A DNA stretch of 64,000 nt. It comes from an uncultured Clostridia bacterium (lineage in GTDB: Bacteria > Bacillota > Clostridia > Christensenellales > Borkfalkiaceae). The stretch spans positions 2,599 through 66,598 of the forward strand of contig CALVMP010000001.1 in assembly GCA_944346655.1 (NCBI GenBank). The letters run 5' to 3'. The notes below the pieces were generated by a model. It did no database searches. It had not been told where the DNA came from and worked only from the letters and a program-made list of their open reading frames with translations. A program made the position numbers and the translations under genes. Below are positions 1 through 64,000 of the stretch, one piece after another; the stretch's first letter is position 1; each line of letters opens with the position of its first letter.

Positions 1-101
1 CATAATCGCGGCTGCGGGTGCGGCTGTTTAACTGAAAGAATTTCAATTAAAAAAAACGGCGGGGGGATTTTTCTCCCCGTTTTGACTAAAAAGGAGTTTA
101 T

Positions 102-449
102 ATGAAATATTGTTCCCACTGCGGGGCACAGATAGACGACCAAGCCGAAATCTGCATTCACTGCGGATGCAGGGTTGCCCGCACGCAATCGGGCGGCGGA
201 TATTCGGCTATAAGCATAGTCGGCTTTGTGCTCGCGTTCATCTTTCCCCTTGCGGGACTGGTCGTATCAATCGTCGCCAACAACAGCGCCAAGAAGGCGG
301 AGGACGAGGGCAGCCGCAACTTTTCAAAGTACGGCATAATAATTTCCGCCGTAATAATGATTTTAGAAGTGGTAATCGTCGTGCTCTACATATGCCTCGT
401 TATCGGCATGGTCGCCGCAAGCATGGGCATGTGGGCTGCCGCCGCGTAA
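102..449 (+). CDS. zinc-ribbon domain membrane protein
   Basis: AAGGAG (91-96) lies 5 nt before the ATG. The N-terminus MKYCSHCGAQIDDQAEICIHCGC carries two CxxC pairs. The C-terminal half forms two hydrophobic helices. Confidence 0.75.
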   Translation: MKYCSHCGAQIDDQAEICIHCGCRVARTQSGGGYSAISIVGFVLAFIFPLAGLVVSIVANNSAKKAEDEGSRNFSKYGIIISAVIMILEVVIVVLYICLVIGMVAASMGMWAAAA

Positions 450-503
450 AATTTTTGAATAAAAGGTCTCCGCGCTGCGCATATTACTTTTACGGAGGTA
501 ATT

Positions 504-656
504 ATGAAGCTTAATTGCGGTGATACCTGCCCCAAGACAGGCAAGTACAATGTAATCGACGGCAACGGCAAGATTGTGAACACCGTTTACGTCAACGAGG
601 GCGAAACCATGCCCCCTACGCAGTATTCGGACTGCCATTACGAAAGCCAATCATAA
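504..656 (+). CDS. small YjzC-like protein (50 aa, below the ORF-track size cutoff)
   Basis: GGAGG (494-498) lies 5 nt before ATG 504. Translation: MKLNCGDTCPKTGKYNVIDGNGKIVNTVYVNEGETMPPTQYSDCHYESQS. The P-K-T-G-x-Y ... G-E-T-x-P-P-T pattern recalls the YjzC family. A strong terminator follows. Confidence 0.55.
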   Translation: MKLNCGDTCPKTGKYNVIDGNGKIVNTVYVNEGETMPPTQYSDCHYESQS

Positions 657-671
657 CTTAATAACCTTATA

Positions 672-707
672 TTTCGCTGACTGCTTCGCAGTCAGCGAAA
701 TTTTTTT
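672..707 (+). terminator. rho-independent terminator
   Basis: 13-bp stem TTTCGCTGACTGC / GCAGTCAGCGAAA with a short loop, followed by T7 (701-707). Confidence 0.85.
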
Positions 708-742
708 GTTTTATGAATGAAAATTTTATTTATGTTTATATG

Positions 743-771
743 TTGCAATGCCGATATGTACATGTTATAAT
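743..771 (+). promoter_or_regulatory. sigma-70 type promoter (TTGCAA-17-TATAAT, TGn extended -10)
   Basis: TTGCAA at 743-748, a 17-nt spacer ending in TGT, then TATAAT at 766-771. ATG 778 starts 7 nt after the -10 hexamer. Confidence 0.6.
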
Positions 772-777
772 TGTGAC

Positions 778-1647
778 ATGAAACTCTACGACGAATGCAG
801 AGACTGCCTGTACAACAGTCAGCTTAAAAAGGTGACGGCAATGCACCCGGACGACGAAAGGTTGCAACAGTTTAAGGAGAGCGCAAGGGCGATATGCGAC
901 GGCGCCCCCGAAAGCTCGTGCGCACCCCTTTTGATGAGAAGCATAGACGGCGTTCATTCGGGCATATTCGGGGGGATAATAGATTATTCCGAGGAAAAGC
1001 ACAAGTTCAACCGCGCCCTTCTGGAGCTTGAAGGCGACATATGGCTGCGCATAATCAAATCGCCCGACCCCGTAAAGGAGGGTATAAAGTGCGCAATGGC
1101 TGCAAATTATATTGATTACGCCAGAATATCCGACCTCAGCGAAGGCAGCATTAAGGAAGTTTTTGCCGCCGCCGACCGCTCGGAGGTGGACGGGGAAACA
1201 TATTCGCGTTTCGTCTCAGCGCTCGGAGGTGCGGAAACGCTGGTATATCTCCACGACAACTGCGGGGAAATTGTTTTGGACAAGCTGCTCATTCGCGCAT
1301 TGAAAGAGGCATATCCCCGTATCAATGTAATTTCCGTCGTGCGCGGAGGCAACATTATAAACGACGTCACCCGCGCCGACGCGGAGGAAGTGGGGCTGGG
1401 AAAATACGCTTACGTCGTCGATAACGGCACAAACATTCCGGGCACATATCTTCCCGCAACCAACGCCCTCACCCGCGCATTTTTAAATAACGCCGGCGTG
1501 ATAATATCGAAGGGGCTCGGCAATCTCGAAACGCTGTACGGCACACAGCCGAAAGCTTTTTACATGTTCATGTGCAAGTGTGAGCACATAGCCGAAAAAT
1601 TCAATAAAGAGTTGTGGCAGACGGCTTTCGTCGCCGACCTGCCGTAA
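778..1647 (+). CDS. DUF89 / ARMT1-like damage-control phosphatase family protein
   Basis: Motifs DNCGEIVLDKL and SKGLGNLETLYG are typical of DUF89. I chose the start at ATG 778 because the ORF-track start (748) lies inside the predicted -35 box. Confidence 0.75.
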   Translation: MKLYDECRDCLYNSQLKKVTAMHPDDERLQQFKESARAICDGAPESSCAPLLMRSIDGVHSGIFGGIIDYSEEKHKFNRALLELEGDIWLRIIKSPDPVKEGIKCAMAANYIDYARISDLSEGSIKEVFAAADRSEVDGETYSRFVSALGGAETLVYLHDNCGEIVLDKLLIRALKEAYPRINVISVVRGGNIINDVTRADAEEVGLGKYAYVVDNGTNIPGTYLPATNALTRAFLNNAGVIISKGLGNLETLYGTQPKAFYMFMCKCEHIAEKFNKELWQTAFVADLP

Positions 1648-1746
1648 CAGCCCGCCGCCCCGCCGCGCGTATTGACAGAAAGGCGTTTTTATGATAGAAT
1701 ATACACGATAAGGAAAATGCGGCGCGTGCGCCGCGGAGGGGAAAAC

Positions 1747-2502
1747 ATGAGCGACGAAGAAGAGTTTTCGTATTCGGCATACTCTCCCGAAACGGAGGCG
1801 GAAATCAGGTACGGCGGATACGTCACGGGCGACGAGGAGGAATATTCCTTTTCGGGCTTTAAGGAGGAGACGGAGGAGTCTGCCGCCGCCGAAGAGAGCA
1901 TGGGCTACGGCGATTTTATCGTAGAGGAATTTTCAGCCGAATCGAGCGCCCACAAAATTGCGCTTGCCACGCACATATCCGAGCGCAACGTCAGGTTTGT
2001 GCTCTCCATAGGCTACTTTATAATAGGCTTGGTCTGCGTTTCGCTCAGCAACTACATATACAGCGTATTCCCCTATATCGTGGGGGGAATGGCTTGCGCC
2101 ATAGGGCTCGGGCAGTTCATAGTGGCTGTAATCCAAAAGGAATACGTACATACCCATTCCAACAAAACCGCGTCCTCGCTCGTAATGATGGCTTTGGGTG
2201 TGCTCATAATCGTCATCGAAAGTTCCGCGGCGTTCACCATAATCGCCGTTGCGTGGGGCTTTTTGGGACTGATGGAGGGCGCGCATGCCTTCAACCACGC
2301 CTTTTCGCGCATAGCCCGTTCGGAGCGGTGCGTATACTACCTCGGCAAAGGTGTAATCGAGGTCATCCTCGCCTTCATCCTCTTATCCGAGCCCAGCCAC
2401 CACAGCCACGTTTCCTTCCACATAATCGTGTTCGGAATACAGATGCTGTTCGACGCGGTAACAATGTTCCCGCCCTTAAAGGAATATCTTTCGAGAAAGT
2501 AA
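1747..2502 (+). CDS. multi-pass membrane protein with acidic N-terminal tail (DUF308/HdeD-like)
   Basis: GGAGGGG lies about 7 nt before ATG 1747. The N-terminal 90 aa are rich in E/D, followed by about six hydrophobic helices. The family assignment is tentative. Confidence 0.6.
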   Translation: MSDEEEFSYSAYSPETEAEIRYGGYVTGDEEEYSFSGFKEETEESAAAEESMGYGDFIVEEFSAESSAHKIALATHISERNVRFVLSIGYFIIGLVCVSLSNYIYSVFPYIVGGMACAIGLGQFIVAVIQKEYVHTHSNKTASSLVMMALGVLIIVIESSAAFTIIAVAWGFLGLMEGAHAFNHAFSRIARSERCVYYLGKGVIEVILAFILLSEPSHHSHVSFHIIVFGIQMLFDAVTMFPPLKEYLSRK

Positions 2503-2503
2503 A

Positions 2504-2710
2504 ATGAAGGTTACCAATCTTGATTTAATGCACCTCGCGCAGGCGACTGACGGCGAGTTCGACCCCGCCGACTACACCGTGGAAGAACTCGAAGAGCTCG
2601 CGGGCTATATAAAGGACGATATGACGACGGAGGAGCTCCGCCGCAGCTATTTCGAATTCTACGACGACATAAAGGACAGAACTCTCTCCCATCACAAGTG
2701 GAGCGATTGA
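2504..2710 (+). CDS. small acidic hypothetical protein (68 aa)
   Basis: The ATG lies 1 nt after the stop of the upstream gene (TAAAATG), which suggests translational coupling. No family recognised. Confidence 0.5.
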   Translation: MKVTNLDLMHLAQATDGEFDPADYTVEELEELAGYIKDDMTTEELRRSYFEFYDDIKDRTLSHHKWSD

Positions 2711-2834
2711 ACGCCGCCGCAGGCGGCGTTCAACTTGACGCAGGGCAATCATAACGCGCCGCCCGCGGCGCTCATAACTTTGCGAAGCAATCCATAGTTG
2801 TCAACTGAAATTTTTTATTTAAAAGAGTATAATA

Positions 2835-3524
2835 ATGACATATGCTCAAGTGCAGAATATTGCAAAGCAGACAATTAATTATTTAAAGTCGCAAATCAAG
2901 GCGGGAATGAGCCTGATTGAAATAAGGCGGCTTGCAGAAGATAAACTGCTCTCCCTCGGCGCAACTTCTTTTTGGTATTGGAATGTCGGCGCTTTTGTTT
3001 TTGCGGGGAATGATACAGTTTTGTCTGTTTCGGGCAAACACTATAAAACAGCAGACAGATTAATCGCAAAAGATGATATAATTACAGTTGATTTAAGTCC
3101 GCAGGTTGGCGATATTTGGGGCGACTATGCCCGTACTATTATAATTGAGAATGGTAGAGTAGTCGAAAATATAAGCGATATTTGCAATAAAGAATGGCGT
3201 AATGGCTTGCTCATGGAGGATAAACTGCACAGTGAGTTATTTTCGTGGGCAACGCCCGATAAAACTTTTGAGGAATTATATTATCATATTAATGATATCA
3301 TAAGCGAGGGTGGTTACGTTAACTTGGATTTTATGGGTAACTTGGGTCATTCGATAGAGCGGCGCAGAGAGGACAGAATTTATATTGAAAAGAGCAATAC
3401 AAAGCGGCTCGGAGAAGTAAATTATTTTACGTTTGAACCGCATATATCCCGCAATCAAACGTTGTACGGGTATAAAAAAGAAAACATTTACCTCTTTGAA
3501 AACGGAGAGTTAAAGGAGCTTTAA
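2835..3524 (+). CDS. M24 family metallopeptidase (pita-bread fold, catalytic domain only)
   Basis: The metal-ligand pattern is VDLSPQVGDIWGDYARTI, GNLGHSIE and FTFEPHI. The DNA is visibly more AT-rich than the flanks. Confidence 0.7.
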   Translation: MTYAQVQNIAKQTINYLKSQIKAGMSLIEIRRLAEDKLLSLGATSFWYWNVGAFVFAGNDTVLSVSGKHYKTADRLIAKDDIITVDLSPQVGDIWGDYARTIIIENGRVVENISDICNKEWRNGLLMEDKLHSELFSWATPDKTFEELYYHINDIISEGGYVNLDFMGNLGHSIERRREDRIYIEKSNTKRLGEVNYFTFEPHISRNQTLYGYKKENIYLFENGELKEL

Positions 3525-3541
3525 TAAAGGTTAACTCAGCG

Positions 3542-3829
3542 ATGAAAATTCTGACCATTTGCGGCAGCATGCGCTTTGCAGAACAAATGCCGCTCATTGC
3601 CGATAAACTTGAATTGGAGGAGGGGTATTGCGTTCTGCAACCCGTGTACTGCCGCGGCAGAAACCTCACTGCCGACCAGCTCAAAGCGCTGACAGCCTCA
3701 CACTATAAAAAGATAGACATCTCTGACGGCGTTTACATAGTAAACATCGGCGGATATATCGGCAGGTCGGTCGGAGCAGAGATTGAGTATGCCAGGGCTC
3801 ACGGCAAGCTGATTATTTATCACGAATAA
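3542..3829 (+). CDS. hypothetical protein (possibly nucleoside 2-deoxyribosyltransferase-like fold)
   Basis: 95-aa ORF starting MKILTICGSMRF and ending AEIEYARAHGKLIIY. The fold guess is from memory only. Confidence 0.55.
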   Translation: MKILTICGSMRFAEQMPLIADKLELEEGYCVLQPVYCRGRNLTADQLKALTASHYKKIDISDGVYIVNIGGYIGRSVGAEIEYARAHGKLIIYHE

Positions 3830-3831
3830 AT

Positions 3832-3870
3832 AAAAAAACGGCAGGCGGCGATTAAAAATCGCCGCCTGCC
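3832..3870. terminator. shared hairpin terminator between convergent genes (U-tract on the minus-strand side)
   Basis: A7 run, then stem GGCAGGCGGCGAT / ATCGCCGCCTGCC. On the minus strand this reads as a hairpin followed by T7, directly after the HAD gene stop. Confidence 0.8.
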
Positions 3871-3877
3871 ATATGTA

Positions 3878-4624
3878 TTAAAATTTATAAAGGAAGCGGG
3901 CGACTCCGTCGTGGTTGTTGTCCCCGATTACAATATCTGCCGCGGTCAAAAGCTCATGCGAGGCGTTGGCTACGGCGACTTTTGTGTCGCAGGCTTTAAA
4001 ACCCGACAGGTCGTTGTTGTCATTGCCGATATAAATGCTTTTGCTCCCGGGAAACATTTTTTCTTGCATGTACCTGACTGCCATACCCTTCGAAGCGCTT
4101 AGGGGTGAGATTATAGCGGTGGAATTACGGTCCGTAATTTCAATGCGGGCATGCGCGTTGAGGACGGCTGCCTTTTCAATTTGTTCGTCGTTTTCAAGCA
4201 TTAAGGTAAATTTCGGCGCACAGAGTCCTGTGTCGGAAAAATCTGTTAGTATAAAGTTTTCTATATTGCCCCAGATTGCAGGGGCGTCGTAGTTGGCATA
4301 GTATTCCCGTTCTGTTATAACTGCCGCCTTTATGCCGTTATGCGAAAGATATGCGCCGATTAACATTGTCTGCTCTCTGCTGAAGTAATAGCGTTTAATC
4401 AATTTTCCGTGGCTGTAAATTTCTCCGCCGTTGTGTAAAATATAGTAGGGCGTTGCCTTTTTCAGGCAATCCTGCAACCCGTGCAGCCGTGCAGAACGGG
4501 CAGTTGCAAACACAATATTGTTGCCCCGTCTTTGAAATTCGGACAGACTGTCGCAAGTAAATTGCGAAATTCGTTTTTTATCGTCGAGGAGAGTGTCGTC
4601 CAAGTCTATATACGCCGTGTACAT
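3878..4624 (-). CDS. Cof-type HAD-IIB family phosphatase
   Basis: The N-terminus contains YIDLDDTLL (DxDxT). The C-terminus contains IGNDNNDLSGFKACDTKVAVANA, typical of Cof/YidA hydrolases. Confidence 0.8.
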   Translation of the reverse strand: MYTAYIDLDDTLLDDKKRISQFTCDSLSEFQRRGNNIVFATARSARLHGLQDCLKKATPYYILHNGGEIYSHGKLIKRYYFSREQTMLIGAYLSHNGIKAAVITEREYYANYDAPAIWGNIENFILTDFSDTGLCAPKFTLMLENDEQIEKAAVLNAHARIEITDRNSTAIISPLSASKGMAVRYMQEKMFPGSKSIYIGNDNNDLSGFKACDTKVAVANASHELLTAADIVIGDNNHDGVARFLYKF

Positions 4625-4742
4625 ATTAAAATACCTTTAAAGTAAATTATACAATTTAAAAATTATAAAATAAATTTTTACGGTTCCGTTGACTTTTTGC
4701 AGCCAAAAATATATAATACCAAAAAGTTTGGAGGAAAATCAA

Positions 4743-5306
4743 ATGAAAGTTACCTGTATCGTGGGCAGCGCAAGAAACAACGGTAGTTCGGCTTATCTTG
4801 CCGATAAATTTATTCAGGGGCTGGAAGGGAGAGCCGAAGTAAAAAAATACTGCGTCGGCGATTTGAATATAGGGTACTGTAAGGGCTGTAAACAATGTTA
4901 TATTACGGGTGAGTGTGTGCAAAGTGATGACGTGCGGAAAGTGGTGGAGGACATGTTGAGTTCGGACTGCGTGTTCATGGTTGCGCCCTCATATTGGGCG
5001 GGCGTTCCCGGTCAATTGAAAACGCTTTTCGACAGAACGACTCCCTACGGCGACACAAATCCAAACAGAATTTTAAAAGCCTCAAAGCCGATAAAGGGTG
5101 TTGCCGTTGCGGTGCGGGCAGGCACGCGGGAGGCGGAGAACACCCTGATACTTGACTCTATAGAGCACTACTTCGGTCACCTCGGAATTGAGACGGTTAA
5201 AAGGATCTCGATTCTTCGTACAGATTCGCTCCCTGACCTGCTCGAAAACCATGCGGAACAAATAGACGAAATTTATTTGCTTGGCAAAAGCATTTTATTT
5301 TTATAA
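4743..5306 (+). CDS. flavodoxin-like FMN reductase / iron-sulfur flavoprotein family
   Basis: Starts MKVTCIVGSARNNGSS, has a CKGCKQC cysteine cluster, and contains APSYWAGVPGQLKTLFDR. The start is set at the ATG after GGAGGAAAATCAA. Confidence 0.7.
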   Translation: MKVTCIVGSARNNGSSAYLADKFIQGLEGRAEVKKYCVGDLNIGYCKGCKQCYITGECVQSDDVRKVVEDMLSSDCVFMVAPSYWAGVPGQLKTLFDRTTPYGDTNPNRILKASKPIKGVAVAVRAGTREAENTLILDSIEHYFGHLGIETVKRISILRTDSLPDLLENHAEQIDEIYLLGKSILFL

Positions 5307-5320
5307 AATTAAAATTAATT

Positions 5321-5347
5321 CGTGCGGCGATTTTTTATCGCCGCACG
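5321..5347. terminator. hairpin between convergent genes
   Basis: Stem CGTGCGGCGAT / ATCGCCGCACG with a T5 loop. The flanks are A/T-rich on both sides. Confidence 0.6.
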
Positions 5348-5408
5348 AAAATTTTAAAAATAAAGCGCCGTCAATTGAACTAATTTTGTAGGTTTTGCCG
5401 ATTGAATT

Positions 5409-5924
5409 TTATTGGTTATTGTCTGAAAGATATAAAAATCTGTCGTAGATCTCCTTTAAAATTTCGGCGGGCTTTGATGTGCCCTCTTCGGTCTGCCTGC
5501 CGCTTTCTCGCAGGAAATAGGTCATTATGTCCTGTATCGCCAAAAACACGCGTTCGGGCAGGTACCCGTCGTCGTTCTTTTCGTCTGCGGAGAAAAGCAG
5601 GGTAAACATTTCGTCGAAATCTTTTTTGTATGCTTCGGCGCGCTCTTCTACGATGCCGCTCACGTCGAGGGTGTCCCTCTTCATGTCGTCCTCGCGCAAA
5701 AACACGTCCTTGCCGCACAGTCTGTAGATAAATCCTATCTCTACGTGCTCGAGCGGACCGTGGGTGTTGCCCGTCCTTATCAGGATGTACTGTATCACCC
5801 TGTCGAAACATTGTTCCATTGGTGTGGAGTCACAGCCCTCGGTTTTGCACGCCTCCCTGATTGCGGACAGTGCCTCCACGTAGCGCAGTTCCGCGTCGAT
5901 AAACGCAAAAGAATCCAGATACAT
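5409..5924 (-). CDS. hypothetical protein (171 aa)
   Basis: Long ORF 29 nt downstream of, and co-directional with, the DeoR-family gene. No motif recognised. Confidence 0.6.
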   Translation of the reverse strand: MYLDSFAFIDAELRYVEALSAIREACKTEGCDSTPMEQCFDRVIQYILIRTGNTHGPLEHVEIGFIYRLCGKDVFLREDDMKRDTLDVSGIVEERAEAYKKDFDEMFTLLFSADEKNDDGYLPERVFLAIQDIMTYFLRESGRQTEEGTSKPAEILKEIYDRFLYLSDNNQ

Positions 5925-5953
5925 TCAGAAACCTCGCCAAAGTACGCGGAAAT

Positions 5954-6712
5954 TTACATTACCACTATGTTGTGGTCCTCGAACAGCTTTTTGTATTCCT
6001 TGGGGAAGGTGTCGTCGGTTATCAGAACGTTTATGTCCTCTATGTGCGCGAAGGTGTAGGAATTGATTTTGCCTATCTTCGAGCTGTCGAGCATCATATA
6101 TACGTGCCTTGCCTTTTTAAATACCTGCTTCAGAAGGTCCGCCTCTATCTGGCTGTTGCAGCTGAACCCGTTTTCGGGCGTAAAGGCGGTGGCGGAAACT
6201 ATGGCGATTTCAAAGTTGGTCAAAGCAAAATATTCCTTTGCAGCGGGGGAGGCGGTGGAAAGATTGTCCTTCATAAGCTGCCCGCCTACCACTGTTATGG
6301 CTACGTTCTTCTTCTGTGCCAGTTCCATGGCGACCGCAATGCCGTTTGTGAACACGTTGCAGTTTATGTCGGGCATCTCCTTTGAAAGGTACATGGCTGT
6401 AGTGCCGCCGTCCAGAAAGAGGGATATGCCCTCGTCAATAAGCGTAGCCGCCTTCTGGGCGATTACTATCTTTGCGTCGGTGTTTATCGTCGTCTTTTTG
6501 GTGTATGCCTCGCCCGAAACTTTTTGTACTTCTTTAACCGACATGGCGCCGCCGCGTATGCGGATAATTCTGCCGTCCTCTTCAAGCTGGAAAAGGTCGC
6601 GCCTCAATGTCATCTGCGAAACGTTGGGAAATACTTCTTCAAGCTGCTCTAAGGTCATCTTGCCGCGCTTGTCTAAAATGTCGGCAATCTCTTCAATACG
6701 TTCCCTTTTCAT
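5954..6712 (-). CDS. DeoR/GlpR family transcriptional regulator
   Basis: N-terminal wHTH (MKRERIEEIADILDKRGKMTLEQLEEVFPNVSQMTLRRDL) and a C-terminal DeoR sugar-binding domain (LFLDGGTT, FTNG). Confidence 0.85.
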   Translation of the reverse strand: MKRERIEEIADILDKRGKMTLEQLEEVFPNVSQMTLRRDLFQLEEDGRIIRIRGGAMSVKEVQKVSGEAYTKKTTINTDAKIVIAQKAATLIDEGISLFLDGGTTAMYLSKEMPDINCNVFTNGIAVAMELAQKKNVAITVVGGQLMKDNLSTASPAAKEYFALTNFEIAIVSATAFTPENGFSCNSQIEADLLKQVFKKARHVYMMLDSSKIGKINSYTFAHIEDINVLITDDTFPKEYKKLFEDHNIVVM

Positions 6713-6902
6713 CTCAAATCTCCTTTGTTAATAATTTTCAAAAAATACTCTTATTGATAATATTTTAATACGTATTGTGGTCTAAGTCAAGAAAATTAAA
6801 CAAAAAAGTTGACCGAACAATAAGTAAAATGTTAATTATTTTCAAAATCGGTTTACAATTTTTTTGATTGATTTTTCAATTTATATCATATATAATGGGA
6901 CT

Positions 6903-8267
6903 ATGGCAAACTTGAAAAAATTCCGCCTCCACCCCGCGGCGGTAATTGCCCTCAGCGTACTCGCGGTAATAATCGTCGGTACTTCGCTTTTGTGCATCCC
7001 CGCGGCGTCGAACTCGGGCGAGGTCGACTTCATGGCTGCTTTCTTCACCGCCGTCAGCGCATCCTGCGTAACGGGGCTTTCAGCCGTCGACACAGCCTCG
7101 CACTGGTCCTACTTCGGGCAGGCGATAATTCTCGTGCTCATGCAGACGGGCGGGCTCGGACTCATCACCATACTTTCGGTGTTCGTGCTCTACCTCAAAA
7201 AAAACCCCTCCATGTCCAGCCGCAAAATCGTCATGCAGTCGGCTGGCTCGGTGAATATGGAGGGCATAAAAAAGCTCGTAAAGTACATCTTTATCGTCAC
7301 CTTTACCTGCGAAGCTATAGGCGCCTTTTTAATGGCGTTTTCCTTTGTGCCCGTAATGGGCTGGGGCAGGGGGATATGGCAGTCGGTATTTACCGCCGTT
7401 TCGGCTTTCTGCAACTGCGGCTTCACGCTGACGGGTTGGTACGGGCAGGATTCCTTAAATTATTATATATCCGACCCTCTCGTCTGCCTCACCGTGTGTG
7501 CGCTCATAGTCATAGGCGGCATAGGCTTCTTTGTCTGGGGCGACGTGATAAGAAACGGCATACACTTCAAGCGCTATTCCTTCCATTCCAAGGTCGTTCT
7601 TACGACGACAGCATGCCTCATTCTCGTCGGCTGGGCGCTCTTTTTAATCTTTGAGTGGAACAATCCCGAAACGCTTGCAGATAAAGACGTGGGCACAAAG
7701 TTTCTGGCAACCCTCGTAATGTCCATCTGTCCCCGCACGGCTGGCTTCAACACCGTCTCTTCGGGGTGCCTTTCGGGCGCGGGCGGCATGCTCACAATAG
7801 TTTTAATGTTCATAGGCGGCAGCCCCGGCTCCACGGCGGGCGGCATAAAGACGACTACGCTTGCCGTGCTCGTCATGTCGGCAATTTCCACCTCGAGGAG
7901 GAGGTCCGAGGCGCACATCTTCAAGCGCCGCTTCGAGGACGACGCCCTCCCCCAGGCAGGCACGATATTTTCCATATATATCACAGCCGTCATAATCTGC
8001 TCCATGATAATCTGCGCGATAGAGGCTGAAAGCGGCTTTTCCACCCATCAGATAGTCTTTGAAGTGGTTTCGGCTATAGGCACCGTGGGGCTCTCGTGCG
8101 GACCCGAAACCACGCTTACGGGGCTACTCTCCGTCGGCTCGCAGCTCATACTCATATTTTTAATGTACCTCGGCAGGGTAGGCGGGTTTACGCTTATTCT
8201 CGTGTTCACAAGCGAGCGCCGCCCCGTAACAATCTCCCGCGTAGCGGAAAGTTTAATTATAGGATAG
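6903..8267 (+). CDS. ktrB: TrkH/KtrB family potassium uptake membrane subunit
   Basis: Polytopic protein with repeated selectivity-filter-like motifs (SCVTGLS, QTGGLGL, CNCGFT, RTAGFNT, GGSPGSTAGGIKT). Start taken at MANLKKF. Confidence 0.85.
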   Translation: MANLKKFRLHPAAVIALSVLAVIIVGTSLLCIPAASNSGEVDFMAAFFTAVSASCVTGLSAVDTASHWSYFGQAIILVLMQTGGLGLITILSVFVLYLKKNPSMSSRKIVMQSAGSVNMEGIKKLVKYIFIVTFTCEAIGAFLMAFSFVPVMGWGRGIWQSVFTAVSAFCNCGFTLTGWYGQDSLNYYISDPLVCLTVCALIVIGGIGFFVWGDVIRNGIHFKRYSFHSKVVLTTTACLILVGWALFLIFEWNNPETLADKDVGTKFLATLVMSICPRTAGFNTVSSGCLSGAGGMLTIVLMFIGGSPGSTAGGIKTTTLAVLVMSAISTSRRRSEAHIFKRRFEDDALPQAGTIFSIYITAVIICSMIICAIEAESGFSTHQIVFEVVSAIGTVGLSCGPETTLTGLLSVGSQLILIFLMYLGRVGGFTLILVFTSERRPVTISRVAESLIIG

Positions 8268-8272
8268 TATTT

Positions 8273-8926
8273 ATGAAAAAATCAGTTCTGGTAATAGGTC
8301 TCGGCAGGCTGGGTTCCCACCTCGCCGAAAAAATGCAGGATTTGGGGCACGACGTAATGGTGCTCGACAGCAACGAAAACTCGATAAACCACATAGCGTC
8401 CCATTTTGCCGACGCGCGCATTGCGGACTACACCTCGGAGGACGTGCTCAAAACGCTCGACATTCCCTCCTTCGACCTGTGCTTCGTCACCGTAGGCGAT
8501 AACTTCGAAGCTTCCATGCTTGTAACCCACATTCTGAAAAAGCTGGGCGCAAAATACGTCGCCTCCCGCGCCCGCGACGAAATGCAGTGCGAGCTGTTAA
8601 AGAGAATAGGCGCGGACGAGGTCATCTACGCCGACGGCGAAGTCGCCGACAAGCTTGCAATCCGCCACAACGGCAACAACATTTTCGACTACGTCGCCCT
8701 TGCCGGCGGGTACGCCATATTCGAAGTGCCCATAGTCAAGGAGTGGAAGGGCAAAACCATTGCCGAACTCGATGTGCGCAAGAAGTATAAAATCAATATT
8801 GTCGCCATCAAAAACGGCAACGCCATTAATGTTACGCCCATGCCCGACTATGTGTTCAAAGAGGACGACCATATCTTTGTGCTCGGTCAGTCGCGCGACG
8901 TTTTCAAACTGTCGGTTAAAACCTGA
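8273..8926 (+). CDS. ktrA: TrkA/KtrA family K+ uptake NAD-binding subunit
   Basis: Starts MKKSVLVIGLGRLGSHLA (Rossmann GxGxxG) and has a C-terminal RCK_C domain. The ORF-track start at 8096 overlaps ktrB and is rejected. Confidence 0.85.
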   Translation: MKKSVLVIGLGRLGSHLAEKMQDLGHDVMVLDSNENSINHIASHFADARIADYTSEDVLKTLDIPSFDLCFVTVGDNFEASMLVTHILKKLGAKYVASRARDEMQCELLKRIGADEVIYADGEVADKLAIRHNGNNIFDYVALAGGYAIFEVPIVKEWKGKTIAELDVRKKYKINIVAIKNGNAINVTPMPDYVFKEDDHIFVLGQSRDVFKLSVKT

Positions 8927-8966
8927 TTATATACAGTGGCGGCATTCCAAATACCGCTTCAAAAAA

Positions 8967-8994
8967 CTGCCCCGGAGACCGGGGCAGTTTTTTT
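8967..8994 (+). terminator. rho-independent terminator
   Basis: Stem CTGCCCCGG / CCGGGGCAG with a 3-nt loop, followed by T7. Confidence 0.85.
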
Positions 8995-9039
8995 GAAGGG
9001 CGCACGGCATCTTCAAGGAAATTAACTGCGGCAAAACAC

Positions 9040-9068
9040 TTGCCTTTTTTTTACAAATAGGTTATACT
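9040..9068 (+). promoter_or_regulatory. promoter of the cysE-cysS leader
   Basis: TTGCCT at 9040-9045, a 17-nt spacer, then TATACT at 9063-9068. Confidence 0.55.
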
Positions 9069-9084
9069 TATAAAAAATTTGCAA

Positions 9085-9331
9085 AACCTTATGGCAGAAA
9101 ATCTTGGAATTCAAGCCGGTACAGAGAGGGAAGGCGACCCGCTGAAAGCCGTCCCGCGGAAATTTTCAAGGTATGCGCTGCCCGCCTCTTTTGGCAGGGT
9201 CGGGATCAATACCCCGCGGCAACCCTCCGTTATCGGGTAAAACGAGGCAGTCATATTTTTTGGCTGCAAAGTAAAGTGGAACCGCGTACTTACGCCTTTA
9301 CATACATTGTATGTAGAGGATTTTTTATTTT
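9085..9331 (+). promoter_or_regulatory. T-box leader (cysteine specifier) with terminator
   Basis: AGAGAG bulge motif at 9122-9127. A UGC triplet at 9174-9176 lies on the descending side of stem I. T-box core AAAGUGGAACCGCG lies at about 9272-9286. Terminator CCTTTACATAC / GTATGTAGAGG plus T6 lies at 9294-9331. The leader sits directly upstream of cysE-cysS. Confidence 0.8.
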
Positions 9332-9342
9332 AAGGTATAAAT

Positions 9343-9996
9343 ATGTTTTTTAAAAGATTGCGCATGGATATCAACGCGGCAATGGAAAACGACCCCGCCG
9401 CGCGGAGCAAATTCGAAGTATGGCTTACATATTCGGGCATAAAGGCGCTTTCGCACCACCGCCTTGCCGGCTGGCTGTACAGGCATAATTTAAAGCTTCT
9501 GGCGCGCATTGTCAGCCAGCACTCCAAAAAGGTGACGGGCATCGAAATTCACCCCGCCGCAAAAATCGCCCCGGGCGTGTTCATCGACCACGGCATGGGC
9601 GTGGTGATAGGCGAAACTGCAGAGGTGGGAACGGGCACTGTAATTTATCAGAACTGCACCCTCGGCGGCACGGGCAAGGAGAACGGCAAGCGCCACCCCA
9701 CCGTGGGCGAACACTGCGTCATCTCCGCAGGGGCAAAGGTTCTCGGCGGCATAAAGGTAGGCAACTATGCAAAGGTGGGCGCGGGCGCGGTGGTCTTGCG
9801 CGACGTCCCCGAACACGCCACCGTCGTGGGCATTCCCGCGCGCGTCGTGCGCATAGGCGGCAGCAAGGAGGGGGTCGACCTCTATCAGGATAACTCCGAT
9901 CCCCTGCGCGACGAAGTCTGCGCCCTTCGCGAAAGGATGTTCGCCTTAGAGGAGCAACTGTCGGCAATCAAAAATAGTAAGGAAAGTAAGGAATAA
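9343..9996 (+). CDS. cysE: serine O-acetyltransferase
   Basis: SAT N-terminal helix region (DPAARSKFEVWLTYSGIKALSHHRLAGWL) plus hexapeptide repeats (IDHGMGVVIGETAEVG, GKRHPTVGEHCVISAGAKVLG). Confidence 0.9.
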   Translation: MFFKRLRMDINAAMENDPAARSKFEVWLTYSGIKALSHHRLAGWLYRHNLKLLARIVSQHSKKVTGIEIHPAAKIAPGVFIDHGMGVVIGETAEVGTGTVIYQNCTLGGTGKENGKRHPTVGEHCVISAGAKVLGGIKVGNYAKVGAGAVVLRDVPEHATVVGIPARVVRIGGSKEGVDLYQDNSDPLRDEVCALRERMFALEEQLSAIKNSKESKE

Positions 9997-9998
9997 TT

Positions 9999-11396
9999 AT
10001 GAAGATATATAATACATTGACGAGGACTAAAGAAGAGTTTGTTCCCTTGGAGGAGGGCAGGGTAAAAATGTACGCCTGCGGCATAACCGTTTCGGGCGAA
10101 GCCCACATAGGGCACGGCTTCCAGGCGCTCATATACGACATTATGAGAAAGTACCTCGAAAAGAAGGGGTACAAAGTGACCTACGCCCGCAACTATACCG
10201 ACGTCGACGACAAGATAATCGCCCGTGCGAACGCGGAGGGGGTGCCCGCCGACGAGTACGCCGCAAAGATGATTGAGCGCATCGACAAGGTCATGCGCGA
10301 AATGGCGATAGACGACCCCACCGTCTGGCTCAAAGCGACGGAAAATATAGGCAATATCGAGGATTTTATCACCAAGCTCATTCAAAGCGGACATGCCTAT
10401 GCTGCTCCCTCGGGCGATGTTTATTTCGACGTTAGCTCCTTCCCCGGCTACGGATGCCTTTCCAACCGCTCGGTGGAGGATATGCTCGACGGCGTGCGCG
10501 TCGAAAACGCCGAGGACAAGAGGAATCCCGCCGACTTCGCGCTGTGGAAGGCGGCAAAGCCGGGCGAAATTTCGTGGGATTCCCCCTGGGGCAAGGGCAG
10601 ACCGGGCTGGCACATAGAGTGCTCCGCCATGAACCGCGCCGCCTTCGGCGAACAGATAGATATCCACGGCGGCGGCAGGGACCTCATATTCCCCCACCAC
10701 GAAAACGAGATCGCCCAAACGGAATCGCTCACCGGCAAGCGGTTTGTAAAGTACTGGACGCACAACGGGCTAATCAAGGTCAACGGGCAAAAAATGTCAA
10801 AGTCGCTCGGCAACTCGCTTCTTTTAGAGGACCTTTTAAAGAAGTATACCAACGAAGCTATAAAATTTGCCCTGCTCCAGACCAACTACCGCAACGACAT
10901 AAACATAACCGATACCCTCTTCCCCGAAGCCGAAAGGCACCTCACATCCTTTTACAATATCTTGAACGCCGTCGAGGCTAAATTCGGCAAGGGCGAGGCG
11001 AATGTCCCCGAAATCGACGATAAGTTCAACGCCGCCATGGACGACGACTTCAACACCGCGCTCGCGCTGTCCAACCTCTTTTCGCTCTTCAAAGGGGTTT
11101 CGGCAAAGCTCAACGCAGGCGATAAATCCTGCGCCGACGACTGCGCACAGATACGTAAAACCTACTCGCTCTTGGGGTTGTTTAGAAAGGAATGTAAGGA
11201 TTACCTTACTGAAGTTGCCCGAAAGAATCCCGCGGGCGATATCCCCGAGGAGGTAAAGGAGCTTGCCGAAAAGCGCTGGCAGGCAAAGCTTGCAAAAAAC
11301 TGGGCCGTCGCCGACGAACTCCGCGCAAAATTAGACTCCCTCGGCTACACCGTCAAGGATTCGAAAGAGGGATATATTTTAGAGGTTAGGGGTTAG
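9999..11396 (+). CDS. cysS: cysteine--tRNA ligase
   Basis: HIGH-type motif GEAHIGHG and KMSKS motif KMSKSLGN. Length is 465 aa. The last codons and the stop lie inside a heptad repeat array. Confidence 0.95.
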   Translation: MKIYNTLTRTKEEFVPLEEGRVKMYACGITVSGEAHIGHGFQALIYDIMRKYLEKKGYKVTYARNYTDVDDKIIARANAEGVPADEYAAKMIERIDKVMREMAIDDPTVWLKATENIGNIEDFITKLIQSGHAYAAPSGDVYFDVSSFPGYGCLSNRSVEDMLDGVRVENAEDKRNPADFALWKAAKPGEISWDSPWGKGRPGWHIECSAMNRAAFGEQIDIHGGGRDLIFPHHENEIAQTESLTGKRFVKYWTHNGLIKVNGQKMSKSLGNSLLLEDLLKKYTNEAIKFALLQTNYRNDINITDTLFPEAERHLTSFYNILNAVEAKFGKGEANVPEIDDKFNAAMDDDFNTALALSNLFSLFKGVSAKLNAGDKSCADDCAQIRKTYSLLGLFRKECKDYLTEVARKNPAGDIPEEVKELAEKRWQAKLAKNWAVADELRAKLDSLGYTVKDSKEGYILEVRG

Positions 11397-11815
11397 AGAT
11401 TAGGGGATAGTGAATAGGGTCGAAAGATTTCTTCGGTCTGTCATCCTGCGCTGCGCTTGCGTGGAATGACAATATTATTTTAGAAAGACAATCCCCCCTT
11501 ATTCCCCCCTTTACACAAGGGGGGCTCGGTTGATAATTCTCAAGGCTCCCTTGTGTAAAGGGAGCTGTCGCGGAGCGACTGAGGGATTGTTCTTCCTTGG
11601 TCGACAGGTTTCTTCGGTCTGTCATCCTGAGCCTGTCGAAGGATCTCTTTATAAATGCTCGGTCGACTATTCCAATATTACTCACCACAATAAGACGAGC
11701 TGGATTTATTAAACCGCGCAAGATTGCGGAGCACGCATGCAACGTCACGTTGCCAATTCATGCAAGCGTAGCTTGTAATTTCATTTTTTGTTGCAACAAA
11801 AATTCTTAAATTCCC
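11385..11815. repeat. mosaic intergenic repeat block A (heptad array, duplicated 31-nt module, 15-bp inverted repeat, TCACCACAAT core, hairpin+AATTCAT units, 18-nt palindrome)
   Basis: Sub-modules recur elsewhere in the window (23597-23653, 39783-40043, 51453-51485). No credible coding potential. Details are in the findings. Confidence 0.8.
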
Positions 11816-11825
11816 CCGTGCGCGT

Positions 11826-11854
11826 TTGACGAAAGGGCGTACAGGTTGTATAAT
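11826..11854 (+). promoter_or_regulatory. alaS promoter
   Basis: TTGACG at 11826-11831, a 17-nt spacer, then TATAAT at 11849-11854. Confidence 0.65.
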
Positions 11855-11884
11855 ATTGCAGGTATTAAATTCAAGGATAAATTT

Positions 11885-13687
11885 ATGAAAGAGTTGACAA
11901 GCGAAAGCTTAAGAAGTTTATATCTCAATTTCTTTAAGGAAAGGGGTCATGCCGTAATCCCTTCGGCTTCCCTCATTCCCGAAAACGACCCCACGGTGCT
12001 CTTCACCACGGCGGGCATGCACCCTTTAGTGCCCTATCTTCTGGGCGAAAAACACCCCGCGGGCAACAGGCTCACCGACGTGCAGAAGTGCGTCCGCACG
12101 GGCGATATCGACGAGGTGGGCGACGCGTCGCACTGCACTTTCTTTGAAATGCTCGGCAACTGGTCTTTGGGCGACTACTTCAAGGAACAGATGATCCCCT
12201 GGTCGTTCGAATTTTTAACCTCGCCCGAATATTTGGGTATTCCCGTTGAGGATATCGCCATCACCTGCTTTGCGGGCGATGAGGACTGCCCCCGCGACGA
12301 CGAGTCGGCAAACAAATGGATTGAGTGCGGCATAAACCCCAGGCACATATTCTTCCTTCCTAAGAGCGGCAACTGGTGGGGTCCCGCGGGCACAACCGGT
12401 CCCTGCGGTCCCGACACCGAAATGCACATAATCCGCAATCATGCAGAAGCGGACAAGCTCGGACCCTACGACTTCGATAAAGCCCCCGCGGGCACCTTCC
12501 TCGAGATATGGAACGACGTGTTCATGCAGTACAACAAGACTGCCGAGGGCAAGTACGAGCCCTTAAAGCAGCGCAACGTCGATACCGGCATGGGTCTGGA
12601 GCGCACGCTGTGCATTCTCAACAACAAGGCGAGCGTGTACGAGACGGATATCTTCGAGGGCGCGATTGCAAAAATCGAAGAGCTCACGGGCTTAAAATAT
12701 GGTCAGGACGAGGAGACTACAAAGGCTTTCCGCGTAGTTCTGGACCACGTCCGCACGGCAACCTTCATGCTCGGCGACACCAAGGGCATAGTTCCCTCCA
12801 ACACCGACCAGGGCTACATTTTAAGAAGAATAATCCGCCGCGCCGTGCGCTTCGGCAGAAACATAGGCCTGCCCCAGGGCGCACTCAACGAAGTTTCTAA
12901 AACCATAATAAATAAATACGCCGAAGTCTATCCCGAGCTCGTCGCAAATTCTTCAAAGATAGAGGAAGAGCTCAATAAGGAGGAAAGCAAGTTCTCCAAA
13001 ACGCTCGCGCAGGGCTTAAAGGAGTTTGAAAAAGTCGCCTCCGCAAAGTCCGCGGGCGAAACCATAGACGGCGTTACGGTGTTCCATTTGTACGACACCT
13101 ACGGCTTCCCCGTCGAAATCACGCAGGAGATGGCGAGGGAAAAGGGGCTCACCGTCGACGTCGAAGGGTACAACAGGGCGTTTGCCGAACACCAGGCAAA
13201 GTCCCGCGCAGGCAGCGAGCAGAAGTTCGCCTGCGGTCTTGCAGACCACAAGGAGGAAACGACATATCTGCACACCGCAACCCACCTTCTGCACGCGGCG
13301 TTAAAAAAGGTATGCTCGCCCGATATCGAACAGCGCGGCTCCAACATAACCGAAGAAAGGCTTCGCTTTGACTTCAACTTCTCGAGAAAGCTCACCCCAG
13401 AAGAGGTTGCAAAGGTCGAAGAGGAAGTAAACGCCGTCATAAAGGCGGATATCCCCGTGGTAATGAAGGAAATGTCCTTAGAGGAAGCCAAAGCCGAACA
13501 CTTCACGGGTCTGTTCGAAAGCAAGTACGGCGAACGCGTTAAAACCTATTCCATAGGCGACTTTTCCAAGGAGATCTGTGGCGGACCCCATGCCGAGCAC
13601 ACGGGGCAGCTGGGCACCTTCAAAATCGTCAAGCAGGAAAACGTCTCCGCTGGCGTAAAGAGAATAAAGGCTGTGCTTATAAAGTAA
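11885..13687 (+). CDS. alaS: alanine--tRNA ligase, short form (catalytic, tRNA-recognition and editing domains; no C-Ala domain)
   Basis: The N-terminus contains FFKERGHAVIPSASLIPENDPTVLFTTAGM and FFEMLGNWSLGDYFK. The editing-domain motifs HTATHLLHAAL and CGGPH are present. The ORF stops right after GVKRIKAVLIK. The start is ATG 11885, downstream of the promoter. Confidence 0.9.
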   Translation: MKELTSESLRSLYLNFFKERGHAVIPSASLIPENDPTVLFTTAGMHPLVPYLLGEKHPAGNRLTDVQKCVRTGDIDEVGDASHCTFFEMLGNWSLGDYFKEQMIPWSFEFLTSPEYLGIPVEDIAITCFAGDEDCPRDDESANKWIECGINPRHIFFLPKSGNWWGPAGTTGPCGPDTEMHIIRNHAEADKLGPYDFDKAPAGTFLEIWNDVFMQYNKTAEGKYEPLKQRNVDTGMGLERTLCILNNKASVYETDIFEGAIAKIEELTGLKYGQDEETTKAFRVVLDHVRTATFMLGDTKGIVPSNTDQGYILRRIIRRAVRFGRNIGLPQGALNEVSKTIINKYAEVYPELVANSSKIEEELNKEESKFSKTLAQGLKEFEKVASAKSAGETIDGVTVFHLYDTYGFPVEITQEMAREKGLTVDVEGYNRAFAEHQAKSRAGSEQKFACGLADHKEETTYLHTATHLLHAALKKVCSPDIEQRGSNITEERLRFDFNFSRKLTPEEVAKVEEEVNAVIKADIPVVMKEMSLEEAKAEHFTGLFESKYGERVKTYSIGDFSKEICGGPHAEHTGQLGTFKIVKQENVSAGVKRIKAVLIK

Positions 13688-13695
13688 AATAATTC

Positions 13696-13733
13696 AAATT
13701 CCGCCTTTCGGCTATCACCCGCAGGCGGAATTT
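13696..13733 (+). terminator. hairpin after alaS (weak U-tract)
   Basis: 11-bp stem AAATTCCGCCT / AGGCGGAATTT with a 16-nt loop. Confidence 0.5.
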
Positions 13734-13920
13734 ATCTTTAGGGGCAATATTCAGCCATATGCCGACAGATTTTCCGAAGTCGGGGGGGGTACGGTTCAAT
13801 CCCTGCGGATTTTTGGTAAGGCGCCCTTTTACCTCATTTTGACGGAAAATTCCCTTAAAACGCCCCGAAAAAATTATTTTCAATTTTTCAAAAAACTTTG
13901 AAAACGCAATATAAAACGGC

Positions 13921-13949
13921 TTGACATAAATTTCATTTAATAATAAAAT
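13921..13949 (+). promoter_or_regulatory. rplM-rpsI promoter
   Basis: TTGACA at 13921-13926, a 17-nt spacer, then TAAAAT at 13944-13949. Confidence 0.7.
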
Positions 13950-14026
13950 AGTTTTACATTGAAAAAAACGGAACAGAAATTACGAAAAACGGTCAGTTTT
14001 TAAGAGAATAAGTCAAGGAGTAAACA

Positions 14027-14458
14027 ATGAAAACGTATATGGCAAATGCCCAGACAGTTGAAAGAAAGTGGTACGTTGTCGATGCGGCCGGCGTTCCTTT
14101 GGGAAGACTTGCTTCCAAGGTAGCAGCCATTCTTCGCGGCAAAAATAAGCCCACTTTTACGCCCAATGTCGACACGGGCGATTTTGTGATAGTAATAAAT
14201 ACCGATAAGGTAGTTCTTACGGGTAAAAAGCTCACCGATAAGTACTATCGTTATCACACCGGCTATATCGGCGGCTTAAAGGAGATCTCCTACAAAAAGA
14301 TGCTCGCCGAAAAGAGCGACCTCGCAGTTTACGAAGCGGTGAGGGGCATGCTTCCCAAAAATTCGCTCGGCAGAGATATGATAAGAAAGCTCAGGGTGTA
14401 CAAGGACGGCAACCACAACCACGCCGCACAGAAGCCCGAAGAGCTCAAGTTATTTTAA
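14027..14458 (+). CDS. rplM: 50S ribosomal protein L13 (uL13)
   Basis: Starts [20 protein letters not shown] and contains [21 protein letters not shown], the canonical uL13 sequence. Confidence 0.97.
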
Positions 14459-14477
14459 AAGGGGTTAATGAACAGGT

Positions 14478-14891
14478 ATGGCAAAGGCTAATTTAAAGAA
14501 AAAATTGCAGTTCTGGGGAACGGGCAGAAGAAAGAAGGCAATCGCCCGCGTTCGCCTCATTCCCGCAGGAACGGGTACCATAGTTATCAACGACAGAGCT
14601 TTCGAGGACTATTTCCCTCAGTCGGTTCTTCAGTACGTTGTTAAGCAGCCCTTAGCTCTTCTCGGAGCCGAGGCTAAGTACGACGTAATGGTCAATGTAT
14701 ACGGCGGCGGTTACACCGGTCAGGCAAACGCCATCCGTCTCGGCATTGCCCGCGCACTCCTTCAGGCAGAGCCCGATTCAAGGGCGGCTTTAAAGAAGGA
14801 AGGCTTCTTAACCCGCGACCCCCGCGTCAAGGAAAGAAAGAAGTACGGTCTCAAAAAGGCCCGTCGCGCACCCCAGTTCTCAAAGAGATAA
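14478..14891 (+). CDS. rpsI: 30S ribosomal protein S9 (uS9)
   Basis: Contains [12 protein letters not shown] and [19 protein letters not shown], and ends in [12 protein letters not shown]. Confidence 0.97.
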
Positions 14892-14899
14892 TTTTTCAA

Positions 14900-14931
14900 A
14901 AGGATACCCCCGCGGGTATCCTTAAATTTTT
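14900..14931 (+). terminator. rho-independent terminator after rpsI
   Basis: Stem AAGGATACCC / GGGTATCCTT with a 4-nt loop, followed by AAATTTTT. Confidence 0.7.
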
Positions 14932-15076
14932 AATTTGCGCCGCGGCAAATTTTTCGCGGCGTAATTTCATGCCCGCGGGGCATATAACGGCATGCAATCA
15001 AGGCATTGCCCTCTTCGCTTAAAGTATCGCCTGCGCGGTTATATAATAGGTGTAAGAAAATTTTTACGGAGTAGCT

Positions 15077-15937
15077 ATGAAGCAATTTAAAAGACGCATT
15101 TTCACGGGCGAACGAGCCTTATTCAATCAAAACGGAGTAACCCTTTCGGAGTGCACCTTTGAGGACGGCGAATCGCCCTTAAAGGAGGGCAAAAATATCT
15201 CTGCCGACAGCTGCGCCTTCAGGTGGAAGTATCCCCTGTGGTACTGCGACGGGGTAAGGGTGACCAACTCAACCCTCTTCGATACCGCCCGCGCCGGCAT
15301 ATGGTACACCAAAAACATATCCATGCGCGACTGCATAGTCGAAGCTCCCAAAACTTTCAGAAGATGCGCAAACCTCACGCTTGAAAATGTAACCATTCCC
15401 GACGCTCAGGAAACGCTGTGGAGCTGTTCGGACGTGACTATGACCAATGTAACCGCCCGCGGCGACTATCTTGCCATGAACGGCAAACGCTTTGTCGTTA
15501 AGGATTGCACCATTCTTTCCAACTACTGTTTCGACGGCGCCGAGGATATAACCATAGAAAACTGCAAACTGCTTGCCAAGGACGCCTTCTGGAACAGTAA
15601 AAACGTCACGGTCAAAAATTCCTACATATCGGGCGAATATCTCGGCTGGAACGCGCAGAACCTCACCCTTGAAAACTGCACGATAGAGAGCTTGCAGGGT
15701 CTGTGCTACATAAAGGGCTTAAGGCTTGTCAACTGCCGCCTTATAAACACCACGCTCGCCTTCGAATATTCGGAGGTCGACGCCGACATAAGCGGCGGGG
15801 TGGGCAGCGTAAAAAATCCCTCCTCGGGGCGCATCGTCGCCGACTCCTTCGGCGAGATAATAATGGAGGAGGACAAGGTAAACACCTCGCTCACCACAAT
15901 TGAGGTGCGCGGCAAGGGCAGGGAGAAATCGGCATGA
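15077..15937 (+). CDS. DUF3737 family protein (right-handed beta-helix-like repeats)
   Basis: Contains GERALF, GESPLKEGKNI and YPLWY, plus repeated short units containing N-x-T/N-x-S triplets (VTNST, NLTLENVT, VTMTNVT, NVTVKNS, NLTLENCT). Confidence 0.7.
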   Translation: MKQFKRRIFTGERALFNQNGVTLSECTFEDGESPLKEGKNISADSCAFRWKYPLWYCDGVRVTNSTLFDTARAGIWYTKNISMRDCIVEAPKTFRRCANLTLENVTIPDAQETLWSCSDVTMTNVTARGDYLAMNGKRFVVKDCTILSNYCFDGAEDITIENCKLLAKDAFWNSKNVTVKNSYISGEYLGWNAQNLTLENCTIESLQGLCYIKGLRLVNCRLINTTLAFEYSEVDADISGGVGSVKNPSSGRIVADSFGEIIMEEDKVNTSLTTIEVRGKGREKSA

Positions 15938-17094
15938 AATATAACTTCGATAAGCTCACCGACAGGCGGGGCGTGAATTCCTTAAAGTGGGACTGCGCCG
16001 TGGGCGAGTTGCCCATGTGGGTGGCTGACATGGACTTTGAAAACGCGCCCTGCATTCAGAAGGCTGTGGAAGAGAGGGCAAAGAAGGGCATTTTCGGCTA
16101 CACCGTCGTGGATGAGGAGTGGTACAACTCCATAATAAACTGGTGGTCCCGCCGCCACAACTGGCACATTCAAAGGGACTGGCTGATATTCTGTACGGGC
16201 ATAGTGCCCGCCATAACCTCCATGGTCAAGCGCCTTTCGGAGGTGGGCGACGACGTCGTCATTTTGACCCCCGTGTACGATATCTTCTTCCACTCGGTCG
16301 AAAACACCGGCAGGCATGTCGCCGAAAGCCCCCTCTTATACGACGGGCAGTACTCAATAGACTGGGCGGACCTCGAACAAAAGCTCTCCCGCCCCACGGC
16401 TTCGCTCATGATACTCTGCAACCCCCACAACCCCGTGGGAAAACTGTGGAGCGCGGAGGAGCTCAAACGCATAGGCGACCTCTGCATAAAGCACCATGTA
16501 ACCGTAATTTCCGACGAGATTCACTGCGACATATGCGGCCCCGAAAGCTCATATGTGCCCTTTGCAAGCCTCGGCGAAAAGTATGCCCAAAACTGCGCGG
16601 TGTGCATATCGGCGACAAAGGCGTTCAACATAGCCGGGCTCCAGTGCGCAGCCGTCGCCGTGCCGAATGAGGCGCTCAGGGCAAAGGTGGAAAGGGGGCT
16701 AAACTCCGACGAAGTTGCCGAACCCAACTGCTTTGCCGCCGTCGCAACCTCTGCCGCCTTTGACGGCGGGGAGGAATGGCTGGACGAGCTCAACGCCTAC
16801 ATACTTCAGAACCGCGATTTCGCGGAAAGCTTTTTCAAGGAAAAGCTTTCAAAGCTCCGTCCGGTGCAAGGCAACTCCAGCTATCTTTTATGGGTGGACT
16901 GCTCCGCCGTCACAGGCGACGCAGAGAAACTGTGCGCCCATTTAAGGGCGGATGCGGGGCTTTGGATAACCGCGGGCGGACAGTACCGCGGCAACGGAAA
17001 AAGTTTTGTGCGTATAAACATGGCTTGCCCCCGCGCGCGCCTTGCGGACGGGCTCGAAAGATTGGAGAGGGGATTAAAAACTTTCAAAAACTGA
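15934..17094 (+). CDS. MalY/PatB-type PLP-dependent cystathionine beta-lyase (class I/II aminotransferase fold)
   Basis: Starts MKYNFDKLTDRRGVNSLKWD and contains LCNPHNPVGKLW and SATKAFNIAG (PLP lysine). It overlaps the upstream gene by 4 nt (ATGA). Confidence 0.8.
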   Translation: MKYNFDKLTDRRGVNSLKWDCAVGELPMWVADMDFENAPCIQKAVEERAKKGIFGYTVVDEEWYNSIINWWSRRHNWHIQRDWLIFCTGIVPAITSMVKRLSEVGDDVVILTPVYDIFFHSVENTGRHVAESPLLYDGQYSIDWADLEQKLSRPTASLMILCNPHNPVGKLWSAEELKRIGDLCIKHHVTVISDEIHCDICGPESSYVPFASLGEKYAQNCAVCISATKAFNIAGLQCAAVAVPNEALRAKVERGLNSDEVAEPNCFAAVATSAAFDGGEEWLDELNAYILQNRDFAESFFKEKLSKLRPVQGNSSYLLWVDCSAVTGDAEKLCAHLRADAGLWITAGGQYRGNGKSFVRINMACPRARLADGLERLERGLKTFKN

Positions 17095-17110
17095 ATTTTT
17101 TTCTCTTTCA

Positions 17111-17141
17111 ACCGCCGCCCGCGCTCCGCGCGAGCGGCGGT
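17111..17141. terminator. GC-rich palindromic hairpin (variant of a repeated terminator palindrome)
   Basis: ACCGCCGCCCGCGC-TC-CGCGCGAGCGGCGGT with one mismatch, followed by ACTTTTG. It is related to the identical 25-mers at 18339 and 20676. Confidence 0.6.
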
Positions 17142-17239
17142 ACTTTTGTAAAATTTTTTGTAACCGTATTGACAAACGCCGCATAAATGATACAATGAAG
17201 ATAAGCAATTATGAAAAATTTTCAATGGAGGCATAGATT

Positions 17240-18322
17240 ATGAAAAGTAAATTTGTTGCCGCCATTCTTTCGGCGGTTTCGGTAATTTCCCTCGGTGTCC
17301 TTGCCGCCTGCGGCGACGGCGGCGAAAACGTCGGTACGCCTCAAACGTATTCCATTCAGGCTCCCGGGGTTTCAGAGCTGTACACCGTCACGGGTCTGTC
17401 CGCAAACGCAAACGAGGGCGAAACCGTAAACTTCGACGTGGAGAGCGAAAGCGTGTTCTATACCGTAGATACGGTAACGGTCAACGGCGCGGCAATCACT
17501 CCAGATATCTTCGGCTATTCATTCACCATGCCGGCAGAGGACGTGGAAATTGAAGTTGTAATGTCTCCCGTGGGAGAATACGACGACCCCGACGACCACC
17601 TTTCGTGGGGTTCGTCCGTAACGGGCAAAATCCCGTCGTCAGGCTCGGACGATTTTCAAATACCGCTCTATTTCGACGGCATATCCTCGGGCAACTGGAT
17701 AACGGATATAGACGCAACAATCTATTCCTCGGACGAGGAAGTCATCCCGTCAACGGCAATAGAGTTTGTTCCCGTCAGGGCTTCGGCGAGCACCGCCATA
17801 ATAGGCGGCTATCTTGCTGTTGATCTTTCCGGGGTAGGTGAGGGTGAAACTTTTATCTATCTGGAGCTCGACCCCAATAACAGCAGTCTCGGAACGCTAA
17901 TCAAAGAGTTTTCCGTCGTGCCCGAAGAACAGATTGAGGCGGAGACGATGGAGGTCGTTTTCACTTATAAAAACAATACGGACTACGCCGACGAAAATAT
18001 ATTCTTCAATATCGCCGACACGGCGGGCGGAGACATTCTGACCTTTTATTCAAGCGATTTCGTCGGCGGCAAGCTGACGTTCGACTATGCGGTGGGGCAT
18101 ACTTACCGCGTCACGTGCGCGTATGCCGTCTACAACGAGGAAACGGGTCGGTATGAAAATATGACCAATCTCTATCTTAACGAGTGGGAGGGCGAAGGCA
18201 CTGTTACGGGAGGTCACTCGGCGAACAGTCTCGACCGCGAAAGCGGGTATCCTTACCGCAATATCCTCGATCTTTCAACGGAAGGCGTAGAGGTCCCTCT
18301 TATCATCGTCGACAGCATTTAA
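17240..18322 (+). CDS. lipoprotein, function unknown
   Basis: Signal peptide with lipobox: MKSKFVAAILSAVSVISLGVLAAC-GDGG. The mature part is acidic with Ig-like character. Confidence 0.75.
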   Translation: MKSKFVAAILSAVSVISLGVLAACGDGGENVGTPQTYSIQAPGVSELYTVTGLSANANEGETVNFDVESESVFYTVDTVTVNGAAITPDIFGYSFTMPAEDVEIEVVMSPVGEYDDPDDHLSWGSSVTGKIPSSGSDDFQIPLYFDGISSGNWITDIDATIYSSDEEVIPSTAIEFVPVRASASTAIIGGYLAVDLSGVGEGETFIYLELDPNNSSLGTLIKEFSVVPEEQIEAETMEVVFTYKNNTDYADENIFFNIADTAGGDILTFYSSDFVGGKLTFDYAVGHTYRVTCAYAVYNEETGRYENMTNLYLNEWEGEGTVTGGHSANSLDRESGYPYRNILDLSTEGVEVPLIIVDSI

Positions 18323-18338
18323 AATAAACGCATTTTAA

Positions 18339-18363
18339 GCCGCCCGCGCTCCGCGCGGGCGGC
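18339..18363. terminator. repeated palindromic terminator GCCGCCCGCG-CTCCG-CGCGGGCGGC
   Basis: 10-bp GC stem followed by TTTAAAATT. The identical 25-mer recurs at 20676-20700. Confidence 0.7.
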
Positions 18364-18422
18364 TTTAAAATTGTCTGTTTTATCCGTGCATATTGCTCAT
18401 TTTGCCTATAAAAAATTGCCCC

Positions 18423-18451
18423 TTGACAAAGTATCTTTGCCGCGTTAAAAT
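18423..18451 (+). promoter_or_regulatory. promoter (TTGACA-17-TAAAAT), probably giving a leaderless mRNA
   Basis: TTGACA at 18423-18428 and TAAAAT at 18446-18451. ATG 18458 starts 7 nt after the -10 hexamer. Confidence 0.6.
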
Positions 18452-18457
18452 GTAGGT

Positions 18458-19282
18458 ATGATACTCACAGATATGCACGCACATTCTACATGGTCTGCCG
18501 ACGCCGACAGCCCGCTCGAGGATATGGTTGTCTCGGCAAAGGAAAGGGGGCTCTCCTTTTTCGGCTCTTCGGAACACTTCGACTACGACTACGTTCCCGC
18601 CGGTCTCACCTATGAGGACGGCAAGCCGTACACCGACGAGGAGGGCTATTTTTCGCAGGCGCGTTCCCTTCAGAAAAAGCACAACGGCGGAGGGTTTACC
18701 TATCTTGTCGGGGCGGAGCTCGGCTATTCTGACGACCCTTCGGTAATTTCCCGCTATCAGTCCCTCGTTTTAAAGTACGCGCCCGACTTTGTCATCAACT
18801 CCGTGCATACCTGCGACGGTCAGGACTGCTGGTACGGCAATTACTTTTCGGGCAAGGACAAAAATCTCGCCTACGCCCGCTACCTCGAGCAGGTTTTAAG
18901 GAGCCTGTCCGCGCCCTACCGCTACGACATTGTCGCCCATATCGGCTATGTTTCGCGCAATGCGCCCTACGACGACTCCAAGCTCAGGTATTCCGATTTC
19001 AGCAGACTTTACGACCATATTTTAACGGGCATAATCTCGCGCGGAAAGATACTCGAGGTCAACTCCTCCGCTCGCGGCGCCGGTTCGCCCTTTCTTCCCG
19101 ACGTCGACGTGCTCAAAAGATATTTCGAACTCGGCGGCAGAAAAATTTCCTTCGCCTCCGACGCGCACAACACCGAGCGCATAGCCGCGGGCAGTGATAC
19201 GGTTGTAAAGGCGCTGAGGCAAATCGGCTTCACCCACATAACCGTGCCCGTCAAGGGCGAAGAGGTGGAGGTCGAAATTTAA
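18458..19282 (+). CDS. PHP-domain histidinol-phosphatase family protein (HisJ-like)
   Basis: Contains DMHAHSTWSADA (HxH), SEHFDY, NSVHT, AHIGY and SDAHN, the PHP metal-ligand pattern. Confidence 0.8.
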   Translation: MILTDMHAHSTWSADADSPLEDMVVSAKERGLSFFGSSEHFDYDYVPAGLTYEDGKPYTDEEGYFSQARSLQKKHNGGGFTYLVGAELGYSDDPSVISRYQSLVLKYAPDFVINSVHTCDGQDCWYGNYFSGKDKNLAYARYLEQVLRSLSAPYRYDIVAHIGYVSRNAPYDDSKLRYSDFSRLYDHILTGIISRGKILEVNSSARGAGSPFLPDVDVLKRYFELGGRKISFASDAHNTERIAAGSDTVVKALRQIGFTHITVPVKGEEVEVEI

Positions 19283-19305
19283 TTTTTACCTTTAAACTTG
19301 GCGCG

Positions 19306-19341
19306 GTGAAAAAATATTTCAATAATTGAAAAATATTTCAA
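19306..19341. promoter_or_regulatory. two tandem palindromic operator-like sites upstream of the pfp promoter
   Basis: GTGAAAAAATATTTCAA at 19306-19322 and TTGAAAAATATTTCAA at 19326-19341. Both have (G/T)TGAAA / TTTCAA half-sites. Confidence 0.4.
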
Positions 19342-19348
19342 CTACCTA

Positions 19349-19377
19349 TTGCAATTTGGCGCAATTTGTATTATAAT
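19349..19377 (+). promoter_or_regulatory. pfp promoter
   Basis: TTGCAA at 19349-19354, a 17-nt spacer, then TATAAT at 19372-19377. Confidence 0.7.
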
Positions 19378-19436
19378 AAAAAAGGCTTTAAGTCAAACAA
19401 TACCTAACACTTTCATCAAGGGGGAATTAAATTTTT

Positions 19437-20660
19437 ATGAAAAATGTAATCGTGGGTCAGTCCGGCGGTCCCACCGCAGTTATCAACTCCAGCCTTCTGG
19501 GCGTATTTAAAACGGCGAGGGACAGGGGTGCCGACAAGGTCTACGGCATGGTTCACGGCATAAAAGGTCTCTTGGACAGGGATGTGATAGACATGTCCAC
19601 GCAGGTCAAAAACGACCTCGACATGGACCTTTTAAAGCGCACGCCCTCGTCATTCCTCGGTTCCTGCCGCTACAAGCTGCCCGCAATCGAAGGGAACGAG
19701 GCAACCTACGATAAGATTTTCGAAATTTTAAAGGAGCTCGACATCTTCGCCTTCTTCTATATCGGCGGCAACGACTCCATGGACACTATCGACAAACTTT
19801 CAAAGTACGGTCAAAGGATAGGCAGCCCCATCCGCTTTATGGGCTGTCCCAAGACGATAGACAACGACCTCGCCATCACCGACCACACTCCCGGCTACGG
19901 CTCGGCGGCAAAGTACATAGCCGCAACCACAAAGGAAATAATCCGCGACGGCCTCGTCTACGACTATCCCGTCGTATCTATTATCGAGGTAATGGGGCGT
20001 AACGCAGGCTGGCTCACAGCCGCCGCCGCTCTTGCCAAGGGCGAGGACTGCGAAGGCGTCGACATGCTCTACCTCCCCGAAAGAGTTTTCGATATCGATA
20101 AATTCTTAAAGGACGTCGGCGAAAAGCTCAAGGGCAACCGCTCGATAGTTATCGCCGTTTCCGAGGGCGTAAAGGTTGCCGACGGCAGATATGTTTGCGA
20201 GCTTGCCGATCACGTCGACTATGTCGACGCATTCGGTCACAAACAGCTTGCGGGCACCGCGCGTTTCCTTGCGGGCAAGGTCGCCGAAAAGTACGGCGTA
20301 AAGACGAGGGCTATCGAGCTCTCATCTCTCCAGCGCTGCGCCGCGCATATCACCTCGCGTATAGACGTAACCGAGGCGTTCAACTCTGCGGGCGCCGCCG
20401 TAAAGGCAGCGTTCGAGGGCAAGACGGGCATGGTTGCATGCTTAAAGAGGGTGTCCGAAGACCCCTACATGTGCATAACCGAGCTTGCGGAAGTTTCAAA
20501 GATTGCAAACGTCGAAAAGAAGGTCCCCGACAACTGGATAACCGAGGACGGCACGTATGTAACGCCCGAACTCATTCACTACATACGCCCCTTAATTCAG
20601 TCGGAGATCACCCCTCTATGGGTAGACGGACTTCCCCGCCACTTAAAGCTTGAACGTTAA
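19437..20660 (+). CDS. pfp: phosphofructokinase, PPi-dependent type (diphosphate--fructose-6-phosphate 1-phosphotransferase)
   Basis: Contains GQSGGPTAVINS, IGGNDSMD (Asp where ATP-PFKs have Gly), PKTIDNDL (Lys where ATP-PFKs have Gly) and MGRNAGWL. Confidence 0.8.
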   Translation: MKNVIVGQSGGPTAVINSSLLGVFKTARDRGADKVYGMVHGIKGLLDRDVIDMSTQVKNDLDMDLLKRTPSSFLGSCRYKLPAIEGNEATYDKIFEILKELDIFAFFYIGGNDSMDTIDKLSKYGQRIGSPIRFMGCPKTIDNDLAITDHTPGYGSAAKYIAATTKEIIRDGLVYDYPVVSIIEVMGRNAGWLTAAAALAKGEDCEGVDMLYLPERVFDIDKFLKDVGEKLKGNRSIVIAVSEGVKVADGRYVCELADHVDYVDAFGHKQLAGTARFLAGKVAEKYGVKTRAIELSSLQRCAAHITSRIDVTEAFNSAGAAVKAAFEGKTGMVACLKRVSEDPYMCITELAEVSKIANVEKKVPDNWITEDGTYVTPELIHYIRPLIQSEITPLWVDGLPRHLKLER

Positions 20661-20675
20661 AATTTGTTTTCCGTA

Positions 20676-20700
20676 GCCGCCCGCGCTCCGCGCGGGCGGC
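20676..20700. terminator. repeated palindromic terminator between convergent genes
   Basis: 25-mer identical to 18339-18363. Confidence 0.7.
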
Positions 20701-20722
20701 TGTCGTTTAAAGGGAGGGGGAA

Positions 20723-20911
20723 TCACCTGCCCTTTCTTTTCGCCCTGCTTACAACCTGTTCGTGCCTCAGCATGGCAAGCTCGAGCATGTTAAAGCCGTC
20801 GCCGCCGCTCTCCTTTTGCGGCTCTTCGGGGGGCGTTTCCCGCGGCGGTGCGCCCTCCTTTGCGGGCTGACTTTCGGGCAACATCGTCCCCAGCAGTTCA
20901 AGTATGTTCAA
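20723..20911 (-). CDS. possible small Pro/Glu-rich protein (start uncertain)
   Basis: ORF ...LNILELLGTMLPESQPAKEGAPP...MLELAMLRHEQVVSRAKRKGR. Only a TTG start is available, and the AAAGGAGA box lies about 27 nt upstream of it. Confidence 0.3.
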   Translation of the reverse strand: MNILELLGTMLPESQPAKEGAPPRETPPEEPQKESGGDGFNMLELAMLRHEQVVSRAKRKGR

Positions 20912-21052
20912 AAGGTCGCTCTTTTCTATAACTTTACATCTCCTTTTATTAAATTTTCACTAAAATGACTACGTTTTTTATTGCGTAAAAGCAATAATTG
21001 GGGTATAATTATTAGAGCATTAAAAGGCAAATTATAAGGAATTTCAACCAGC

Positions 21053-23317
21053 ATGCGTAAAACCATCACTAAAATTATATGCTTGGCGACGGCTGCAATT
21101 TCCGCCGCGGGGCTCGCGCTTTCGGGCTGTGCAAACTGGTCGCAGACCCCGCTCGAGAAAGACGACTACACCACTGTCTCCTCAAACGGCGGCTTCGCCG
21201 TTGAAACGGACAACTATGTGTATTTTATCAACGGCGTTGAGTCTAACAGCGCGGACAACACCTTCGGCACCCCATTAAAAGGCTCCATTCAGCGTATTTC
21301 GGTGGAGAATGTCGAAAGCAGAAATTATCATTTAACCGAAACGGTTGTCCCCGTCATAGCATATTCCACCCACTATCAGGCGGGTATCTATATCTACGGC
21401 GACAGAATTTATTACTCCACGCCCTCGACGGCAAGGAACAGCTCGGGCGAGGTATTGTACTCCAATCTCGAGTTCAAGTCCTCCGCGCTCGACGGTTCGG
21501 AGACCATGTCCGACTATTACTACCGCGCGTCATCCTCGTCCCTCGAGTACAGATATGTCCGGCCCGAGGCTGACGGCGACGTCTATCTTCTCTACGCCCT
21601 CTCCGAAAGTTTATACGGCGAATCTTCGGCGGTTACGAACATTCACTCGATAAACACGACGACGGGCGAGGACACGCTGCTCGCATATAATGTAGCCGAC
21701 TACGCGTTCGATACCGAGGACCCCGCAAATCCTTACGTGTTCTACACGATGAACGTAATTTACAACCTCGGATCAAACAATTCCATCACGGAAAGCTACA
21801 ATCAGCTCTGGATGGTCCGCGCCGACGACAATACGCCCAATACCTACGATTTTTCGTATGTTGACGACTACAACGCGGAGGAGAATCCCCTGTACGTCAA
21901 CTGCGGCACAATGGTCTACGACGGCATCGGCATGCTCGAATACAGCCAGCGTTACAGCCAGTTCAACTACGGCTACGGCAGCGGCGAAACCTACAGCATC
22001 AACCGCACCGCCACGACCTATGTGTTGGATTATTACAAGAACGGCGTTTTAACCTTCAACGTTCAGCAGTCGCTCGACAGTTCCGCCGCGCTCTGCATGA
22101 TCACCCCTGGGGAGGCGGACTCTGACTGGAACGCCATAACCGCCAACGACAACCTCAGCGGAAGGAGACTTTTAATAGCCGACGACGATGTCGACTATAC
22201 ATTCGTAACTACTGCAGAGGGCGAGGACGACTGGGTGCTCTACAACGGCGAAACCGGACTTGAACTCGGCAAGTTCTCTGGCGGCGTGCTCTCCGAAGAG
22301 TTCGCCCTGACCGACAGCGGCACGGCTACAATTCTTGCCATACGCACCGAAAGGATATGGGACGAGGTTTCCTCAACCGTCGTTGAAATGCCCTACGTCT
22401 ATTATTCCCTCTCGGGCGGCACGGGTCACACCATCTACCGCATAGGCTTAAGTTCAAATTCCGATAATTACCGCCCCAACATGTTCCCCGTCGAAGAGAA
22501 TGCCGAATATGTCGAAACGCGCATACTCGACCTCGATGCGGACTCCTCGTGGTACGATCCCGAGTTTGTGTGCGGAAACACCATACTCTTTGCATCCGAA
22601 ACCGAGGGCATGACGGACTACAACTATATAATGGCATGCAATATCGGCTCCGAAAAATCTGACTCGGCTGTCATGAGCAACGCCGAACTTCAGGACTACA
22701 ACGAAAAGTACGAGGCGATATCCGAAGAGATTGACGCCTACGACGAGGAGACCAATTCCGACGGCTCGGCTGCATATGAAAATCTTACAAACGCCCTGTA
22801 CTACGCCTTCTACACGGGCGACAGGGAGTATCTTGCAGACCTCATAAACGCCTATGTCGAAATTGAGGACCGCTACAAGGAATACCTATATTCCGAGCGC
22901 TCGGCAGAGATTTACCTTGAGTTTATCGACGCAACGGGCGACTGGGCTGATTACGCAGACGACGTCCGCGAAGTCAACGGGGAGGAAGTGGCAGCCAACA
23001 GACAGCAGTACTACTATGCGCTCATCGGCAGAATGACCGAAGCCGACAGTGAAGCCCTCACCGAAACTTTCCGCTCAACCTACATGCAGGCATATCCCGT
23101 GGATACCTCCACATGGTGGGACGACATGGGCACGGCATGGCAGATAGTGTTCATAGTCGCAATGTGCGTTGTCGGTCTTGCGGTAATCGCGGGTGCCGTC
23201 ATACTCACCATATGGCTTGTCCGCCGCCATAAGAACAAGGGCGAACAGCCTAAATACGACAAGAAGAAGGATATCGACATCACCGACGATAAAAATATCA
23301 ACGTCTACGAAGAATAA
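21053..23317 (+). CDS. large surface protein with N-terminal lipobox, Tyr-rich beta-propeller-like repeats (DUF5050-like?) and C-terminal TM anchor
   Basis: The N-terminus has lipobox LALSGC-ANW. Repeated Y-rich blocks are present (YVYFINGVES, GDRIYYSTP, DVYLLYAL, PYVFYTMN). The C-terminus has a TM helix (IVFIVAMCVVGLAVIAGAVILTIWLV) followed by a charged tail. Confidence 0.8.
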   Translation: MRKTITKIICLATAAISAAGLALSGCANWSQTPLEKDDYTTVSSNGGFAVETDNYVYFINGVESNSADNTFGTPLKGSIQRISVENVESRNYHLTETVVPVIAYSTHYQAGIYIYGDRIYYSTPSTARNSSGEVLYSNLEFKSSALDGSETMSDYYYRASSSSLEYRYVRPEADGDVYLLYALSESLYGESSAVTNIHSINTTTGEDTLLAYNVADYAFDTEDPANPYVFYTMNVIYNLGSNNSITESYNQLWMVRADDNTPNTYDFSYVDDYNAEENPLYVNCGTMVYDGIGMLEYSQRYSQFNYGYGSGETYSINRTATTYVLDYYKNGVLTFNVQQSLDSSAALCMITPGEADSDWNAITANDNLSGRRLLIADDDVDYTFVTTAEGEDDWVLYNGETGLELGKFSGGVLSEEFALTDSGTATILAIRTERIWDEVSSTVVEMPYVYYSLSGGTGHTIYRIGLSSNSDNYRPNMFPVEENAEYVETRILDLDADSSWYDPEFVCGNTILFASETEGMTDYNYIMACNIGSEKSDSAVMSNAELQDYNEKYEAISEEIDAYDEETNSDGSAAYENLTNALYYAFYTGDREYLADLINAYVEIEDRYKEYLYSERSAEIYLEFIDATGDWADYADDVREVNGEEVAANRQQYYYALIGRMTEADSEALTETFRSTYMQAYPVDTSTWWDDMGTAWQIVFIVAMCVVGLAVIAGAVILTIWLVRRHKNKGEQPKYDKKKDIDITDDKNINVYEE

Positions 23318-23346
23318 AATTTGCTTTTTATTTTCACTACCCAAAA

Positions 23347-23378
23347 CAAAAACAGGCAGCTCCGCTGCCTGTTTTTTT
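23347..23378 (+). terminator. rho-independent terminator
   Basis: Stem ACAGGCAGC / GCTGCCTGT with a 3-nt loop, followed by T6. Confidence 0.85.
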
Positions 23379-23394
23379 GTGTATAGGTAATTTT

Positions 23395-23672
23395 CGGGTT
23401 ATCTCCCGTTGTAAATGCGGCAGAGATTCTTCAGCTTCGCCTCAGAATGACATAGTAATTATAACGACTGGTCGATAGACAACTACAGTCTGTCATGTTG
23501 CGCGAGCGAAGCGCTGCTTTTGCGGCATGGTATAGCGTGATTGAAAAGACGACAGCAACCCGCAAAAACGTAGTCGAAACATCTTCTTGTAGAACTTCGG
23601 TTGACTATTATAATATTACTCACCGCAATGCAGCGGTGGAGCCTGCAATTCATTAGGCTTGCTCCGCTGCAA
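23395..23672. repeat. mosaic intergenic repeat block B
   Basis: Contains an inverted GTCATTCTGAGG...GAAGAATCTCT module (23420-23452), a 33-nt block matching 11659-11691 at 29/33 positions (23597-23629), and TCACCGCAATGCA-hairpin-TGCAATTCAT (23620-23653). Confidence 0.75.
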
Positions 23673-23673
23673 A

Positions 23674-24051
23674 TTAAAAAACATTCTCCAATGTTACCGA
23701 ATACGACCCCGGCAGACTCTTTGCAAGGTGTTTAACCACCTCGAGTTTTGCAAGCGCCAGACCGAATTCGCTGTCGCGTATGTGCCCAGCCGCCTCGCTT
23801 AAAAAGTTATCTATCTGCCCTATATCGTTGTGGGGAATAAATATGTGCAGTCTCGTCTTTTTCTCCTCCCACAGCATCATCACGCTCTTTGCGTCGCTCT
23901 CGCCGGCGTTTCCCTCTTCGACCTTTTCGTACAGGCTGTCTGCGGCAACATACAGTGCGTCGAACTGGCTGTTCACGTATACCTGCGTAAATATAAACAG
24001 CCCCGCGCACAGCGCGATTGCGGCAAGGGTATATATAATCGACCTCACCAT
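23674..24051 (-). CDS. DUF4363 family protein
   Basis: N-terminal TM helix followed by a helical domain. It overlaps the upstream DUF421 gene by 7 nt, and this is the usual DUF421/DUF4363 pairing. Confidence 0.7.
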   Translation of the reverse strand: MVRSIIYTLAAIALCAGLFIFTQVYVNSQFDALYVAADSLYEKVEEGNAGESDAKSVMMLWEEKKTRLHIFIPHNDIGQIDNFLSEAAGHIRDSEFGLALAKLEVVKHLAKSLPGSYSVTLENVF

Positions 24052-24716
24052 GCGCCCTTTACCTCTATGTGTTCTATCGTGTAGGGCTCGCCCTTGCCCT
24101 GCAAATAAACTCTCCCGTTGCCGTCAACGGTCATAACGAGTACCTTTTTCAGTTTAAGCTTGCGCTCTTTTAAAAATTCTTCAAGCTTTTCGCGCTCTAT
24201 GCCGGCAATCTCCATGTTATGCTTGTCCGCTTTGCCTCCGTCTACAATCAGCAGGGGAAGGGTGGGCGTGCGTTCCTCCTTTTCGAGGGCGGAAAAGGAT
24301 CCGTTCGCCTCGTACAGCCCGTAATATACGTCGTCCAGATTAAAGTACCCCGCGGCTCTCATGCTCTCTATAAGGTCGGCAACGTCGAGGTTGTTTTTCT
24401 TCAGCTGGTAGGAATCTATTCCCTCCCTCGTAATTACTATGGAGGGTTTGCCGCAGATTACCGTTTTCATGGGCTTGAACCACAAATCGAGCAACCACAC
24501 CACCTGGTGCATTATGAATATCGTCACTACCGAAACAATGCCGTACAGCAGGGGTACGGAACTGTCCGCCATGGGTATGCAGGCAAGCTCGGCTATCAGC
24601 ATGGTGATAACAAACTCAAAGGGCTGCATTTCGCCTATCTGGCTCTTGCCCATCAGCCTCATGCAGGCGAGCAGTGTAATGAATATAATCGCCGTTCTTA
24701 TAAAAATAAGCGCCAT
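24045..24716 (-). CDS. DUF421 (YetF-like) membrane protein
   Basis: Starts MALIFIRTAIIFITLLACMRLMGKSQIGEMQPFEFV, typical of the YetF family. The longer ORF-track start would overlap the fol promoter -35. Confidence 0.75.
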   Translation of the reverse strand: MALIFIRTAIIFITLLACMRLMGKSQIGEMQPFEFVITMLIAELACIPMADSSVPLLYGIVSVVTIFIMHQVVWLLDLWFKPMKTVICGKPSIVITREGIDSYQLKKNNLDVADLIESMRAAGYFNLDDVYYGLYEANGSFSALEKEERTPTLPLLIVDGGKADKHNMEIAGIEREKLEEFLKERKLKLKKVLVMTVDGNGRVYLQGKGEPYTIEHIEVKGAW

Positions 24717-24752
24717 ATATCTACAGTATAAATAAAAAATCCCCAAATATTC

Positions 24753-24781
24753 TTGCAAAAGCCCTCAGGGCGTGATATACT
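24753..24781 (+). promoter_or_regulatory. folate-operon promoter (extended -10)
   Basis: TTGCAA at 24753-24758, a 17-nt spacer ending in TGA, then TATACT at 24776-24781. Confidence 0.7.
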
Positions 24782-24789
24782 ATTGTTAC

Positions 24790-24875
24790 AAAAAAGTTCA
24801 GCTGCGTAAAGTGGCGCGGGTCGGACAGCCCGCGCACGAAAGGTTAAAACCCTGCGGTGGCTGTACGCGTCCTAA
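24790..24875 (+). promoter_or_regulatory. probable THF-I riboswitch aptamer
   Basis: The blocks GCGUAAAGUG, hairpin GCGCGGG/CCCGCGC, ACGAA and GCGGUG occur in the same order as I remember in the Eubacterium siraeum THF aptamer (GCGUUAAGUG, hairpin, ACGAA, GCGGUG). The loop GGAC can pair with the downstream GUCC as a pseudoknot. Confidence 0.6.
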
Positions 24876-24886
24876 AGGGTATTTAT

Positions 24887-24920
24887 CTTCGGGCGCTTCT
24901 GCGCCCGAGTTGCTTTTTAT
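24887..24920 (+). terminator. leader terminator (expression platform of the riboswitch)
   Basis: Stem TCGGGCGC / GCGCCCGA with loop TTCT, followed by GTTGCTTTTTAT, 30 nt before the folC ATG. Confidence 0.65.
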
Positions 24921-24949
24921 CGGTGCGCCGCGGCGTTCCTTTTTGTTTT

Positions 24950-26140
24950 ATGGAAAAACTCAGAATAGGCATGCGCGAGGGCAGCAAGTTCGGTACGGAA
25001 CGCACCCGAAGGCTTTTAAACGCCCTCGGCTCGCCCGACAAAAAACTTAAAATAATCCACGTGGCAGGCTCCAACGGCAAGGGCTCGGTGTGCGCCATGC
25101 TCACCTCAATCCTCGTTGCCGCAGGCAAAAGGACGGGCACCTTCACCTCGCCCTTTGTCTTTGACCCGCGCGGGCAGTTCTGCATAGACAGCTCCCCCGC
25201 GGACATGTTAGCTTTAAAGGCGGCAGCCGCGGAAGTTTCATGCGCGGCAGAGGATTTGCCGGACAGCCCCTCCGAATTTGAGAAGGACGTCGCAACAGCC
25301 CTCGCCCTCTTCGCCGGGGAGGGGTGCGAATACTGCGTTCTGGAGTGCGGTCTCGGCGGACTGTACGACGCAACCAACGCGATACGCAAAAAGAAACTCG
25401 CAATAATTACTTCTGTTTCCCTCGAGCACACCGACGTCTTGGGCGCCGATATAATGGATATCTGTCGCCACAAAGGGGGAATAATAAACGGGTGCCCGGC
25501 GCTCGTCCCCTCCAATCTCCCCAAGGAGGCGGAGGAGTATTTTGTCTCCCTCGGCGCAACCGTGGTTGGAGCTCCGCAGAACATAACCCTTTCGGAGGAG
25601 GGCACGGCGTTCACCTTCGGCGGCTCTGCATACTTCACCCCTCTATTCGGGGAGGAACAGGCGTACAACGCAACTCTTTCCATCTCCGCCGCCCGCATGC
25701 TCGGCTTAGGTCAAAAGGAGGTTTCTGCGGGACTGGCGCGAACGTCCTTAAACGGCAGGGTTCAGACGGTGAAAAGGGGAGGTACAACCTATATTCTCGA
25801 CGGCTCGCACAATCCTGCCGCGTTCGCTCCTCTTCTGCAAAGGCTCGCGTTCGAAAGCGGGCAAAAGACGCTCGTCTACACCTGCCTTTCGGATAAGCAT
25901 GTAAAGGAGTGCGCAGCCATTCTCGCGCCGGCCTTCGCCGAAATTATTTTAACGCCCGCGCCCAGCATCCGGGCAATGGATATAAACATGGTCGAAGAGG
26001 CGTTTTTACCCTACAAAAATGTGCGCTCGTGTGCGGATATCCCTTCGGCATTGGCGCAGGCAACATATAAAACGGTCGTCGTCTGCGGCTCGTTCACACC
26101 CTTAAAGGAGGCTTTGGATTGGATAGAACAAAGGCAATAA
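24950..26140 (+). CDS. folC: bifunctional folylpolyglutamate synthase / dihydrofolate synthase
   Basis: Contains the P-loop HVAGSNGKGS and the Mur-ligase motif LECGLGGLYDATN. The start is set at ATG 24950, after the leader terminator. Confidence 0.85.
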   Translation: MEKLRIGMREGSKFGTERTRRLLNALGSPDKKLKIIHVAGSNGKGSVCAMLTSILVAAGKRTGTFTSPFVFDPRGQFCIDSSPADMLALKAAAAEVSCAAEDLPDSPSEFEKDVATALALFAGEGCEYCVLECGLGGLYDATNAIRKKKLAIITSVSLEHTDVLGADIMDICRHKGGIINGCPALVPSNLPKEAEEYFVSLGATVVGAPQNITLSEEGTAFTFGGSAYFTPLFGEEQAYNATLSISAARMLGLGQKEVSAGLARTSLNGRVQTVKRGGTTYILDGSHNPAAFAPLLQRLAFESGQKTLVYTCLSDKHVKECAAILAPAFAEIILTPAPSIRAMDINMVEEAFLPYKNVRSCADIPSALAQATYKTVVVCGSFTPLKEALDWIEQRQ

Positions 26141-26664
26141 AGGCAATTGAAGATTTGCTCGACGCCCTCGGCGAGGACAAGGAGAGGGAGGGACTCAAGG
26201 ACACTCCGAGAAGGGTTGCCGACATGTACGCCCAGCTCCTTTCGGGCATGAACAGAACGGCTGAAGAGGAGCTTTCAAAAACCTTTTCCGTAGAGGGCGG
26301 CGACATGGTCATTGAAAAGGATATTTCCTTCTCGTCCATGTGCGAGCACCATTTAATGCCCTTCTTCGGCAGAATCGCCATAGCGTACATTCCCGATAAA
26401 AAGGTGGTGGGGCTTTCAAAGCTCGCCCGCTGCGTCGATATCTGCGCCGCGCGGCTCCAGCTCCAGGAACAGCTCACCCGCCAGATAGCCGAAGAGATCA
26501 TGAAATATCTCGCACCCAAGGGCGTTCTTGTCTGGTGCGAGGCGGAGCACACCTGCATGACATGCCGCGGCGTAAAAAAGGCGGGCAGCAAAACGGTGTC
26601 TTATGTCACCCTCGGCAACTTCCCCGAAAATAAAAAAGCCGAAGTTTTAGCCCTCGTAAAATGA
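26119..26664 (+). CDS. folE: GTP cyclohydrolase I
   Basis: Contains GLKDTPRRVADMY, SMCEHHLMPFFG and QLQEQLT. Confidence 0.93.
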   Translation: MDRTKAIKAIEDLLDALGEDKEREGLKDTPRRVADMYAQLLSGMNRTAEEELSKTFSVEGGDMVIEKDISFSSMCEHHLMPFFGRIAIAYIPDKKVVGLSKLARCVDICAARLQLQEQLTRQIAEEIMKYLAPKGVLVWCEAEHTCMTCRGVKKAGSKTVSYVTLGNFPENKKAEVLALVK

Positions 26665-27440
26665 TTATAGGCAATAAAGTTTTTAAAGATTATACCTACG
26701 TAATGGCTATAATCAACCTCACGCCCGACTCCTTCTGGGCGGGCAGCCGCGCCATGTCCGACGCCGCCCTCTCTGCCTGCGAACGTGCGGTCAAGGAGGG
26801 GGCGGACGTTTTAGACCTCGGCGCCCAGTCCACCCGCCCCGGGTATGCGGAAGTTTCGCCCGAAGAGGAGCTTGCCCGCCTCGAAAAGCCCCTCTCTGCA
26901 ATTGTAAAGCAGTTCGGCGTGCCAGTCTCTGTCGACACGTATTTTCCCGAAGTCGCCAAAGCCGCGCTTGAAATTGGTGCGGACATGATAAACGATATAT
27001 GGGGGTTTACGCGCGGCAATATGGCTGAAGTAATTGCAAAACACGGCGCCTCCGCATGCATAATGCACAACAGTCATACACAGGTTTCGGGCGACGTGGT
27101 AAGCAGCGTTTGTTCGTTTTTGGAAAGACGGGCGAAAGTTGCCGTTGCCGCGGGAATATCCCCCGACAAAATACTTTTAGACGGCGGAATCGGTTTTGCA
27201 AAATCACGGGAGCAGAACCTCGAACTTTTAAATAATTACGCAAAGCTAAAGAGCGCCGGCTATCCCTTGCTTTTAGGGCACAGCCGCAAGTCGCTCTTCG
27301 TCGGAAGAGTTGAGGACAGGCTCCCCCAAACGCTCGCGGCAACATATGCAGCCGCCCGCTCGGGCGTGCTCTTCGTGCGCGTGCACGACGTAAAGCAAAA
27401 CAAGGAGGAAATAAAGAAAGCATATGAAAATCGAAATTAA
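26661..27440 (+). CDS. folP: dihydropteroate synthase
   Basis: Contains INLTPDSFW, DLGAQSTRPG, SVDTYFPEVA, INDIWG and LLGHSRKS. Confidence 0.93.
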   Translation: MIIGNKVFKDYTYVMAIINLTPDSFWAGSRAMSDAALSACERAVKEGADVLDLGAQSTRPGYAEVSPEEELARLEKPLSAIVKQFGVPVSVDTYFPEVAKAALEIGADMINDIWGFTRGNMAEVIAKHGASACIMHNSHTQVSGDVVSSVCSFLERRAKVAVAAGISPDKILLDGGIGFAKSREQNLELLNNYAKLKSAGYPLLLGHSRKSLFVGRVEDRLPQTLAATYAAARSGVLFVRVHDVKQNKEEIKKAYENRN

Positions 27441-28218
27441 CGGTCTCGAGGTCATCGCTGCGCACGGCGTCCGCCCCGAAGAAAAAGTAACCCCCCAGCC
27501 CTTCCTGTTCGACATCTCTTTGGAAGCCGACTGCGAGGAGGCGGCGCTCGTCGACGACGTAAACAAAACCGTAAACTATTCCGCCGTCTGCGAAAAGGTG
27601 CTTAAAGTTGCGACGGCAAAGAGCTACAATCTCATCGAAGCCCTCGCCCGCGAGTGCGCGTTTTCCATAATGGAAAGCTTCCCCGCCGTAACTTCGGCAA
27701 CAGTTAAGGTGAGCAAGCCCAAGGCGCCTGTAAAGGCGGTGTTTTCAAACATCTCCGTAACTTATTTTGCAGAGCGCAACACCGTCTACCTTTCCCTCGG
27801 TTCGAGCGTGGGCGACAGGGAGCGCACGATAAAGTCAGCCGTGCAGAAACTTTCAGCCCTCCGCGGAGTAAAGGTCTTACGCACGTCCTCCATGATAAAA
27901 ACCCGGCCCGAAGGCGGAGTTGCCAAAAACGAGTTTGTAAACTGCGCGGTCGAAATTTCCACCTTCCTCACGCCCCGCGCCCTGCTCGAAAAAATTCACA
28001 ACATAGAAAACCACCTCGGCAGGGTCAGAAGCCAAAGGTGGGCTGACAGGACTATTGATATCGATATAATCTTCTTCGGCGATAAAGTCATCTCGGAGGA
28101 CGGTCTCGGCATACCCCACCCGAGGTATATGGAAAGGTCTTTTGTAACGCAGCCCTTGAAGGAGCTCTGCCCCGAGAAGGTGTGCCCGCTCACCGATATT
28201 GCCGTAAAAGACATGTAA
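27424..28218 (+). CDS. folB/folK: fused dihydroneopterin aldolase / 2-amino-4-hydroxy-6-hydroxymethyldihydropteridine pyrophosphokinase
   Basis: The N-terminal FolB part contains GLEVIAAHGVRPEEKVTPQPFLFD. The C-terminal HPPK part contains YLSLGSSVGDR, WADRTIDIDIIFFGD and IPHPRYMERSFV. Confidence 0.9.
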   Translation: MKIEINGLEVIAAHGVRPEEKVTPQPFLFDISLEADCEEAALVDDVNKTVNYSAVCEKVLKVATAKSYNLIEALARECAFSIMESFPAVTSATVKVSKPKAPVKAVFSNISVTYFAERNTVYLSLGSSVGDRERTIKSAVQKLSALRGVKVLRTSSMIKTRPEGGVAKNEFVNCAVEISTFLTPRALLEKIHNIENHLGRVRSQRWADRTIDIDIIFFGDKVISEDGLGIPHPRYMERSFVTQPLKELCPEKVCPLTDIAVKDM

Positions 28219-28261
28219 GGCGCCGTTTTAAATTGCCCGAAAAAAATCTGCGTAAAAATTT

Positions 28262-28287
28262 TTTGTGCAATATGCACAAATTTTTTT
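28262..28287 (+). terminator. possible terminator of the folate operon
   Basis: Stem TTTGTGCA-ATA-TGCACAAA (8 bp) followed by T7. The stem is AT-rich and therefore weak. Confidence 0.4.
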
Positions 28288-28295
28288 AAAATCTC

Positions 28296-28324
28296 TATAC
28301 AAAACAGCTTTGCTGTGGTATAAT
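28296..28324 (+). promoter_or_regulatory. ppx promoter (extended -10 TGGTATAAT)
   Basis: TATACA at 28296-28301, a 17-nt spacer, then TGG-TATAAT at 28316-28324. Confidence 0.55.
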
Positions 28325-28448
28325 TCCACATAGTGGAAAGAATGTTTTTTTGTGCAAAAGAGAGAGCTTTTGTCGCATAAAAAACGCAAATACGGCGTTT
28401 TCGGCGCCGCAGGCATACTTAAAGACAATCGTCAAGGAAGTGTAAAAA

Positions 28449-29963
28449 TTGGAAAAAATCGGCATTATCGATCTCGGATCAAACTCCGCCCGTCTCGTCA
28501 TCGTAAATCTTTTTGCTGACGGCTATTTCATGGTCATGGACGAACTCAAAGAGAGCGTCCGTCTGGGTCAGGACATGGAGCGCGACGGCTTTTTAAAGCC
28601 CCAGCGCGTGGCGGAAACAATCAAAACTTTAAGAATGTTCAAAAAACTCTGTGATGCAAGCGGCGTAACGCGCATTATCGCCGTTGCCACGGAGGCTGTG
28701 CGCCGTGCAAAGAACCAGCGTTCCTTCCTCGATGAAATCCAGGCAAGCTGCGGCATAAAAATCCGCGTACTCACCGCCGAGGAGGAGGCTACTTACGTCT
28801 ACCGCGGCGTTATAAATTCCATGGATATCCCCAAGGGCATAATCCTTGAAATCGGCGGCGGAGCGACAAAAATCGTATACTATAACCGCCGCAATATGCT
28901 CAACTACGCAACTCTGCCCTTCGGCGCGGTCACTTTAACCGACCTGTTTTCCCACGACGGCTTAAAGCCCGAGGAGCAGGCGGAAAAGATGGAGCAGTTC
29001 TTCACCGAGCAGCTGAAAGGTCTCGAGTGGCTCACCCAGCTCGACCCCGACGTGCAGATGATAGGCGTGGGCGGGTCCTTCCGCAATCTCTTTAAAATAA
29101 GCAAAATCGTGCACAAATATCCCATGGATACGGTGCACAATTTCAACATGCAGGCGGAAGATTTCTTCCCGCTGTACGACATGATAAAGGTCCTCGACCT
29201 CGACAAAAAGAAGAAGATAAAGGGTCTTTCCGCCGAGCGTGCCGACATTCTGCCCGCGGCGCTCGCAATAATAAAGTCGTTCATAACCTATCTCAACCTC
29301 AACTCTTTCACCATTTCGGGCTCGGGACTAAGGGAGGGTATAATGTTCAACCAGGCGCTTCCCGTCACGGTTGAAAAGCCCGTCTCCGATGTTATGAACT
29401 ACTCCTTAACCACCCTTGTAAAGTACTACGATTGCGACGAAAAGCACGTGGAGCACGTGGTAAACCTCTCCATACAGCTCTTCAAGCAGCTGCGCGTTCT
29501 GCACAAGTTCCCCCGCCAGTATCTCAAGGTGTTAAAGGTTGCAGCCATGCTGCACGACTGCGGCATGCGCATAAAGTATTACAATCACCAGCGCCACAGC
29601 TGTTATATGATTTTAAACTCTACCCTCTACGGCGTAAGCCACCGGGAAATAGTTCTCGCGGCGTTCACGGCGTGCTGCCACAAAAAGGAGGACATCAACC
29701 CCTACGACTGGGCGCGCTACCGCGACATTCTGCACGAGGACGACATCGAAATCGTAAAGCGCCTCGGCGTAATGCTGAGGATAGCCGAAAGTCTCGACAG
29801 GTCAAACTCGGGCACCATAAAGGGCATCAACTGCGACATTTTAGGCGACTCCGTTATAATGAAAACGGAGGTGGAGGGCGACGCCTCTCTCGAAATCCGC
29901 GACGCCATGGCGGCGGGCGCTGAGTTCAGAAAGGCATTCCGCAAGAACCTCGAAATACTTTAA
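28449..29963 (+). CDS. ppx: Ppx/GppA family exopolyphosphatase / guanosine pentaphosphate phosphohydrolase with HD domain
   Basis: TTG start. Contains IIDLGSNSARLVIV, ATEAVRRAKN and EIGGGATK, and a C-terminal HD-like LHDCGM. Confidence 0.85.
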   Translation: MEKIGIIDLGSNSARLVIVNLFADGYFMVMDELKESVRLGQDMERDGFLKPQRVAETIKTLRMFKKLCDASGVTRIIAVATEAVRRAKNQRSFLDEIQASCGIKIRVLTAEEEATYVYRGVINSMDIPKGIILEIGGGATKIVYYNRRNMLNYATLPFGAVTLTDLFSHDGLKPEEQAEKMEQFFTEQLKGLEWLTQLDPDVQMIGVGGSFRNLFKISKIVHKYPMDTVHNFNMQAEDFFPLYDMIKVLDLDKKKKIKGLSAERADILPAALAIIKSFITYLNLNSFTISGSGLREGIMFNQALPVTVEKPVSDVMNYSLTTLVKYYDCDEKHVEHVVNLSIQLFKQLRVLHKFPRQYLKVLKVAAMLHDCGMRIKYYNHQRHSCYMILNSTLYGVSHREIVLAAFTACCHKKEDINPYDWARYRDILHEDDIEIVKRLGVMLRIAESLDRSNSGTIKGINCDILGDSVIMKTEVEGDASLEIRDAMAAGAEFRKAFRKNLEIL

Positions 29964-29970
29964 CCGACCC

Positions 29971-30005
29971 TGCCGCCATGCACATGGCGGCATATTAATT
30001 TTTTC
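29971..30005 (+). terminator. rho-independent terminator
   Basis: Stem TGCCGCCATG / CATGGCGGCA followed by TATTAATTTTTT. Confidence 0.7.
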
Positions 30006-30007
30006 AA

Positions 30008-30556
30008 ATGATAATTCTTGCCTCGGCGTCTCCCAGAAGGCGCGAACTTTTAAAACAGATCGTACCCCGCTTCGAGGTCGTCCCCGCTGCGGGCGAAGAG
30101 CAGGTCAATTTATCCCTCTTCCCCGAACAGACAGCCTGCGCCCTCGCCGAGCACAAGTGCGACGAAGTTTTTTTATCGCATCCCGAAGATACCGTCATCG
30201 GGTGCGACACTATAGTCGTGTTCGAAGGCGAAATTTTAGGCAAGCCGAAAAACAGGGATGACGCCGCCCGCACCCTGCGCCGGCTTTCGGGTAAGACGCA
30301 CTTTGTCATAACCGGGGTGTGCGTGCGCAGTCCCCGCAAAAAAATAATAAAATGCGAAAAGACCGAGGTCCGCTTTAACAACCTTTCGGAGGATTTTATA
30401 AAAATTTACGTCGACGGCGGCTCCCCTCTCGACAAGGCGGGCAGCTACGGCATTCAGGACGAGGGCGTCGTCAAGGAGTACTTCGGCAGCTACACAAACG
30501 TCGTCGGGCTCCCCGTAAGCCTCGTAAAAGACATGCTGGAGAGTGTTATGCAATGA
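30008..30556 (+). CDS. maf: Maf-like nucleoside triphosphate pyrophosphatase
   Basis: Contains ILASASPRRRELL, IGCDTIV and GSYGIQ. Confidence 0.9.
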   Translation: MIILASASPRRRELLKQIVPRFEVVPAAGEEQVNLSLFPEQTACALAEHKCDEVFLSHPEDTVIGCDTIVVFEGEILGKPKNRDDAARTLRRLSGKTHFVITGVCVRSPRKKIIKCEKTEVRFNNLSEDFIKIYVDGGSPLDKAGSYGIQDEGVVKEYFGSYTNVVGLPVSLVKDMLESVMQ

Positions 30557-31554
30557 TAAGACTGGCAATTGACATTGGTTCCTATCAGACTAAAATTTAT
30601 ATGCCCGGCTGCGGAGTGGTGCTTGCTGAGTCCACCTGCGTCGCCGTGGAGGAGGGCGCGGACGGGCTGACCGTAAAAGCCTTCGGCGACAGGGCAAGGG
30701 CGCTCTCCGGAAAGTCAGCCCGCAACACCCGCATTGTAAATCCCGTAAGGGAGGGCGACATTGTCCGCCCCGAGCTCTTGGCGGAACTTCTTTTATATTT
30801 TTTCGAAAAAATTGAAATTCCCCGCCGCAAGATAAAAACCTGCGAGGTCATGTTCCTTCTGCCCTGCGGGGCGGGGGAGGAGCTGAGGGAAAAATATCTC
30901 GACCTTTCCTACGACGTCGGCATAGGCAGAACCTGCTTTACCTTCACGCCATTTGCCGCAGTGCTCGGTCACAACGTTTCCCTCTCCGAAACCGTGCCCG
31001 TGTTCTGCCTCGATATAGGTTACGGAATAACCAACATAGCCGCAGTCTCCCTCGACGGCATAATTTCGGGGCTCTCTGTAAATCTCGGCGGCGGAAATAT
31101 AGACGTCTCCGTAATAGATTTCATGGCTGAAGAACACAAACTCAAAATAGGTACTCTCACCGCCGAGCGTATAAAAAACGTGGTGGGCAGCCTTCTTGAG
31201 GACGACAACAAGATGATGGTCGCCGACGGGCGCTCCGCAGAGGACGGTTCGCCAATGTCCGCGGCGGTAAATTCCTCGGCGATAGAGGGAGTCATCGCTC
31301 TCTACGTCGACAAAATTTTAGAATACGTAAACATTGTCATAAAGGATCTCCCCGCCGAGGTCGTTCCCTCGGTAATGCACGGCGGTGTGTACCTCTCCGG
31401 CGGGCTTGCAAAACTCGACGGCCTTGCCGAGTATATCTCCAAAAAACTGGGCGTGCCCGTAAACCAGAGCCCCGAACCCAGCCTCTGCGCCGTAATGGGG
31501 TGCGGCATGATACTTTCAAGCGACTATCTCCGCGCAGCTCTCGCCACAAGCTGA
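30553..31554 (+). CDS. divergent MreB/Mbl-like actin-family protein
   Basis: Has DIGSYQTKIY in place of the canonical DLGTANT. Also contains VKAFGDRARALSGK, NPVREGDIVRPELL, LDIGYGITNIA and GGVYLSGGLAKLDGL. It overlaps maf by 4 nt. Confidence 0.7.
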   Translation: MIRLAIDIGSYQTKIYMPGCGVVLAESTCVAVEEGADGLTVKAFGDRARALSGKSARNTRIVNPVREGDIVRPELLAELLLYFFEKIEIPRRKIKTCEVMFLLPCGAGEELREKYLDLSYDVGIGRTCFTFTPFAAVLGHNVSLSETVPVFCLDIGYGITNIAAVSLDGIISGLSVNLGGGNIDVSVIDFMAEEHKLKIGTLTAERIKNVVGSLLEDDNKMMVADGRSAEDGSPMSAAVNSSAIEGVIALYVDKILEYVNIVIKDLPAEVVPSVMHGGVYLSGGLAKLDGLAEYISKKLGVPVNQSPEPSLCAVMGCGMILSSDYLRAALATS

Positions 31555-31580
31555 GCGGGTTTTAAAGGAGGATCCCCGAA

Positions 31581-33500
31581 ATGGATTCTGCTACAATTTA
31601 TTTTTCAATCGGCTTTGATGCCTGCGCTATGATTATAGTGGCGGTTATAATGGTCAACTATTACACCATTAAGCGCATTTACACCAGAACCGAAAAGCTC
31701 TTCCAGCTGCTCATGGGCACGCTGCTTCTTTCCGCTCTCCTGAACATGGCATATGTATCGGCTTACGCCTTCAATCTCGGGGAGCGCATTCCCGCATTGT
31801 ACTATTTCATAGTCATGCTAATGGTAATCGGCACGCACAGCGTGGGCATATTCTTTATGCTGTACGTCGTGTCGGAATGCTACGAAAACAGACCGCTCCC
31901 AAGGAACTTCATGTACATAGCCGTCGGCATAATCTGCGCAATAGGCGCCGCCGTGGCGGTCTACGGCTGCCTGTTCGGTATGGGGCTCGACACTTCCGCC
32001 CTGCTCGTCATAATGTATGCCGAACATTATGCCGCTCTCGCCTTAAGCGCGGCATATGTATATGTCAATCGTAAAATTATCAGCCGCCGCAAGCAGGCAA
32101 ACATCATTCTGTTCATTGCGTTCAACGTGCTTGCGACAATTTTGCAGTTTATCGTGCAGGCTCAGGTTACCGCCTTTGCCGAAGCCGTTGCGGTCATGCT
32201 CATCTATGCAACCCTGCGCAATCCCAAGGACGTCATAGACCCACTCACCCAGCAGTTCAACATGCAGGCGTTCAAGGATTTTGCCAGGCGCTTCATTGCA
32301 TCGCGGCGCAAATTTATACTTTTTATAACCAACTTCCGCAACTACGGCGCAATAACGGCTATCTGGGGTCAGCGCGCCGAAGAACTCATCTGCGAAAAGG
32401 CGCGCAGGCTCAAGGGCGCGGTTAAAAAGTCCATATATGTATACCGCCTCGCCGACGCCCGCTTTGCCATAATGTTCAGCGGGGAAGCGGAATTTGAAGA
32501 GTTCAGGCAAAAGTATCTCGAACTTTTAAAACAGCCGTACAAAATAGGCGAAACCGTCGTTCCCGCCGAGAACATCGCCATGGCGATAAGATTTCCCGAG
32601 GTCGCCTCCAAGTACAACGACATCGAATCTATAATCAAATTCTACCGCGACAATTACGGCGGCAATGAGCCCGTCTACGAAGCCTCGCGCGAGGCTATCG
32701 AACAGGTAGAGCGGCGCGAAAAAGTGGACTATGCCATTCAAAGGGCAATAAGGCTGCATTCTTTCCAGGTCTACTATCAGCCCATCTACGACTTAAAAGC
32801 CAAAAAGTTCACCTGTTGCGAAGCCCTCGTAAGGCTAAAGGACGACGAGCTGGGTTTTATTCCGCCCGACGAATTTATTCCCCAGGCGGAACAAAACGGA
32901 ACCATAATAGAAGTGGGCAGACAGGTAGTGGAGGAGGTATGTTCCTTCGTCAAACACTGCAAACCCGAGACCCTCGGCATAGACTTTATCGACGTCAATC
33001 TCTCTATCATTCAATGCCTCCAGCCCGACGTTATTGAGGATATTAAGGGTATTCTCAAGGACTACGATGTGCCGCGCGGCATGGTCAATCTCGAAATTAC
33101 CGAAACCGCCTCGGCAAAGTCCTACGCCATTTTGCAGCAGCGGCTCGACGAGCTTCACTCCAACGGATTCACAATCTCCCTCGACGACTTCGGCACGGGC
33201 TTTTCGTCGGTAGAGTTTTTAATCAACTTCCCCTTCGACATAGTAAAGCTCGACCGCTCGCTCGTATGGGCATACATGAAGGAGGACAAGTACGAACCCA
33301 TTCTGCAGCACTACATGCCCATGCTCCACAGCCTCGGCACAAAAATCGTGGCGGAGGGCGTCGAAACGCAGGAGATGGTAAAAGCCCTCGACGGGCTCGG
33401 CTGCGACTACCTTCAGGGCTATTACTATTCCCGTCCTATGCCTAAGGAGGACTTTATAAACTTTTTAAAGGAGAGGCAGACCCCCTCGGCGGAAAACTGA
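31581..33500 (+). CDS. membrane-anchored c-di-GMP phosphodiesterase (6 TM + degenerate GGDEF + EAL)
   Basis: EAL-domain motifs are present: CEALVRL, NLEITE, DDFGTGFSS, KLDRSL, EGVET and QGYYYSRP. The GGDEF position reads RLADARFA. Confidence 0.85.
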   Translation: MDSATIYFSIGFDACAMIIVAVIMVNYYTIKRIYTRTEKLFQLLMGTLLLSALLNMAYVSAYAFNLGERIPALYYFIVMLMVIGTHSVGIFFMLYVVSECYENRPLPRNFMYIAVGIICAIGAAVAVYGCLFGMGLDTSALLVIMYAEHYAALALSAAYVYVNRKIISRRKQANIILFIAFNVLATILQFIVQAQVTAFAEAVAVMLIYATLRNPKDVIDPLTQQFNMQAFKDFARRFIASRRKFILFITNFRNYGAITAIWGQRAEELICEKARRLKGAVKKSIYVYRLADARFAIMFSGEAEFEEFRQKYLELLKQPYKIGETVVPAENIAMAIRFPEVASKYNDIESIIKFYRDNYGGNEPVYEASREAIEQVERREKVDYAIQRAIRLHSFQVYYQPIYDLKAKKFTCCEALVRLKDDELGFIPPDEFIPQAEQNGTIIEVGRQVVEEVCSFVKHCKPETLGIDFIDVNLSIIQCLQPDVIEDIKGILKDYDVPRGMVNLEITETASAKSYAILQQRLDELHSNGFTISLDDFGTGFSSVEFLINFPFDIVKLDRSLVWAYMKEDKYEPILQHYMPMLHSLGTKIVAEGVETQEMVKALDGLGCDYLQGYYYSRPMPKEDFINFLKERQTPSAEN

Positions 33501-33546
33501 CCGCTTCGGTTCAACAAAGCATATTCCCGCCCCAATCTCCTAAAAA

Positions 33547-33585
33547 ACATATCCCCCGGCATCGTCGGGGGATATGTATATTTTG
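33547..33585 (+). terminator. rho-independent terminator
   Basis: 12-bp stem ACATATCCCCCG / CGGGGGATATGT followed by ATATTTTG. Confidence 0.8.
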
Positions 33586-33616
33586 TGGTAAATCAGAACT
33601 CCGTAATCATACGTAT

Positions 33617-33658
33617 AAAAAAATAACTGCCTCGAGCGCTGAATGAGGCAGTTGTTTT
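33617..33658. terminator. bidirectional hairpin (A7 / T-run flanks), probably terminates the minus-strand XRE transcript
   Basis: A7, then stem AACTGCCTC / GAGGCAGTT, then GTTTT. Confidence 0.65.
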
Positions 33659-33844
33659 AAAATAACTCTGAACTTAGGTTAACCGCCGTGACCGGTTTCG
33701 CCCTTGCTTAATTTAATTATATTCAAACCGCCCGAGTTTGTCAATATATTTTCTCTTTTTTTCCACCTCTTAAATTTAATGCTGCGCAGCCCGTCGGACC
33801 GGGGTATTGATAAAGATAATTTTTTGTATTGAAAAAGATAAATT

Positions 33845-34084
33845 TTAATCGTGCAATAAACTTCTGTCAAACAGAGGCGAGGTGAAAAATTCGGCGAGAC
33901 TCATATCAAAGCCTTCGCAAATGGTGTACAGCGTTTTGATTTTTACAGAACGGCTGCGCTTTTTCTTTATCGAAGTCAATGTCGATTGCGGAACGCCGCT
34001 CTTTTCAAACAGCGCGTATTTTGTCATATTGCGTTCGATGCACAGTTGTTCTATCCGCAGGGCAATCGCGTCCTCTAAAAGCAT
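33845..34084 (-). CDS. XRE-family helix-turn-helix transcriptional regulator (79 aa)
   Basis: Contains RIEQLCIERNMTKYALFEKSGVPQSTLTSIKK, a classic HTH_3 pattern. AAGAGG lies 8 nt before the ATG. Confidence 0.8.
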   Translation of the reverse strand: MLLEDAIALRIEQLCIERNMTKYALFEKSGVPQSTLTSIKKKRSRSVKIKTLYTICEGFDMSLAEFFTSPLFDRSLLHD

Positions 34085-34153
34085 ACTACCAACCTCTTTA
34101 TGTTTTTTGTGAATAAACGGCGCAGCCGAAGGCTGCGCCGTAAGTTTTTGGTT

Positions 34154-36196
34154 TTATTTTATAAGGCTCTGTATTACGTTTTCGGGCGCCTGTTCGTAGC
34201 GGTCGAATGTCGCCGTAAACTTGCCTCTGCCCTGGGTCATGGAGCGGAGCGAAGTGGCATAGGTGAGAATTTCCGCCTGGGGCGCGTCCGCGGTTATAAT
34301 CTGCATATCGTCCTTTGCGTCCATTACGATGATCCTGCCGCGGCGCTTGGTTAAATCGCCCAGAACGTCGCCGAGGTATTTTTCGGGCACGGCTATTCTC
34401 ATTTTGCATATGGGCTCTAAAATGGTGGGCTTAGCCGCTTTAAGTCCCTCTTTAAAGGCAATTTCGGCAGCCGCCTTGAACGCCGCCTCGGAGGAGTCTA
34501 CGTCGTGATAGCTTCCGTCGTAGAGCACGGCTTTTATGTTCATGACGGGATATCCCGCAAGCACGCCGTTCGAAAGGCACTCAACAATGCCCTTTTCAAC
34601 GGCGGGTATATACTGCTTGGGCACGGCGCCGCCGACGACCTCTTCGGCAAATTCAAAGGGCTTGTCGCTCGGCTCGAACCTCATCTTGCAGTGACCGTAC
34701 TGGCCGTGTCCGCCCGTCTGTTTTTTATACTTGCCCTCGGCTGTGGCTGTGGCAAGTATCGTCTCGCGGTAGGCAATTTTGGGGGTCTTTAAAACAGCCT
34801 CCGCGCCGAATTTCGATTTAAGCTTTTTAACTATTATGTCAAGGTGAACCTCGCCCTGACCGCCTATGAGCGACTCTCCCGTCTCGCTGTCCTTGGTAAC
34901 GACAAAGCTCTTGTCCTCTTCGGCAAGGCGGTTGAGCCCTGAAAATACTTTGTCCTCCGTGCCCTGAACTTTGGCATAGACCGCCATGTACAGGGTGGGG
35001 CGGGGGAAGGGTATTTCGTCAAACTTGAATTTAACGCCCTCCTCGCAGAGTGTGTCGCCCGTGCCGGTGTTCGTCAGCTTTGCAACGGCTCCTATGTCGC
35101 CCGCAGTCAGCTCTGATACGGGTTCCTGCTTTTTGCCGTTGACAACATAGAGTCCCGCAATGCGCTCCGTAGTGCCCGTGTTGGGATTGTAAAGGGTGGT
35201 GCCGGACTTTAAAACGCCGCTGTTCACCTTTATGTAGTTGAGCTTGCCCACAAAGGGGTCGACGGTCGTTTTGAAAACCTGCGCGGTGACGGGGCCGTCC
35301 TCGGTGCATTCAACGGTCACAACCTTGCCCGTTTCAACGTCGGTTGCCAGAAGGTCCCTTCTCTCGGCTGCTTTGGGAACGTACTTTACAAGCTCGTTCA
35401 TAAGGTTCATAACGCCGCGGTTATTGAGTGCGCTGCCCGCCATGACGGGTATTACGTTCATGTTGGCAATACCCTTTCTTATGCCCTGAATGGTCTCCTC
35501 GCGCGTAAGTCCGCCCACTTCGAAGTACTTTTCCAAAAGCACGTCGTCGTTTTCTGCGGCGGTTTCGATAAGCGCGTTCTCCATCTGGTCGAGCTCTTCC
35601 TTCATGTCGTCGGGGATGGGTATCTCCTCGGGACCCGTCTGACTGAACTTGAACGCCTTCTCGGTCAGGGCGTTTATAATGCCTGTCATCTTGCCGTCCT
35701 TAATTATGGGCAGCTGAATGGGCGCAATCTTGGCGGGGTATGCCTCGCGCAGGGCTTCAACCGTGCCGTGGTAGTCGGCGTTTTCTTTGTCCATGCCGTT
35801 TATAAAAATTACCATCGGCTTTTCCGATTTCATGCAAAGGTTAATAGCCTTTTCCGTTCCCACCGTAACGCCGCCCGTGGGACCCATGACTATAAGCGCG
35901 GCACCGCATGCCCTCATCGCCTCGTTGAGTTCGCCCTCGAAGTCGAGGAATCCGGGCACGTCTAAAATATTAATTTTGGTCTCGCGCCAGTAGGTGTTGG
36001 TCACCGAAAGCGAAATCGACATTTTCCGGGCAATTTCCTCGGGGTCGAAGTCGGAAACGGTAGTGCCGTTGTCCACTCTTCCCATGCGCGAAAGGGAGTG
36101 CCCGTTAAAGAGCATCGCCTCGCACAGCGTAGTTTTGCCCTCGCCGCTGTGACCTATTATCGCAACGTTCCTTATGTCCTTTGCAGAAACAGACAT
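34154..36196 (-). CDS. EF-G paralog (EF-G2 type translational GTPase)
   Basis: G1 is IIGHSGEGKTT, G3 is DVPGFLDF (Phe where EF-G and LepA have His) and G4 is NGMD. The domain II-V layout follows EF-G. Length is 680 aa. Confidence 0.85.
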   Translation of the reverse strand: MSVSAKDIRNVAIIGHSGEGKTTLCEAMLFNGHSLSRMGRVDNGTTVSDFDPEEIARKMSISLSVTNTYWRETKINILDVPGFLDFEGELNEAMRACGAALIVMGPTGGVTVGTEKAINLCMKSEKPMVIFINGMDKENADYHGTVEALREAYPAKIAPIQLPIIKDGKMTGIINALTEKAFKFSQTGPEEIPIPDDMKEELDQMENALIETAAENDDVLLEKYFEVGGLTREETIQGIRKGIANMNVIPVMAGSALNNRGVMNLMNELVKYVPKAAERRDLLATDVETGKVVTVECTEDGPVTAQVFKTTVDPFVGKLNYIKVNSGVLKSGTTLYNPNTGTTERIAGLYVVNGKKQEPVSELTAGDIGAVAKLTNTGTGDTLCEEGVKFKFDEIPFPRPTLYMAVYAKVQGTEDKVFSGLNRLAEEDKSFVVTKDSETGESLIGGQGEVHLDIIVKKLKSKFGAEAVLKTPKIAYRETILATATAEGKYKKQTGGHGQYGHCKMRFEPSDKPFEFAEEVVGGAVPKQYIPAVEKGIVECLSNGVLAGYPVMNIKAVLYDGSYHDVDSSEAAFKAAAEIAFKEGLKAAKPTILEPICKMRIAVPEKYLGDVLGDLTKRRGRIIVMDAKDDMQIITADAPQAEILTYATSLRSMTQGRGKFTATFDRYEQAPENVIQSLIK

Positions 36197-36414
36197 TTTG
36201 TGTTTTTCCTCCTTATACTTTACCTATATTAAAAATATAGCTCATCATATATCCATTATAAAGTAAAACGCGCATAAAATCAATACCCAAATCAAAATTT
36301 TTTGCGAAACGCAAAATGCTGTTTCCGTCAACGGGGCGAGTGTGGCTTAAAAATAATTTACTTTTTGCGAGGTTTTTTATATAATATAGTAAATTAACGC
36401 TCAACGGAAAATAT

Positions 36415-38223
36415 ATGAAAAAACCAAACCAGCATATACGCAACTTTTGCATAATCGCCCATATCGACCACGGAAAGAGCACCCTCGCCGACAGGCTGAT
36501 AGAGATGACCGGTCAGGTCTCCAAGCGCGACATGGAGGAACAGCTTCTGGACTCCATGGACATCGAGAGGGAGAGGGGCATAACCATAAAGCTCACCCCC
36601 GTCAGAATGTTCTACACTGCCTCCGACGGCGAGGAGTACATCTTCAACCTCATCGACACCCCGGGCCACGTCGACTTCACCTACGAAGTCTCCCGCTCTT
36701 TGGCGGCATGCGAGGGAGCCATTTTAGTCGTCGACGCCTCCCAGGGCATTGAGGCGCAGACTTTGGCAAACGTCTATTTAGCGCTTGAAAACAACCTCGA
36801 AATTCTGCCCGTCGTCAACAAAATAGACCTCCCCTCCGCCCGTCCCGACGAGGCGAAAAAGGAGATCGAGGAGGTCATAGGGCTCGACGCGTCCTACGCT
36901 CCCTTAGTTTCGGCAAAGGAGGGCACAAACATAGGCGAGGTGCTCGAGGACATAATAAAGTATTTCCCCGCCCCTTCCGGCGACGAGGACGCGCCCCTGC
37001 GTGCGCTCATATTCGACAGCTATTACGACAACTACAAGGGCGTAATCTTATTCGTGCGCGTAAAGGACGGCAAAGTCAACGTCGGCGACAAGATTAAGGG
37101 GGTCCGCTCGGACAAGGTATACGACGTCGTCGAAGTGGGGGTGTTCGCCCCGCACATGTCCCCCAAGAACGGACTGTTCGCGGGCGAAGTCGGCTATATC
37201 GCAGCTTCCATAAAATCCATTCAGGACGTCGCCGTCGGCGACACGGTGATAAATGCCGAAAATCCAGCCGCTGAACCTCTGCCCGGTTATAAAAAGGTGC
37301 AGTCGGTCGTGTTCTGCGGAATCTATCCCCTCGACGGCTCCAAGTTCAACGACTTAAAGGAGGCTCTCCTAAAGCTCCAGTTGAACGACGCCTCTTTAAT
37401 CTTCGAACCCGACACCTCGGTCGCGCTCGGCTTCGGCTTCCGCTGCGGCTTTTTGGGACTTCTTCACATGGAGATAATACAGGAGAGGATCGAGCGCGAG
37501 TTCGGGCTGGACATAATAACCACCGCCCCCTCGGTAAGCTACAAGGTGATAAAGACGGACGGCGAGGAGCTGTTTGTCGACAATCCCTCCCATCTTCCTC
37601 CGCAGTCGGAGATAGATTATATGGAGGAGCCCATCGTCAAGTGCGACATATACTCCCCGCCCGACTACCTCGGAGCTATAATGGACCTGTGCCGGGACAA
37701 GAGGGGGGTGTTCATTGAGATGAACTATCTCGACGCCAACCGCGTCCAGCTGATATACAGACTGCCGTTAAACGAAATAATCTTCGATTTCTTCGACCAG
37801 ATAAAGTCGCGCACGCGCGGCTATGCCAGCTTCGACTACGAACTTGAGGGCTACGAGCGCAGCAAGCTTGTAAAGCTCGACATTCTTTTAAACGGCGAGG
37901 TGTGCGACGCGCTCTCCATGATAGTGCACGAGGACTCCGCCTACGCCCGCGGCAGAACGCTTTGCGAAAATTTAAAGGAAGCTATTCCCCGCCAGCTCTT
38001 CGAGGTGCCCGTGCAGGCTGCGATCGGCGGCAAGATAATCGCCCGCGAAACGGTTAAAGCCGTCAGAAAGGACGTGCTTGCCAAGTGCTACGGCGGCGAC
38101 ATAACCCGCAAGAAAAAACTTTTGGAAAAGCAGAAAGAGGGCAAAAAGCGCATGCGCTCCATAGGCTCCGTAGAGGTGCCTTCGGAGGTGTTCATGCAGA
38201 TACTTAAGACAAACAAAGACTAA
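36415..38223 (+). CDS. lepA: translation elongation factor 4
   Basis: Contains [29 protein letters not shown] and NKIDLP. The LepA-specific C-terminus contains [11 protein letters not shown]. Confidence 0.95.
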
Positions 38224-38307
38224 CGTTTTTTTGAATAAAATTTGCGCCGTGATATTTTGCCGCACGGCTGATAATTGAAATGCGAATTTAATTGACTCAA
38301 GCATACT

Positions 38308-38631
38308 GTGGGGGTAATTGTTGTGGACGAGGGCTTTTTTGACAGAGTATATAAAATAGTTTGCTCCATTCCGCGAGGCAAAGTGCTCTCTTACGGCGAC
38401 GTTGCCAGGCTTGCGGGCAATCCCAAAATGAGCCGTCAGGTCGGCTGGGCGCTGCATTCCAACCCCCGCCCCGGTGAGATCCCCTGCCACAGGGTGGTAT
38501 TTAAAAACGGCTCGGTGTGCACGGGCTTTGCCTTCGGCGGCCCCGAGGTTCAGATTGCCCTCCTCGAAGCCGAAGGGGTAGAGATAAACGATATGAAAAT
38601 AGATATGAAAAAATTCAGGTGGAATCTATAA
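38308..38631 (+). CDS. MGMT-family protein (DNA-binding / methyltransferase C-terminal domain only)
   Basis: Contains [26 protein letters not shown] and PCHRVV, so the active-site Cys is present. Start is GTG at 38308 or possibly 38323. Confidence 0.75.
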
Positions 38632-39743
38632 TGGCGGGAATATACGTACATATACCCTTTTGCAGGCAGAAGTGCCGCTACTGCGACTTTGCCTCCTTCC
38701 CCGACAAAATAGGCTTTGCCGAAAGCTATATGGCTTGCGTCTACCGCGAAATGGCTATGCGCTCTCCCGAGCTCAAAGATTACTCCTTCGACACGCTGTA
38801 CATAGGGGGCGGCACGCCCTCGGTTATCGATGAAAGTTATATTGCCATGCTTGTCGCGGCGGCTAAAAAGAACTTCAACCTTGCAAAGAATGCAGAAATC
38901 ACCATAGAGCTAAACCCCGGCACCGTCTCGGCTTCGAAGATTGATCTCTATAAAAAGGTAGGTATCAACCGTTTTTCCGTCGGGCTTCAGACGGCGAACG
39001 ACAAGCTGCTTGCCGACCTTGGCAGAATTCATACTTTAAACCAGTTCATAACCTGCGCCAAACTGTTAAAGGGTCAGAACTTCTCCGTCGACATAATGAT
39101 AGGCTTAAAGGGTCAGTCGCTCGAGGATATATCGCAGGCAATCGAAGTCGCCGCGGCGTTCGGAGCCTCGCACATATCAATGTATGCCCTTACCCCCGAG
39201 GACGGCACGCCGATTTATACCGACTATTTAAACGGCGAACTTCCCGACAGCGACGAGGTAGCCGAACAATACGCCTTCGGCGTAAAAAAACTCAAAGAAC
39301 TGGGGTTTGAAAGGTACGAAGTTTCGAACTTCTGCAAAAAGGGCAAGGAGAGCCGCCACAACCTCAACTATTGGAGACGGGGCGAGTACATAGGCTTCGG
39401 CGTTTCGGCGTCCAGCCACATAAAAAACGTGCGCTTCACCAACACCTTCGACCTCGACGAATACTTCAAATGCATAATCTCCAACCACTTTGCCGTCATC
39501 GACCGCACGGAAATTTCTTTCGATGAGCAGAAGGACGAATACGTCATGCTCGCCCTGCGCACGACGGCTGGAGTGGATACTGCGGAGTATGAGCGCCTCT
39601 TCAAAGTGCCGTTCGCCCGTGAATATGCCCCGGCTATCAAAAAATATGAAGCTTACCTCGATATCGCGGACGGAAGGGTGCGCATAAAGGACGAATACCT
39701 CTTTGTGCAGAACACCATAATAATTGACTTTCTCGAAACTTAA
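38631..39743 (+). CDS. hemW: radical SAM heme chaperone HemW (HemN-like, oxygen-independent coproporphyrinogen oxidase family)
   Basis: Starts [20 protein letters not shown] (CxxxCxxC). Shows the conserved lepA-hemW synteny. The ATG overlaps the upstream stop (TAATG). Confidence 0.88.
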   Translation: MAGIYVHIPFCRQKCRYCDFASFPDKIGFAESYMACVYREMAMRSPELKDYSFDTLYIGGGTPSVIDESYIAMLVAAAKKNFNLAKNAEITIELNPGTVSASKIDLYKKVGINRFSVGLQTANDKLLADLGRIHTLNQFITCAKLLKGQNFSVDIMIGLKGQSLEDISQAIEVAAAFGASHISMYALTPEDGTPIYTDYLNGELPDSDEVAEQYAFGVKKLKELGFERYEVSNFCKKGKESRHNLNYWRRGEYIGFGVSASSHIKNVRFTNTFDLDEYFKCIISNHFAVIDRTEISFDEQKDEYVMLALRTTAGVDTAEYERLFKVPFAREYAPAIKKYEAYLDIADGRVRIKDEYLFVQNTIIIDFLET

Positions 39744-39744
39744 A

Positions 39745-39767
39745 GCCCCGCGTTTTCGGCGCGGGGC
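39745..39767 (+). terminator. hairpin after hemW (no clear U-tract)
   Basis: Stem GCCCCGCG / CGCGGGGC with a 7-nt loop. Confidence 0.4.
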
Positions 39768-39782
39768 GGAAATGAATAATTT

Positions 39783-40043
39783 TAGAGAATAGGGGATAGA
39801 GAATAGGGTATAATTCTGCGGCGGAGCCGCACGGCATCTCACCACAATGCAGGCGAAGCCTGCAATTCATGTTGCCGTTGACAAAGTAAATTGTAAAGAG
39901 GAGCCCAAGGCAACAATTCATGTGCGCTCGCGCACAATTCATGCACGAAGTGCAATTCATCGGGTTTCCGTCCAAGCCGCCCGCTACAAGACGAGTTTGG
40001 CATATGAACCCAATTCCCTAACCCCTAATCTCTAACCCCTAAC
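39783..40043. repeat. MITE-like intergenic element C bounded by inverted heptad-repeat arrays, with four hairpin+AATTCAT units inside
   Basis: Left array TAGAGAA TAGGGGA TAGAGAA TAGGGTA at 39783-39810. Right array on the minus strand TTAGGGG TTAGAGA TTAGGGG TTAGGGA at 40042-40015. AATTCAT occurs at 39864, 39915, 39936 and 39954. Confidence 0.75.
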
Positions 40044-40049
40044 AACTAA

Positions 40050-40697
40050 TTACAACTTTCTCTCTGCTATAACGTTTGCCGTTTCCCCGTCCACAAGATA
40101 TGCGTATGTATTGCCCTCCCTGTCGGTAACGCCCACGTAGTAGTAGCACTTTCCCTCGTCGGCAATCAGCCTCACATAAATTTCCCCCTCGAAGTTGTTG
40201 CCGTTCGTAAGGGATAAAAAGGTGTCGCCGTCGTACTGCCTCGCACTCTCTAAGGCTTCGGGTATGGAAATAACGCCGTCGTACTTCGCCCTTTCAAGGG
40301 TGTAGTTGTGCTCCCCGCCGCCGTAGGTCAGGCAAAGTATTGGGGCTTCGCCCAATTCCCCGCCCGTAAAGCTTAAATAGTAGCTGTCGGTTACCGACAT
40401 ATAGCTCATTTCGCCGCCCTGCCCGCCGAGCTCGGCTCCGACGCTTTCGGGGCTCTCTTTAAATTTAACAAAAATCTCTGTTACGTCGCACATATCCCCG
40501 CAGTAACCGTCCGAAAGATAGGGCGTTTCGCGTTCGCATATGTGCACTTTTACATCTATATTGTCGTCGCCGTAAAGGTAAATTTCGCTCCGCTTTTCCG
40601 AGATGAACGAGTTGTAGTCCGTCTCCTTTGAACATCCCGCAAAAAAAGTAAAAATTGCAGCAGCGCCCAAAATCAGGCAAAAAACAAATTTCTTCAT
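40050..40697 (-). CDS. lipoprotein, function unknown
   Basis: Signal peptide with lipobox: MKKFVFCLILGAAAIFTFFAGC-SKE. Confidence 0.75.
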   Translation of the reverse strand: MKKFVFCLILGAAAIFTFFAGCSKETDYNSFISEKRSEIYLYGDDNIDVKVHICERETPYLSDGYCGDMCDVTEIFVKFKESPESVGAELGGQGGEMSYMSVTDSYYLSFTGGELGEAPILCLTYGGGEHNYTLERAKYDGVISIPEALESARQYDGDTFLSLTNGNNFEGEIYVRLIADEGKCYYYVGVTDREGNTYAYLVDGETANVIAERKL

Positions 40698-40754
40698 ATT
40701 AAAAGATAATTCGCGCGACCTTTAATATATTCCTGTAACTGCAAATTTTTTTTG

Positions 40755-40783
40755 TTGCATTTTATCTTACGGTGTGTTAAAAT
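40755..40783 (+). promoter_or_regulatory. promoter (TTGCAT-17-TAAAAT, TGn extended -10)
   Basis: TTGCAT at 40755-40760, a spacer ending in TGT, then TAAAAT at 40778-40783. Confidence 0.55.
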
Positions 40784-40839
40784 CTTAAGTAGTATATTAT
40801 AGTGCGCGCGCAAAAGCGGGGCGCCGCGGCGGTCAGGGC

Positions 40840-41445
40840 TTGAAAAAATTTATTATTAAGACTGCGGTCAAAACCTTTTTAATATGCCTTCTTGTGTTGG
40901 TTGTCGGCTTTGTCGGCTTCAATTTTCTCTGCCCCCAGCACATGGCTACATACTGCGAACGCCTCGGAAATTACCGCATGGCGGTAAACTACGCCGCCCT
41001 CCGCTATACCTACACGGACGACACCTACGACCTTGCCCGCTGCTTTGAGGATTCAATTTTAACTGGCGATGACGAACTCATCGTGCGCTACGGCGACGAG
41101 TTCATCGGTAAGGACGACTGGGTGCTCGTCACATTCGATATGACCGTCTCGTCGGGCGTGGACTATTATACTTTCTTCGGCGGACAGCTCGTAAAGTCAA
41201 GATACGACACGGGCAATTTTGCCTCGGCGTTGGAGCTCGCCGTCTATCTCAACATTCCCGAGGGCTCCTTTGCAATGTCCTGCCCGCTGATGTCCCTTTC
41301 GGCTTCGGTTATCGGCAGACAGGACAGGGAAAACGCCCCCGCGCTTTTAGAGGTTCTGCAAAGCCTCTCCCCCGATCCCAAAGATACCGACGAGGTTGAG
41401 GCGCTCGAAGATTTCATAAAGCGCGTAAAAAACTTAACCGTGTAA
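40840..41445 (+). CDS. membrane-anchored hypothetical protein
   Basis: TTG start. The N-terminal anchor is MKKFIIKTAVKTFLICLLVLVVGFVGFNF. No family recognised and the SD is weak. Confidence 0.6.
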   Translation: MKKFIIKTAVKTFLICLLVLVVGFVGFNFLCPQHMATYCERLGNYRMAVNYAALRYTYTDDTYDLARCFEDSILTGDDELIVRYGDEFIGKDDWVLVTFDMTVSSGVDYYTFFGGQLVKSRYDTGNFASALELAVYLNIPEGSFAMSCPLMSLSASVIGRQDRENAPALLEVLQSLSPDPKDTDEVEALEDFIKRVKNLTV

Positions 41446-41495
41446 AAATCCCCGCCGCTTTCGCGGCGTAAAAATTTTTAAAAGGAAATATATTT

Positions 41496-43028
41496 ATGCA
41501 GCACCAAAGAGTACTCATTTTAGATTTCGGCGGACAGTACAACCAGCTCATTGCCCGCAGGGTGAGGGAATTAAACGTATTTTGTGACCTTCTTCCCTCT
41601 GACATGTCGTTGGAGAAGATAAAGGAATACGGCCCTATAGGCATAATCTTCACCGGCGGTCCCAACTCCGTGTACGACGAAGGCTCGCCCAAGATAGATA
41701 AGGGCGTGTTCGATCTCGGCGTGCCCGTTCTCGGCATCTGCTACGGCTGCCAGCTCATGGCATATACTCTCGGCGGCACGGTCGAAAGAGCTTCAACTTC
41801 CGAATACGGCAAGGCAGAGGTTACTTACGTCTCCTCCCGCCTGACCGTCGACATGCCCTCCGAGGCTGTCTGCTGGATGAGTCATACCGACAGAATAACA
41901 AAGCTCCCCGAAGGTTTTAAAATGCTTGCCAAGAGTGATAACTGCCCCTATGCCGCATTCGGCGACGAGGAGAGGAAGCTCTACGGCGTTCAGTTCCACC
42001 CCGAGGTCAACCACACCTTCAAGGGTACGCAGATTCTTAAAAACTTTCTCTACAGTATCTGCGGAGCACGGGGCGACTGGACCATGTCCAACTTCGTCGT
42101 AAACCAGATAGCCGCGCTCAAGGCAAAAATCGGCGATAAAAAGGTGCTGTGCGCAATGTCGGGCGGCGTCGATTCCGCGGTTGCGGCAACGCTCATTCAT
42201 AAAGCCGTCGGCGACCAGCTCACCTGCGTGTTTGTCGACCACGGGCTTCTCAGAAAGTACGAAGCCGACGAAGTCATGTCGGTGTTTAAGGACAAGCTCG
42301 GCATGAACCTCATAAAGGCGGACGACGGAGCGATTTTCCTTGAAAAGCTCAAGGGCGTTTCCGACCCCGAAACCAAGAGAAAGATAATCGGCGAGCAGTT
42401 CATCCGCTCGTTCGAAAAGCAGGCAAAGGCGATTGGCAAAGTCGACTTTCTCGTCCAGGGTACAATCTATCCCGACGTAATCGAAAGCGGCAAGGGCAAA
42501 TCCGCCGTCATAAAATCCCACCACAACGTGGGCGGGCTTCCTTCGGTCGTCGACTTCAAGGAGATAATCGAACCCTTGCGCGACCTGTTTAAGGACGAAG
42601 TCAGAAAAGTAGGCTTCGAACTCGGGCTGCCCAAAAACGTAGTAATGCGCCAGCCCTTCCCCGGACCCGGGCTCGCCATAAGAATAATGGGCGAAGTCAC
42701 CGAAGAAAAGCTTGAAACTTTAAGGGACTCCGACTATATCTTAAGGGACGAAATCGCAAAGGCGGGGCTGGACGGCGAAATCTGGCAGTACTTCACGGTA
42801 ATCACCAACTCCAAAACGGTGGGCGTGCAGGGTGACTTCAGAACATACGAAAACGTAATCGCCATCCGCGCCGTAACCTCTCTCGACGCCATGACGGCAG
42901 ACTGGGCGCGTATTCCCTACGACGTGCTCGAAAAAATTTCCACCCGCATAGTCAACGAGGTAAAACACGCAAATCGCGTTGTGTACGATATAACCTCTAA
43001 ACCCCCCGCAACTATAGAGTGGGAGTGA
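41496..43028 (+). CDS. guaA: GMP synthase (glutamine-hydrolysing)
   Basis: The GATase part contains [18 protein letters not shown] and CYGCQ. The ATP-PPase motif SGGVDSAV is present. The C-terminus ends PPATIEWE. Confidence 0.96.
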
Positions 43029-43207
43029 TTTTGCGACACGCAAAATCAACTATGATTGTTGCGCAGTAACAATCATATCATAACGTTGCCGCTTTGCGGC
43101 AACTTATAACTGTAAACATTTTGCCTTGGCAAAATTCAAAACTAAAAGTCAGTCTTTGTTTCATTGATGTTATATTCTGCGCAACAAGTTATGATTGCCT
43201 TCGGCAA
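43027..43207. repeat. stack of five perfect short hairpins between guaA and the four-helix-bundle gene
   Basis: The hairpins lie at 43027-43047 (9 bp), 43051-43077 (10 bp), 43085-43103 (7 bp), 43118-43135 (8 bp) and 43195-43207 (5 bp). In addition, TATGATTGTTGCGCAG at 43051-43066 has a partial inverted copy (CTGCGCAACA, 10 nt) at 43177-43186. Confidence 0.7.
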
Positions 43208-43222
43208 ACTGTGGTAAAAAAA

Positions 43223-43567
43223 ATGTCAGAAAGTCAATTAAGGGATTTGTCAAAGGAGTTTGCCAAAGATATAATAAAACTTTGTCGCGAGCTTAAAAGC
43301 AATGTCGAGGGCGCTCTGTTGAGCCAATTATTGCGCTGCGGCACCTCCATAGGCGCAAACATTTACGAGGCGCAGTATGCCCAGGGCAAGAGGGATTTTA
43401 TCTCGAAGTTTGAAATTGCCCTCAAAGAATGCAACGAGTGCGATTATTGGTTGCAACTGCTGTATGAAACGGACAGCTTAGCTGAAGAAAAATATACGGC
43501 TTTTCGAAAAAATTGTATCAATCTTCGGCGAATGTTGGTATCATCGGTCAATACACTAAAAAAATAA
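43223..43567 (+). CDS. four-helix-bundle protein (23S rRNA intervening-sequence protein / Avd-like family)
   Basis: Contains LSKEFAKDIIKLCRELK and GTSIGANIYEAQYAQGKRDFISKFEIALKECNECDYWLQLL. The DNA is visibly AT-rich relative to its neighbours. Start is ATG 43223. Confidence 0.8.
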   Translation: MSESQLRDLSKEFAKDIIKLCRELKSNVEGALLSQLLRCGTSIGANIYEAQYAQGKRDFISKFEIALKECNECDYWLQLLYETDSLAEEKYTAFRKNCINLRRMLVSSVNTLKK

Positions 43568-43647
43568 CGCTGTGTTTGCCGGACCGCGCCCCGCGCTGAG
43601 GTAATAAGGTAAAGTTAATTCCTTACTTGTAAGGAGAAAAACAATAA

Positions 43648-44067
43648 ATGCAATATAAAAAATTCGGAAAAACTATAGTTATAAGAATGGATAAGGGGGA
43701 GGAGGTAGTCTCTTCCCTTAAGTCTATATGCCAAAAAGAGGATATAAAACTCGCCTCCGTTTCGGCAATCGGCGCCGTAAACGATATAACCGTCGGTGTA
43801 TTCAATCCCGATACAAAACAGTACAAATCCAACCGCTTTACGGGCAACTTTGAAATAGTCTCCCTCTCGGGCACGGTTACAACCATGAAAGGAATTCCTT
43901 ACATTCACCTTCACATGAGTGTGGGCGACGGAAATGGCAAGGTTTTCGGCGGGCACCTGAACGAGGCAAAAATTTCCGCCACCTGCGAGATGGTGATAAC
44001 TTTAATCGATGGGGAAGTTGACAGGGAGTACTCTGAAGAGATAGGTTTGAATCTCTTTAAATTTTAA
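43648..44067 (+). CDS. PPC (DUF296) domain DNA-binding protein
   Basis: Contains GEEVVSSLKSICQKEDIKLASVSAIGAV, HLHMSVGDGNGKVFGGHL and LNLFKF. Confidence 0.65.
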   Translation: MQYKKFGKTIVIRMDKGEEVVSSLKSICQKEDIKLASVSAIGAVNDITVGVFNPDTKQYKSNRFTGNFEIVSLSGTVTTMKGIPYIHLHMSVGDGNGKVFGGHLNEAKISATCEMVITLIDGEVDREYSEEIGLNLFKF

Positions 44068-44069
44068 AA

Positions 44070-44918
44070 ATGGAAACTTCGGAGCTCTTGCAAAAACTCA
44101 ATTTTCAGGCGATAGGCGAAGGCAACGGCAGAATAAAGAGGGTAAAGGGCATAATTTCCAACACCAAGCCCAATCCCGAAAAGCTGTTCGCGGCAGAGGG
44201 CATATGGCTCGCCTCGATGTGCCTTAAGTTCGGCACGCATATCGACAGTCTGATCGTCTGCCCCGACTATGTCCGTACGCCGGAGGTGAAAAAACTTATC
44301 GAGGACCTCTCCGCCCGCACGCCCGACCGTTTTACGGTGTCGGCAAAGACGTACGAAAAGATTTCCGAAAAAGGACAGCCCGACGGAATTATGGCTCTCG
44401 CCTCGCTGCCGCAGAGGGATATTGCCGACTTCATTCCTCCTAAAAAGGCGGTGGTGCTCATTATCGACGGGGTGGAAATTCCCGGCAACGCGGGCACAAT
44501 GCTGCGCATGGCAGACGGAGCGGGCGCCGACGCGGTGTTTTTCTGCAACCGCAAGGTACGCATGACCCACCCCAAGCTTATTAAGGCGAGCCAGGGCGCA
44601 ATTTTAACCGTGCCGGTATTCGAGTTTGCCACCGTTTCGGAGTGCAAAAGCTGGCTGAAAAAGTTCGGCTTTATCACATACCTTGCCGACACGCGTGCAG
44701 AGCACTTTTACTACGACGAGCCCTTCGGCACAAACACCGCCCTCGTCGTGGGCAGCGAGCGCTACGGCATAGCAAGGGAGTGGTACGCAAGCGACTACTC
44801 CATGATAGCCATTCCCATGCTCGGCAAGTGCGATTCGCTCAACGTCGGCGTGGCAGCTACCGTGCTCACGTATGAAGCCTGCATAAAGAATAAATTAAAG
44901 CATAAGGAGAGAAAATGA
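44070..44918 (+). CDS. TrmH/SpoU family RNA 2'-O-methyltransferase
   Basis: Contains GVEIPGNAGTMLRMADGAGADAV, IAIPMLGKCDSLNVGVAATVLTYE and other SpoU motifs. Confidence 0.85.
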   Translation: METSELLQKLNFQAIGEGNGRIKRVKGIISNTKPNPEKLFAAEGIWLASMCLKFGTHIDSLIVCPDYVRTPEVKKLIEDLSARTPDRFTVSAKTYEKISEKGQPDGIMALASLPQRDIADFIPPKKAVVLIIDGVEIPGNAGTMLRMADGAGADAVFFCNRKVRMTHPKLIKASQGAILTVPVFEFATVSECKSWLKKFGFITYLADTRAEHFYYDEPFGTNTALVVGSERYGIAREWYASDYSMIAIPMLGKCDSLNVGVAATVLTYEACIKNKLKHKERK

Positions 44919-45442
44919 ATATCTGGCACAATATCGAAAAGAGCCGCATCACCCCCGAAAAATTCGAAGCGCTTATCGAAATCCCCAAGGGCTGCAAGAC
45001 CAAGTACGAGCTCGATAAGCAGACGGGGCTCATTAAAATGGACAGGGTGCTCTACACATCCACGGTGTACCCCGCAAACTACGGCTTCATTCCTCTCACC
45101 TATGCCGAGGACGGAGACCCGCTGGACGTCCTCGTGCTGTGCAGCGATTCGCTCTACCCCATGACGCTTGTCGCCTGCACCCCTATAGGGGTGATAAAAA
45201 TGCTCGATAACGGCGAGTACGACGAAAAGATAATTGCCGTCCCCGCGGGCGACCCCACGTATAAGGACTATGACGACATAAGGGAACTGCCCAAACATAT
45301 CTTCGAAGAGATGATGCACTTCTTTTCCGTTTATAAATTCCTCGAACAGAAGGTCACTGAGGTAAAGGAGATCTGCGGCAGGGACGAAGCAGTTAAAATA
45401 ATTTCAAAGTGTATCTTCCAATATGCAAAAAAATTCAATTGA
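44915..45442 (+). CDS. ppa: inorganic diphosphatase (family I)
   Basis: Contains IEIPKGCKTKYELD, YPANYGFIP, EDGDPLDVLVL and DEKIIAVP. Confidence 0.93.
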   Translation: MNIWHNIEKSRITPEKFEALIEIPKGCKTKYELDKQTGLIKMDRVLYTSTVYPANYGFIPLTYAEDGDPLDVLVLCSDSLYPMTLVACTPIGVIKMLDNGEYDEKIIAVPAGDPTYKDYDDIRELPKHIFEEMMHFFSVYKFLEQKVTEVKEICGRDEAVKIISKCIFQYAKKFN

Positions 45443-45471
45443 CCGCGGTATATTCTATAACTAACACATTT

Positions 45472-45516
45472 ATACCCCATTTTCCGCAAAGGAAAATGGG
45501 GTATTGATTTTTTTTT
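45472..45516 (+). terminator. rho-independent terminator
   Basis: 14-bp stem ATACCCCATTTTCC / GGAAAATGGGGTAT followed by TGA and T9. Confidence 0.9.
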
Positions 45517-45532
45517 GCGCATATGTTATAAT
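45504..45532 (+). promoter_or_regulatory. helD promoter (extended -10)
   Basis: TTGATT at 45504-45509, a 17-nt spacer ending in TGT, then TATAAT at 45527-45532. Confidence 0.65.
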
Positions 45533-45563
45533 GGGTTGAACGGGGGTATTTAAAGCAACGTAA

Positions 45564-47936
45564 ATGGCAGACATAAAGGACGTCAAAAAAATTCTTTCGC
45601 CCTCAAAACAGCCCGACAAAGCTTTCTGTCTCGACCTCCTCGACGAGGACAAGCAGAGGGCGTACGAAGAGGAGCATCTGTCCGCCGTGCTCAAAATGTT
45701 AAAGGCTATGTATGTCAGAAAGCACCTCGACGCAATAAAGGCTGCCAGGGAGGAGAGGGACGCGCTCGAGCGCGGCCCCGATTACAATGCCCAAAAATAC
45801 CGCCGCGTGCTCGAACTCAACGCGCTCATAAAGGAGAATAAAAAACTCGTCGACGGCTACAAGTGCTTTTTCGTCGAGCCCTACTTTGCCCGCATGGACC
45901 TCGTCGACGACAAGGACGGCTACAACAGCTACTATATCGGCAAAAAGGGGGACTACGGGCTGGAGATAGTCGACTGGCGCGCCCCGCTCGCGCGGCGGTA
46001 CTATCAGAAGTCCCAGCTCTCCTTTTCCATAAATCAGTTCGACTACAAGCTCATTCTGCGCCGCGCCCTCCGCGTGCACAACGGCAAGCTTTTAAGCTTT
46101 CAGAACGAATACCTCTGCCTCGACGACTATCTTTCAAAAGAGGAGATAGCGGGGCGCGACGAGTCGGTCATCTTCGACCCCTTCCTGAAGGATATTTTAA
46201 AGAGCCGCAAGGAAAAGCAGGAGATCTGCGACATAATCGAAACCATTCAGGAACAGCAGTACGAAATTATAACCGCGCCCGAAAGGGAGCAGTTTGTCGT
46301 GCAGGGCGTGGCAGGTTCGGGCAAGACCATGATAATGCTGCACAGGCTGTCCTACCTCATGTACAACAACGAGGACATAAAGCCCTCAAACGTGCTCGTC
46401 ATCACCCCGTCCGACTCCTTCAACGCCTTCATCGACGAACTCGCGCAGGTGCTCGAACTCGAAAAAGTAAAAACTTCCACTTTAGACAGTTATTTTATTG
46501 CGCTCTTAAAAAACCAGGGCGTCAATCTCGAAGGTAAAGTAGACTATTTTGCCCGGGTAAATCCCGACTATTTAAAGTATATCTACTCCCCCGCCTTCGC
46601 AAAGGACGTAAACAAAAAGCTTGAAAAGATATATTCGTCCGTCAGGGCAATGCTCTCAAAAGAGGTGGGCGGGGAGCTCATTGACCGCGTACTATGCTGC
46701 GCCGAACGGCAGACGGAGGAATACGAGCGCATAAAAAATTGTTCGCTCAGGGTAAGGCGGTGCGTGCTCGGCGAAATTAAGGAAAAGCCCGACGGAGGGC
46801 TGTACTACACAAAGCAGATGCGCCAGCTCTTCAACTGCCTTGCAGACGTAAAAGAATTCCTCGAGCTCAACGAAAGTTCCCCGCGCATGGACAACTATTT
46901 TTACTTTTACCGCCAGCTTTTATCCTTTTACAAATCGCTCCGCTTTATAAGAAGATACGGCGAAAAAATCTGCGAGGGCGCAACAGAGGATTTAAAGGCG
47001 CTCGAAACTACAGTCGACAAAGAAATTTTCGATTTAAAGCGCTATAAAATAAATATGGGCGGCAGGGAGGAATACACATACCCCGACAGAATCGAAAAGC
47101 GGGAGGAACTTAAAAAGGAGATTGCCTCGGCAATGTCCCGCGTCGAACGCATTCTGTCCGACTTTGCCGCCGCCTTCGACTTCGCGGAAGTTGCAAGGGG
47201 GGAGGGGTATCTCGTGCATATCGGCAAGTGCGAAGACACTGTCGACCTCGCCCGCTTCTTCTACCGCGAGATAGTAAAGCCCGTCAAGACCAGATATTCG
47301 GTATCCAACCGCGCCATGTACCGCGCCGACGTATTCGCGCTGTGCGCCGTGCTCTCCGCCCTCGGATACGATTTGACCCCCAAATATTCCTTTGTGTTCG
47401 TCGACGAAGCGCAGGACATATCCCCCGCCGAATACGACGTCGTAAAAAGGGTCAACGCCGAGGCGTGCCTCAATGTGTTCGGCGATTTAAAGCAGAATAT
47501 CACCCCCTTCCGCGGCGTTTCGGACTGGTCTCAGCTCGGCTACGGCGTGTACAACCTCAACCGCAACTACCGCAACACCAACCAGATTGTCGACTATGTG
47601 TCCTCCAACCTCGGCATAGACATGCAGCCGATAGGGCTTCCCGGCGACGAGGTCAGTGAAATTGCTCCCAAGTCGGTGGGCAGATATCTCTCGGACAAAA
47701 AGGGGCTCAGGGCGGTGATTACGTCCGAGGCAAACCTCGCCGCCTATACCCGCAAGGCGTACAACGTCGTCAGGGATACGGGGGTGATATCCAAAACAAA
47801 AATAAACATCATGACGGTATACGAAAGCAAGGGGCTTGAATTCACCGCCGTGGCTGTTGTTGACGGCGACATGACTGCAAACGAAAAATACATCGCCTAT
47901 ACCAGGGCATTAAAGGAGCTCGCCGTCGTCCGCTGA
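45564..47936 (+). CDS. helD: HelD-type UvrD-like helicase (RNA polymerase recycling ATPase)
   Basis: The N-terminal part has a coiled coil plus PYFARMDL...YYIGKKG...IVDWRAPLARRYYQ. Walker A is GVAGSGKTM. Also contains FVDEAQDIS, NYRNT and YESKGLEFTAV. Confidence 0.8.
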   Translation: MADIKDVKKILSPSKQPDKAFCLDLLDEDKQRAYEEEHLSAVLKMLKAMYVRKHLDAIKAAREERDALERGPDYNAQKYRRVLELNALIKENKKLVDGYKCFFVEPYFARMDLVDDKDGYNSYYIGKKGDYGLEIVDWRAPLARRYYQKSQLSFSINQFDYKLILRRALRVHNGKLLSFQNEYLCLDDYLSKEEIAGRDESVIFDPFLKDILKSRKEKQEICDIIETIQEQQYEIITAPEREQFVVQGVAGSGKTMIMLHRLSYLMYNNEDIKPSNVLVITPSDSFNAFIDELAQVLELEKVKTSTLDSYFIALLKNQGVNLEGKVDYFARVNPDYLKYIYSPAFAKDVNKKLEKIYSSVRAMLSKEVGGELIDRVLCCAERQTEEYERIKNCSLRVRRCVLGEIKEKPDGGLYYTKQMRQLFNCLADVKEFLELNESSPRMDNYFYFYRQLLSFYKSLRFIRRYGEKICEGATEDLKALETTVDKEIFDLKRYKINMGGREEYTYPDRIEKREELKKEIASAMSRVERILSDFAAAFDFAEVARGEGYLVHIGKCEDTVDLARFFYREIVKPVKTRYSVSNRAMYRADVFALCAVLSALGYDLTPKYSFVFVDEAQDISPAEYDVVKRVNAEACLNVFGDLKQNITPFRGVSDWSQLGYGVYNLNRNYRNTNQIVDYVSSNLGIDMQPIGLPGDEVSEIAPKSVGRYLSDKKGLRAVITSEANLAAYTRKAYNVVRDTGVISKTKINIMTVYESKGLEFTAVAVVDGDMTANEKYIAYTRALKELAVVR

Positions 47937-48046
47937 TATTTCTGTGCGACAATCGTCATAAAACTGCGGAAAAAGAGTAGACGAAACCGAGCCGCCGTGA
48001 TAAAATGTTGATATTGCAAACTTTAAGCGTATGTTAAGGAGGGCTT

Positions 48047-49357
48047 ATGTGGTACGAATACCTTTACAGGGTGCTCAGCATAATAAACTATGCAATCCTG
48101 ATAGTGATTGCAATTCCCCTGCTCGTGCAGATCTGCTACGTGCTGTTCTGCTTCGTTAAAAAGAAAACCTTCCCCAAGAGCGAGGTCAAGGGCAGAATAG
48201 CCTATCTCATTCCTGCCCACAACGAGGCGTCCGTCATAGCGGACACCGTAAAAAACGTGCTCGAAGGGCAGGACTATCCCAGGGATAAGTTCGACGTGTT
48301 CGTCGTCGCCCACAACTGCACGGACGACACCGCCGCGCTTGCCCGGGAGGCGGGGGCGATAGTGCTCGTTCTGGACGATCCCGATCCTTCCCACCGCCTC
48401 GCGCTCTATCCCTTAAGGCACGGCATAGACCACATTTTAAGCATAACCGACAATCCCTACGACCTCGTCGTTCACCTCGACGCCGACAACCATATAAACG
48501 CCGAGTTCTCCTCCCTTATGAACGACGCGTACCAGTCGGGCGTAGATTTCGCCCGCCCCTACGAGGGAGCCATAAACGCCACGCAGAACTTCTTCACCAA
48601 GGCGTGCACCATGTTCTACGTGTTTGAATCGCGCTACGGCAGCAGGGTGAGGGAACGCCTCGGGTTGGGCGCCCACGTAAACGGCAGCGGCGCCACCATG
48701 AGCGTGCGCATGCTCAAAGCCACGGGCGGTTACGACAGCCAGACCATCTCCGACGACGCCGAATACTACTTCAACCGCCTTCTGGACGGCTATAAAGCGC
48801 ACTTTGTCGAGGACGCCGTCGTGTCGGAGGATATGCCCTCGTCCCTTTCGGATACATACAAGCGCAACAAGCGCATCGGCAGCGGCAGCGTGGCTTTGCT
48901 CAAGCCCAAGCTCTCCAAGCTCATGAAAAAGTTCTTCACGACGGGCGATTTATCCTGTCTCGAAGTGTGCATGTCGTACAGCTTCCTCTTTTTCACCGTG
49001 CTGCTCTGCGTTTGGTTCCCCCTGTACTATATCTACCACTTTGTCTATCTCTACTTCGCCGCGTACGGCGGACTGGCTGTGGAGCTGTATTCGCAGGCGT
49101 GGTATGCCTCTTCGCTGTGGATCACTTTAATTGTCGGCGGCAGCATACTCATAGGGTTGTTTGTCTTCTTCGGGTACCTTCAGGCGCTCTTCCTCGTCAT
49201 CACCGACTACAAAAAGATCGGCGCCAAAAATCGGCGCGAGCTCGCCGGCGCCGTGCTGTGGTTCCCCTTCTTTTTAATTGTCTATTCCATAACAATCTGC
49301 ATCGGCACGATGAGCAAGCCCAAGTGGGGCAGCGCCAAGCGCAATCCAACAAAATAA
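48047..49357 (+). CDS. family 2 glycosyltransferase with C-terminal multi-TM domain
   Basis: Has an N-terminal TM helix, then AYLIPAHNEASVI, VVHLDADNHI (DxD), SDDAEYY and four C-terminal TM helices. Confidence 0.8.
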   Translation: MWYEYLYRVLSIINYAILIVIAIPLLVQICYVLFCFVKKKTFPKSEVKGRIAYLIPAHNEASVIADTVKNVLEGQDYPRDKFDVFVVAHNCTDDTAALAREAGAIVLVLDDPDPSHRLALYPLRHGIDHILSITDNPYDLVVHLDADNHINAEFSSLMNDAYQSGVDFARPYEGAINATQNFFTKACTMFYVFESRYGSRVRERLGLGAHVNGSGATMSVRMLKATGGYDSQTISDDAEYYFNRLLDGYKAHFVEDAVVSEDMPSSLSDTYKRNKRIGSGSVALLKPKLSKLMKKFFTTGDLSCLEVCMSYSFLFFTVLLCVWFPLYYIYHFVYLYFAAYGGLAVELYSQAWYASSLWITLIVGGSILIGLFVFFGYLQALFLVITDYKKIGAKNRRELAGAVLWFPFFLIVYSITICIGTMSKPKWGSAKRNPTK

Positions 49358-49370
49358 GGAGCTGAGCGTT

Positions 49371-50324
49371 ATGCACGACAACTACGCGCTCGAAATAAAA
49401 AACTTAACCAAGTCCTACGGCGAGGTCAAGGCGGTCAACGACATCTCCTTCACGGTCGCCAAGGGCAGTTTGTTTGCCTTTCTCGGCGTAAACGGCGCGG
49501 GCAAATCTACTACCATAAACATTATCTGTTCCATTCTCGATAAGGACTCGGGCAAAATTTATGTCGGCGGCAACGACCTCGACGAAAACTCGCTCGCCAT
49601 ACGCCGCAACACGGGCATAGTTTTCCAGACCTCCGTGCTCGACAAGGAACTCACGGTTTTGCAGAATCTTGAAATCCGCACGGCGTTCTACGGGCTGGGC
49701 AGGGAGGAAAAGAAGAACAATATCGCCCAGATAATCGACCTTTTAGAGCTCGGACCCATCTTAAAGAGACCGGTAAAAAACCTTTCGGGCGGGCAGATGA
49801 GGAGGGTGGATATAGCAAGAGCCATGGTTCACCGCCCCAAGCTGCTCATTCTGGACGAACCCACGACCGGTCTCGACCCCAAAAACCGCCGCATAGTGTG
49901 GGCTTTAATAGATAAAATCCGTCTGGAGACGGGCATGACCGTCTTTCTCACCACCCACTATCTCGAGGAAGCCGAGCTCGCCACCGACGTCGTCATAATG
50001 GACAGGGGCAGAATAATCGCCCACGGCACGCCCAACAAGCTCAAAAACGCCTACTCCAACGATACCCTCGTCAGTTACATGGCGAGGAACGGGCAGTTTG
50101 AGGAGGGGCTCTCCTCCGACGGCTGCAAATTTTCCTACGACGAAGAAAAGGGATGTTACCGCATAAACATTGCCGACGCCTCAGCCGCGCGGGCAATAAT
50201 GCTCAAGTATCCCGAATACACCGCAGACGTCGAAATTTTAAAGGGCAAGATGGACGACGTGTTCTTAAACGTCACCGGCAGGGACATATCGGCAACGGAG
50301 GAAGAGAATGACTCCAAAGATTAA
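49371..50324 (+). CDS. ABC transporter ATP-binding protein (ABC-2/DrrA-like)
   Basis: Walker A is GVNGAGKSTT, the signature motif is LSGGQMRR, and Walker B is LLILDEPTTGLD. Confidence 0.9.
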   Translation: MHDNYALEIKNLTKSYGEVKAVNDISFTVAKGSLFAFLGVNGAGKSTTINIICSILDKDSGKIYVGGNDLDENSLAIRRNTGIVFQTSVLDKELTVLQNLEIRTAFYGLGREEKKNNIAQIIDLLELGPILKRPVKNLSGGQMRRVDIARAMVHRPKLLILDEPTTGLDPKNRRIVWALIDKIRLETGMTVFLTTHYLEEAELATDVVIMDRGRIIAHGTPNKLKNAYSNDTLVSYMARNGQFEEGLSSDGCKFSYDEEKGCYRINIADASAARAIMLKYPEYTADVEILKGKMDDVFLNVTGRDISATEEENDSKD

Positions 50325-51396
50325 GACAAACTATTTAGAACAGCTCACGGCGCTCACCAAAAGGCACCTGTTAGTTTTCATAAACAGCCGCATGCGCGTG
50401 TTTTTCACGCTCATGGTGCCCTTTATAATCTTCGTAATCTACATTTTCTTTCTGCGCGACCTCGAACTCATGACCATCGACCCCGTGCTCGAAGAGTACG
50501 GGCTTAGCATGGAGGATGCAACGCTCAGGCACTATGTCTACACGCTCGTCGATTCGTGGATGCTCTCGGGCATCGTCGCCATGTGTACCATAACCGTCTC
50601 GCTGCAGATAAACAACATAACGGTAAGCGATAAGGAAAACGGCATCAACCGCGACTTCGCGTCCTCGCCCGTCTCCTCCAACATGCTTATCTTCAGTTAT
50701 TTTCTGGCAAACTTCATAATTACCTTTGTCGTCTGCCTCATATTCCTCGTGGTGTGCTTCATCTACCTCGCCGCCCTCGGCGAGCTCATAGTTACGTTCG
50801 CTTCGGTAATGTCAATGCTCGGCGTGCTCGTGTTCGCCACGGTCAACGGCGTGCTGTTCACGGTGTTCATATGCTCGTTTATCTCGCGCGACTCGACGAT
50901 GGGCAGCGTTATTACCATATTCTCCACGGCGATAGGCTTCTTGATCGGCGCATATATGCCCCTCTTCATGTTGCCCGAGGCTGTGCAGTACGTCTGCGCT
51001 TTCGTGCCCGGCACCTATTCGTGCTCGCTGTTCAGGTTCGCGTTCATGAGCGATACCATAAACGAAATGACGGCTTACGTCGTGCAGATCATGCCCGAAA
51101 ACGGAGGCGTTTTAATGGAACAGCTCACCGACAGTTTCGGCTACAACCTCAACTTCTTCGGCAATATAGTAGAGCCCGGCTATCAGGCGCTCGCGCTCGC
51201 CATATTCACTATAATCCTGCTTGTTTTGAACATAGTGTTCGGCAAAAAGCTCACGGCGGTAATCGGCGGCATGACCAAAAAAATTCTCCCCAAAAGAAAA
51301 AAGCCCGTCCCCGCAGAGGGCGCGGAGGAGTCCCTTGCCGAAAATGAAAGCGGCGCACCGCTGTCCGAAAACGGCGACCCTCCCCAACAACAATAA
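50308..51396 (+). CDS. ABC-2 type transporter permease
   Basis: Six predicted TM helices. It overlaps the ATPase gene by 17 nt. The C-terminal tail is acidic. Confidence 0.8.
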   Translation: MTPKIKTNYLEQLTALTKRHLLVFINSRMRVFFTLMVPFIIFVIYIFFLRDLELMTIDPVLEEYGLSMEDATLRHYVYTLVDSWMLSGIVAMCTITVSLQINNITVSDKENGINRDFASSPVSSNMLIFSYFLANFIITFVVCLIFLVVCFIYLAALGELIVTFASVMSMLGVLVFATVNGVLFTVFICSFISRDSTMGSVITIFSTAIGFLIGAYMPLFMLPEAVQYVCAFVPGTYSCSLFRFAFMSDTINEMTAYVVQIMPENGGVLMEQLTDSFGYNLNFFGNIVEPGYQALALAIFTIILLVLNIVFGKKLTAVIGGMTKKILPKRKKPVPAEGAEESLAENESGAPLSENGDPPQQQ

Positions 51397-51410
51397 TATC
51401 ACCAATTTAA

Positions 51411-51438
51411 AAAATCCCCCTCCAAGGGGGGTTTTTTT
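51411..51438 (+). terminator. rho-independent terminator
   Basis: Stem CCCCC / GGGGG(G) with loop TCCAA, flanked by A-rich (AAAAAAT) and T7 runs. Confidence 0.7.
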
Positions 51439-51440
51439 AT

Positions 51441-51490
51441 GGGGAATAAATTATCACCACAATGCAAGCGGAACTTGCAATTCATGGGGT
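51441..51490. repeat. repeat copy D: TCACCACAATGCA-hairpin-TGCAATTCAT
   Basis: The sequence at 51454-51485 matches the cores at 39839-39870 and 23620-23653. Confidence 0.7.
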
Positions 51491-51552
51491 CGCCATTATA
51501 GCTACTATTAAAAATTGCAATAACTTTATTATATAAATTTTACTCCGCGCTA

Positions 51553-51581
51553 TTGAATATTGCATTTTTTTGTGGTATAAT
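51553..51581 (+). promoter_or_regulatory. near-consensus extended -10 promoter of the helicase-comEC-holA unit
   Basis: TTGAAT at 51553-51558, a 17-nt spacer, then TGG-TATAAT at 51573-51581. Confidence 0.7.
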
Positions 51582-51617
51582 TAAAAGGTAAAAATATGCA
51601 TTTTTAAAGGATTGATT

Positions 51618-54600
51618 ATGGCAGCCAACAACAAAAAGACTCCGCGGCTCGATTTGATTGAGCTTGAAGGCGAACTTTTAAATTACGTTTCGTATGCAAC
51701 CTATTACAACCGCATACCGCTCTTTACAACCCTCCGCGTCTATAACAACGGCGACGAGGATGTAGAAAACGTAGTCATAGCCCTCTCTTCGGACAGTTCT
51801 TTAGTGCTGCCCGCAAACGTCACGCTGCCCCTCGTGCCGGCGCATGCCAGTACGGAGGTAAAGTCTCCCGCCCTGTTAAATCCCAAATATCTTGCCGATT
51901 TAAAGGAACAGGAGCCCGCAAAAGTATTCGTAAAAGTCACGTGCGGCAAAAAAGAGATCTGTTCGCTCGAAACCGGACTGACAGCCCTGCCCATGGACAT
52001 GTGGTCGGGCATTCTGGGCTCGCCCGAAATGCTCTCCACCCACGTCCGTCCCAAGCTGTCCGACTGCCAGAAGGTGCTTGCCGAAGCGGGACTCCAGCTC
52101 AAAACGTGGGGCTATTCGCAGGAGTGGTCGGGCTATGCCGGCAACGACAAAAACTCCGTCCGCGCCGCGTTCGCCTCGGTGTTCTCGGCAATCCGCAACC
52201 TCAACATTGAAAGGGGGGAGGAGGGCGATCTTTCCCTGCCCGTGCTTGTGGGCAACGTTGCAGAGATCGTCGGGGAACGCACTGCCACCCCCGTGGGAAT
52301 GGCTGCGTTCGCCTGCTCCTGCCTCGAGGCGGCAAGGCTTCACCCCGTAATAGTGCTCGGCAAAAACAAACTCGGCGTGGGCGTGTGGCTGTACGAAAGC
52401 TGTTTTACAACTACCCTCCAGGACGACATGTCCGTCATAGAACGCTACATTGCCGACGGCGTAAACAATCTCGCCATAGTCGACGTCGACGACCTCTTCG
52501 CGCACAAAAACGCCAGCTTCACCACCGCCGCTTCGCACTTCTCCTCGGCGCTTGCCGCGGGCAGGTTCGAAGCCCTTCTCGACATAAAGCGCTGCCGCAT
52601 CGGCGGCGTGTTCCCCATGCCCATAAAGGTAAAGGCTGGCGCCTCTTACGAAATTCTCGGCGACAAGCAGTTCTCCTATGAGGAGAGACCGAAGGACATA
52701 ATCGACGCCGACAAGCTCAACCTCGGCAGGGCGGCTTCCAAGGACAAGAACTGGGAAAGGCGCCTTTTAGACCTCTCTTTAAAGAACAACCTGCTCTCGT
52801 TCAGGTTCCGCAAGGACGTAATACACCTTCTCACCTACGACGCCGCGGCGTTCCTCGAAAGGGTGAAGGACAGGGAAAAACTTACAATCCACGCCAACGC
52901 CAACCCCATTGAGGGCGCCCTCTACTTCGGCGGCGGGGCAAAGCTGAGCACGCTCGCCGAACTCATAAATATTGAACTCGGTCAGGGCATTGTCCGCGCA
53001 TATGCCCGCACGGAATCGCTGCTCGAAAGCGCCTCCACGCTCATCCGCAAGGCGCGTTCGACGCAGGAGGAGGTGGGCGCAAACACCCTGTTTATGGCAA
53101 TCGGTTTTTTAAAGTGGAAGGAACAGTCCGAAAGGGAGTTCAAATACGCCCCCCTGGTGCTCCTGCCCGTCACTTTGAAAAAGACCAAAACCCAGGGCAT
53201 AGAGGTCGAACTTTCGGACGAGTTCAGGGTCAACACCACCCTCCTCGAATTTTTAAAAGTGGAGTTCGGCATAGACATAAGGGGGCTCGAATCGACAGAC
53301 CTCACCCCCTCCGAAGTGCTCGCCGTATTCCGCGCAAAAACTTCCAATATGAAGGGCTGGCTCGTCCATGACGACATATATATCGCCCAGTTCACCTTTG
53401 CCCGCTATGCCATGTGGGCGGACATAAGGGCGAACATGCCCAAGTATAAAAACAACGCGCTCATCGCCAGCCTGCTTACAAACACCAACAAGCTGGGCGA
53501 AAACAGGCTTGCCGGAGTAAACGAGGACGACGGCGACCCCGAAGAGATTTTAACGCCCCTGCCCTGCGACTCCTCGCAGTACGCGGCAATCTCCGAAAGC
53601 GCGAAGGGCACCACCTTTGTTTTGCACGGTCCTCCCGGCACGGGCAAGAGCCAGACGATTACAAACATCATAGCCAACGCCGTCGACTCGGGCAAGCGCG
53701 TACTTTTCGTCGCCGAAAAGCAGGCGGCGCTCCAGGTCGTAAAAAAGCGCCTCGACGAGATAGGAATAGGCGAATTCTGTCTCGAGCTCCACTCGGGCAA
53801 GTCCGCGCAGAAGGGGGAGATTGTACGCTCGATCGAGTCCACCCTCGCCTTAAAGGACGACTATAGCGGCGGCGAAAAATTTTCGGCGGACGCCCACAAG
53901 ATAGTCGAGGACAGGGCAAGGCTCAAAGCGCCCCTTTCGGCTCTGCACAAAAAGCGCCGCCTCGGCGTGTCCGTCTACGAGGGCATACTCTATTATCTCC
54001 AGAACAAGAACGCCCCCGAGCTCGTAAATATTGAATCTACCTTCTACGACGGTCTCACCGCCAAAAAGCTCTCCGAGTACGAAAGCATGCTCTTAACCGC
54101 CCAGGCGGCAGCCAAGGAGTGCGGCGGCGTGTACCGCTCGCCCTTCTCGGGGGTAAACATATACATCTGCGACGAAAAGGTGCAGGCTTCGGTGCTGTGC
54201 GCGGCTGAGGTCGTGCTCGCCGAGCTCAAGCATCTCAAAAATTACCTCGGGCTCTTCCTCGATACATTCAACCAGAAGATGTCGGCATTTACGCCCAAAA
54301 AACTCGAAAACCTCGTCGAAATCTGCACCGTGTTAAAGGAGGACAAGCTCAAAAACTTCTTCAGCTGCAACGAGGCTGATTTCTACGTCTTCTTCAACGC
54401 CAATCTCCGCTACGACGCAGAGGTGCGCAACTGGCTGACCCGCTTCAAATCCCTCCCCGACCTCGGCAAACTTGCCGACGATATCGAAAGCGAAATAGAA
54501 AACTGGGGCGAAAACTACCGCTCTTCGCGCACGCTGCTTGCGGTAATAAAGCGCATCAACCGCTGCGCCCGCACGCCCATGGCGGAGAGCGAGGAGCTGG

Positions 54601-57251
54601 AGTGGATAAAACGCGCGTACGAGATAGAACAGGCGCGCAACAAAATTCTCGGCTTTACCAACCTCTCGTCGGCGTTCGTCGGCATCGGCGGCGGCATAAA
54701 CGACAGAAAGAGGGAGGAGTACATGCAGCCCATCTATGCCCTCCACCAGAGCTGCGCCTCGGTGTTCATGGACTACAACGGCGACGCCTTCAACAGCGTG
54801 TGCGCCAAGGCGGCGGACGGCTATTTAAAGCCCCTCTTAACCGGGCTCATAACTGCCGCAGTGTCCTTTATCAGGGCGTGCGACCACTTCAACGCCGTAA
54901 TCAAGTGCGATAAAAACCTCGTCGGAGACGACGACGTGTTCGACTACTACAACTCCAAGTGCTCGGCGCTCATCGACAATATCGACATGCTCCCTGCGTG
55001 GTGCATGTACAAGGCCACGGCAAAAAAGCTCAACGACTGCGGTCTTACCTTTATCACCGACGCCATGGAGTCGGGTCAGATCAGCGGCGAAAAAATCCTC
55101 TCCGCCTTCCGCAAAAACGTCTACCGCAACTTCATTCAGACCAACATACCCGCCGACGAAAATCTTTCGTCCTTCTCGGCGGCGCTGCTCGACGAAACCG
55201 CACGCAACTTTTCGCAGGTGCTGGACGAGTTCGCCCGTCTCACGCGCGAAAAGATACGCCACGACCTCATATCCCGTCTGCCCTCATCCTCGACGGAGGG
55301 GCCGCTCGCGCTCGAGCTCATGGCGTTCAACAGGCAGGTAAAGGGCAACATGCGCGGCTTCAACCTGCGCTCGATTTTTACCGACTTCCCCGAACTTCTG
55401 AAGGTCGTCGCGCCCTGCCTTTTAATGAGTCCTTCAACCGTGTCGCAGTATCTGCCCGCCGACCCCGAACTCTTCGACATCGTCATCTTCGACGAGGCGT
55501 CCCAGATGCCTACCTGCGAGGCGGTCCCCTCCTTAGCCCGCGCCAAGAGCGCCATAATCGTCGGCGACCCCAAGCAGATGCCGCCCACTTCCTTCTTCGT
55601 CACAATGGACACCGACGAGGAAAATCTCGAGGCGGAAGATCTCGAATCCGTCCTCGACGACTGTCTCGCCTTAGGCATTCCCGAAAAGCACTTAAACTGG
55701 CACTACCGCTCCAAGCACGAAAGCCTCATTGCCTTTTCGAATATCATGTACTATTCGTCCAGGCTGTGCACCTTCCCCTCGCCCGACGCCATGGACAGCC
55801 GCGTAAAACTGCACTTTGTCGAAGGCGGCGTGTACGAGCGCGGCGGCGCCAAGATAAACAAGCAGGAGGCGGAAGAACTCGTAAACGCCGTCATAGCGCG
55901 GCTCAAAGACCCTGCTCTTCGGCACTCGTCCTTAGGCGTTGTCACCTTCTCCACGCCCCAGCAGGTGTATATCGAAAAACTGCTCTCAAAGCGCATAACC
56001 GCCCTCGGGCTCGAGGAGGCGGCGTATGAAAGGGAGGAGCCGCTGTTTGTCAAAAACCTTGAAAACGTCCAGGGCGACGAAAGGGACGTAATAATGTTCT
56101 CCGTCTGCTACGGTCCCGACGCGGCTGGCAGAATTTCTTTAAACTTCGGACCTTTAAACCAGCTCGGCGGCTGGCGCCGTCTCAACGTCGCCGTCTCGAG
56201 GGCGAGGGAGGAGATGATAATTTTCTCTTCCATGCGCTATTCCATGATAGATCTCTCGCGCACAACTTCCCGCGGCGTGGCAGGTCTGAAGGCGTTCCTC
56301 GAATTTGCCGAAAAGGGCAGAACGACCATCGCCCAGCCCTCCGACGAGGTGATAATAAACCGCAACGGCATAGGGCGCTTTGTCGCGGCGGAACTCTCGC
56401 AGTACGGCTATGAATGCCGCACCGACGTAGGCGTCTCCGACTTCAAGATAGACGTCGCCGTCGTCGACCCCAAAAACAAGCACAACTTTATCCTCGCCAT
56501 TTTATGCGACGGCACGACCGACTTCTCCGTAAAGGACCGCTCGGTCATGCAGATTCAAACGTTAAAGCGCAACAACTGGAATGTAATAAGGCTGTACGCC
56601 ATAAATTTCTTCAACAATCCCAAGCGCGAAATAAAGAAGATAAAGGAATTCCTCGATAAACTCACCTCGACCGAAAAGGTGACTGCCACGGCTTACAAAA
56701 AGACCTACCGCGCGGCAAAGGTCGAGGAGTGCCCTCTCGATTCGGCTGCCGTCTTAAGCGGCGGGCACGACGGCGAAATCATAAAAATTATCCGCGCCGT
56801 AGTAACTGCCGAGGAGCCCATCTCTTCCGACTTCCTCATAAAGCGCACCCTATCGCTTTGCGGCATCACTAAGTACGGCACCAAGCTCGAAAACAAAATT
56901 GCTTCCCTCGCCGCGGCGTGCTCCTTCAAGAGCGTAAACATGCTGGATAAAACCTACTATTACAGGAACGAAAAGTACCTCTCCTACGACAGATACCGCG
57001 TCGAAAACGGCACCATGCTCCGCACCTCCGACAGCGACTTCACCCCGTGGGACGTAATATCGCTCGTAAAGGCGATTCTCCTCGACAAGGTCTCCATGTA
57101 TTCCGACGAACTCGTCGTGGCTGTCGTAAAGGGGCTGGGTCTCGTGCGCGTTTCGGACAAAATGACGGCTTTCGTAAACGCCTGCATAGACGAGGGCGTG
57201 AACACCGGGCTGTTTATCCGCTCCATATCCGACAGGATATCCTTAAGCTGA
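51618..57251 (+). CDS. giant DUF4011-type SF1 (Upf1/DNA2-like) helicase with Vsr/DUF559-like PD-(D/E)xK block and DUF3320-like tail
   Basis: DUF4011-type strings: NWERRLLDLSLKNNLLSFRFRK and TLFMAIGFLKWKE...YAPLVLLPV. Helicase motifs: GPPGTGKSQT, VIFDEASQMP, IVGDPKQMPPT, HYRSKHESLI, VQGDERDVIMFS and RLNVAVSRAREEM. Nuclease-like block: DFKIDVAVVD...ILAILCDG...NWNVIRLY. ATG 51618 follows AAAGG by 7 nt. Confidence 0.85.
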   Translation: MAANNKKTPRLDLIELEGELLNYVSYATYYNRIPLFTTLRVYNNGDEDVENVVIALSSDSSLVLPANVTLPLVPAHASTEVKSPALLNPKYLADLKEQEPAKVFVKVTCGKKEICSLETGLTALPMDMWSGILGSPEMLSTHVRPKLSDCQKVLAEAGLQLKTWGYSQEWSGYAGNDKNSVRAAFASVFSAIRNLNIERGEEGDLSLPVLVGNVAEIVGERTATPVGMAAFACSCLEAARLHPVIVLGKNKLGVGVWLYESCFTTTLQDDMSVIERYIADGVNNLAIVDVDDLFAHKNASFTTAASHFSSALAAGRFEALLDIKRCRIGGVFPMPIKVKAGASYEILGDKQFSYEERPKDIIDADKLNLGRAASKDKNWERRLLDLSLKNNLLSFRFRKDVIHLLTYDAAAFLERVKDREKLTIHANANPIEGALYFGGGAKLSTLAELINIELGQGIVRAYARTESLLESASTLIRKARSTQEEVGANTLFMAIGFLKWKEQSEREFKYAPLVLLPVTLKKTKTQGIEVELSDEFRVNTTLLEFLKVEFGIDIRGLESTDLTPSEVLAVFRAKTSNMKGWLVHDDIYIAQFTFARYAMWADIRANMPKYKNNALIASLLTNTNKLGENRLAGVNEDDGDPEEILTPLPCDSSQYAAISESAKGTTFVLHGPPGTGKSQTITNIIANAVDSGKRVLFVAEKQAALQVVKKRLDEIGIGEFCLELHSGKSAQKGEIVRSIESTLALKDDYSGGEKFSADAHKIVEDRARLKAPLSALHKKRRLGVSVYEGILYYLQNKNAPELVNIESTFYDGLTAKKLSEYESMLLTAQAAAKECGGVYRSPFSGVNIYICDEKVQASVLCAAEVVLAELKHLKNYLGLFLDTFNQKMSAFTPKKLENLVEICTVLKEDKLKNFFSCNEADFYVFFNANLRYDAEVRNWLTRFKSLPDLGKLADDIESEIENWGENYRSSRTLLAVIKRINRCARTPMAESEELEWIKRAYEIEQARNKILGFTNLSSAFVGIGGGINDRKREEYMQPIYALHQSCASVFMDYNGDAFNSVCAKAADGYLKPLLTGLITAAVSFIRACDHFNAVIKCDKNLVGDDDVFDYYNSKCSALIDNIDMLPAWCMYKATAKKLNDCGLTFITDAMESGQISGEKILSAFRKNVYRNFIQTNIPADENLSSFSAALLDETARNFSQVLDEFARLTREKIRHDLISRLPSSSTEGPLALELMAFNRQVKGNMRGFNLRSIFTDFPELLKVVAPCLLMSPSTVSQYLPADPELFDIVIFDEASQMPTCEAVPSLARAKSAIIVGDPKQMPPTSFFVTMDTDEENLEAEDLESVLDDCLALGIPEKHLNWHYRSKHESLIAFSNIMYYSSRLCTFPSPDAMDSRVKLHFVEGGVYERGGAKINKQEAEELVNAVIARLKDPALRHSSLGVVTFSTPQQVYIEKLLSKRITALGLEEAAYEREEPLFVKNLENVQGDERDVIMFSVCYGPDAAGRISLNFGPLNQLGGWRRLNVAVSRAREEMIIFSSMRYSMIDLSRTTSRGVAGLKAFLEFAEKGRTTIAQPSDEVIINRNGIGRFVAAELSQYGYECRTDVGVSDFKIDVAVVDPKNKHNFILAILCDGTTDFSVKDRSVMQIQTLKRNNWNVIRLYAINFFNNPKREIKKIKEFLDKLTSTEKVTATAYKKTYRAAKVEECPLDSAAVLSGGHDGEIIKIIRAVVTAEEPISSDFLIKRTLSLCGITKYGTKLENKIASLAAACSFKSVNMLDKTYYYRNEKYLSYDRYRVENGTMLRTSDSDFTPWDVISLVKAILLDKVSMYSDELVVAVVKGLGLVRVSDKMTAFVNACIDEGVNTGLFIRSISDRISLS

Positions 57252-57252
57252 C

Positions 57253-59325
57253 ATGAAGGGCAGGTTGTTCAACTTCAGGCTGCCCTTCTTTTCGGCGCTC
57301 AGTTTAACGGCGGGCATAGCGGCGGTCTATGCCTTTGCCCACTTTGGCTGGGACTTTTTCTATCTGCTTGCGGTCGTGCCATGCACAGCCGCAATTTTTA
57401 TATCGCTCTCGGTTCTGTCATGCAAAAAGGGCACGCTTTTAAAGTGCGCGCTTTTAGCCGCGTTTTTTGCGTTGGGCTGTATATATGCCTCGATCATCTT
57501 CAATAATCTCTCAATTCCTCCCGCCGTCTCTGGCAGGGTCGCCTCCGTTACGGGAGTGGTGGAGGACGTGCTCGTCACCTCCTCGGGCAGACCGTACGTA
57601 ATTCTCTCCTCAGCCGCGGCTGACGGCGTTCCCCTTGCGGGAAAGATAGCCGTCTATCTCTCCGACGAGGCGGGCGGAGCCCTCAGTCCCGGCTATAAGG
57701 TTTCTCTCTTCGGGTACGTCGGGCACTACGACCTGTTCTCTTACGGTTCCCTCAACTACCGCGTGATAAACGGCATTACCAACTATGCCGAAGCCTACGG
57801 TTCGGTCGAATTTGCCTACGGTTTTTCGCTCTTCGGCAGCGTGCGCAAAGCCGTTTACGATGTGCTTTACGCCAACCTCGACGGCGAGACGGCTGCCGTC
57901 GCCTATGCCATGATAACGGGCAGCACACAGGATGTCTCCGCGCAGACTTTAAACGCCTTCCGCTACGGCGGCGTCGCCCACATTTTCGCCGTCTCCGGGC
58001 TCAATATCACCGTTTTGTACGTTTCGGTGCTCTTTCTTTTACGCCTTTTCCGCATGCCCAAGGTTCCCGCGGCGGCAATCTCGTGTGCGGTTATAGCGTT
58101 TTATACGGGGCTGTGCGGCTTTACGCTCTCGGCGGTCAGGGCGGCTGTAATGTGCGGCGTCGCGGCAATCTCTTCGCTCGCGCGCAAAAAGTACGACGGA
58201 CTCAACTCGCTTTCCGTCGCCGTAATCATAATCCTGCTCGTAAATCCATTAAACCTCTTCGACGTCGGCTTCATTCTCTCCGTGTCGGCAATGCTCGGCA
58301 TAATCTTCCTTTCGCACAATCTCAACAACGTCTTAATAAAGCTGCCCGCCAAAATCCGTGCAAACATTACAATGTCGGTTGCCTCCCAAATCTCCACGCT
58401 GCCAGCGCTCATGCTCACCTTCGGTTACATCTCGGGCGCCGGGCTCATTCTCAATATCGCAGTACTGCCCGTGCTCACCTTTTTGTATGTCTTTCTCTTC
58501 GCCTGCGTCGTGCTCTGCCTCATAGTGCCGCCCCTTTCCTCAGTCGTTCTGCCCGTTGCCGCCCTGCCGTTGCAGGCTGTTGTAAACTTTTTTGTCTCCT
58601 GCGGGTTCGAACGCTCCCTCATCTCAGGCTTCGGCGGCGCGTGGCTGCCTTTCGTCCTCCTGCTGTTCGTCGCCGCATTGTCCGATAAATTCAACTTCAG
58701 CCGCTCCGTCCGCGGGGTTCTTGCTTTGATAAGCGTTTGCGCATTTGCTCTCGGTTGTTTTCTTTCGGGCTATATGCGCGGCGGGCGTACGCAGATAACC
58801 GCCGGCGGCTGCTACGGCGGCGGCATGGTGCTCTTCCGCTCGCAAACTGCAACTACGCTCGTCATCTCCTCCCAATCCTATCCCGGCGGCTCGGCTGATT
58901 TCGTCTCGGTCTACGCTCCGGAGGGGGTGGATAATCTGATTATTCTCGGCGGCGACGACGCCGTATCCTATTATTATTCTTGCGGAGTGGACGCGGAAAA
59001 TGTATACCTTTCTCCCGCGAACATAAACCTCGGCGGTGCGGACGGGGCAAACCTGTACTTTGAGCAAAATTTTGAATCGGGCGGCACATATTATGCGTTC
59101 AACGACTCTTATACTCTCACTGTACACACGGAGGGTGTCAGCGTATGCATATCGTTCGGCGACCGCAACGGGGCGGAGGGGTGCGACCTTCTTATAACCG
59201 ACGGCGCTCTCTGCCCCGCAAACACCGTCGTTTATTTCGGGGAGAGGGGAGGAGAGTTCAGCCTCTATGCCAAAGGACGCTTGCAATTTGCCGCCGAAGG
59301 TGGTAAACTTATACTCGAAGGATAA
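57253..59325 (+). CDS. comEC: ComEC/Rec2 family DNA internalisation channel protein (no recognisable metallo-beta-lactamase motif)
   Basis: Has an N-terminal OB-like region and the competence domain (GVAHIFAVSGLNITVLYV) with many TM helices. The C-terminal 200 aa lack HxHxDH. The ATG lies 1 nt after the upstream stop. Confidence 0.8.
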   Translation: MKGRLFNFRLPFFSALSLTAGIAAVYAFAHFGWDFFYLLAVVPCTAAIFISLSVLSCKKGTLLKCALLAAFFALGCIYASIIFNNLSIPPAVSGRVASVTGVVEDVLVTSSGRPYVILSSAAADGVPLAGKIAVYLSDEAGGALSPGYKVSLFGYVGHYDLFSYGSLNYRVINGITNYAEAYGSVEFAYGFSLFGSVRKAVYDVLYANLDGETAAVAYAMITGSTQDVSAQTLNAFRYGGVAHIFAVSGLNITVLYVSVLFLLRLFRMPKVPAAAISCAVIAFYTGLCGFTLSAVRAAVMCGVAAISSLARKKYDGLNSLSVAVIIILLVNPLNLFDVGFILSVSAMLGIIFLSHNLNNVLIKLPAKIRANITMSVASQISTLPALMLTFGYISGAGLILNIAVLPVLTFLYVFLFACVVLCLIVPPLSSVVLPVAALPLQAVVNFFVSCGFERSLISGFGGAWLPFVLLLFVAALSDKFNFSRSVRGVLALISVCAFALGCFLSGYMRGGRTQITAGGCYGGGMVLFRSQTATTLVISSQSYPGGSADFVSVYAPEGVDNLIILGGDDAVSYYYSCGVDAENVYLSPANINLGGADGANLYFEQNFESGGTYYAFNDSYTLTVHTEGVSVCISFGDRNGAEGCDLLITDGALCPANTVVYFGERGGEFSLYAKGRLQFAAEGGKLILEG

Positions 59326-59330
59326 AGGTC

Positions 59331-60302
59331 ATGAAATATACAGAACTCAAAGCCGACATTTCAAACGGCGACCGCCGCATATATCTCTTCGAGGGAGAGG
59401 ACGCGTATTTTTCCGAACACGGGGAAGAGCAGGTGAAAAACGCCTTTTTAAGCCTGCCCGAACTCAACTACGCCGCCTTCGACGGGGCTAATTTAAAGGG
59501 CGGTGCGCTCGCCTCCTTAACCTCCGCAATGTCCGCCTGTCCCTTTATGAGCGAAAAGCGCATAATAAGGGTGGGGGAGTTTTATCCCTCCGAGGCGGAC
59601 TACGAAAAATATTTAAAGACCGCCTTCGAAAACTGCCCCGACACCACAATACTCATAATCGTCAACCGCTCGGCGGGCAAGGGCGCACAGCTCAAGCGCA
59701 AAAAGTGCATAACGTACGTCGACTGTTCGCACGCCGACGAGGACACGGTCAACCGCTGGGTTTACGCCACGCTAAAAAGGGCGGGCGTCGCCTCCGACGC
59801 GCAGGCGTGCAGGCTGGTCGCGCAGTACTGCCTGTGCGACATGTCGAGGGTGGCAGGCGAAACGAATAAACTCATTCTCTCCAAAATCAACCCTGTAACC
59901 GTGCAGACCGTCGACGATATCGTCTACAAGGACGCCGACTACCGCATATACGAGATGACCGACGCCGTAGCCGTAAAAAATTATTCGCGCTTCATAACAA
60001 TACTTTCCGAGCTTTCGCAAAAGTCGGCAGAAAGACCCGCTCTCGTTTCGGCGCTCTACAGGTATTTTAAAAACCTGCTCATTATCCTTACCTCCGACGA
60101 GGACAGAGCTTCTCTCGCTTCAAAGCTCAAAATGCCCGAATTCGCCCTTAAGCGTTCTTACGAAAGGGCGCGTTCCTTCGGCAGGGACAGGCTGCTTGCC
60201 TATACTTCTGCGCTGTATAATTTTTCTGCGGACATGCGCTCGGGCAAGCTTTCGCCCGACGGAGCCTTTTTTTCGTCGCTCGCCGCCATTTTGTTTGCAT
60301 AA
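59331..60302 (+). CDS. holA: DNA polymerase III delta subunit
   Basis: Starts YLFEGEDAYF. Length is 323 aa. It sits immediately after comEC, the canonical position in Firmicutes. Confidence 0.7.
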   Translation: MKYTELKADISNGDRRIYLFEGEDAYFSEHGEEQVKNAFLSLPELNYAAFDGANLKGGALASLTSAMSACPFMSEKRIIRVGEFYPSEADYEKYLKTAFENCPDTTILIIVNRSAGKGAQLKRKKCITYVDCSHADEDTVNRWVYATLKRAGVASDAQACRLVAQYCLCDMSRVAGETNKLILSKINPVTVQTVDDIVYKDADYRIYEMTDAVAVKNYSRFITILSELSQKSAERPALVSALYRYFKNLLIILTSDEDRASLASKLKMPEFALKRSYERARSFGRDRLLAYTSALYNFSADMRSGKLSPDGAFFSSLAAILFA

Positions 60303-60406
60303 TTTTTAATTTTTGCCGTCAAAGCGGCGGTAAACGCTTTATTTTTTGCTGCGAAAATAATATAATAGTTTACAACACACTTTAATTTTAGCGGGGTGTA
60401 CAGATT

Positions 60407-61234
60407 ATGCGCTTGTTGCTTGCTGCCGAAGGCGGACTTTCGGCGGGTGAAAAAATTGTAAGAATGTGGGAGAACATGGACTGGACCTACGGCGTTCAGT
60501 TCGCGGCGTTCGCCGTGCTCTTCTACCTCGCCTTTAAAATACTCAAGGAAAACAAGGGCGGCAAATTCATTGCCATTCTGTGCGCCACGGTAATAGTTTT
60601 CGGCGTCGCCTGCTCTTTTTCAGAAAACATCAGCTCGCAGACCCTTCTCATTCTCATATTCATTGCCATAATCGTCGTCGTCACCATGTTCAACGTTGAA
60701 ATCAAAAGGGGCATGCTCGACAGCGGTTCAAAGCGCCGCGTCTCCCGCTCCGACCTCACCGTGGGTCATATCGAAAAGATAATTCAGGAGACCATCCGCG
60801 CCGTGCAGGATATGTCCAAAACCAACACGGGCGCCCTGATAGTTCTCTCGAACGAAAACCTTCCCGAGGGAATAATCTCTTCGGGCACGGTCGTAAACGC
60901 CGACATAACCGCACCCATGATAGAGGCGGTGTTCTACCCCAAAGCTCCCCTGCACGACGGAGCCATGATAATAGAGGGGGATAAGATACACGCCGCGGGC
61001 TGTTTTCTCCCCATAATACAGAACGACAATCTTCCGCAGGAGCTCGGCTCCCGCCACCGCGCGGCTCTCGGGGTAACCTCGGTTGCCTCCGTCACGGCGA
61101 TAGTCGTCTCCGAGGAGACGGGCATAATCTCCATCGTCAAAAACGGCGAGGTGCGCAAGCGATATGCCAGCGACATAGATTTAAAGAACGCACTCTCCCA
61201 GTACTACTGGTCCGACCTTACCGCCGAGGGCTGA
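60407..61234 (+). CDS. cdaA: diadenylate cyclase CdaA
   Basis: Three N-terminal TM helices and a DAC domain with LHDGAMII (DGA) and GSRHRAALG (RHR). The real start may be ATG 60464 or 60476 (GGGAGA lies 4 nt upstream of 60476). Confidence 0.85.
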   Translation: MRLLLAAEGGLSAGEKIVRMWENMDWTYGVQFAAFAVLFYLAFKILKENKGGKFIAILCATVIVFGVACSFSENISSQTLLILIFIAIIVVVTMFNVEIKRGMLDSGSKRRVSRSDLTVGHIEKIIQETIRAVQDMSKTNTGALIVLSNENLPEGIISSGTVVNADITAPMIEAVFYPKAPLHDGAMIIEGDKIHAAGCFLPIIQNDNLPQELGSRHRAALGVTSVASVTAIVVSEETGIISIVKNGEVRKRYASDIDLKNALSQYYWSDLTAEG

Positions 61235-61285
61235 GCGCGGCCGCCCGCCTTCGCCCCTTTATTTTAAACAAGGAGCACAGCTTCA

Positions 61286-61402
61286 ATGAAAAAATTCCAA
61301 AAGTTCTTAAAGGATGTCTTTACAAAAAATATCGACATAAAAATTCTCGCGCTCGTCATTGCGGCAATCGCCGTCTTATTCATAAACATTCCCAACATGT
61401 AA
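61286..61402 (+). CDS. 38-aa TM mini-ORF resembling only the N-terminal anchor of CdaR/YbbR (possible remnant)
   Basis: AAGGAG (61270-61275) lies 10 nt before the ATG. Translation: MKKFQKFLKDVFTKNIDIKILALVIAAIAVLFINIPNM. It occupies the cdaR position after cdaA. Confidence 0.45.
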   Translation: MKKFQKFLKDVFTKNIDIKILALVIAAIAVLFINIPNM

Positions 61403-61414
61403 AGGAAAAAATTT

Positions 61415-62578
61415 ATGGGCACAATCGCAATTCCACGCATACTTCTCCCCAAACATACCGACATGTCGGCATGGGCGGTAATCGCCTGCGACCAGTACAC
61501 CTCCGACGGCGAGTACTGGCGCAACCTCTGTTCCTTTGTCGGCAACAAGCCCTCGACGCTCAACCTCATCTATCCCGAAATTTATCTCGGTCACGACTCG
61601 GGCGCCCGCATTGAGCGCATCAACTCAACCATGCGCGAATATCTCGGGAGCGGAGTGTTCTATGAGTACGACGGCATGGTGCTTGTCGAACGCACCACAA
61701 GAAGCGGCATGCGCACAGGGCTCGTGCTCGCCGTCGATCTCGAGGACTACTCCTTCGAAGAGGGCGCAGACAGCCTCATCCGCTCCACCGAGGCGACCAT
61801 TTTAGAGCGCATACCTCCCCGCGTCGCAATCCGCAGGAACGCTTTAATAGAACTTCCGCATATAATGCTTTTATACGACGACGTGCAAAACGCCGTTCTC
61901 TCCTCCGTGGTGAGGGGCGAAACGCTCTACGACTTCGACCTCAACATGGGCGGCGGGCACGTCGCAGGCTATAAGGTTGAAAATTCCCAAAACGTCGCAA
62001 ACGTATTGACTTCCTTAAGACGGGAGGGCGGACCGCTCTTTTTAGTGGGCGACGGCAACCATTCTCTTGCCACGGCAAAGACCTGCTGGGAGGAGTTAAA
62101 AACCTCGCTCTCCTTTGCGGAGAGGCAAAACCACCCCGCGCGGTTCTGCCTTGTAGAGGTTGTAAACATTCACGACCCCGCCCTTAGGTTCGAACCCATT
62201 CACCGCTTTGTAAAAACGGATAAGCCCGACCTGTTTGTAAACGGTCTCGCCATCGGCGGAGAGGGCAAAGCCGTCGTCATGGTCTGCGACAGAAGGGGTG
62301 CAGTGCATTTCCCCACAGATATCCCCGCGGGCATACGTTCGCTCGACAGCTACATAGCTGACTTCATTGCTGCAAACGGCGGCGAAGTCGACTACATTCA
62401 CGGCAAAAACGAACTTTTACAGCTTTCGCAAAAGGGAGTGGGCATAGCCCTCCCCGGCATAAAAAAGAGCGAACTTTTCAACCTCGTCGTCACGGGCGGC
62501 AACCTGCCCAGAAAGACCTTCTCCATGGGCGACGGCAACGAAAAGAGATACTATATAGAAGCAAAGGCAATCAGATAA
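61415..62578 (+). CDS. DUF1015 family protein
   Basis: Length is 387 aa. Contains VIACDQYTSD, VGDGNHSLATAK and FEPIHRF, as I remember for DUF1015. Confidence 0.65.
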   Translation: MGTIAIPRILLPKHTDMSAWAVIACDQYTSDGEYWRNLCSFVGNKPSTLNLIYPEIYLGHDSGARIERINSTMREYLGSGVFYEYDGMVLVERTTRSGMRTGLVLAVDLEDYSFEEGADSLIRSTEATILERIPPRVAIRRNALIELPHIMLLYDDVQNAVLSSVVRGETLYDFDLNMGGGHVAGYKVENSQNVANVLTSLRREGGPLFLVGDGNHSLATAKTCWEELKTSLSFAERQNHPARFCLVEVVNIHDPALRFEPIHRFVKTDKPDLFVNGLAIGGEGKAVVMVCDRRGAVHFPTDIPAGIRSLDSYIADFIAANGGEVDYIHGKNELLQLSQKGVGIALPGIKKSELFNLVVTGGNLPRKTFSMGDGNEKRYYIEAKAIR

Positions 62579-62581
62579 ATT

Positions 62582-63916
62582 ATGGCACTCAAGGTTTGCA
62601 AATTCGGCGGCACGTCCATGGCGGACGGGCACACCATGACAAAAGTTAAAAACATAGTCGAAGGCGACGCGGACAGGCGTTTCGTCGTCGTCTCCGCGCC
62701 CGGCAAAAGATTTTCGGGCGATACAAAAGTTACCGATCTTTTATATAAGTGCTACTCCGACATTCTCTCCCACGGCGACTGCAAACGCGCCTTTGCGGAC
62801 GTGAGGAAGAGGTTCGAAGGAATAGTAAAGGAACTCGGGTTAAACTTCGACATGGCTTCCGTCCTCGACGAAACGGAAAGGCGCATAGAGGAGGAGAGGA
62901 GCGAGGACTTCACCGCCTCCCGCGGGGAGTATCTTGCGGCAATAGTCATGTCCGAGCTTCTCGGCGCGCAGTTCATAGACTCCGAGGACGTGGTGTTCTT
63001 CGACGAAAAAGGCGTTCTCGACGACAAAAAAACCTACGCCGCAATAGCCGCCGCCGTTCAGGGTAAGTCAAGGGCGGTATTCCCCGGCTTTTACGGCAGG
63101 GACGTAAACGGAAAGGTAAAAACCTTCTCCCGCGGCGGTTCGGATATCTCCGGCTCGATAGTCGCCCGCGCCGTCGGTGCGTCGGTATACGAAAACTGGA
63201 CGGATGTTTCGGGCTTCCTCGCCTGCGACCCCCGCATAGTCGACAGCCCCAAGTGGATCAAAACGCTCTCCTACAAGGAACTGCGCGAGCTCTCGTACAT
63301 GGGCGCCAACGTTCTGCACTCCGACTCCATCTTCCCCGTGCGCAGGGCAAACATTCCCATCGTCATAAAAAATACCTTCCGCCCCGAGGACGAGGGGACT
63401 TCCATTCTTCCCATCGCCCAGTACAAGCCGGGCGGCAACATAGTCACGGGCATAGCGGGCAAAAAGGATTTTACTGTAATCTTCATAGAAAAGTCCAACA
63501 TGAACTCGGAGATAGGTTTTGTATGCAAAGTGCTCTCCGTGCTCGCACGCTACGGCATTTCGGTCGAACATATCCCCTCGGGAATTGACACTATGTCCGT
63601 CGTCATCTCGGGCGACCACCTCGATAATTTCAGGCTCGAGCAGGTTCTCGAGTCCATAAAGGCGGAGGTCGAGCCCGACTTCATGCGCGTGACCGAAAAC
63701 ATAGCCTTAATCGCCACGGTGGGTCACGGCATGTCGTCTTCCGTCGGTACTTCGGCGCGGCTTTTCAAGGCGCTTGCCGAAGAGGGGGTAAACGTAAAGA
63801 TGATCGACCAGGGTTCCTCCGAAATGAACATAATCGTCGGCGTAAAGAACGAGGACATGGAAAAATCAATCGCCGCCATCTACCGCGAATTTTTCACCAA
63901 CATAAACCCCGACTAA
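62582..63916 (+). CDS. aspartate kinase (with C-terminal ACT domains)
   Basis: Contains KFGGTSMADG, VVVSAPGK, TFSRGGSDISG and WTDVSGFLACDPRIV. The ACT region contains IALIATVGHGM. Confidence 0.9.
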   Translation: MALKVCKFGGTSMADGHTMTKVKNIVEGDADRRFVVVSAPGKRFSGDTKVTDLLYKCYSDILSHGDCKRAFADVRKRFEGIVKELGLNFDMASVLDETERRIEEERSEDFTASRGEYLAAIVMSELLGAQFIDSEDVVFFDEKGVLDDKKTYAAIAAAVQGKSRAVFPGFYGRDVNGKVKTFSRGGSDISGSIVARAVGASVYENWTDVSGFLACDPRIVDSPKWIKTLSYKELRELSYMGANVLHSDSIFPVRRANIPIVIKNTFRPEDEGTSILPIAQYKPGGNIVTGIAGKKDFTVIFIEKSNMNSEIGFVCKVLSVLARYGISVEHIPSGIDTMSVVISGDHLDNFRLEQVLESIKAEVEPDFMRVTENIALIATVGHGMSSSVGTSARLFKALAEEGVNVKMIDQGSSEMNIIVGVKNEDMEKSIAAIYREFFTNINPD

Positions 63917-63932
63917 ACCAAAACCCAATATA

Positions 63933-63967
63933 ACCTCCCTTTGCGAAAGCTCGGGGAGGTTTTTTTA
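63933..63967 (+). terminator. rho-independent terminator
   Basis: Stem ACCTCCC / GGGAGGT with a 14-nt loop, followed by T6. Confidence 0.7.
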
Positions 63968-64000
63968 TTATGCGGCAAAAAAAATTAAATTGACTGTTGC

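Follow-up and report, generated by a model that had tools for sequence, protein, structure and literature searches.

The question raised by this locus is whether a very large helicase-nuclease gene, lying among housekeeping genes of an uncultured Clostridia bacterium, is an accessory anti-phage system or a resident enzyme of its host. The stretch of DNA that we analysed (64,000 nucleotides of contig CALVMP010000001.1, hereafter the window) had been described in a first-pass annotation as carrying a candidate single-gene surveillance module of the Hhe kind. We combine here profile searches, structure models and a comparison of related loci, and we arrive, with about an even chance of being right, at a divergent, vertically inherited DNA-surveillance helicase-nuclease of the ProA/PDC-S37 branch, that is, a fixed guardian of the core genome and not a mobile accessory defence gene.

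Domain organization of the protein

The reading frame is open without interruption from 51612 to 57251 on the forward strand, and the ATG at 51618 is the likely start codon, giving the single 1877-aa product that had been claimed (Table 1). Profile searches are all significant for DUF4011, a full Upf1-like SF1 helicase core and a Vsr-like nuclease, in the order first proposed, and the motifs quoted at the time lie where expected, namely GPPGTGKSQT at residue 671, VIFDEASQMP at 1289, IVGDPKQMPPT at 1314, VQGDERDVIMFS at 1484, RLNVAVSRAREEM at 1521, DFKIDVAVVD at 1608 and ILCDG at 1628.

Table 1. Features of the helicase-nuclease gene, its product and its neighbours, with window coordinates and residue ranges.
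Feature	Position	Strand	Basis or remark
HelD-like UvrD-family gene, upstream neighbour conserved in nearly all relatives	45564..47936	+	
Hairpin and T-run, terminator-like, closing the upstream ABC-2 permease gene	51416..51431	+	
Dispersed hairpin repeat copy, ~35 nt: TCACCACAATGCA-stem/loop-TGCAATTCATG	51454..51488	+	
Sigma-70-type promoter-like site: TTGAAT, 17-nt spacer, TG, TATAAT	51553..51581	+	10/12 positions match
Ribosome-binding site AAAGGA	51606..51611	+	6 nt 5' of ATG, read from sequence
Helicase-nuclease CDS, 1877 aa, ProA-like	51618..57251	+	Stop codon TGA at 57249-57251
N-terminal beta-sandwich domain, residues 14-123	51657..51986	+	AF2 model, Foldseek
Transglutaminase-like (papain-fold) core, residues 136-347	52023..52658	+	Alignment, Foldseek
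DUF4011, residues 382-546	52761..53255	+	Pfam, 104.8 bits against a gathering threshold (GA) of 22.2; E 5.7e-30
SF1 helicase domain 1A, first part, residues 651-760	53568..53897	+	Walker A GPPGTGKSQT (K677)
Helical insertion, ~510 aa, within domain 1A, residues 761-1270	53898..55427	+	Coiled-coil or helical-bundle character
Rest of domain 1A and domain 2A, residues 1271-1545	55428..56252	+	Motifs II, III, V and VI
MTES_1575/Vsr-like restriction-endonuclease (REase) fold domain, residues 1589-1690	56382..56687	+	Pfam, model, Foldseek
DUF3320 region, residues 1716-1877, modelled as tandem winged-helix domains	56763..57248	+	
comEC, 690 aa	57253..59325	+	Pfam Competence 2.4e-51
holA (DNA polymerase III delta subunit)	59331..60302	+	5 nt past comEC
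Terminator-like hairpins 3' of holA	60312..60340	+	

The first ~380 residues, which were said to carry no recognizable motif, instead most likely comprise a beta-sandwich and a transglutaminase-like core, as judged from the AF2 model, Foldseek searches and alignments (pLDDT 85 for the structure models that include this part). The beta-sandwich matches Ig-like/CARDB domains and the N-terminal domain of transglutaminases, and varies more within the clade than any other part of the protein (conservation fraction 0.48). For the core, the top Foldseek matches are TG3, TG2, factor XIII, protein 4.2 and 3kd4, with E values of only ~1e-3, and Pfam Transglut_core is found below threshold and in relatives only (E 0.006 and 0.18). 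The Cys/His pair of the family (GTCLD ... GHAF) aligns with Pro225 and Lys251 in the window protein; among 83 family representatives, both residues are kept in 61 and neither in 21. The core is thus most likely a non-catalytic module with a sensing or regulatory role. Homologues of the N-terminal domain form 1177 clusters at 50% identity, and most of the best 150 matches listed are proteins of 1850-2300 aa, in which the domain is joined to the helicase.

DUF4011 sits in an alpha/beta module that is structured in the model over approximately residues 375-620. The motor that follows matches Pfam AAA_11 (residues 651-714 and a second stretch, 61.7 bits) and AAA_12 (residues 1350-1538, 53.2 bits), and its domain 1A is split by a long insertion (residues 761-1270), in which no Pfam domain was found and which in a profile search matched the coiled coils of chemoreceptors, BRE1 and tropomyosin at profile positions ~840-1150. 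Beyond the insertion lie motif II DEASQ (D1292, E1293), motif III GDPKQMPPT, motif V VQGDERD and motif VI VAVSRAR (R1528). All the features by which an SF1B helicase is recognized (Walker A, motifs II, III, V and VI, AAA_11/AAA_12) are found in the window protein, including K677, D1292 and E1293, which are invariant among the 83 representatives, and R1528, which is present in 82 of them.

The solved helicases closest to this core are Sen1, IGHMBP2, Upf1 and DNA2 (E 7e-15 with the family profile). These Upf1-like SF1B helicases (Sen1 with its counterpart senataxin) have the core motifs in common with the window protein and, like it, carry accessory domains inserted into domain 1A. For the eukaryotic members, however, the homology is confined to the motor: none is known to have transglutaminase-like, DUF4011 or Vsr-like modules, and their roles in transcription termination, nonsense-mediated decay and Okazaki-fragment processing need not carry over to the window protein. 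Membership of this family points to a putative 5'-3' translocation on single-stranded nucleic acid.

C-terminal to the motor, Pfam MTES_1575 (PF18741) matches residues 1589-1679 with an E value of 6.4e-17 (61.8 bits against a GA of 38.2), and the domain is modelled with the Vsr-like alpha-beta-beta-beta-alpha-beta fold (C-terminal model pLDDT 85); in Foldseek it matches 3hrl and 3r3p with TM scores of 0.69 and 0.72, both target-normalized. Residues D1612, D1631, D1640 and R1641, found in 75-78 of the 83 representatives, are all present in the window protein. The Glu of the 'IECDG' motif of Klebsiella ProA is replaced here by Leu, which is uninformative because only 5 of the 83 relatives have Glu at this position. 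We consider this Vsr-like domain a putative nuclease. The DUF3320-like tail proposed for the C-terminus holds as a structure and falls short in length: it is modelled as winged helices, although Pfam DUF3320 reaches only 20.8 bits over residues 1716-1758, under the GA of 25, and it spans ~160-190 aa rather than ~250. Foldseek relates it to SelB WH2-4, ESCRT-II, cullin WHB and Rpc5 tWHD, and PF11784 is precomputed on some close homologues.

It is also outdated to call the N-terminal domain and the DUF3320 tail uncharacterized, since a beta-sandwich with a probable transglutaminase-like core can be proposed for the former and winged helices for the latter. Multidomain conflict proteins of the MTES_1575 type are described as joining a REase of the Vsr family to wHTH repeats, which overlap DUF3320 (Anantharaman et al. 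2013, PMC3710099), and the window protein shares this combination. MTES_1575 itself has a transglutaminase domain too, comparable to the transglutaminase-like core modelled here, but it carries an additional HEPN RNase domain that the window protein lacks (PMC3710099).

Relationship to ProA, PDC-S37 and Hhe

The PADLOC search that had been suggested as a check was informative: defence-oriented HMM libraries do recognize the protein. The NCBIfam equivalog NF058533, 'anti-phage protein ProA', gives 1449.7 bits over residues 25-1692 and narrowly misses its curated cutoff of 1500 bits, a shortfall to which the tail contributes much, since the best alignment stops at model position 1716 of 1903 and leaves most of the C-terminal tail uncovered; the control ProA proteins of Klebsiella pneumoniae pM63-1 (WP_200995691.1) and Bacteroides finegoldii (WP_237924679.1) score 2225 and 2197 bits, respectively. 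Bona fide ProA proteins align with the query end to end, N-terminal domain included, at 28-36% identity over ~75-89% of the query. They have a similar length (1963-1985 aa) and the same architecture, consisting of a beta-sandwich, a transglutaminase-like core, DUF4011, an SF1B helicase with a large insertion, MTES_1575 and a DUF3320/winged-helix tail, and their characteristic N-terminal fusion to the helicase, intact helicase motifs and nuclease residues are all found in the window protein. The two differ in the Cys/His pair, which ProA has in place of Pro225/Lys251, and in their genomic setting: the Klebsiella copy is plasmid-borne, has IS1, IS3 and Tn3 elements on its flanks and lies close to an AbiJ-NTD4 gene, whereas the window gene lies on a chromosome, is inherited vertically and keeps housekeeping synteny. 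The anti-phage label of ProA is taken here from the name of the NCBIfam model, no primary publication for 'ProA' having been found.

The PADLOC model PDC-S37 (PDLC05009) matches residues 377-1862 at model positions 11-1534 of 1550 (6.4e-284, 943.6 bits). The match spans DUF4011 through the tail, but the model omits the N-terminal 380 aa of the window protein. The label 'PDC' denotes an unvalidated phage-defence candidate, a status based on location in a defence island or among mobile elements; around the window gene we found neither, its neighbours being the HelD-like gene, a GT2/ABC-transporter cassette, comEC, holA, cdaA, DUF1015 and aspartate kinase.

Gao et al. are said to have presented Hhe in 2020 as a one-gene helicase-nuclease defence. 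Like the window gene, it joins DUF4011, an SF1 helicase and a Vsr-like nuclease in a single gene, and the matches are highly significant (1.9e-202 for NCBIfam NF042953, 1.7e-132 for PADLOC PDLC02194), which would favour a true orthologue of the system of that report. Yet the NCBIfam score is 675.4 bits against a curated cutoff of 2000 bits, the alignments are restricted to residues ~1083-1698, the ProA and PDC-S37 models fit much better and over the full length, and bona fide ProA proteins give the same partial Hhe match. Hhe is homologous to the window protein in the nuclease and the latter half of the helicase, and differs from it in the N-terminal half. What survives of the Hhe reading is superfamily kinship and domain order; identity as Hhe does not, and we consider true orthology highly improbable. 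Judged by these profiles, the window protein is nearer to ProA/PDC-S37, with Hhe standing further off within the DUF4011 helicase-nuclease superfamily. As for Hhe itself, a T7 knockout screen flagged seven class II DNA-metabolism genes as potential triggers, and Hhe was argued to sense what these T7 genes do and not the proteins themselves (bioRxiv 10.1101/2024.10.10.617714).

Conservation and genomic context

Relatives of the gene occur in at least 80 species, and 80 loci were fetched for neighbourhood comparison. The HelD-like gene lies upstream in 64 of these. In 45, the gene is followed by a ComEC match, and most such contigs run on into holA-cdaA-DUF1015-aspartate kinase. Several observations count against a defence role in this clade. 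First of all, the distribution that defence genes usually show in populations is missing here: Ca. Borkfalkia and each of the 8 named Ca. Coproplasma species carry the gene. Second, its position is constant wherever contigs allow. Third, its identity rises and falls with that of the housekeeping genes beside it (rho 0.80-0.95), and at 66-69% on average it is close to the values for CdaA and the HelD-like protein. Furthermore, no close relative was found among IMG/VR viral contigs. Finally, more distant relatives without the Cys/His pair are also located among ordinary chromosomal genes. These comparisons identify the gene as an inherited core gene amid housekeeping genes in this gut Clostridia lineage. 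Fixed housekeeping synteny was one half of what the first-pass annotation had named as speaking against its reading, and this half is what we find in both Ca. Coproplasma and Ca. Borkfalkia. In this clade, conservation is highest in the nuclease and helicase (fraction identical 0.81-0.82); purifying selection therefore acts on every catalytic module other than the transglutaminase-like one.

Fixed synteny, co-divergence with housekeeping neighbours and a housekeeping-like rate of change would also suit a ProA-like ancestor that was domesticated for host genome maintenance, a reading that we hold only tentatively and think less likely. Such an enzyme may clear R-loops or stalled transcription complexes in the manner of Sen1/senataxin, or may process abnormal intermediates of replication, possibly in concert with the HelD-like RNA-polymerase recycling motor encoded nearby; its nuclease and winged-helix tail would act on the cell's own DNA. 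The 'uncultured Christensenella' MAG group, although rearranged on the downstream side, still keeps the HelD-like adjacency. The link may be plain synteny, given that a GT2/ABC-transporter cassette (48047-51396, given as 3.6 kb) separates the two genes in the window. Probable co-transcription with holA, which is an essential gene, is consistent with domestication, as are Sen1, IGHMBP2 and Upf1 as the closest solved cores and the loss of the Cys/His pair, which fits a changed function. On the other hand, the same full-length architecture occurs in plasmid-borne, IS-flanked ProA proteins, and no DUF4011 helicase is known to have a housekeeping function in bacteria. A parallel in favour of domestication exists in Pseudomonas aeruginosa, where a large DUF4011 gene is present in every isolate and is thus a core gene (PMC10250203); core-genome defence genes do exist, however, so conservation alone is compatible with defence.

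Transcription unit and proposed mechanism

The start of comEC lies 1 nt past the stop codon of the helicase-nuclease gene, and the two genes probably share one transcript, with the hairpins beyond holA as the probable end of the transcription unit. This proximity, together with a ComEC tblastn match 12-22 nt past the helicase-gene match in the closest relatives (loci L001-L004 and L006), would agree with a partner of ComEC that checks, unwinds or degrades DNA as it comes in through the uptake channel, a task to which its helicase, nuclease and DNA-binding domains are suited. We give this little credence. The gap to the ComEC match grows to 400-800 nt in Ca. Borkfalkia, other genes lie downstream in the 'Christensenella' MAG group, locus L078 keeps the helicase gene without comEC, ComEC evolves far faster (mean identity 41% vs 68% for the helicase gene), and ProA relatives elsewhere do not adjoin competence genes.

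Under the preferred reading, that of an inherited core-genome guardian, the protein would be made constitutively from its own promoter, its transcript also covering comEC and holA. Loading onto nucleic acid would fall to the winged-helix tail and the helicase, and ATP-driven 5'-3' translocation would probe for abnormal DNA structures or ends, for example those left by invading DNA such as replicating phage or plasmids. The beta-sandwich, the dead transglutaminase-like core and DUF4011 would gate this translocation or probing activity, and once the enzyme is engaged, the Vsr-like domain would nick or cleave the DNA. The defence mechanism is drawn partly by analogy with Hhe, and the helicase polarity, substrate and nuclease activity are those predicted for the enzyme.

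The near-consensus promoter reported upstream of the gene is present, matching 10 of 12 positions. Because ~0.9 sites of such quality are expected by chance in the 400-nt stretch scanned, TTGAAT-17-TATAAT is a plausible but statistically unremarkable promoter. The repeat said to have a copy 5' of the gene does lie there. None of 95 related loci carries a copy, and the repeat is probably unconnected with the function of the helicase-nuclease gene. Its 13-mer TCACCACAATGCA has exact copies at 39839 and 51454 and a one-mismatch copy at 23620; the chance expectation is 0.03.

Relationship to ProA, PDC-S37 and Hhe

The DUF4011 helicase-nuclease giants Hhe, ProA and PDC-S37 are already catalogued as one-gene anti-phage systems, and the first-pass annotation of the window had called its 1877-aa protein Hhe-like. 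That label does not survive the profile searches. Although the PADLOC Hhe profile is matched, the score on the NCBIfam Hhe model misses the cutoff and the match is limited to a C-terminal part of the protein (see the table), which makes a true Hhe orthologue very improbable. Judged by its profile matches, the protein is not Hhe but a relative of ProA/PDC-S37 that falls just short of the ProA cutoff, and "ProA/PDC-S37-like, sub-threshold" is the better name. The anti-phage label of ProA itself rests on the name of the NCBIfam model, because literature searches on that name found no primary description. A literature search on PDC-S37 yielded no paper; furthermore, we found no published biochemistry for the DUF4011 helicase-nuclease giants.

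Full-length relatives at 28–36% identity were found by tblastn in plasmid records, and two of these were examined closely. On the ProA model the protein from Klebsiella pM63-1, whose gene is flanked by IS1, IS3 and Tn3 elements with an AbiJ-NTD4 gene near, reaches 2225 bits, and that from Bacteroides finegoldii 2197 bits. Canonical ProA has the conserved Cys/His pair of the transglutaminase-like core, whereas in the window protein these positions are occupied by Pro225 and Lys251. The B. finegoldii record (L082, NZ_OY725931.1, "plasmid 29", 45.8 kb) looks like chromosomal sequence despite its plasmid label, because it carries rpsA, glutamine synthetase III and bglX; the bona fide ProA gene lies there between rpsA and an opposite-strand gene for a reverse-transcriptase family protein.

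Features of the locus (nucleotide positions in the window) and of the window protein (residues)
Feature	Position	Source	Score or remark
THF (tetrahydrofolate) riboswitch	24787-24874 (+)		37.2 bits; gathering score 36
~35-nt hairpin element, three copies	23620-23655, 39839-39872, 51454-51488 (+)		intergenic
HelD-like gene	45564-47936 (+)		790 aa, UvrD-family
GT2/ABC cassette	48047-51396		GT2 glycosyltransferase, ABC ATPase, ABC-2 permease
Hairpin terminator of ABC-2 permease gene	51416-51431
Promoter-like site	51553-51581 (+)		TTGAAT-17-TG-TATAAT
Helicase open reading frame	51612-57251 (+)		single frame
comEC	57253-59325		690 aa
ProA match	residues 25-1692	NCBIfam	1449.7 bits; cutoff 1500
PDC-S37 match	residues 377-1862	PADLOC	6.4e-284
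Hhe match	residues 1083-1698	NCBIfam	675 bits; cutoff 2000
Hhe match	residues 1119-1698 only	PADLOC	1.7e-132
Beta-sandwich	residues 14-123	AlphaFold2 model
Alpha/beta core	residues 136-347	AlphaFold2 model
DUF4011 module	residues about 375-620	AlphaFold2 model
DUF4011	residues 382-546	Pfam	E 5.7e-30
AAA_11	from residue 651	Pfam
Helicase insertion	residues 761-1270		~510 aa
AAA_12	residues 1350-1538	Pfam
MTES_1575 (Vsr-like REase fold)	residues 1589-1679	Pfam	E 6.4e-17; 61.8 bits, gathering score 38.2
DUF3320	residues 1716-1758	Pfam	sub-threshold, 20.8 bits; gathering score 25

Helicase, nuclease and tail

The gene is one uninterrupted frame, as had been claimed, and its likely start is the ATG at 51618, which gives 1877 aa and has an AAAGGA ribosome-binding site 6 nt before it. 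The DUF4011-helicase-Vsr architecture proposed in the first pass also holds, since DUF4011, AAA_11/AAA_12 and MTES_1575 are all matched in Pfam, and each motif quoted there was located where it had been placed. The helicase core is nearest to Sen1, IGHMBP2, Upf1 and DNA2; K677, D1292, E1293 and R1528 are all present, and the core contains a long insertion of coiled-coil or helical-bundle character. A model of residues 1546–1877 (pLDDT 85.6) has a Vsr-like alpha-beta-beta-beta-alpha-beta core, for which Foldseek returned the endonuclease-like protein 3hrl (TM 0.69) and the homing endonuclease I-Bth0305I (TM 0.72; both target-normalised). After this core the model continues into tandem winged-helix domains, similar in Foldseek to SelB WH2-4, ESCRT-II, cullin WHB and the Rpc5 tWHD. 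The DUF3320-like tail that had been described is a winged-helix tail in the model, while the Pfam DUF3320 match itself stays below its gathering score; the model agrees with a statement from 2013 that DUF3320 overlaps wHTH repeats (PMC3710099).

A dead nuclease was suspected, as "AILCDG" stands where Klebsiella ProA has "VECDGATYH". We dropped this idea: among the 83 long representatives, those that carry the N-terminal domain, Glu is found at that position (as in "IECDG") in 5, and the family-conserved nuclease residues D1612, D1631, D1640 and R1641 are all kept in the window protein. Conservation within the clade is highest in the helicase and the nuclease (0.81–0.82 fraction identical).

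A transglutaminase-like core without its Cys/His pair

The first ~380 residues had been described as free of recognisable motifs, a view that gave way once 62 relatives were aligned and the fold was modelled. Searched against 1.84 billion cluster representatives (E <= 1e-3), residues 1–380 match 1177 clusters, and most of the 150 best matches listed are proteins of 1850–2300 aa, so that the region is a standard part of the giant helicase family. The alignment contains a conserved motif, GQRvRl...GTCLDLsLLyAsCLEAiGLnP...GHAFvGvWL...DD, which resembles a transglutaminase/papain-fold Cys-His core. Modelled with AlphaFold2, residues 1–650 (mean pLDDT 85) form three modules. Foldseek ranks highest, among PDB structures, the animal transglutaminases TG3, TG2, factor XIII and protein 4.2 together with 3kd4, a putative protease, at E only ~1e-3; in these, too, a beta-sandwich precedes the catalytic core. 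Beta-sandwich and transglutaminase matches dominate the Foldseek result, none of it being informative on the DUF4011 fold. Pfam Transglut_core is matched weakly in two relatives (E 0.006 and 0.18) and gives no match on the N-terminus of the window protein, and the family profile found no transglutaminase among PDB sequences. A transglutaminase domain in MTES_1575 was described by Anantharaman et al. 2013 (PMC3710099). From the motif in relatives, the Foldseek matches and this prior literature, the transglutaminase fold is likely but not proven.

Cys and His are both found in 61 of the 83 long representatives and neither in 21, one representative having one alone, and this nearly all-or-none distribution supports the two residues acting as a functional pair. 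Because Pro225 and Lys251 replace them in the window protein, and because its closest relatives likewise have no such pair, the core is almost certainly non-catalytic here as far as its residues tell; it is nonetheless moderately conserved in the clade (0.63 fraction identical). In members that lack the pair, the loop following the nuclease "CDG" motif is often shorter as well, and their sequences suggest a distinct subfamily. Two more distant relatives of this kind also sit among ordinary chromosomal genes.

Conservation and gene order

A scan in which each GTDB species was represented by one genome gave 148 stretches that encode a relative, and 80 loci were fetched. These cover all eight named Ca. 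Coproplasma species, Ca. Borkfalkia and related MAGs, at identities from 88% down to 51%; full-length relatives have about 1870–1880 aa, with a few longer and some truncated by a contig end. The gene order is HelD-like gene, optional GT2 and ABC cassette, helicase gene, comEC, holA, cdaA, a DUF1015 gene and aspartate kinase. In "uncultured Christensenella" MAGs (many of the MGBC series) the downstream part is rearranged, with the HelD-like gene still directly upstream. The identity of the helicase protein tracks that of each neighbour (Spearman rho 0.80–0.95), its mean of 66–69% being similar to CdaA and the HelD-like protein and above HolA and ComEC. Three metagenome contigs anchored on the HelD-like gene reach far enough downstream, and the helicase gene is present in 3/3, a number at which universality is unproven. 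IMG/VR yielded no close relative. The fixed order, co-varying identity, lack of an IMG/VR relative and ordinary chromosomal neighbours together indicate a vertically inherited core gene and not a mobile defence island. The genomic half of what the first-pass annotation had named as counting against a defence role, a core gene in housekeeping synteny, is thus what the relatives present. There is a parallel in P. aeruginosa: a large DUF4011 gene that flanks a defence hotspot belongs to the core genome there (PMC10250203).

The expression signals of the helicase gene are constitutive-looking. A near-consensus promoter had been claimed, and the site is present, although about one such site is expected by chance there; that it is genuine is plausible. 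Only 1 nt separates the helicase stop codon from the comEC start and 5 nt separate comEC from holA, with a terminator-like site after holA in the window, and one transcript of the three genes is therefore likely. A competence-linked role, next to comEC, is improbable.

Possible functions

In the window protein the SF1B motor motifs are intact and the Vsr-like nuclease core is retained; it also has a winged-helix tail and a transglutaminase-like module that is almost certainly non-catalytic. We propose that tail and motor would load it onto nucleic acid, that it would translocate 5'-3' driven by ATP, that the N-terminal modules and DUF4011 may gate its activity, and that on meeting an abnormal substrate it would cut DNA. 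Potential triggers of the related Hhe have come from a knockout screen, which pointed to seven T7 class II DNA-metabolism genes; its authors argue that the activity of these genes is sensed and not their proteins, and co-expression of Bas63 gene 40 is toxic in hhe-carrying cells only (bioRxiv 10.1101/2024.10.10.617714); these data fit a sensor of aberrant DNA metabolism.

What is new is a vertically fixed branch that dropped the transglutaminase-like catalytic pair while helicase, nuclease and DNA-binding tail remain under strong constraint. The branch as a whole is inherited in the manner of a housekeeping gene in Ca. Coproplasma, Ca. Borkfalkia and related MAGs of gut Clostridia. It amounts to a natural separation-of-function variant in which motor and nuclease would be independent of Cys/His chemistry, and is useful for approaching a family on whose mechanism we found nothing published. 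The question raised is whether such "core" copies are standing immunity or genome-maintenance enzymes of immune-gene descent. Standing, core-genome surveillance against invading DNA stands at about an even chance; domestication for host genome maintenance is possible, if on the unlikely side. A more specific form, which we consider doubtful and more unlikely still, holds that the branch is no longer immune and is a Sen1/senataxin-type domesticated counterpart with a nuclease, resolving host R-loops, stalled transcription or aberrant replication intermediates, partnered with the HelD-like RNA-polymerase recycling motor and co-expressed with holA (clamp loader). A two-gene system with the HelD-like neighbour was considered, as the two are adjacent in nearly all relatives, yet that neighbour is nearest to housekeeping HelD and the 3.6-kb GT2/ABC cassette separates both genes in the window; we keep the pairing only within the domestication reading. 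Whichever applies, the locus warns against inferring defence from HMM matches alone.

Neighbouring genes and elements

The HelD-like protein is nearest to the HelD/HelR RNA-polymerase recycling motors (NCBIfam E ~1e-30, all far below cutoffs), and its gene stays directly upstream even where downstream synteny breaks (loci L001–L080, fetched for comparison). The cassette between the two genes is a variable insertion in otherwise fixed synteny: it is confined to the closest relatives and wholly absent at <=73% identity, and the GT2 gene is missing from several close relatives (L008, L012, L033, L055, L061). ComEC matches Pfam DUF4131 and Competence only, with no metallo-beta-lactamase domain match, and evolves faster than the rest of the block (mean identity 41%); L078 is without comEC, and holA directly follows the helicase gene there.

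The 13-mer repeat that had been called mobile-looking is part of a ~35-nt element, TCACCACAATGCA-hairpin-TGCAATTCATG, and marks no insertion of the helicase gene. The element has no Rfam match and no copy in 95 related loci, including those at 83–88% protein identity. Mobility of the helicase gene was rejected on this absence and that of an IMG/VR relative. The flanks of the element are conserved and its stem varies with pairing kept (GCAAG/CTTGC against GCAGGC/GCCTGC), and its sequence resembles either a REP/MITE-like repeat specific to the strain or a site for protein binding.

Follow-up and report, generated by a model that had tools for sequence, protein, structure and literature searches.

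The giant helicase gene, comEC and holA that follow one another in the genome of an uncultured Clostridia bacterium are best explained, with a probability of roughly two in three, as an inherited core gene order in which the spacer between the first two genes has been lost locally, the ComEC being an ordinary one with a dead C-terminal domain (CTD) and the helicase a member of the ProA/Hhe/PDC-S37 family. The three genes would then represent a vertically inherited stretch of the core genome of Coproplasma-like gut Clostridia, and not a dedicated helicase-ComEC system.

Organization of the locus

The window, as we call the whole stretch of DNA analysed here, comprises 64,000 nt from a member of the Borkfalkiaceae (assembly GCA_944346655.1, contig CALVMP010000001.1, positions 2,599-66,598, forward strand). 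Its relevant features, in window coordinates, are:

45564-47936, + strand: gene for a HelD-like UvrD-family helicase of 790 aa (Pfam; about 105-107 bits with the NCBIfam HelD/HelR models, under their cutoffs)
51416-51431, + strand: intrinsic terminator-like hairpin and T-run (6-bp stem with 5 GC pairs, then TTTTTTT), closing the upstream ABC-transporter unit
51553-51581, + strand: sigma-70-type promoter of the giant helicase gene (TTGAAT, 17 nt, TG-n-TATAAT; 10/12 matches, extended -10)
51618-57251, + strand: gene for the giant Upf1-like SF1 helicase, 1877 aa from the ATG (Pfam, NCBIfam, PADLOC, orthologues)
57249-57255, + strand: stop-start junction between helicase gene and comEC, TGA-C-ATG (read from the sequence)
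57253-59325, + strand: comEC, 690 aa (Pfam, family profile against ComEC cryo-EM chains, AlphaFold2 model)
58750-59322, + strand: ComEC CTD, residues 500-690, a predicted shortened metallo-beta-lactamase (MBL) fold without catalytic residues (domain model and fold search)
59331-60302, + strand: holA, DNA polymerase III delta subunit (155.6 bits with NCBIfam TIGR01128, whose cutoff is 80; Pfam)
60312-60340, + strand: terminator-like hairpins 3' of holA (9-bp stem at 60312-60334; a second hairpin at 60321-60340, then ATTTTTT)

The Pfam and NCBIfam matches bear out the identities that the initial annotation had given to the helicase, comEC and holA. The listed helicase ORF began at TTG 51612, the most likely start being the ATG at 51618, which is preceded by an AAAGGA Shine-Dalgarno (SD) sequence. 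The helicase promoter is preserved in 9 relatives, with no change in either hexamer or in the TG, the flanks having diverged. The proposal that the three genes form one unit behind this promoter is plausible on sequence grounds: a simple scan finds no further promoter-like site on the + strand until 59288. The hairpins at 60312-60340 are the probable end of this unit. One terminator-like site (57446-57463) lies within comEC, in a scan that returned 21 such sites in total against 14.2 expected by chance.

The junction between the helicase gene and comEC

The spacing at both junctions is as first described. A single base, C (57252), parts the helicase TGA (57249-57251) from the comEC ATG (57253), with no SD between them, and the ATG of holA (59331), with AAAGG immediately 5' of it, lies 5 nt past the end of comEC (59325). 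The sole purine-rich match 5' of comEC is AGGA at 57234-57237, 15 nt ahead of the ATG; its duplex with the anti-SD has a calculated energy of -4.1 kcal/mol at -15, as against -8 to -12 kcal/mol at -4 to -9 for many other genes of the window, and because this pairing is both weak and distant, comEC is effectively without an SD. The sequence thus has the hallmarks of a translationally coupled pair (stop and start within a few nt, no independent SD for comEC), and comEC is probably translated at a low level through termination-reinitiation, by ribosomes that end on the helicase ORF and would re-initiate at comEC.

A precedent is found in B. subtilis, where comEC is reported to be translationally coupled to comEB, to have a poor or absent ribosome-binding site (RBS) of its own and to need translation of the upstream ORF (bioRxiv 10.1101/2020.12.30.424838). 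The B. subtilis comE operon (comEA-comEB-comEC, then holA) and the window share a comEC followed by holA and a comEC whose RBS is poor or absent. They differ, however, in that the upstream ORF in the window is a helicase gene of 1877 codons, that the unit contains neither comEA nor comEB, and that only part of the clade shows the coupling.

Indeed, as a general trait the coupling does not hold. Among the relatives compared, a gap between the two genes as short as -1 to 5 nt is peculiar to the closest subclade; it widens to 8-25 nt in the subclade after that, to 45-120 nt further out and to about 300-400 nt in Borkfalkia-like genomes. Every spacer of 45-120 nt folds as a hairpin (-18 to -40 kcal/mol), some of them followed by T-runs, and this strongly structured spacer would have been lost in the subclade of the window. 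The same spacers provide an argument against a merely inherited order: they leave little room for a separate comEC promoter, and comEC may everywhere need read-through from the helicase promoter.

The giant helicase is a conserved core gene

The encoded protein comprises an N-terminal region, DUF4011, an AAA_11/AAA_12 core, an MTES_1575 nuclease-like domain and DUF3320 (Pfam). It matches the NCBIfam model ProA (NF058533) with 1449.7 bits against a cutoff of 1500 (residues 27-1694, profile positions 1-1716 of 1903), and is accordingly a close ProA homologue that falls short of the equivalog; Hhe (NF042953) gives 675 bits, and the PADLOC model PDC-S37 943.6 bits (profile positions 11-1534 of 1550). 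By sequence it is a ProA/Hhe/PDC-S37-type Upf1-like SF1 helicase with a Vsr/DUF559-like nuclease-fold domain, from a family labelled anti-phage. The Upf1-like SF1 motifs are intact (GPPGTGKS, FDEASQ, VGDPKQ and RRLNVAVSRAR, including Walker A, the Walker B DEAS and the arginine finger), and these motifs and the residues of the nuclease domain are invariant in an alignment of 8 sequences that includes a Bacteroides relative with 32% identity. Since neither a signal peptide nor a membrane segment was seen on inspection of the sequence, we take the protein to be cytoplasmic. By homology, its most likely task is to survey or process nucleic acids inside the cell, which may amount to foreign-DNA restriction or some other form of genome maintenance.

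ProA, Hhe and PDC-S37 are single-gene anti-phage DUF4011 helicases whose architecture the window helicase shares along nearly its full length. In contrast to them, the window helicase scores under the ProA cutoff and is a syntenic, slowly evolving core gene, not the cargo of an island or plasmid. Orthologues of about 1875 aa, with 50-88% identity, are present at full length in 80 species-level genomes. Across the same loci of the nearest clade, identity to the window proteins is 80-88% for the helicase, 77-85% for the HelD-like protein, 85-92% for CdaA, 62-75% for HolA and 48-61% for ComEC. The surroundings in the window are of the housekeeping kind (lepA, hemW, guaA, ppa, cdaA and an aspartate-kinase-type gene), and the orthologues are likewise syntenic in housekeeping surroundings, with none of the patchy distribution or the defence-island or mobile location of a defence cassette. 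These sequence comparisons mark the helicase as a core gene that evolves slowly, lies among housekeeping genes and has a conserved promoter of its own. We also considered a recent insertion of the helicase, as part of a defence island, between the ABC transporter and comEC, and rejected it because it is the helicase that is conserved, the variable insert being the genes for the glycosyltransferase and the ABC transporter that lie between it and the HelD-like gene.

Such constraint raises the possibility that the helicase is not immune at all, but the lineage's housekeeping enzyme of genome or transcript maintenance, with comEC as a bystander. It would act together with the upstream HelD-like helicase, of the RNA-polymerase recycling kind, would be expressed along with the replication gene holA, and might clear R-loops or transcription or replication complexes that have stalled. 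The HelD-like gene is in fact its steadiest neighbour across the clade, lying 55-4400 nt ahead of it in most loci whose flank is long enough, and the identity of the HelD-like protein tracks that of the helicase from locus to locus. A level of conservation that matches CdaA and the HelD-like protein and is above that of HolA, a conserved and near-consensus promoter, the lack of a defence island around the gene, a helicase core that is Upf1/IGHMBP2-like (NCBIfam) and the presence of a DUF4011 gene in the core genome of all P. aeruginosa isolates (PMC10250203) point the same way. Against it stand the anti-phage labels of the best family matches and the genes found next to distant relatives: of the neighbours sampled there, about half are of the defence type (a type I R subunit, an Eco57I-like methylase, reverse transcriptases, an OLD/TOPRIM ATPase and an SMC/AAA_21 protein). 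Homologues also occur on conjugative plasmids, 609 plasmid records having a match. We consider this alternative unlikely, yet deserving of attention. Two observations count against our preferred explanation: the score lies just under the ProA cutoff, and strong conservation in housekeeping surroundings is unusual for a defence gene. A helicase of the ProA/Hhe type that is a strongly constrained core gene is, in any case, a caution against equating every match to a defence model with immunity.

The gene order occurs in a single, vertically related clade

The adjacency of helicase and comEC is not unique to the genome of the window: about 45 related species-level genomes share it, and Coproplasma- and Borkfalkia-like genomes retain the order helicase-comEC-holA-cdaA. 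Outside these, no independent recurrence in unrelated lineages was found: a ComEC HMM run on 80 distant helicase loci (814 kb) gave 0 of 80, with 62 matches in the control on the earlier loci. Among the loci surveyed, the adjacency is thus restricted to one clade of vertical descent. Nor is the order obligatory nearer by. About 14 loci whose 6-kb downstream flank is complete have the helicase but neither comEC nor holA, two annotated loci of broken synteny carrying instead dapB/dapA/asd or a DAO/Rieske gene 3' of it; a sister lineage keeps the helicase at about 65% identity with no comEC downstream, and in one genome (locus L091) holA follows the helicase directly, without comEC. The suggestion that the coupled helicase processes or polices incoming DNA finds no support here, the adjacency being limited to one clade, broken in the sister lineage and absent from the 80 distant relatives. 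What argues against simple inheritance is the reach of the adjacency, which extends from Coproplasma as far as Borkfalkia and holds at helicase identities as low as about 50%, a long survival for a neutral order that could stem from shared regulation. If inherited order and local loss of a spacer are the explanation, the general lesson of the locus is small.

ComEC carries a dead MBL-fold domain

It had been noted that this ComEC lacks an MBL domain with the HxHxDH motif. The motif is indeed absent, but the domain is not: the models indicate a degenerate, shortened MBL fold. A motif search found no HxHxD[HN] in the window ComEC or in any of the 120 homologues listed; the last 210 residues contain one histidine, the CTD has no histidine conserved across the family, and IILGGDD occupies the motif-2 position in place of HxHxDH. 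Pfam returns DUF4131 (weak) and Competence only, with no match to Lactamase_B; TIGR00361, the ComEC_Rec2 equivalog, gives 92.2 bits against a cutoff of 190 and covers profile positions 97-349 only; and when the PDB sequences were searched for an intact MBL domain with the ComEC family profile, the matches to ComEC structures stopped at about position 456. However, a model of the CTD by itself (pLDDT 88.4) has MBL-fold proteins as all of its best 50 PDB fold matches, a clean result compared with the fold search of the full-length protein, where E-values are weak and MBL and OB matches are mixed. According to this model, the CTD is a shortened MBL fold that has lost all its metal-binding histidines, and the protein is not a canonical three-domain ComEC with an active MBL domain (HxHxDH and the other metal ligands), although the fold is kept.

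ComECs without a recognisable MBL domain are already known (PMC6299819, PMC8579336). Only 52.3% of proteins with a Competence domain have a Lactamase_B match (PMC6299819), and the 'DC' profile of that survey (Pimentel & Zhang 2018), with OB (DUF4131) and Competence, no Lactamase_B and no nuclease motif, corresponds to the window ComEC. Similarly, 'almost half' of ComECs lack the CTD, while in S. pneumoniae it is kept, possibly inactive, and may guide DNA should it prove so (PMC8579336); in the modelled window ComEC it is kept and dead. What sets the latter apart is a shortened MBL fold of about 190 residues that is conserved throughout a large clostridial family and has no metal-binding histidine left; our literature search found no description of it for this family. 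Our ComEC would be an ordinary member of this family, its CTD probably having a structural or DNA-guiding role only. Some of the 'MBL-less' ComECs of domain surveys may, by extension, be pseudo-enzyme forms and not truncations.

These properties bear on the idea that the helicase-nuclease is a partner of ComEC at the cytoplasmic face of the channel, where it would unwind, process or police DNA, compensating for the dead nuclease or acting as a checkpoint of transformation. How the non-transforming strand is dealt with in ComECs that have no CTD is recognised as an open question (PMC8579336), the anti-phage labels make an action on foreign DNA plausible, and the order is conserved in the 45 or so genomes, from two candidate genera, with the SD-less stop-start junction in the subclade of the window. 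Firmicutes do possess a cytoplasmic helicase-type ATPase that works with the ComEC channel, in the ComEC-ComFA-ComFC import complex (PMC12663950), but this known motor is ComFA, a small ssDNA-binding ATPase acting with ComFC, whereas the window protein is an Upf1-like helicase-nuclease of 1877 aa. Several further observations oppose a partnership: (i) the dead MBL domain is shared by many ComECs with no helicase nearby, this type of ComEC standing alone in loci L012, L095 and L096, and its distribution is much wider than that of the adjacency, so that no correlation exists between the two traits. (ii) The nuclease domain of canonical ComEC is extracellular (PMC8579336), and a helicase without an export signal, as judged by inspection, could not substitute for it. 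(iii) ComEC evolves much faster than the helicase, with no sign of co-evolution. (iv) In most of the clade the two genes are set apart by spacers with hairpins, comEC is missing downstream of the helicase in the sister lineage and in the genome with holA alone, and it is absent from the distant relatives and from the one plasmid region inspected. We regard the partnership as highly improbable. Our literature search found no link between DUF4011 and ComEC. If the partnership were real, a defence-type helicase would be connected with DNA uptake and natural transformation, and this would bear on the fate of the non-transforming strand where ComEC has no active nuclease. The least probable of the readings is that a core ProA-like helicase-nuclease has been recruited in Coproplasma- and Borkfalkia-like genomes as a gatekeeper, co-expressed with ComEC and screening or processing the incoming single strands.

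The channel and OB parts of ComEC

The remainder of the protein has the expected layout, with N-terminal membrane helices, an OB fold (DUF4131), the Competence channel domain and one membrane helix ahead of the CTD. Competence (PF03772) matches residues 220-474 with 175.1 bits and establishes the channel domain, and TIGR00360 gives 81.4 bits against a cutoff of 36.5. The family profile finds the ComEC cryo-EM chains 30bt_A and 9vc6_A (E-values of 1e-39 and 1e-34) over the OB and membrane parts. For the OB fold itself the Pfam score (PF13567) is 24.3 bits, under the cutoff of 31.6, and we accept it with the support of the AlphaFold2 model of the full protein (pLDDT 84.6), which predicts a beta-barrel at residues 95-188 whose fold matches include OB domains of aminoacyl-tRNA synthetases. 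A change from SGLH to SGLN in the subclade with the tight junction was considered as a sign of a decaying ComEC and rejected: Asn also occupies this position in the characterised ComEC of Moorella, and H243 (Moorella H254), the histidine of the channel, is invariant.

Gene content and signals at the helicase-comEC junction

The positions that the initial annotation gave for the helicase, comEC and holA agree with the ORF listing and also with the raw sequence. The helicase and ComEC are known kinds of protein: ComEC carries a Competence domain and a weak DUF4131 match, and the long ORF combines DUF4011, AAA_11/AAA_12, MTES_1575 and DUF3320 (Pfam); HolA scores above the TIGR01128 cutoff. The helicase reaches 1449.7 bits against the NCBIfam model 'anti-phage protein ProA' (below its cutoff of 1500), 675 bits against NCBIfam Hhe and 943.6 bits against the PADLOC candidate PDC-S37. 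When aligned even with a 32%-identical Bacteroides relative, its helicase motifs stay invariant, as do several acidic and basic residues in its nuclease-like domain. The remaining window genes are housekeeping: EF-G-like, lepA, hemW, guaA, RlmB-like methyltransferase, ppa, HelD-like helicase, glycosyltransferase, ABC transporter, cdaA, DUF1015 and aspartate-kinase-type genes.

Features of the region
45564-47936 (+), HelD-like UvrD-family helicase, 790 aa (also in two relatives' loci, L030 3493-5892 and L065 3566-5935)
51416-51431, terminator directly before the helicase promoter
51553-51581, predicted sigma-70-type promoter with extended -10, just 3' of that terminator
57249-57251 (+), helicase stop TGA (ORF listing and raw sequence)
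57253-59325 (+), comEC (ORF listing and raw sequence)
60312-60340, terminator-like hairpins 3' of holA

The promoter at 51553-51581 is almost certainly real, since both hexamers and the TG are invariant in nine relatives whose flanking DNA has diverged. ATG 51618, with AAAGGA six bases 5', is the most likely start of the helicase; the resulting protein has 1877 residues, as called in relatives. In the raw sequence a single nucleotide separates the helicase TGA from the comEC ATG at 57253, and the ORF listing places the holA start at 59331, after the comEC end at 59325. The closest Shine-Dalgarno-like element before comEC, AGGA, lies 15 nt 5' of the start; the duplex predicted with the 16S rRNA tail reaches -4.1 kcal/mol at too long a spacing, compared with -8 to -12 kcal/mol at positions -4 to -9 for many genes in the window. 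Within the 3' end of comEC, just before holA, a promoter-like site (59288-59315, +, TTGCCG-16-TATACT, 9/12) might give the essential holA its own transcription start, though with nearly no leader.

A metallo-beta-lactamase fold without ligands in ComEC

As the initial annotation had claimed, HxHxD[HN] is absent from the window ComEC, and it is present in none of the 120 listed homologues searched; the last 210 residues hold one histidine, unconserved. When a profile built from 58 family members is compared with solved ComEC structures, the match is confined to the OB and membrane parts. AlphaFold2 models the full-length protein confidently (pLDDT 84.6, pTM 0.84), and residues 500-690 modelled alone reach a higher pLDDT (88.4). 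All of the best 50 PDB fold matches of this segment are metallo-beta-lactamase (MBL)-fold proteins, including RNase J, glyoxalase II, Cas14, RNase Z, INTS11 and NDM-1 (E-values from 2.6e-4, probability ~1, query-normalised TM-scores 0.41-0.48), and at the HxHxDH strand-loop position the family reads IILGG(E/D)xC. On these models, the C-terminal domain therefore keeps the MBL fold in shortened form but none of its metal ligands. The earlier description 'MBL-less' is thus right about the catalytic motif but not about the fold, 'MBL-dead' being the better term; no intact MBL domain was found. The confident models and the fold matches rule out a linker or junk sequence.

That ComEC can lack a recognisable MBL domain is already in the literature: only 52.3% of 4,935 proteins with a Competence domain also match Lactamase_B, and among 51 strains known to be transformable, 14 show the DUF4131+Competence profile (PMC6299819); Silale et al. 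note almost half of ComECs to be without such a domain (PMC8579336). The same authors suggest that the possibly inactive pneumococcal domain might be kept as a DNA guide (PMC8579336).

At ComEC residue 251 (58003-58005) the window has SGLN instead of the family-wide SGLH, as do its nine closest aligned homologues (10/58), which are those with at least 52% ComEC identity; the four with examined loci have helicase-comEC junctions of at most 3 nt. The change is probably harmless, because the characterised Moorella ComEC likewise has Asn there.

Gene order is kept within one clade

The order helicase-comEC-holA-cdaA-DUF1015-kinase recurs, without exception, around the ComEC homologues with 60, 55, 52, 43 and 42% identity. 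Species-representative genomes, when scanned, yielded 80 full-length orthologues of the helicase, every one in a MAG labelled Coproplasma, Borkfalkia or 'Christensenella'; about 45 of these loci keep the window's order, including Borkfalkia at ~51% helicase identity, so the adjacency is not peculiar to this genome. After the helicase, comEC, holA and cdaA are all missing from about 14 loci whose 6-kb downstream flank is complete; those without downstream comEC are mostly mouse-gut 'Christensenella sp.' MAGs (~65% helicase identity). Two annotated broken loci have dapB/dapA/asd (opposite strand) or a DAO/Rieske gene instead. The DAO/Rieske genes of two relatives (L065 11714-13156, +; L095 6457-7914, -) are orthologues with 59% identity; the first follows the helicase, the second stands divergently beside a lone comEC, which hints that a rearrangement (inversion) split the neighbourhood. 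In another relative, L091, holA follows the helicase after ~40 nt (11629-11670), and the 6 kb past the helicase yielded no comEC. Dead-MBL-type ComECs at 36-38% identity stand alone, without the helicase.

Beyond the clade the adjacency disappears: a ComEC HMM found no ComEC at 80 distant helicase loci from metagenomes (27-61% identity, 814 kb in total; 33 with at least 2.5 kb downstream and 47 with at least 2.5 kb upstream), and it picked up 62 ComEC ORFs when run on the earlier relatives' loci. Defence-type genes make up five of ten sampled neighbours of the distant relatives, and plasmids of Klebsiella, Raoultella and Rhizobium carry homologues as well. A reverse-transcriptase gene lies immediately 3' of a DUF4011/DUF3320 helicase, on the opposite strand, in Bacteroides finegoldii (L094 13846-14976, -) and in a metagenome contig (L106 11882-13051, -), and may be a recurring partner. 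The former record (NZ_OY725931.1, 'plasmid 29') was deposited as a Bacteroides plasmid, but with its rpsA, glutamine synthetase and glycoside hydrolase genes it looks like a chromosomal fragment.

The tight junction is a local feature

Distance from the helicase stop to the comEC start
Closest subclade (80-88% helicase identity): -1 to 5 nt, except one locus, L018, with 309 nt
Next group: 8-25 nt
More distant Coproplasma: 45-120 nt
Borkfalkia-like: mostly ~270-400 nt

Every folded spacer of at least 45 nt contains a strong GC-rich hairpin (-18 to -40 kcal/mol), in several cases followed by T-runs as in intrinsic terminators. Such spacers (for example L010 9942-10000, L043 9524-9574 and L057 8231-8275) leave little room afterwards for a separate comEC promoter. 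On the simplest reading of these sequences, the helicase gene would ancestrally have ended with its own hairpin, and the window's subclade would later have lost the spacer. Because the gap is tight only near the window while the wider spacers elsewhere carry hairpins, the coupling appears to be recent and local to this subclade. It resembles the comEB-comEC coupling of B. subtilis, as described in a preprint (bioRxiv 10.1101/2020.12.30.424838).

We favour, with a probability of about two in three, inherited gene order plus local spacer loss and no dedicated partnership. The headline proposal, that the coupled helicase works with ComEC in DNA uptake, is not supported: the adjacency is clade-bound, none of the 80 distant relatives shares it, and the loci compared gave no indication of co-evolution or independent association. 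Since published work places the nuclease domain of canonical ComEC outside the cell (PMC8579336) and the helicase has, on inspection, neither signal peptide nor membrane segment, it cannot stand in for that domain. A real functional link between helicase and ComEC, for instance at the cytoplasmic exit of the channel, is very improbable. In Firmicutes ComFA/ComFC take up that position (PMC12663950). The useful refinements are that a large ComEC family retains a dead-MBL remnant and that a ProA-like helicase behaves as a core gene, neither likely to surprise a specialist much.

The helicase behaves as a core gene

Helicase identity to the window protein tracks that of housekeeping neighbours and is far above that of ComEC; in one relative, L007, the values are 86% for the helicase, 83% for HelD-like, 89% for CdaA, 72% for HolA and 52% for ComEC. 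The HelD-like gene is its most constant neighbour, upstream in most loci with enough flank, 55-4400 nt away in most related genomes and with identity that tracks the helicase; as a neighbour it is steadier than comEC, so the true conserved pair may be these two helicases. The window's subclade has a glycosyltransferase and an ABC transporter inserted in the interval that separates them. Island-borne defence genes do not usually show such behaviour.

Immune homology and core-gene behaviour thus leave two readings of function. By homology the helicase would serve immune surveillance; that it instead performs housekeeping nucleic-acid maintenance, and is not immune, is the less probable reading, at perhaps one chance in four judged independently of the gene-order question, and draws on the tracking identities, the stable HelD-like neighbour and the fact that all P. 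aeruginosa isolates have a DUF4011 gene in their core genome (PMC10250203).

Between cdaA and the DUF1015 gene lies a conserved 38-aa ORF (61286-61402, +; MKKFQKFLKDVFTKNIDIKILALVIAAIAVLFINIPNM) with one hydrophobic helix, near-identical in the relative L001 and called as a gene in several others. It presumably resembles the N-terminal membrane anchor of CdaR, whose gene normally comes after cdaA.
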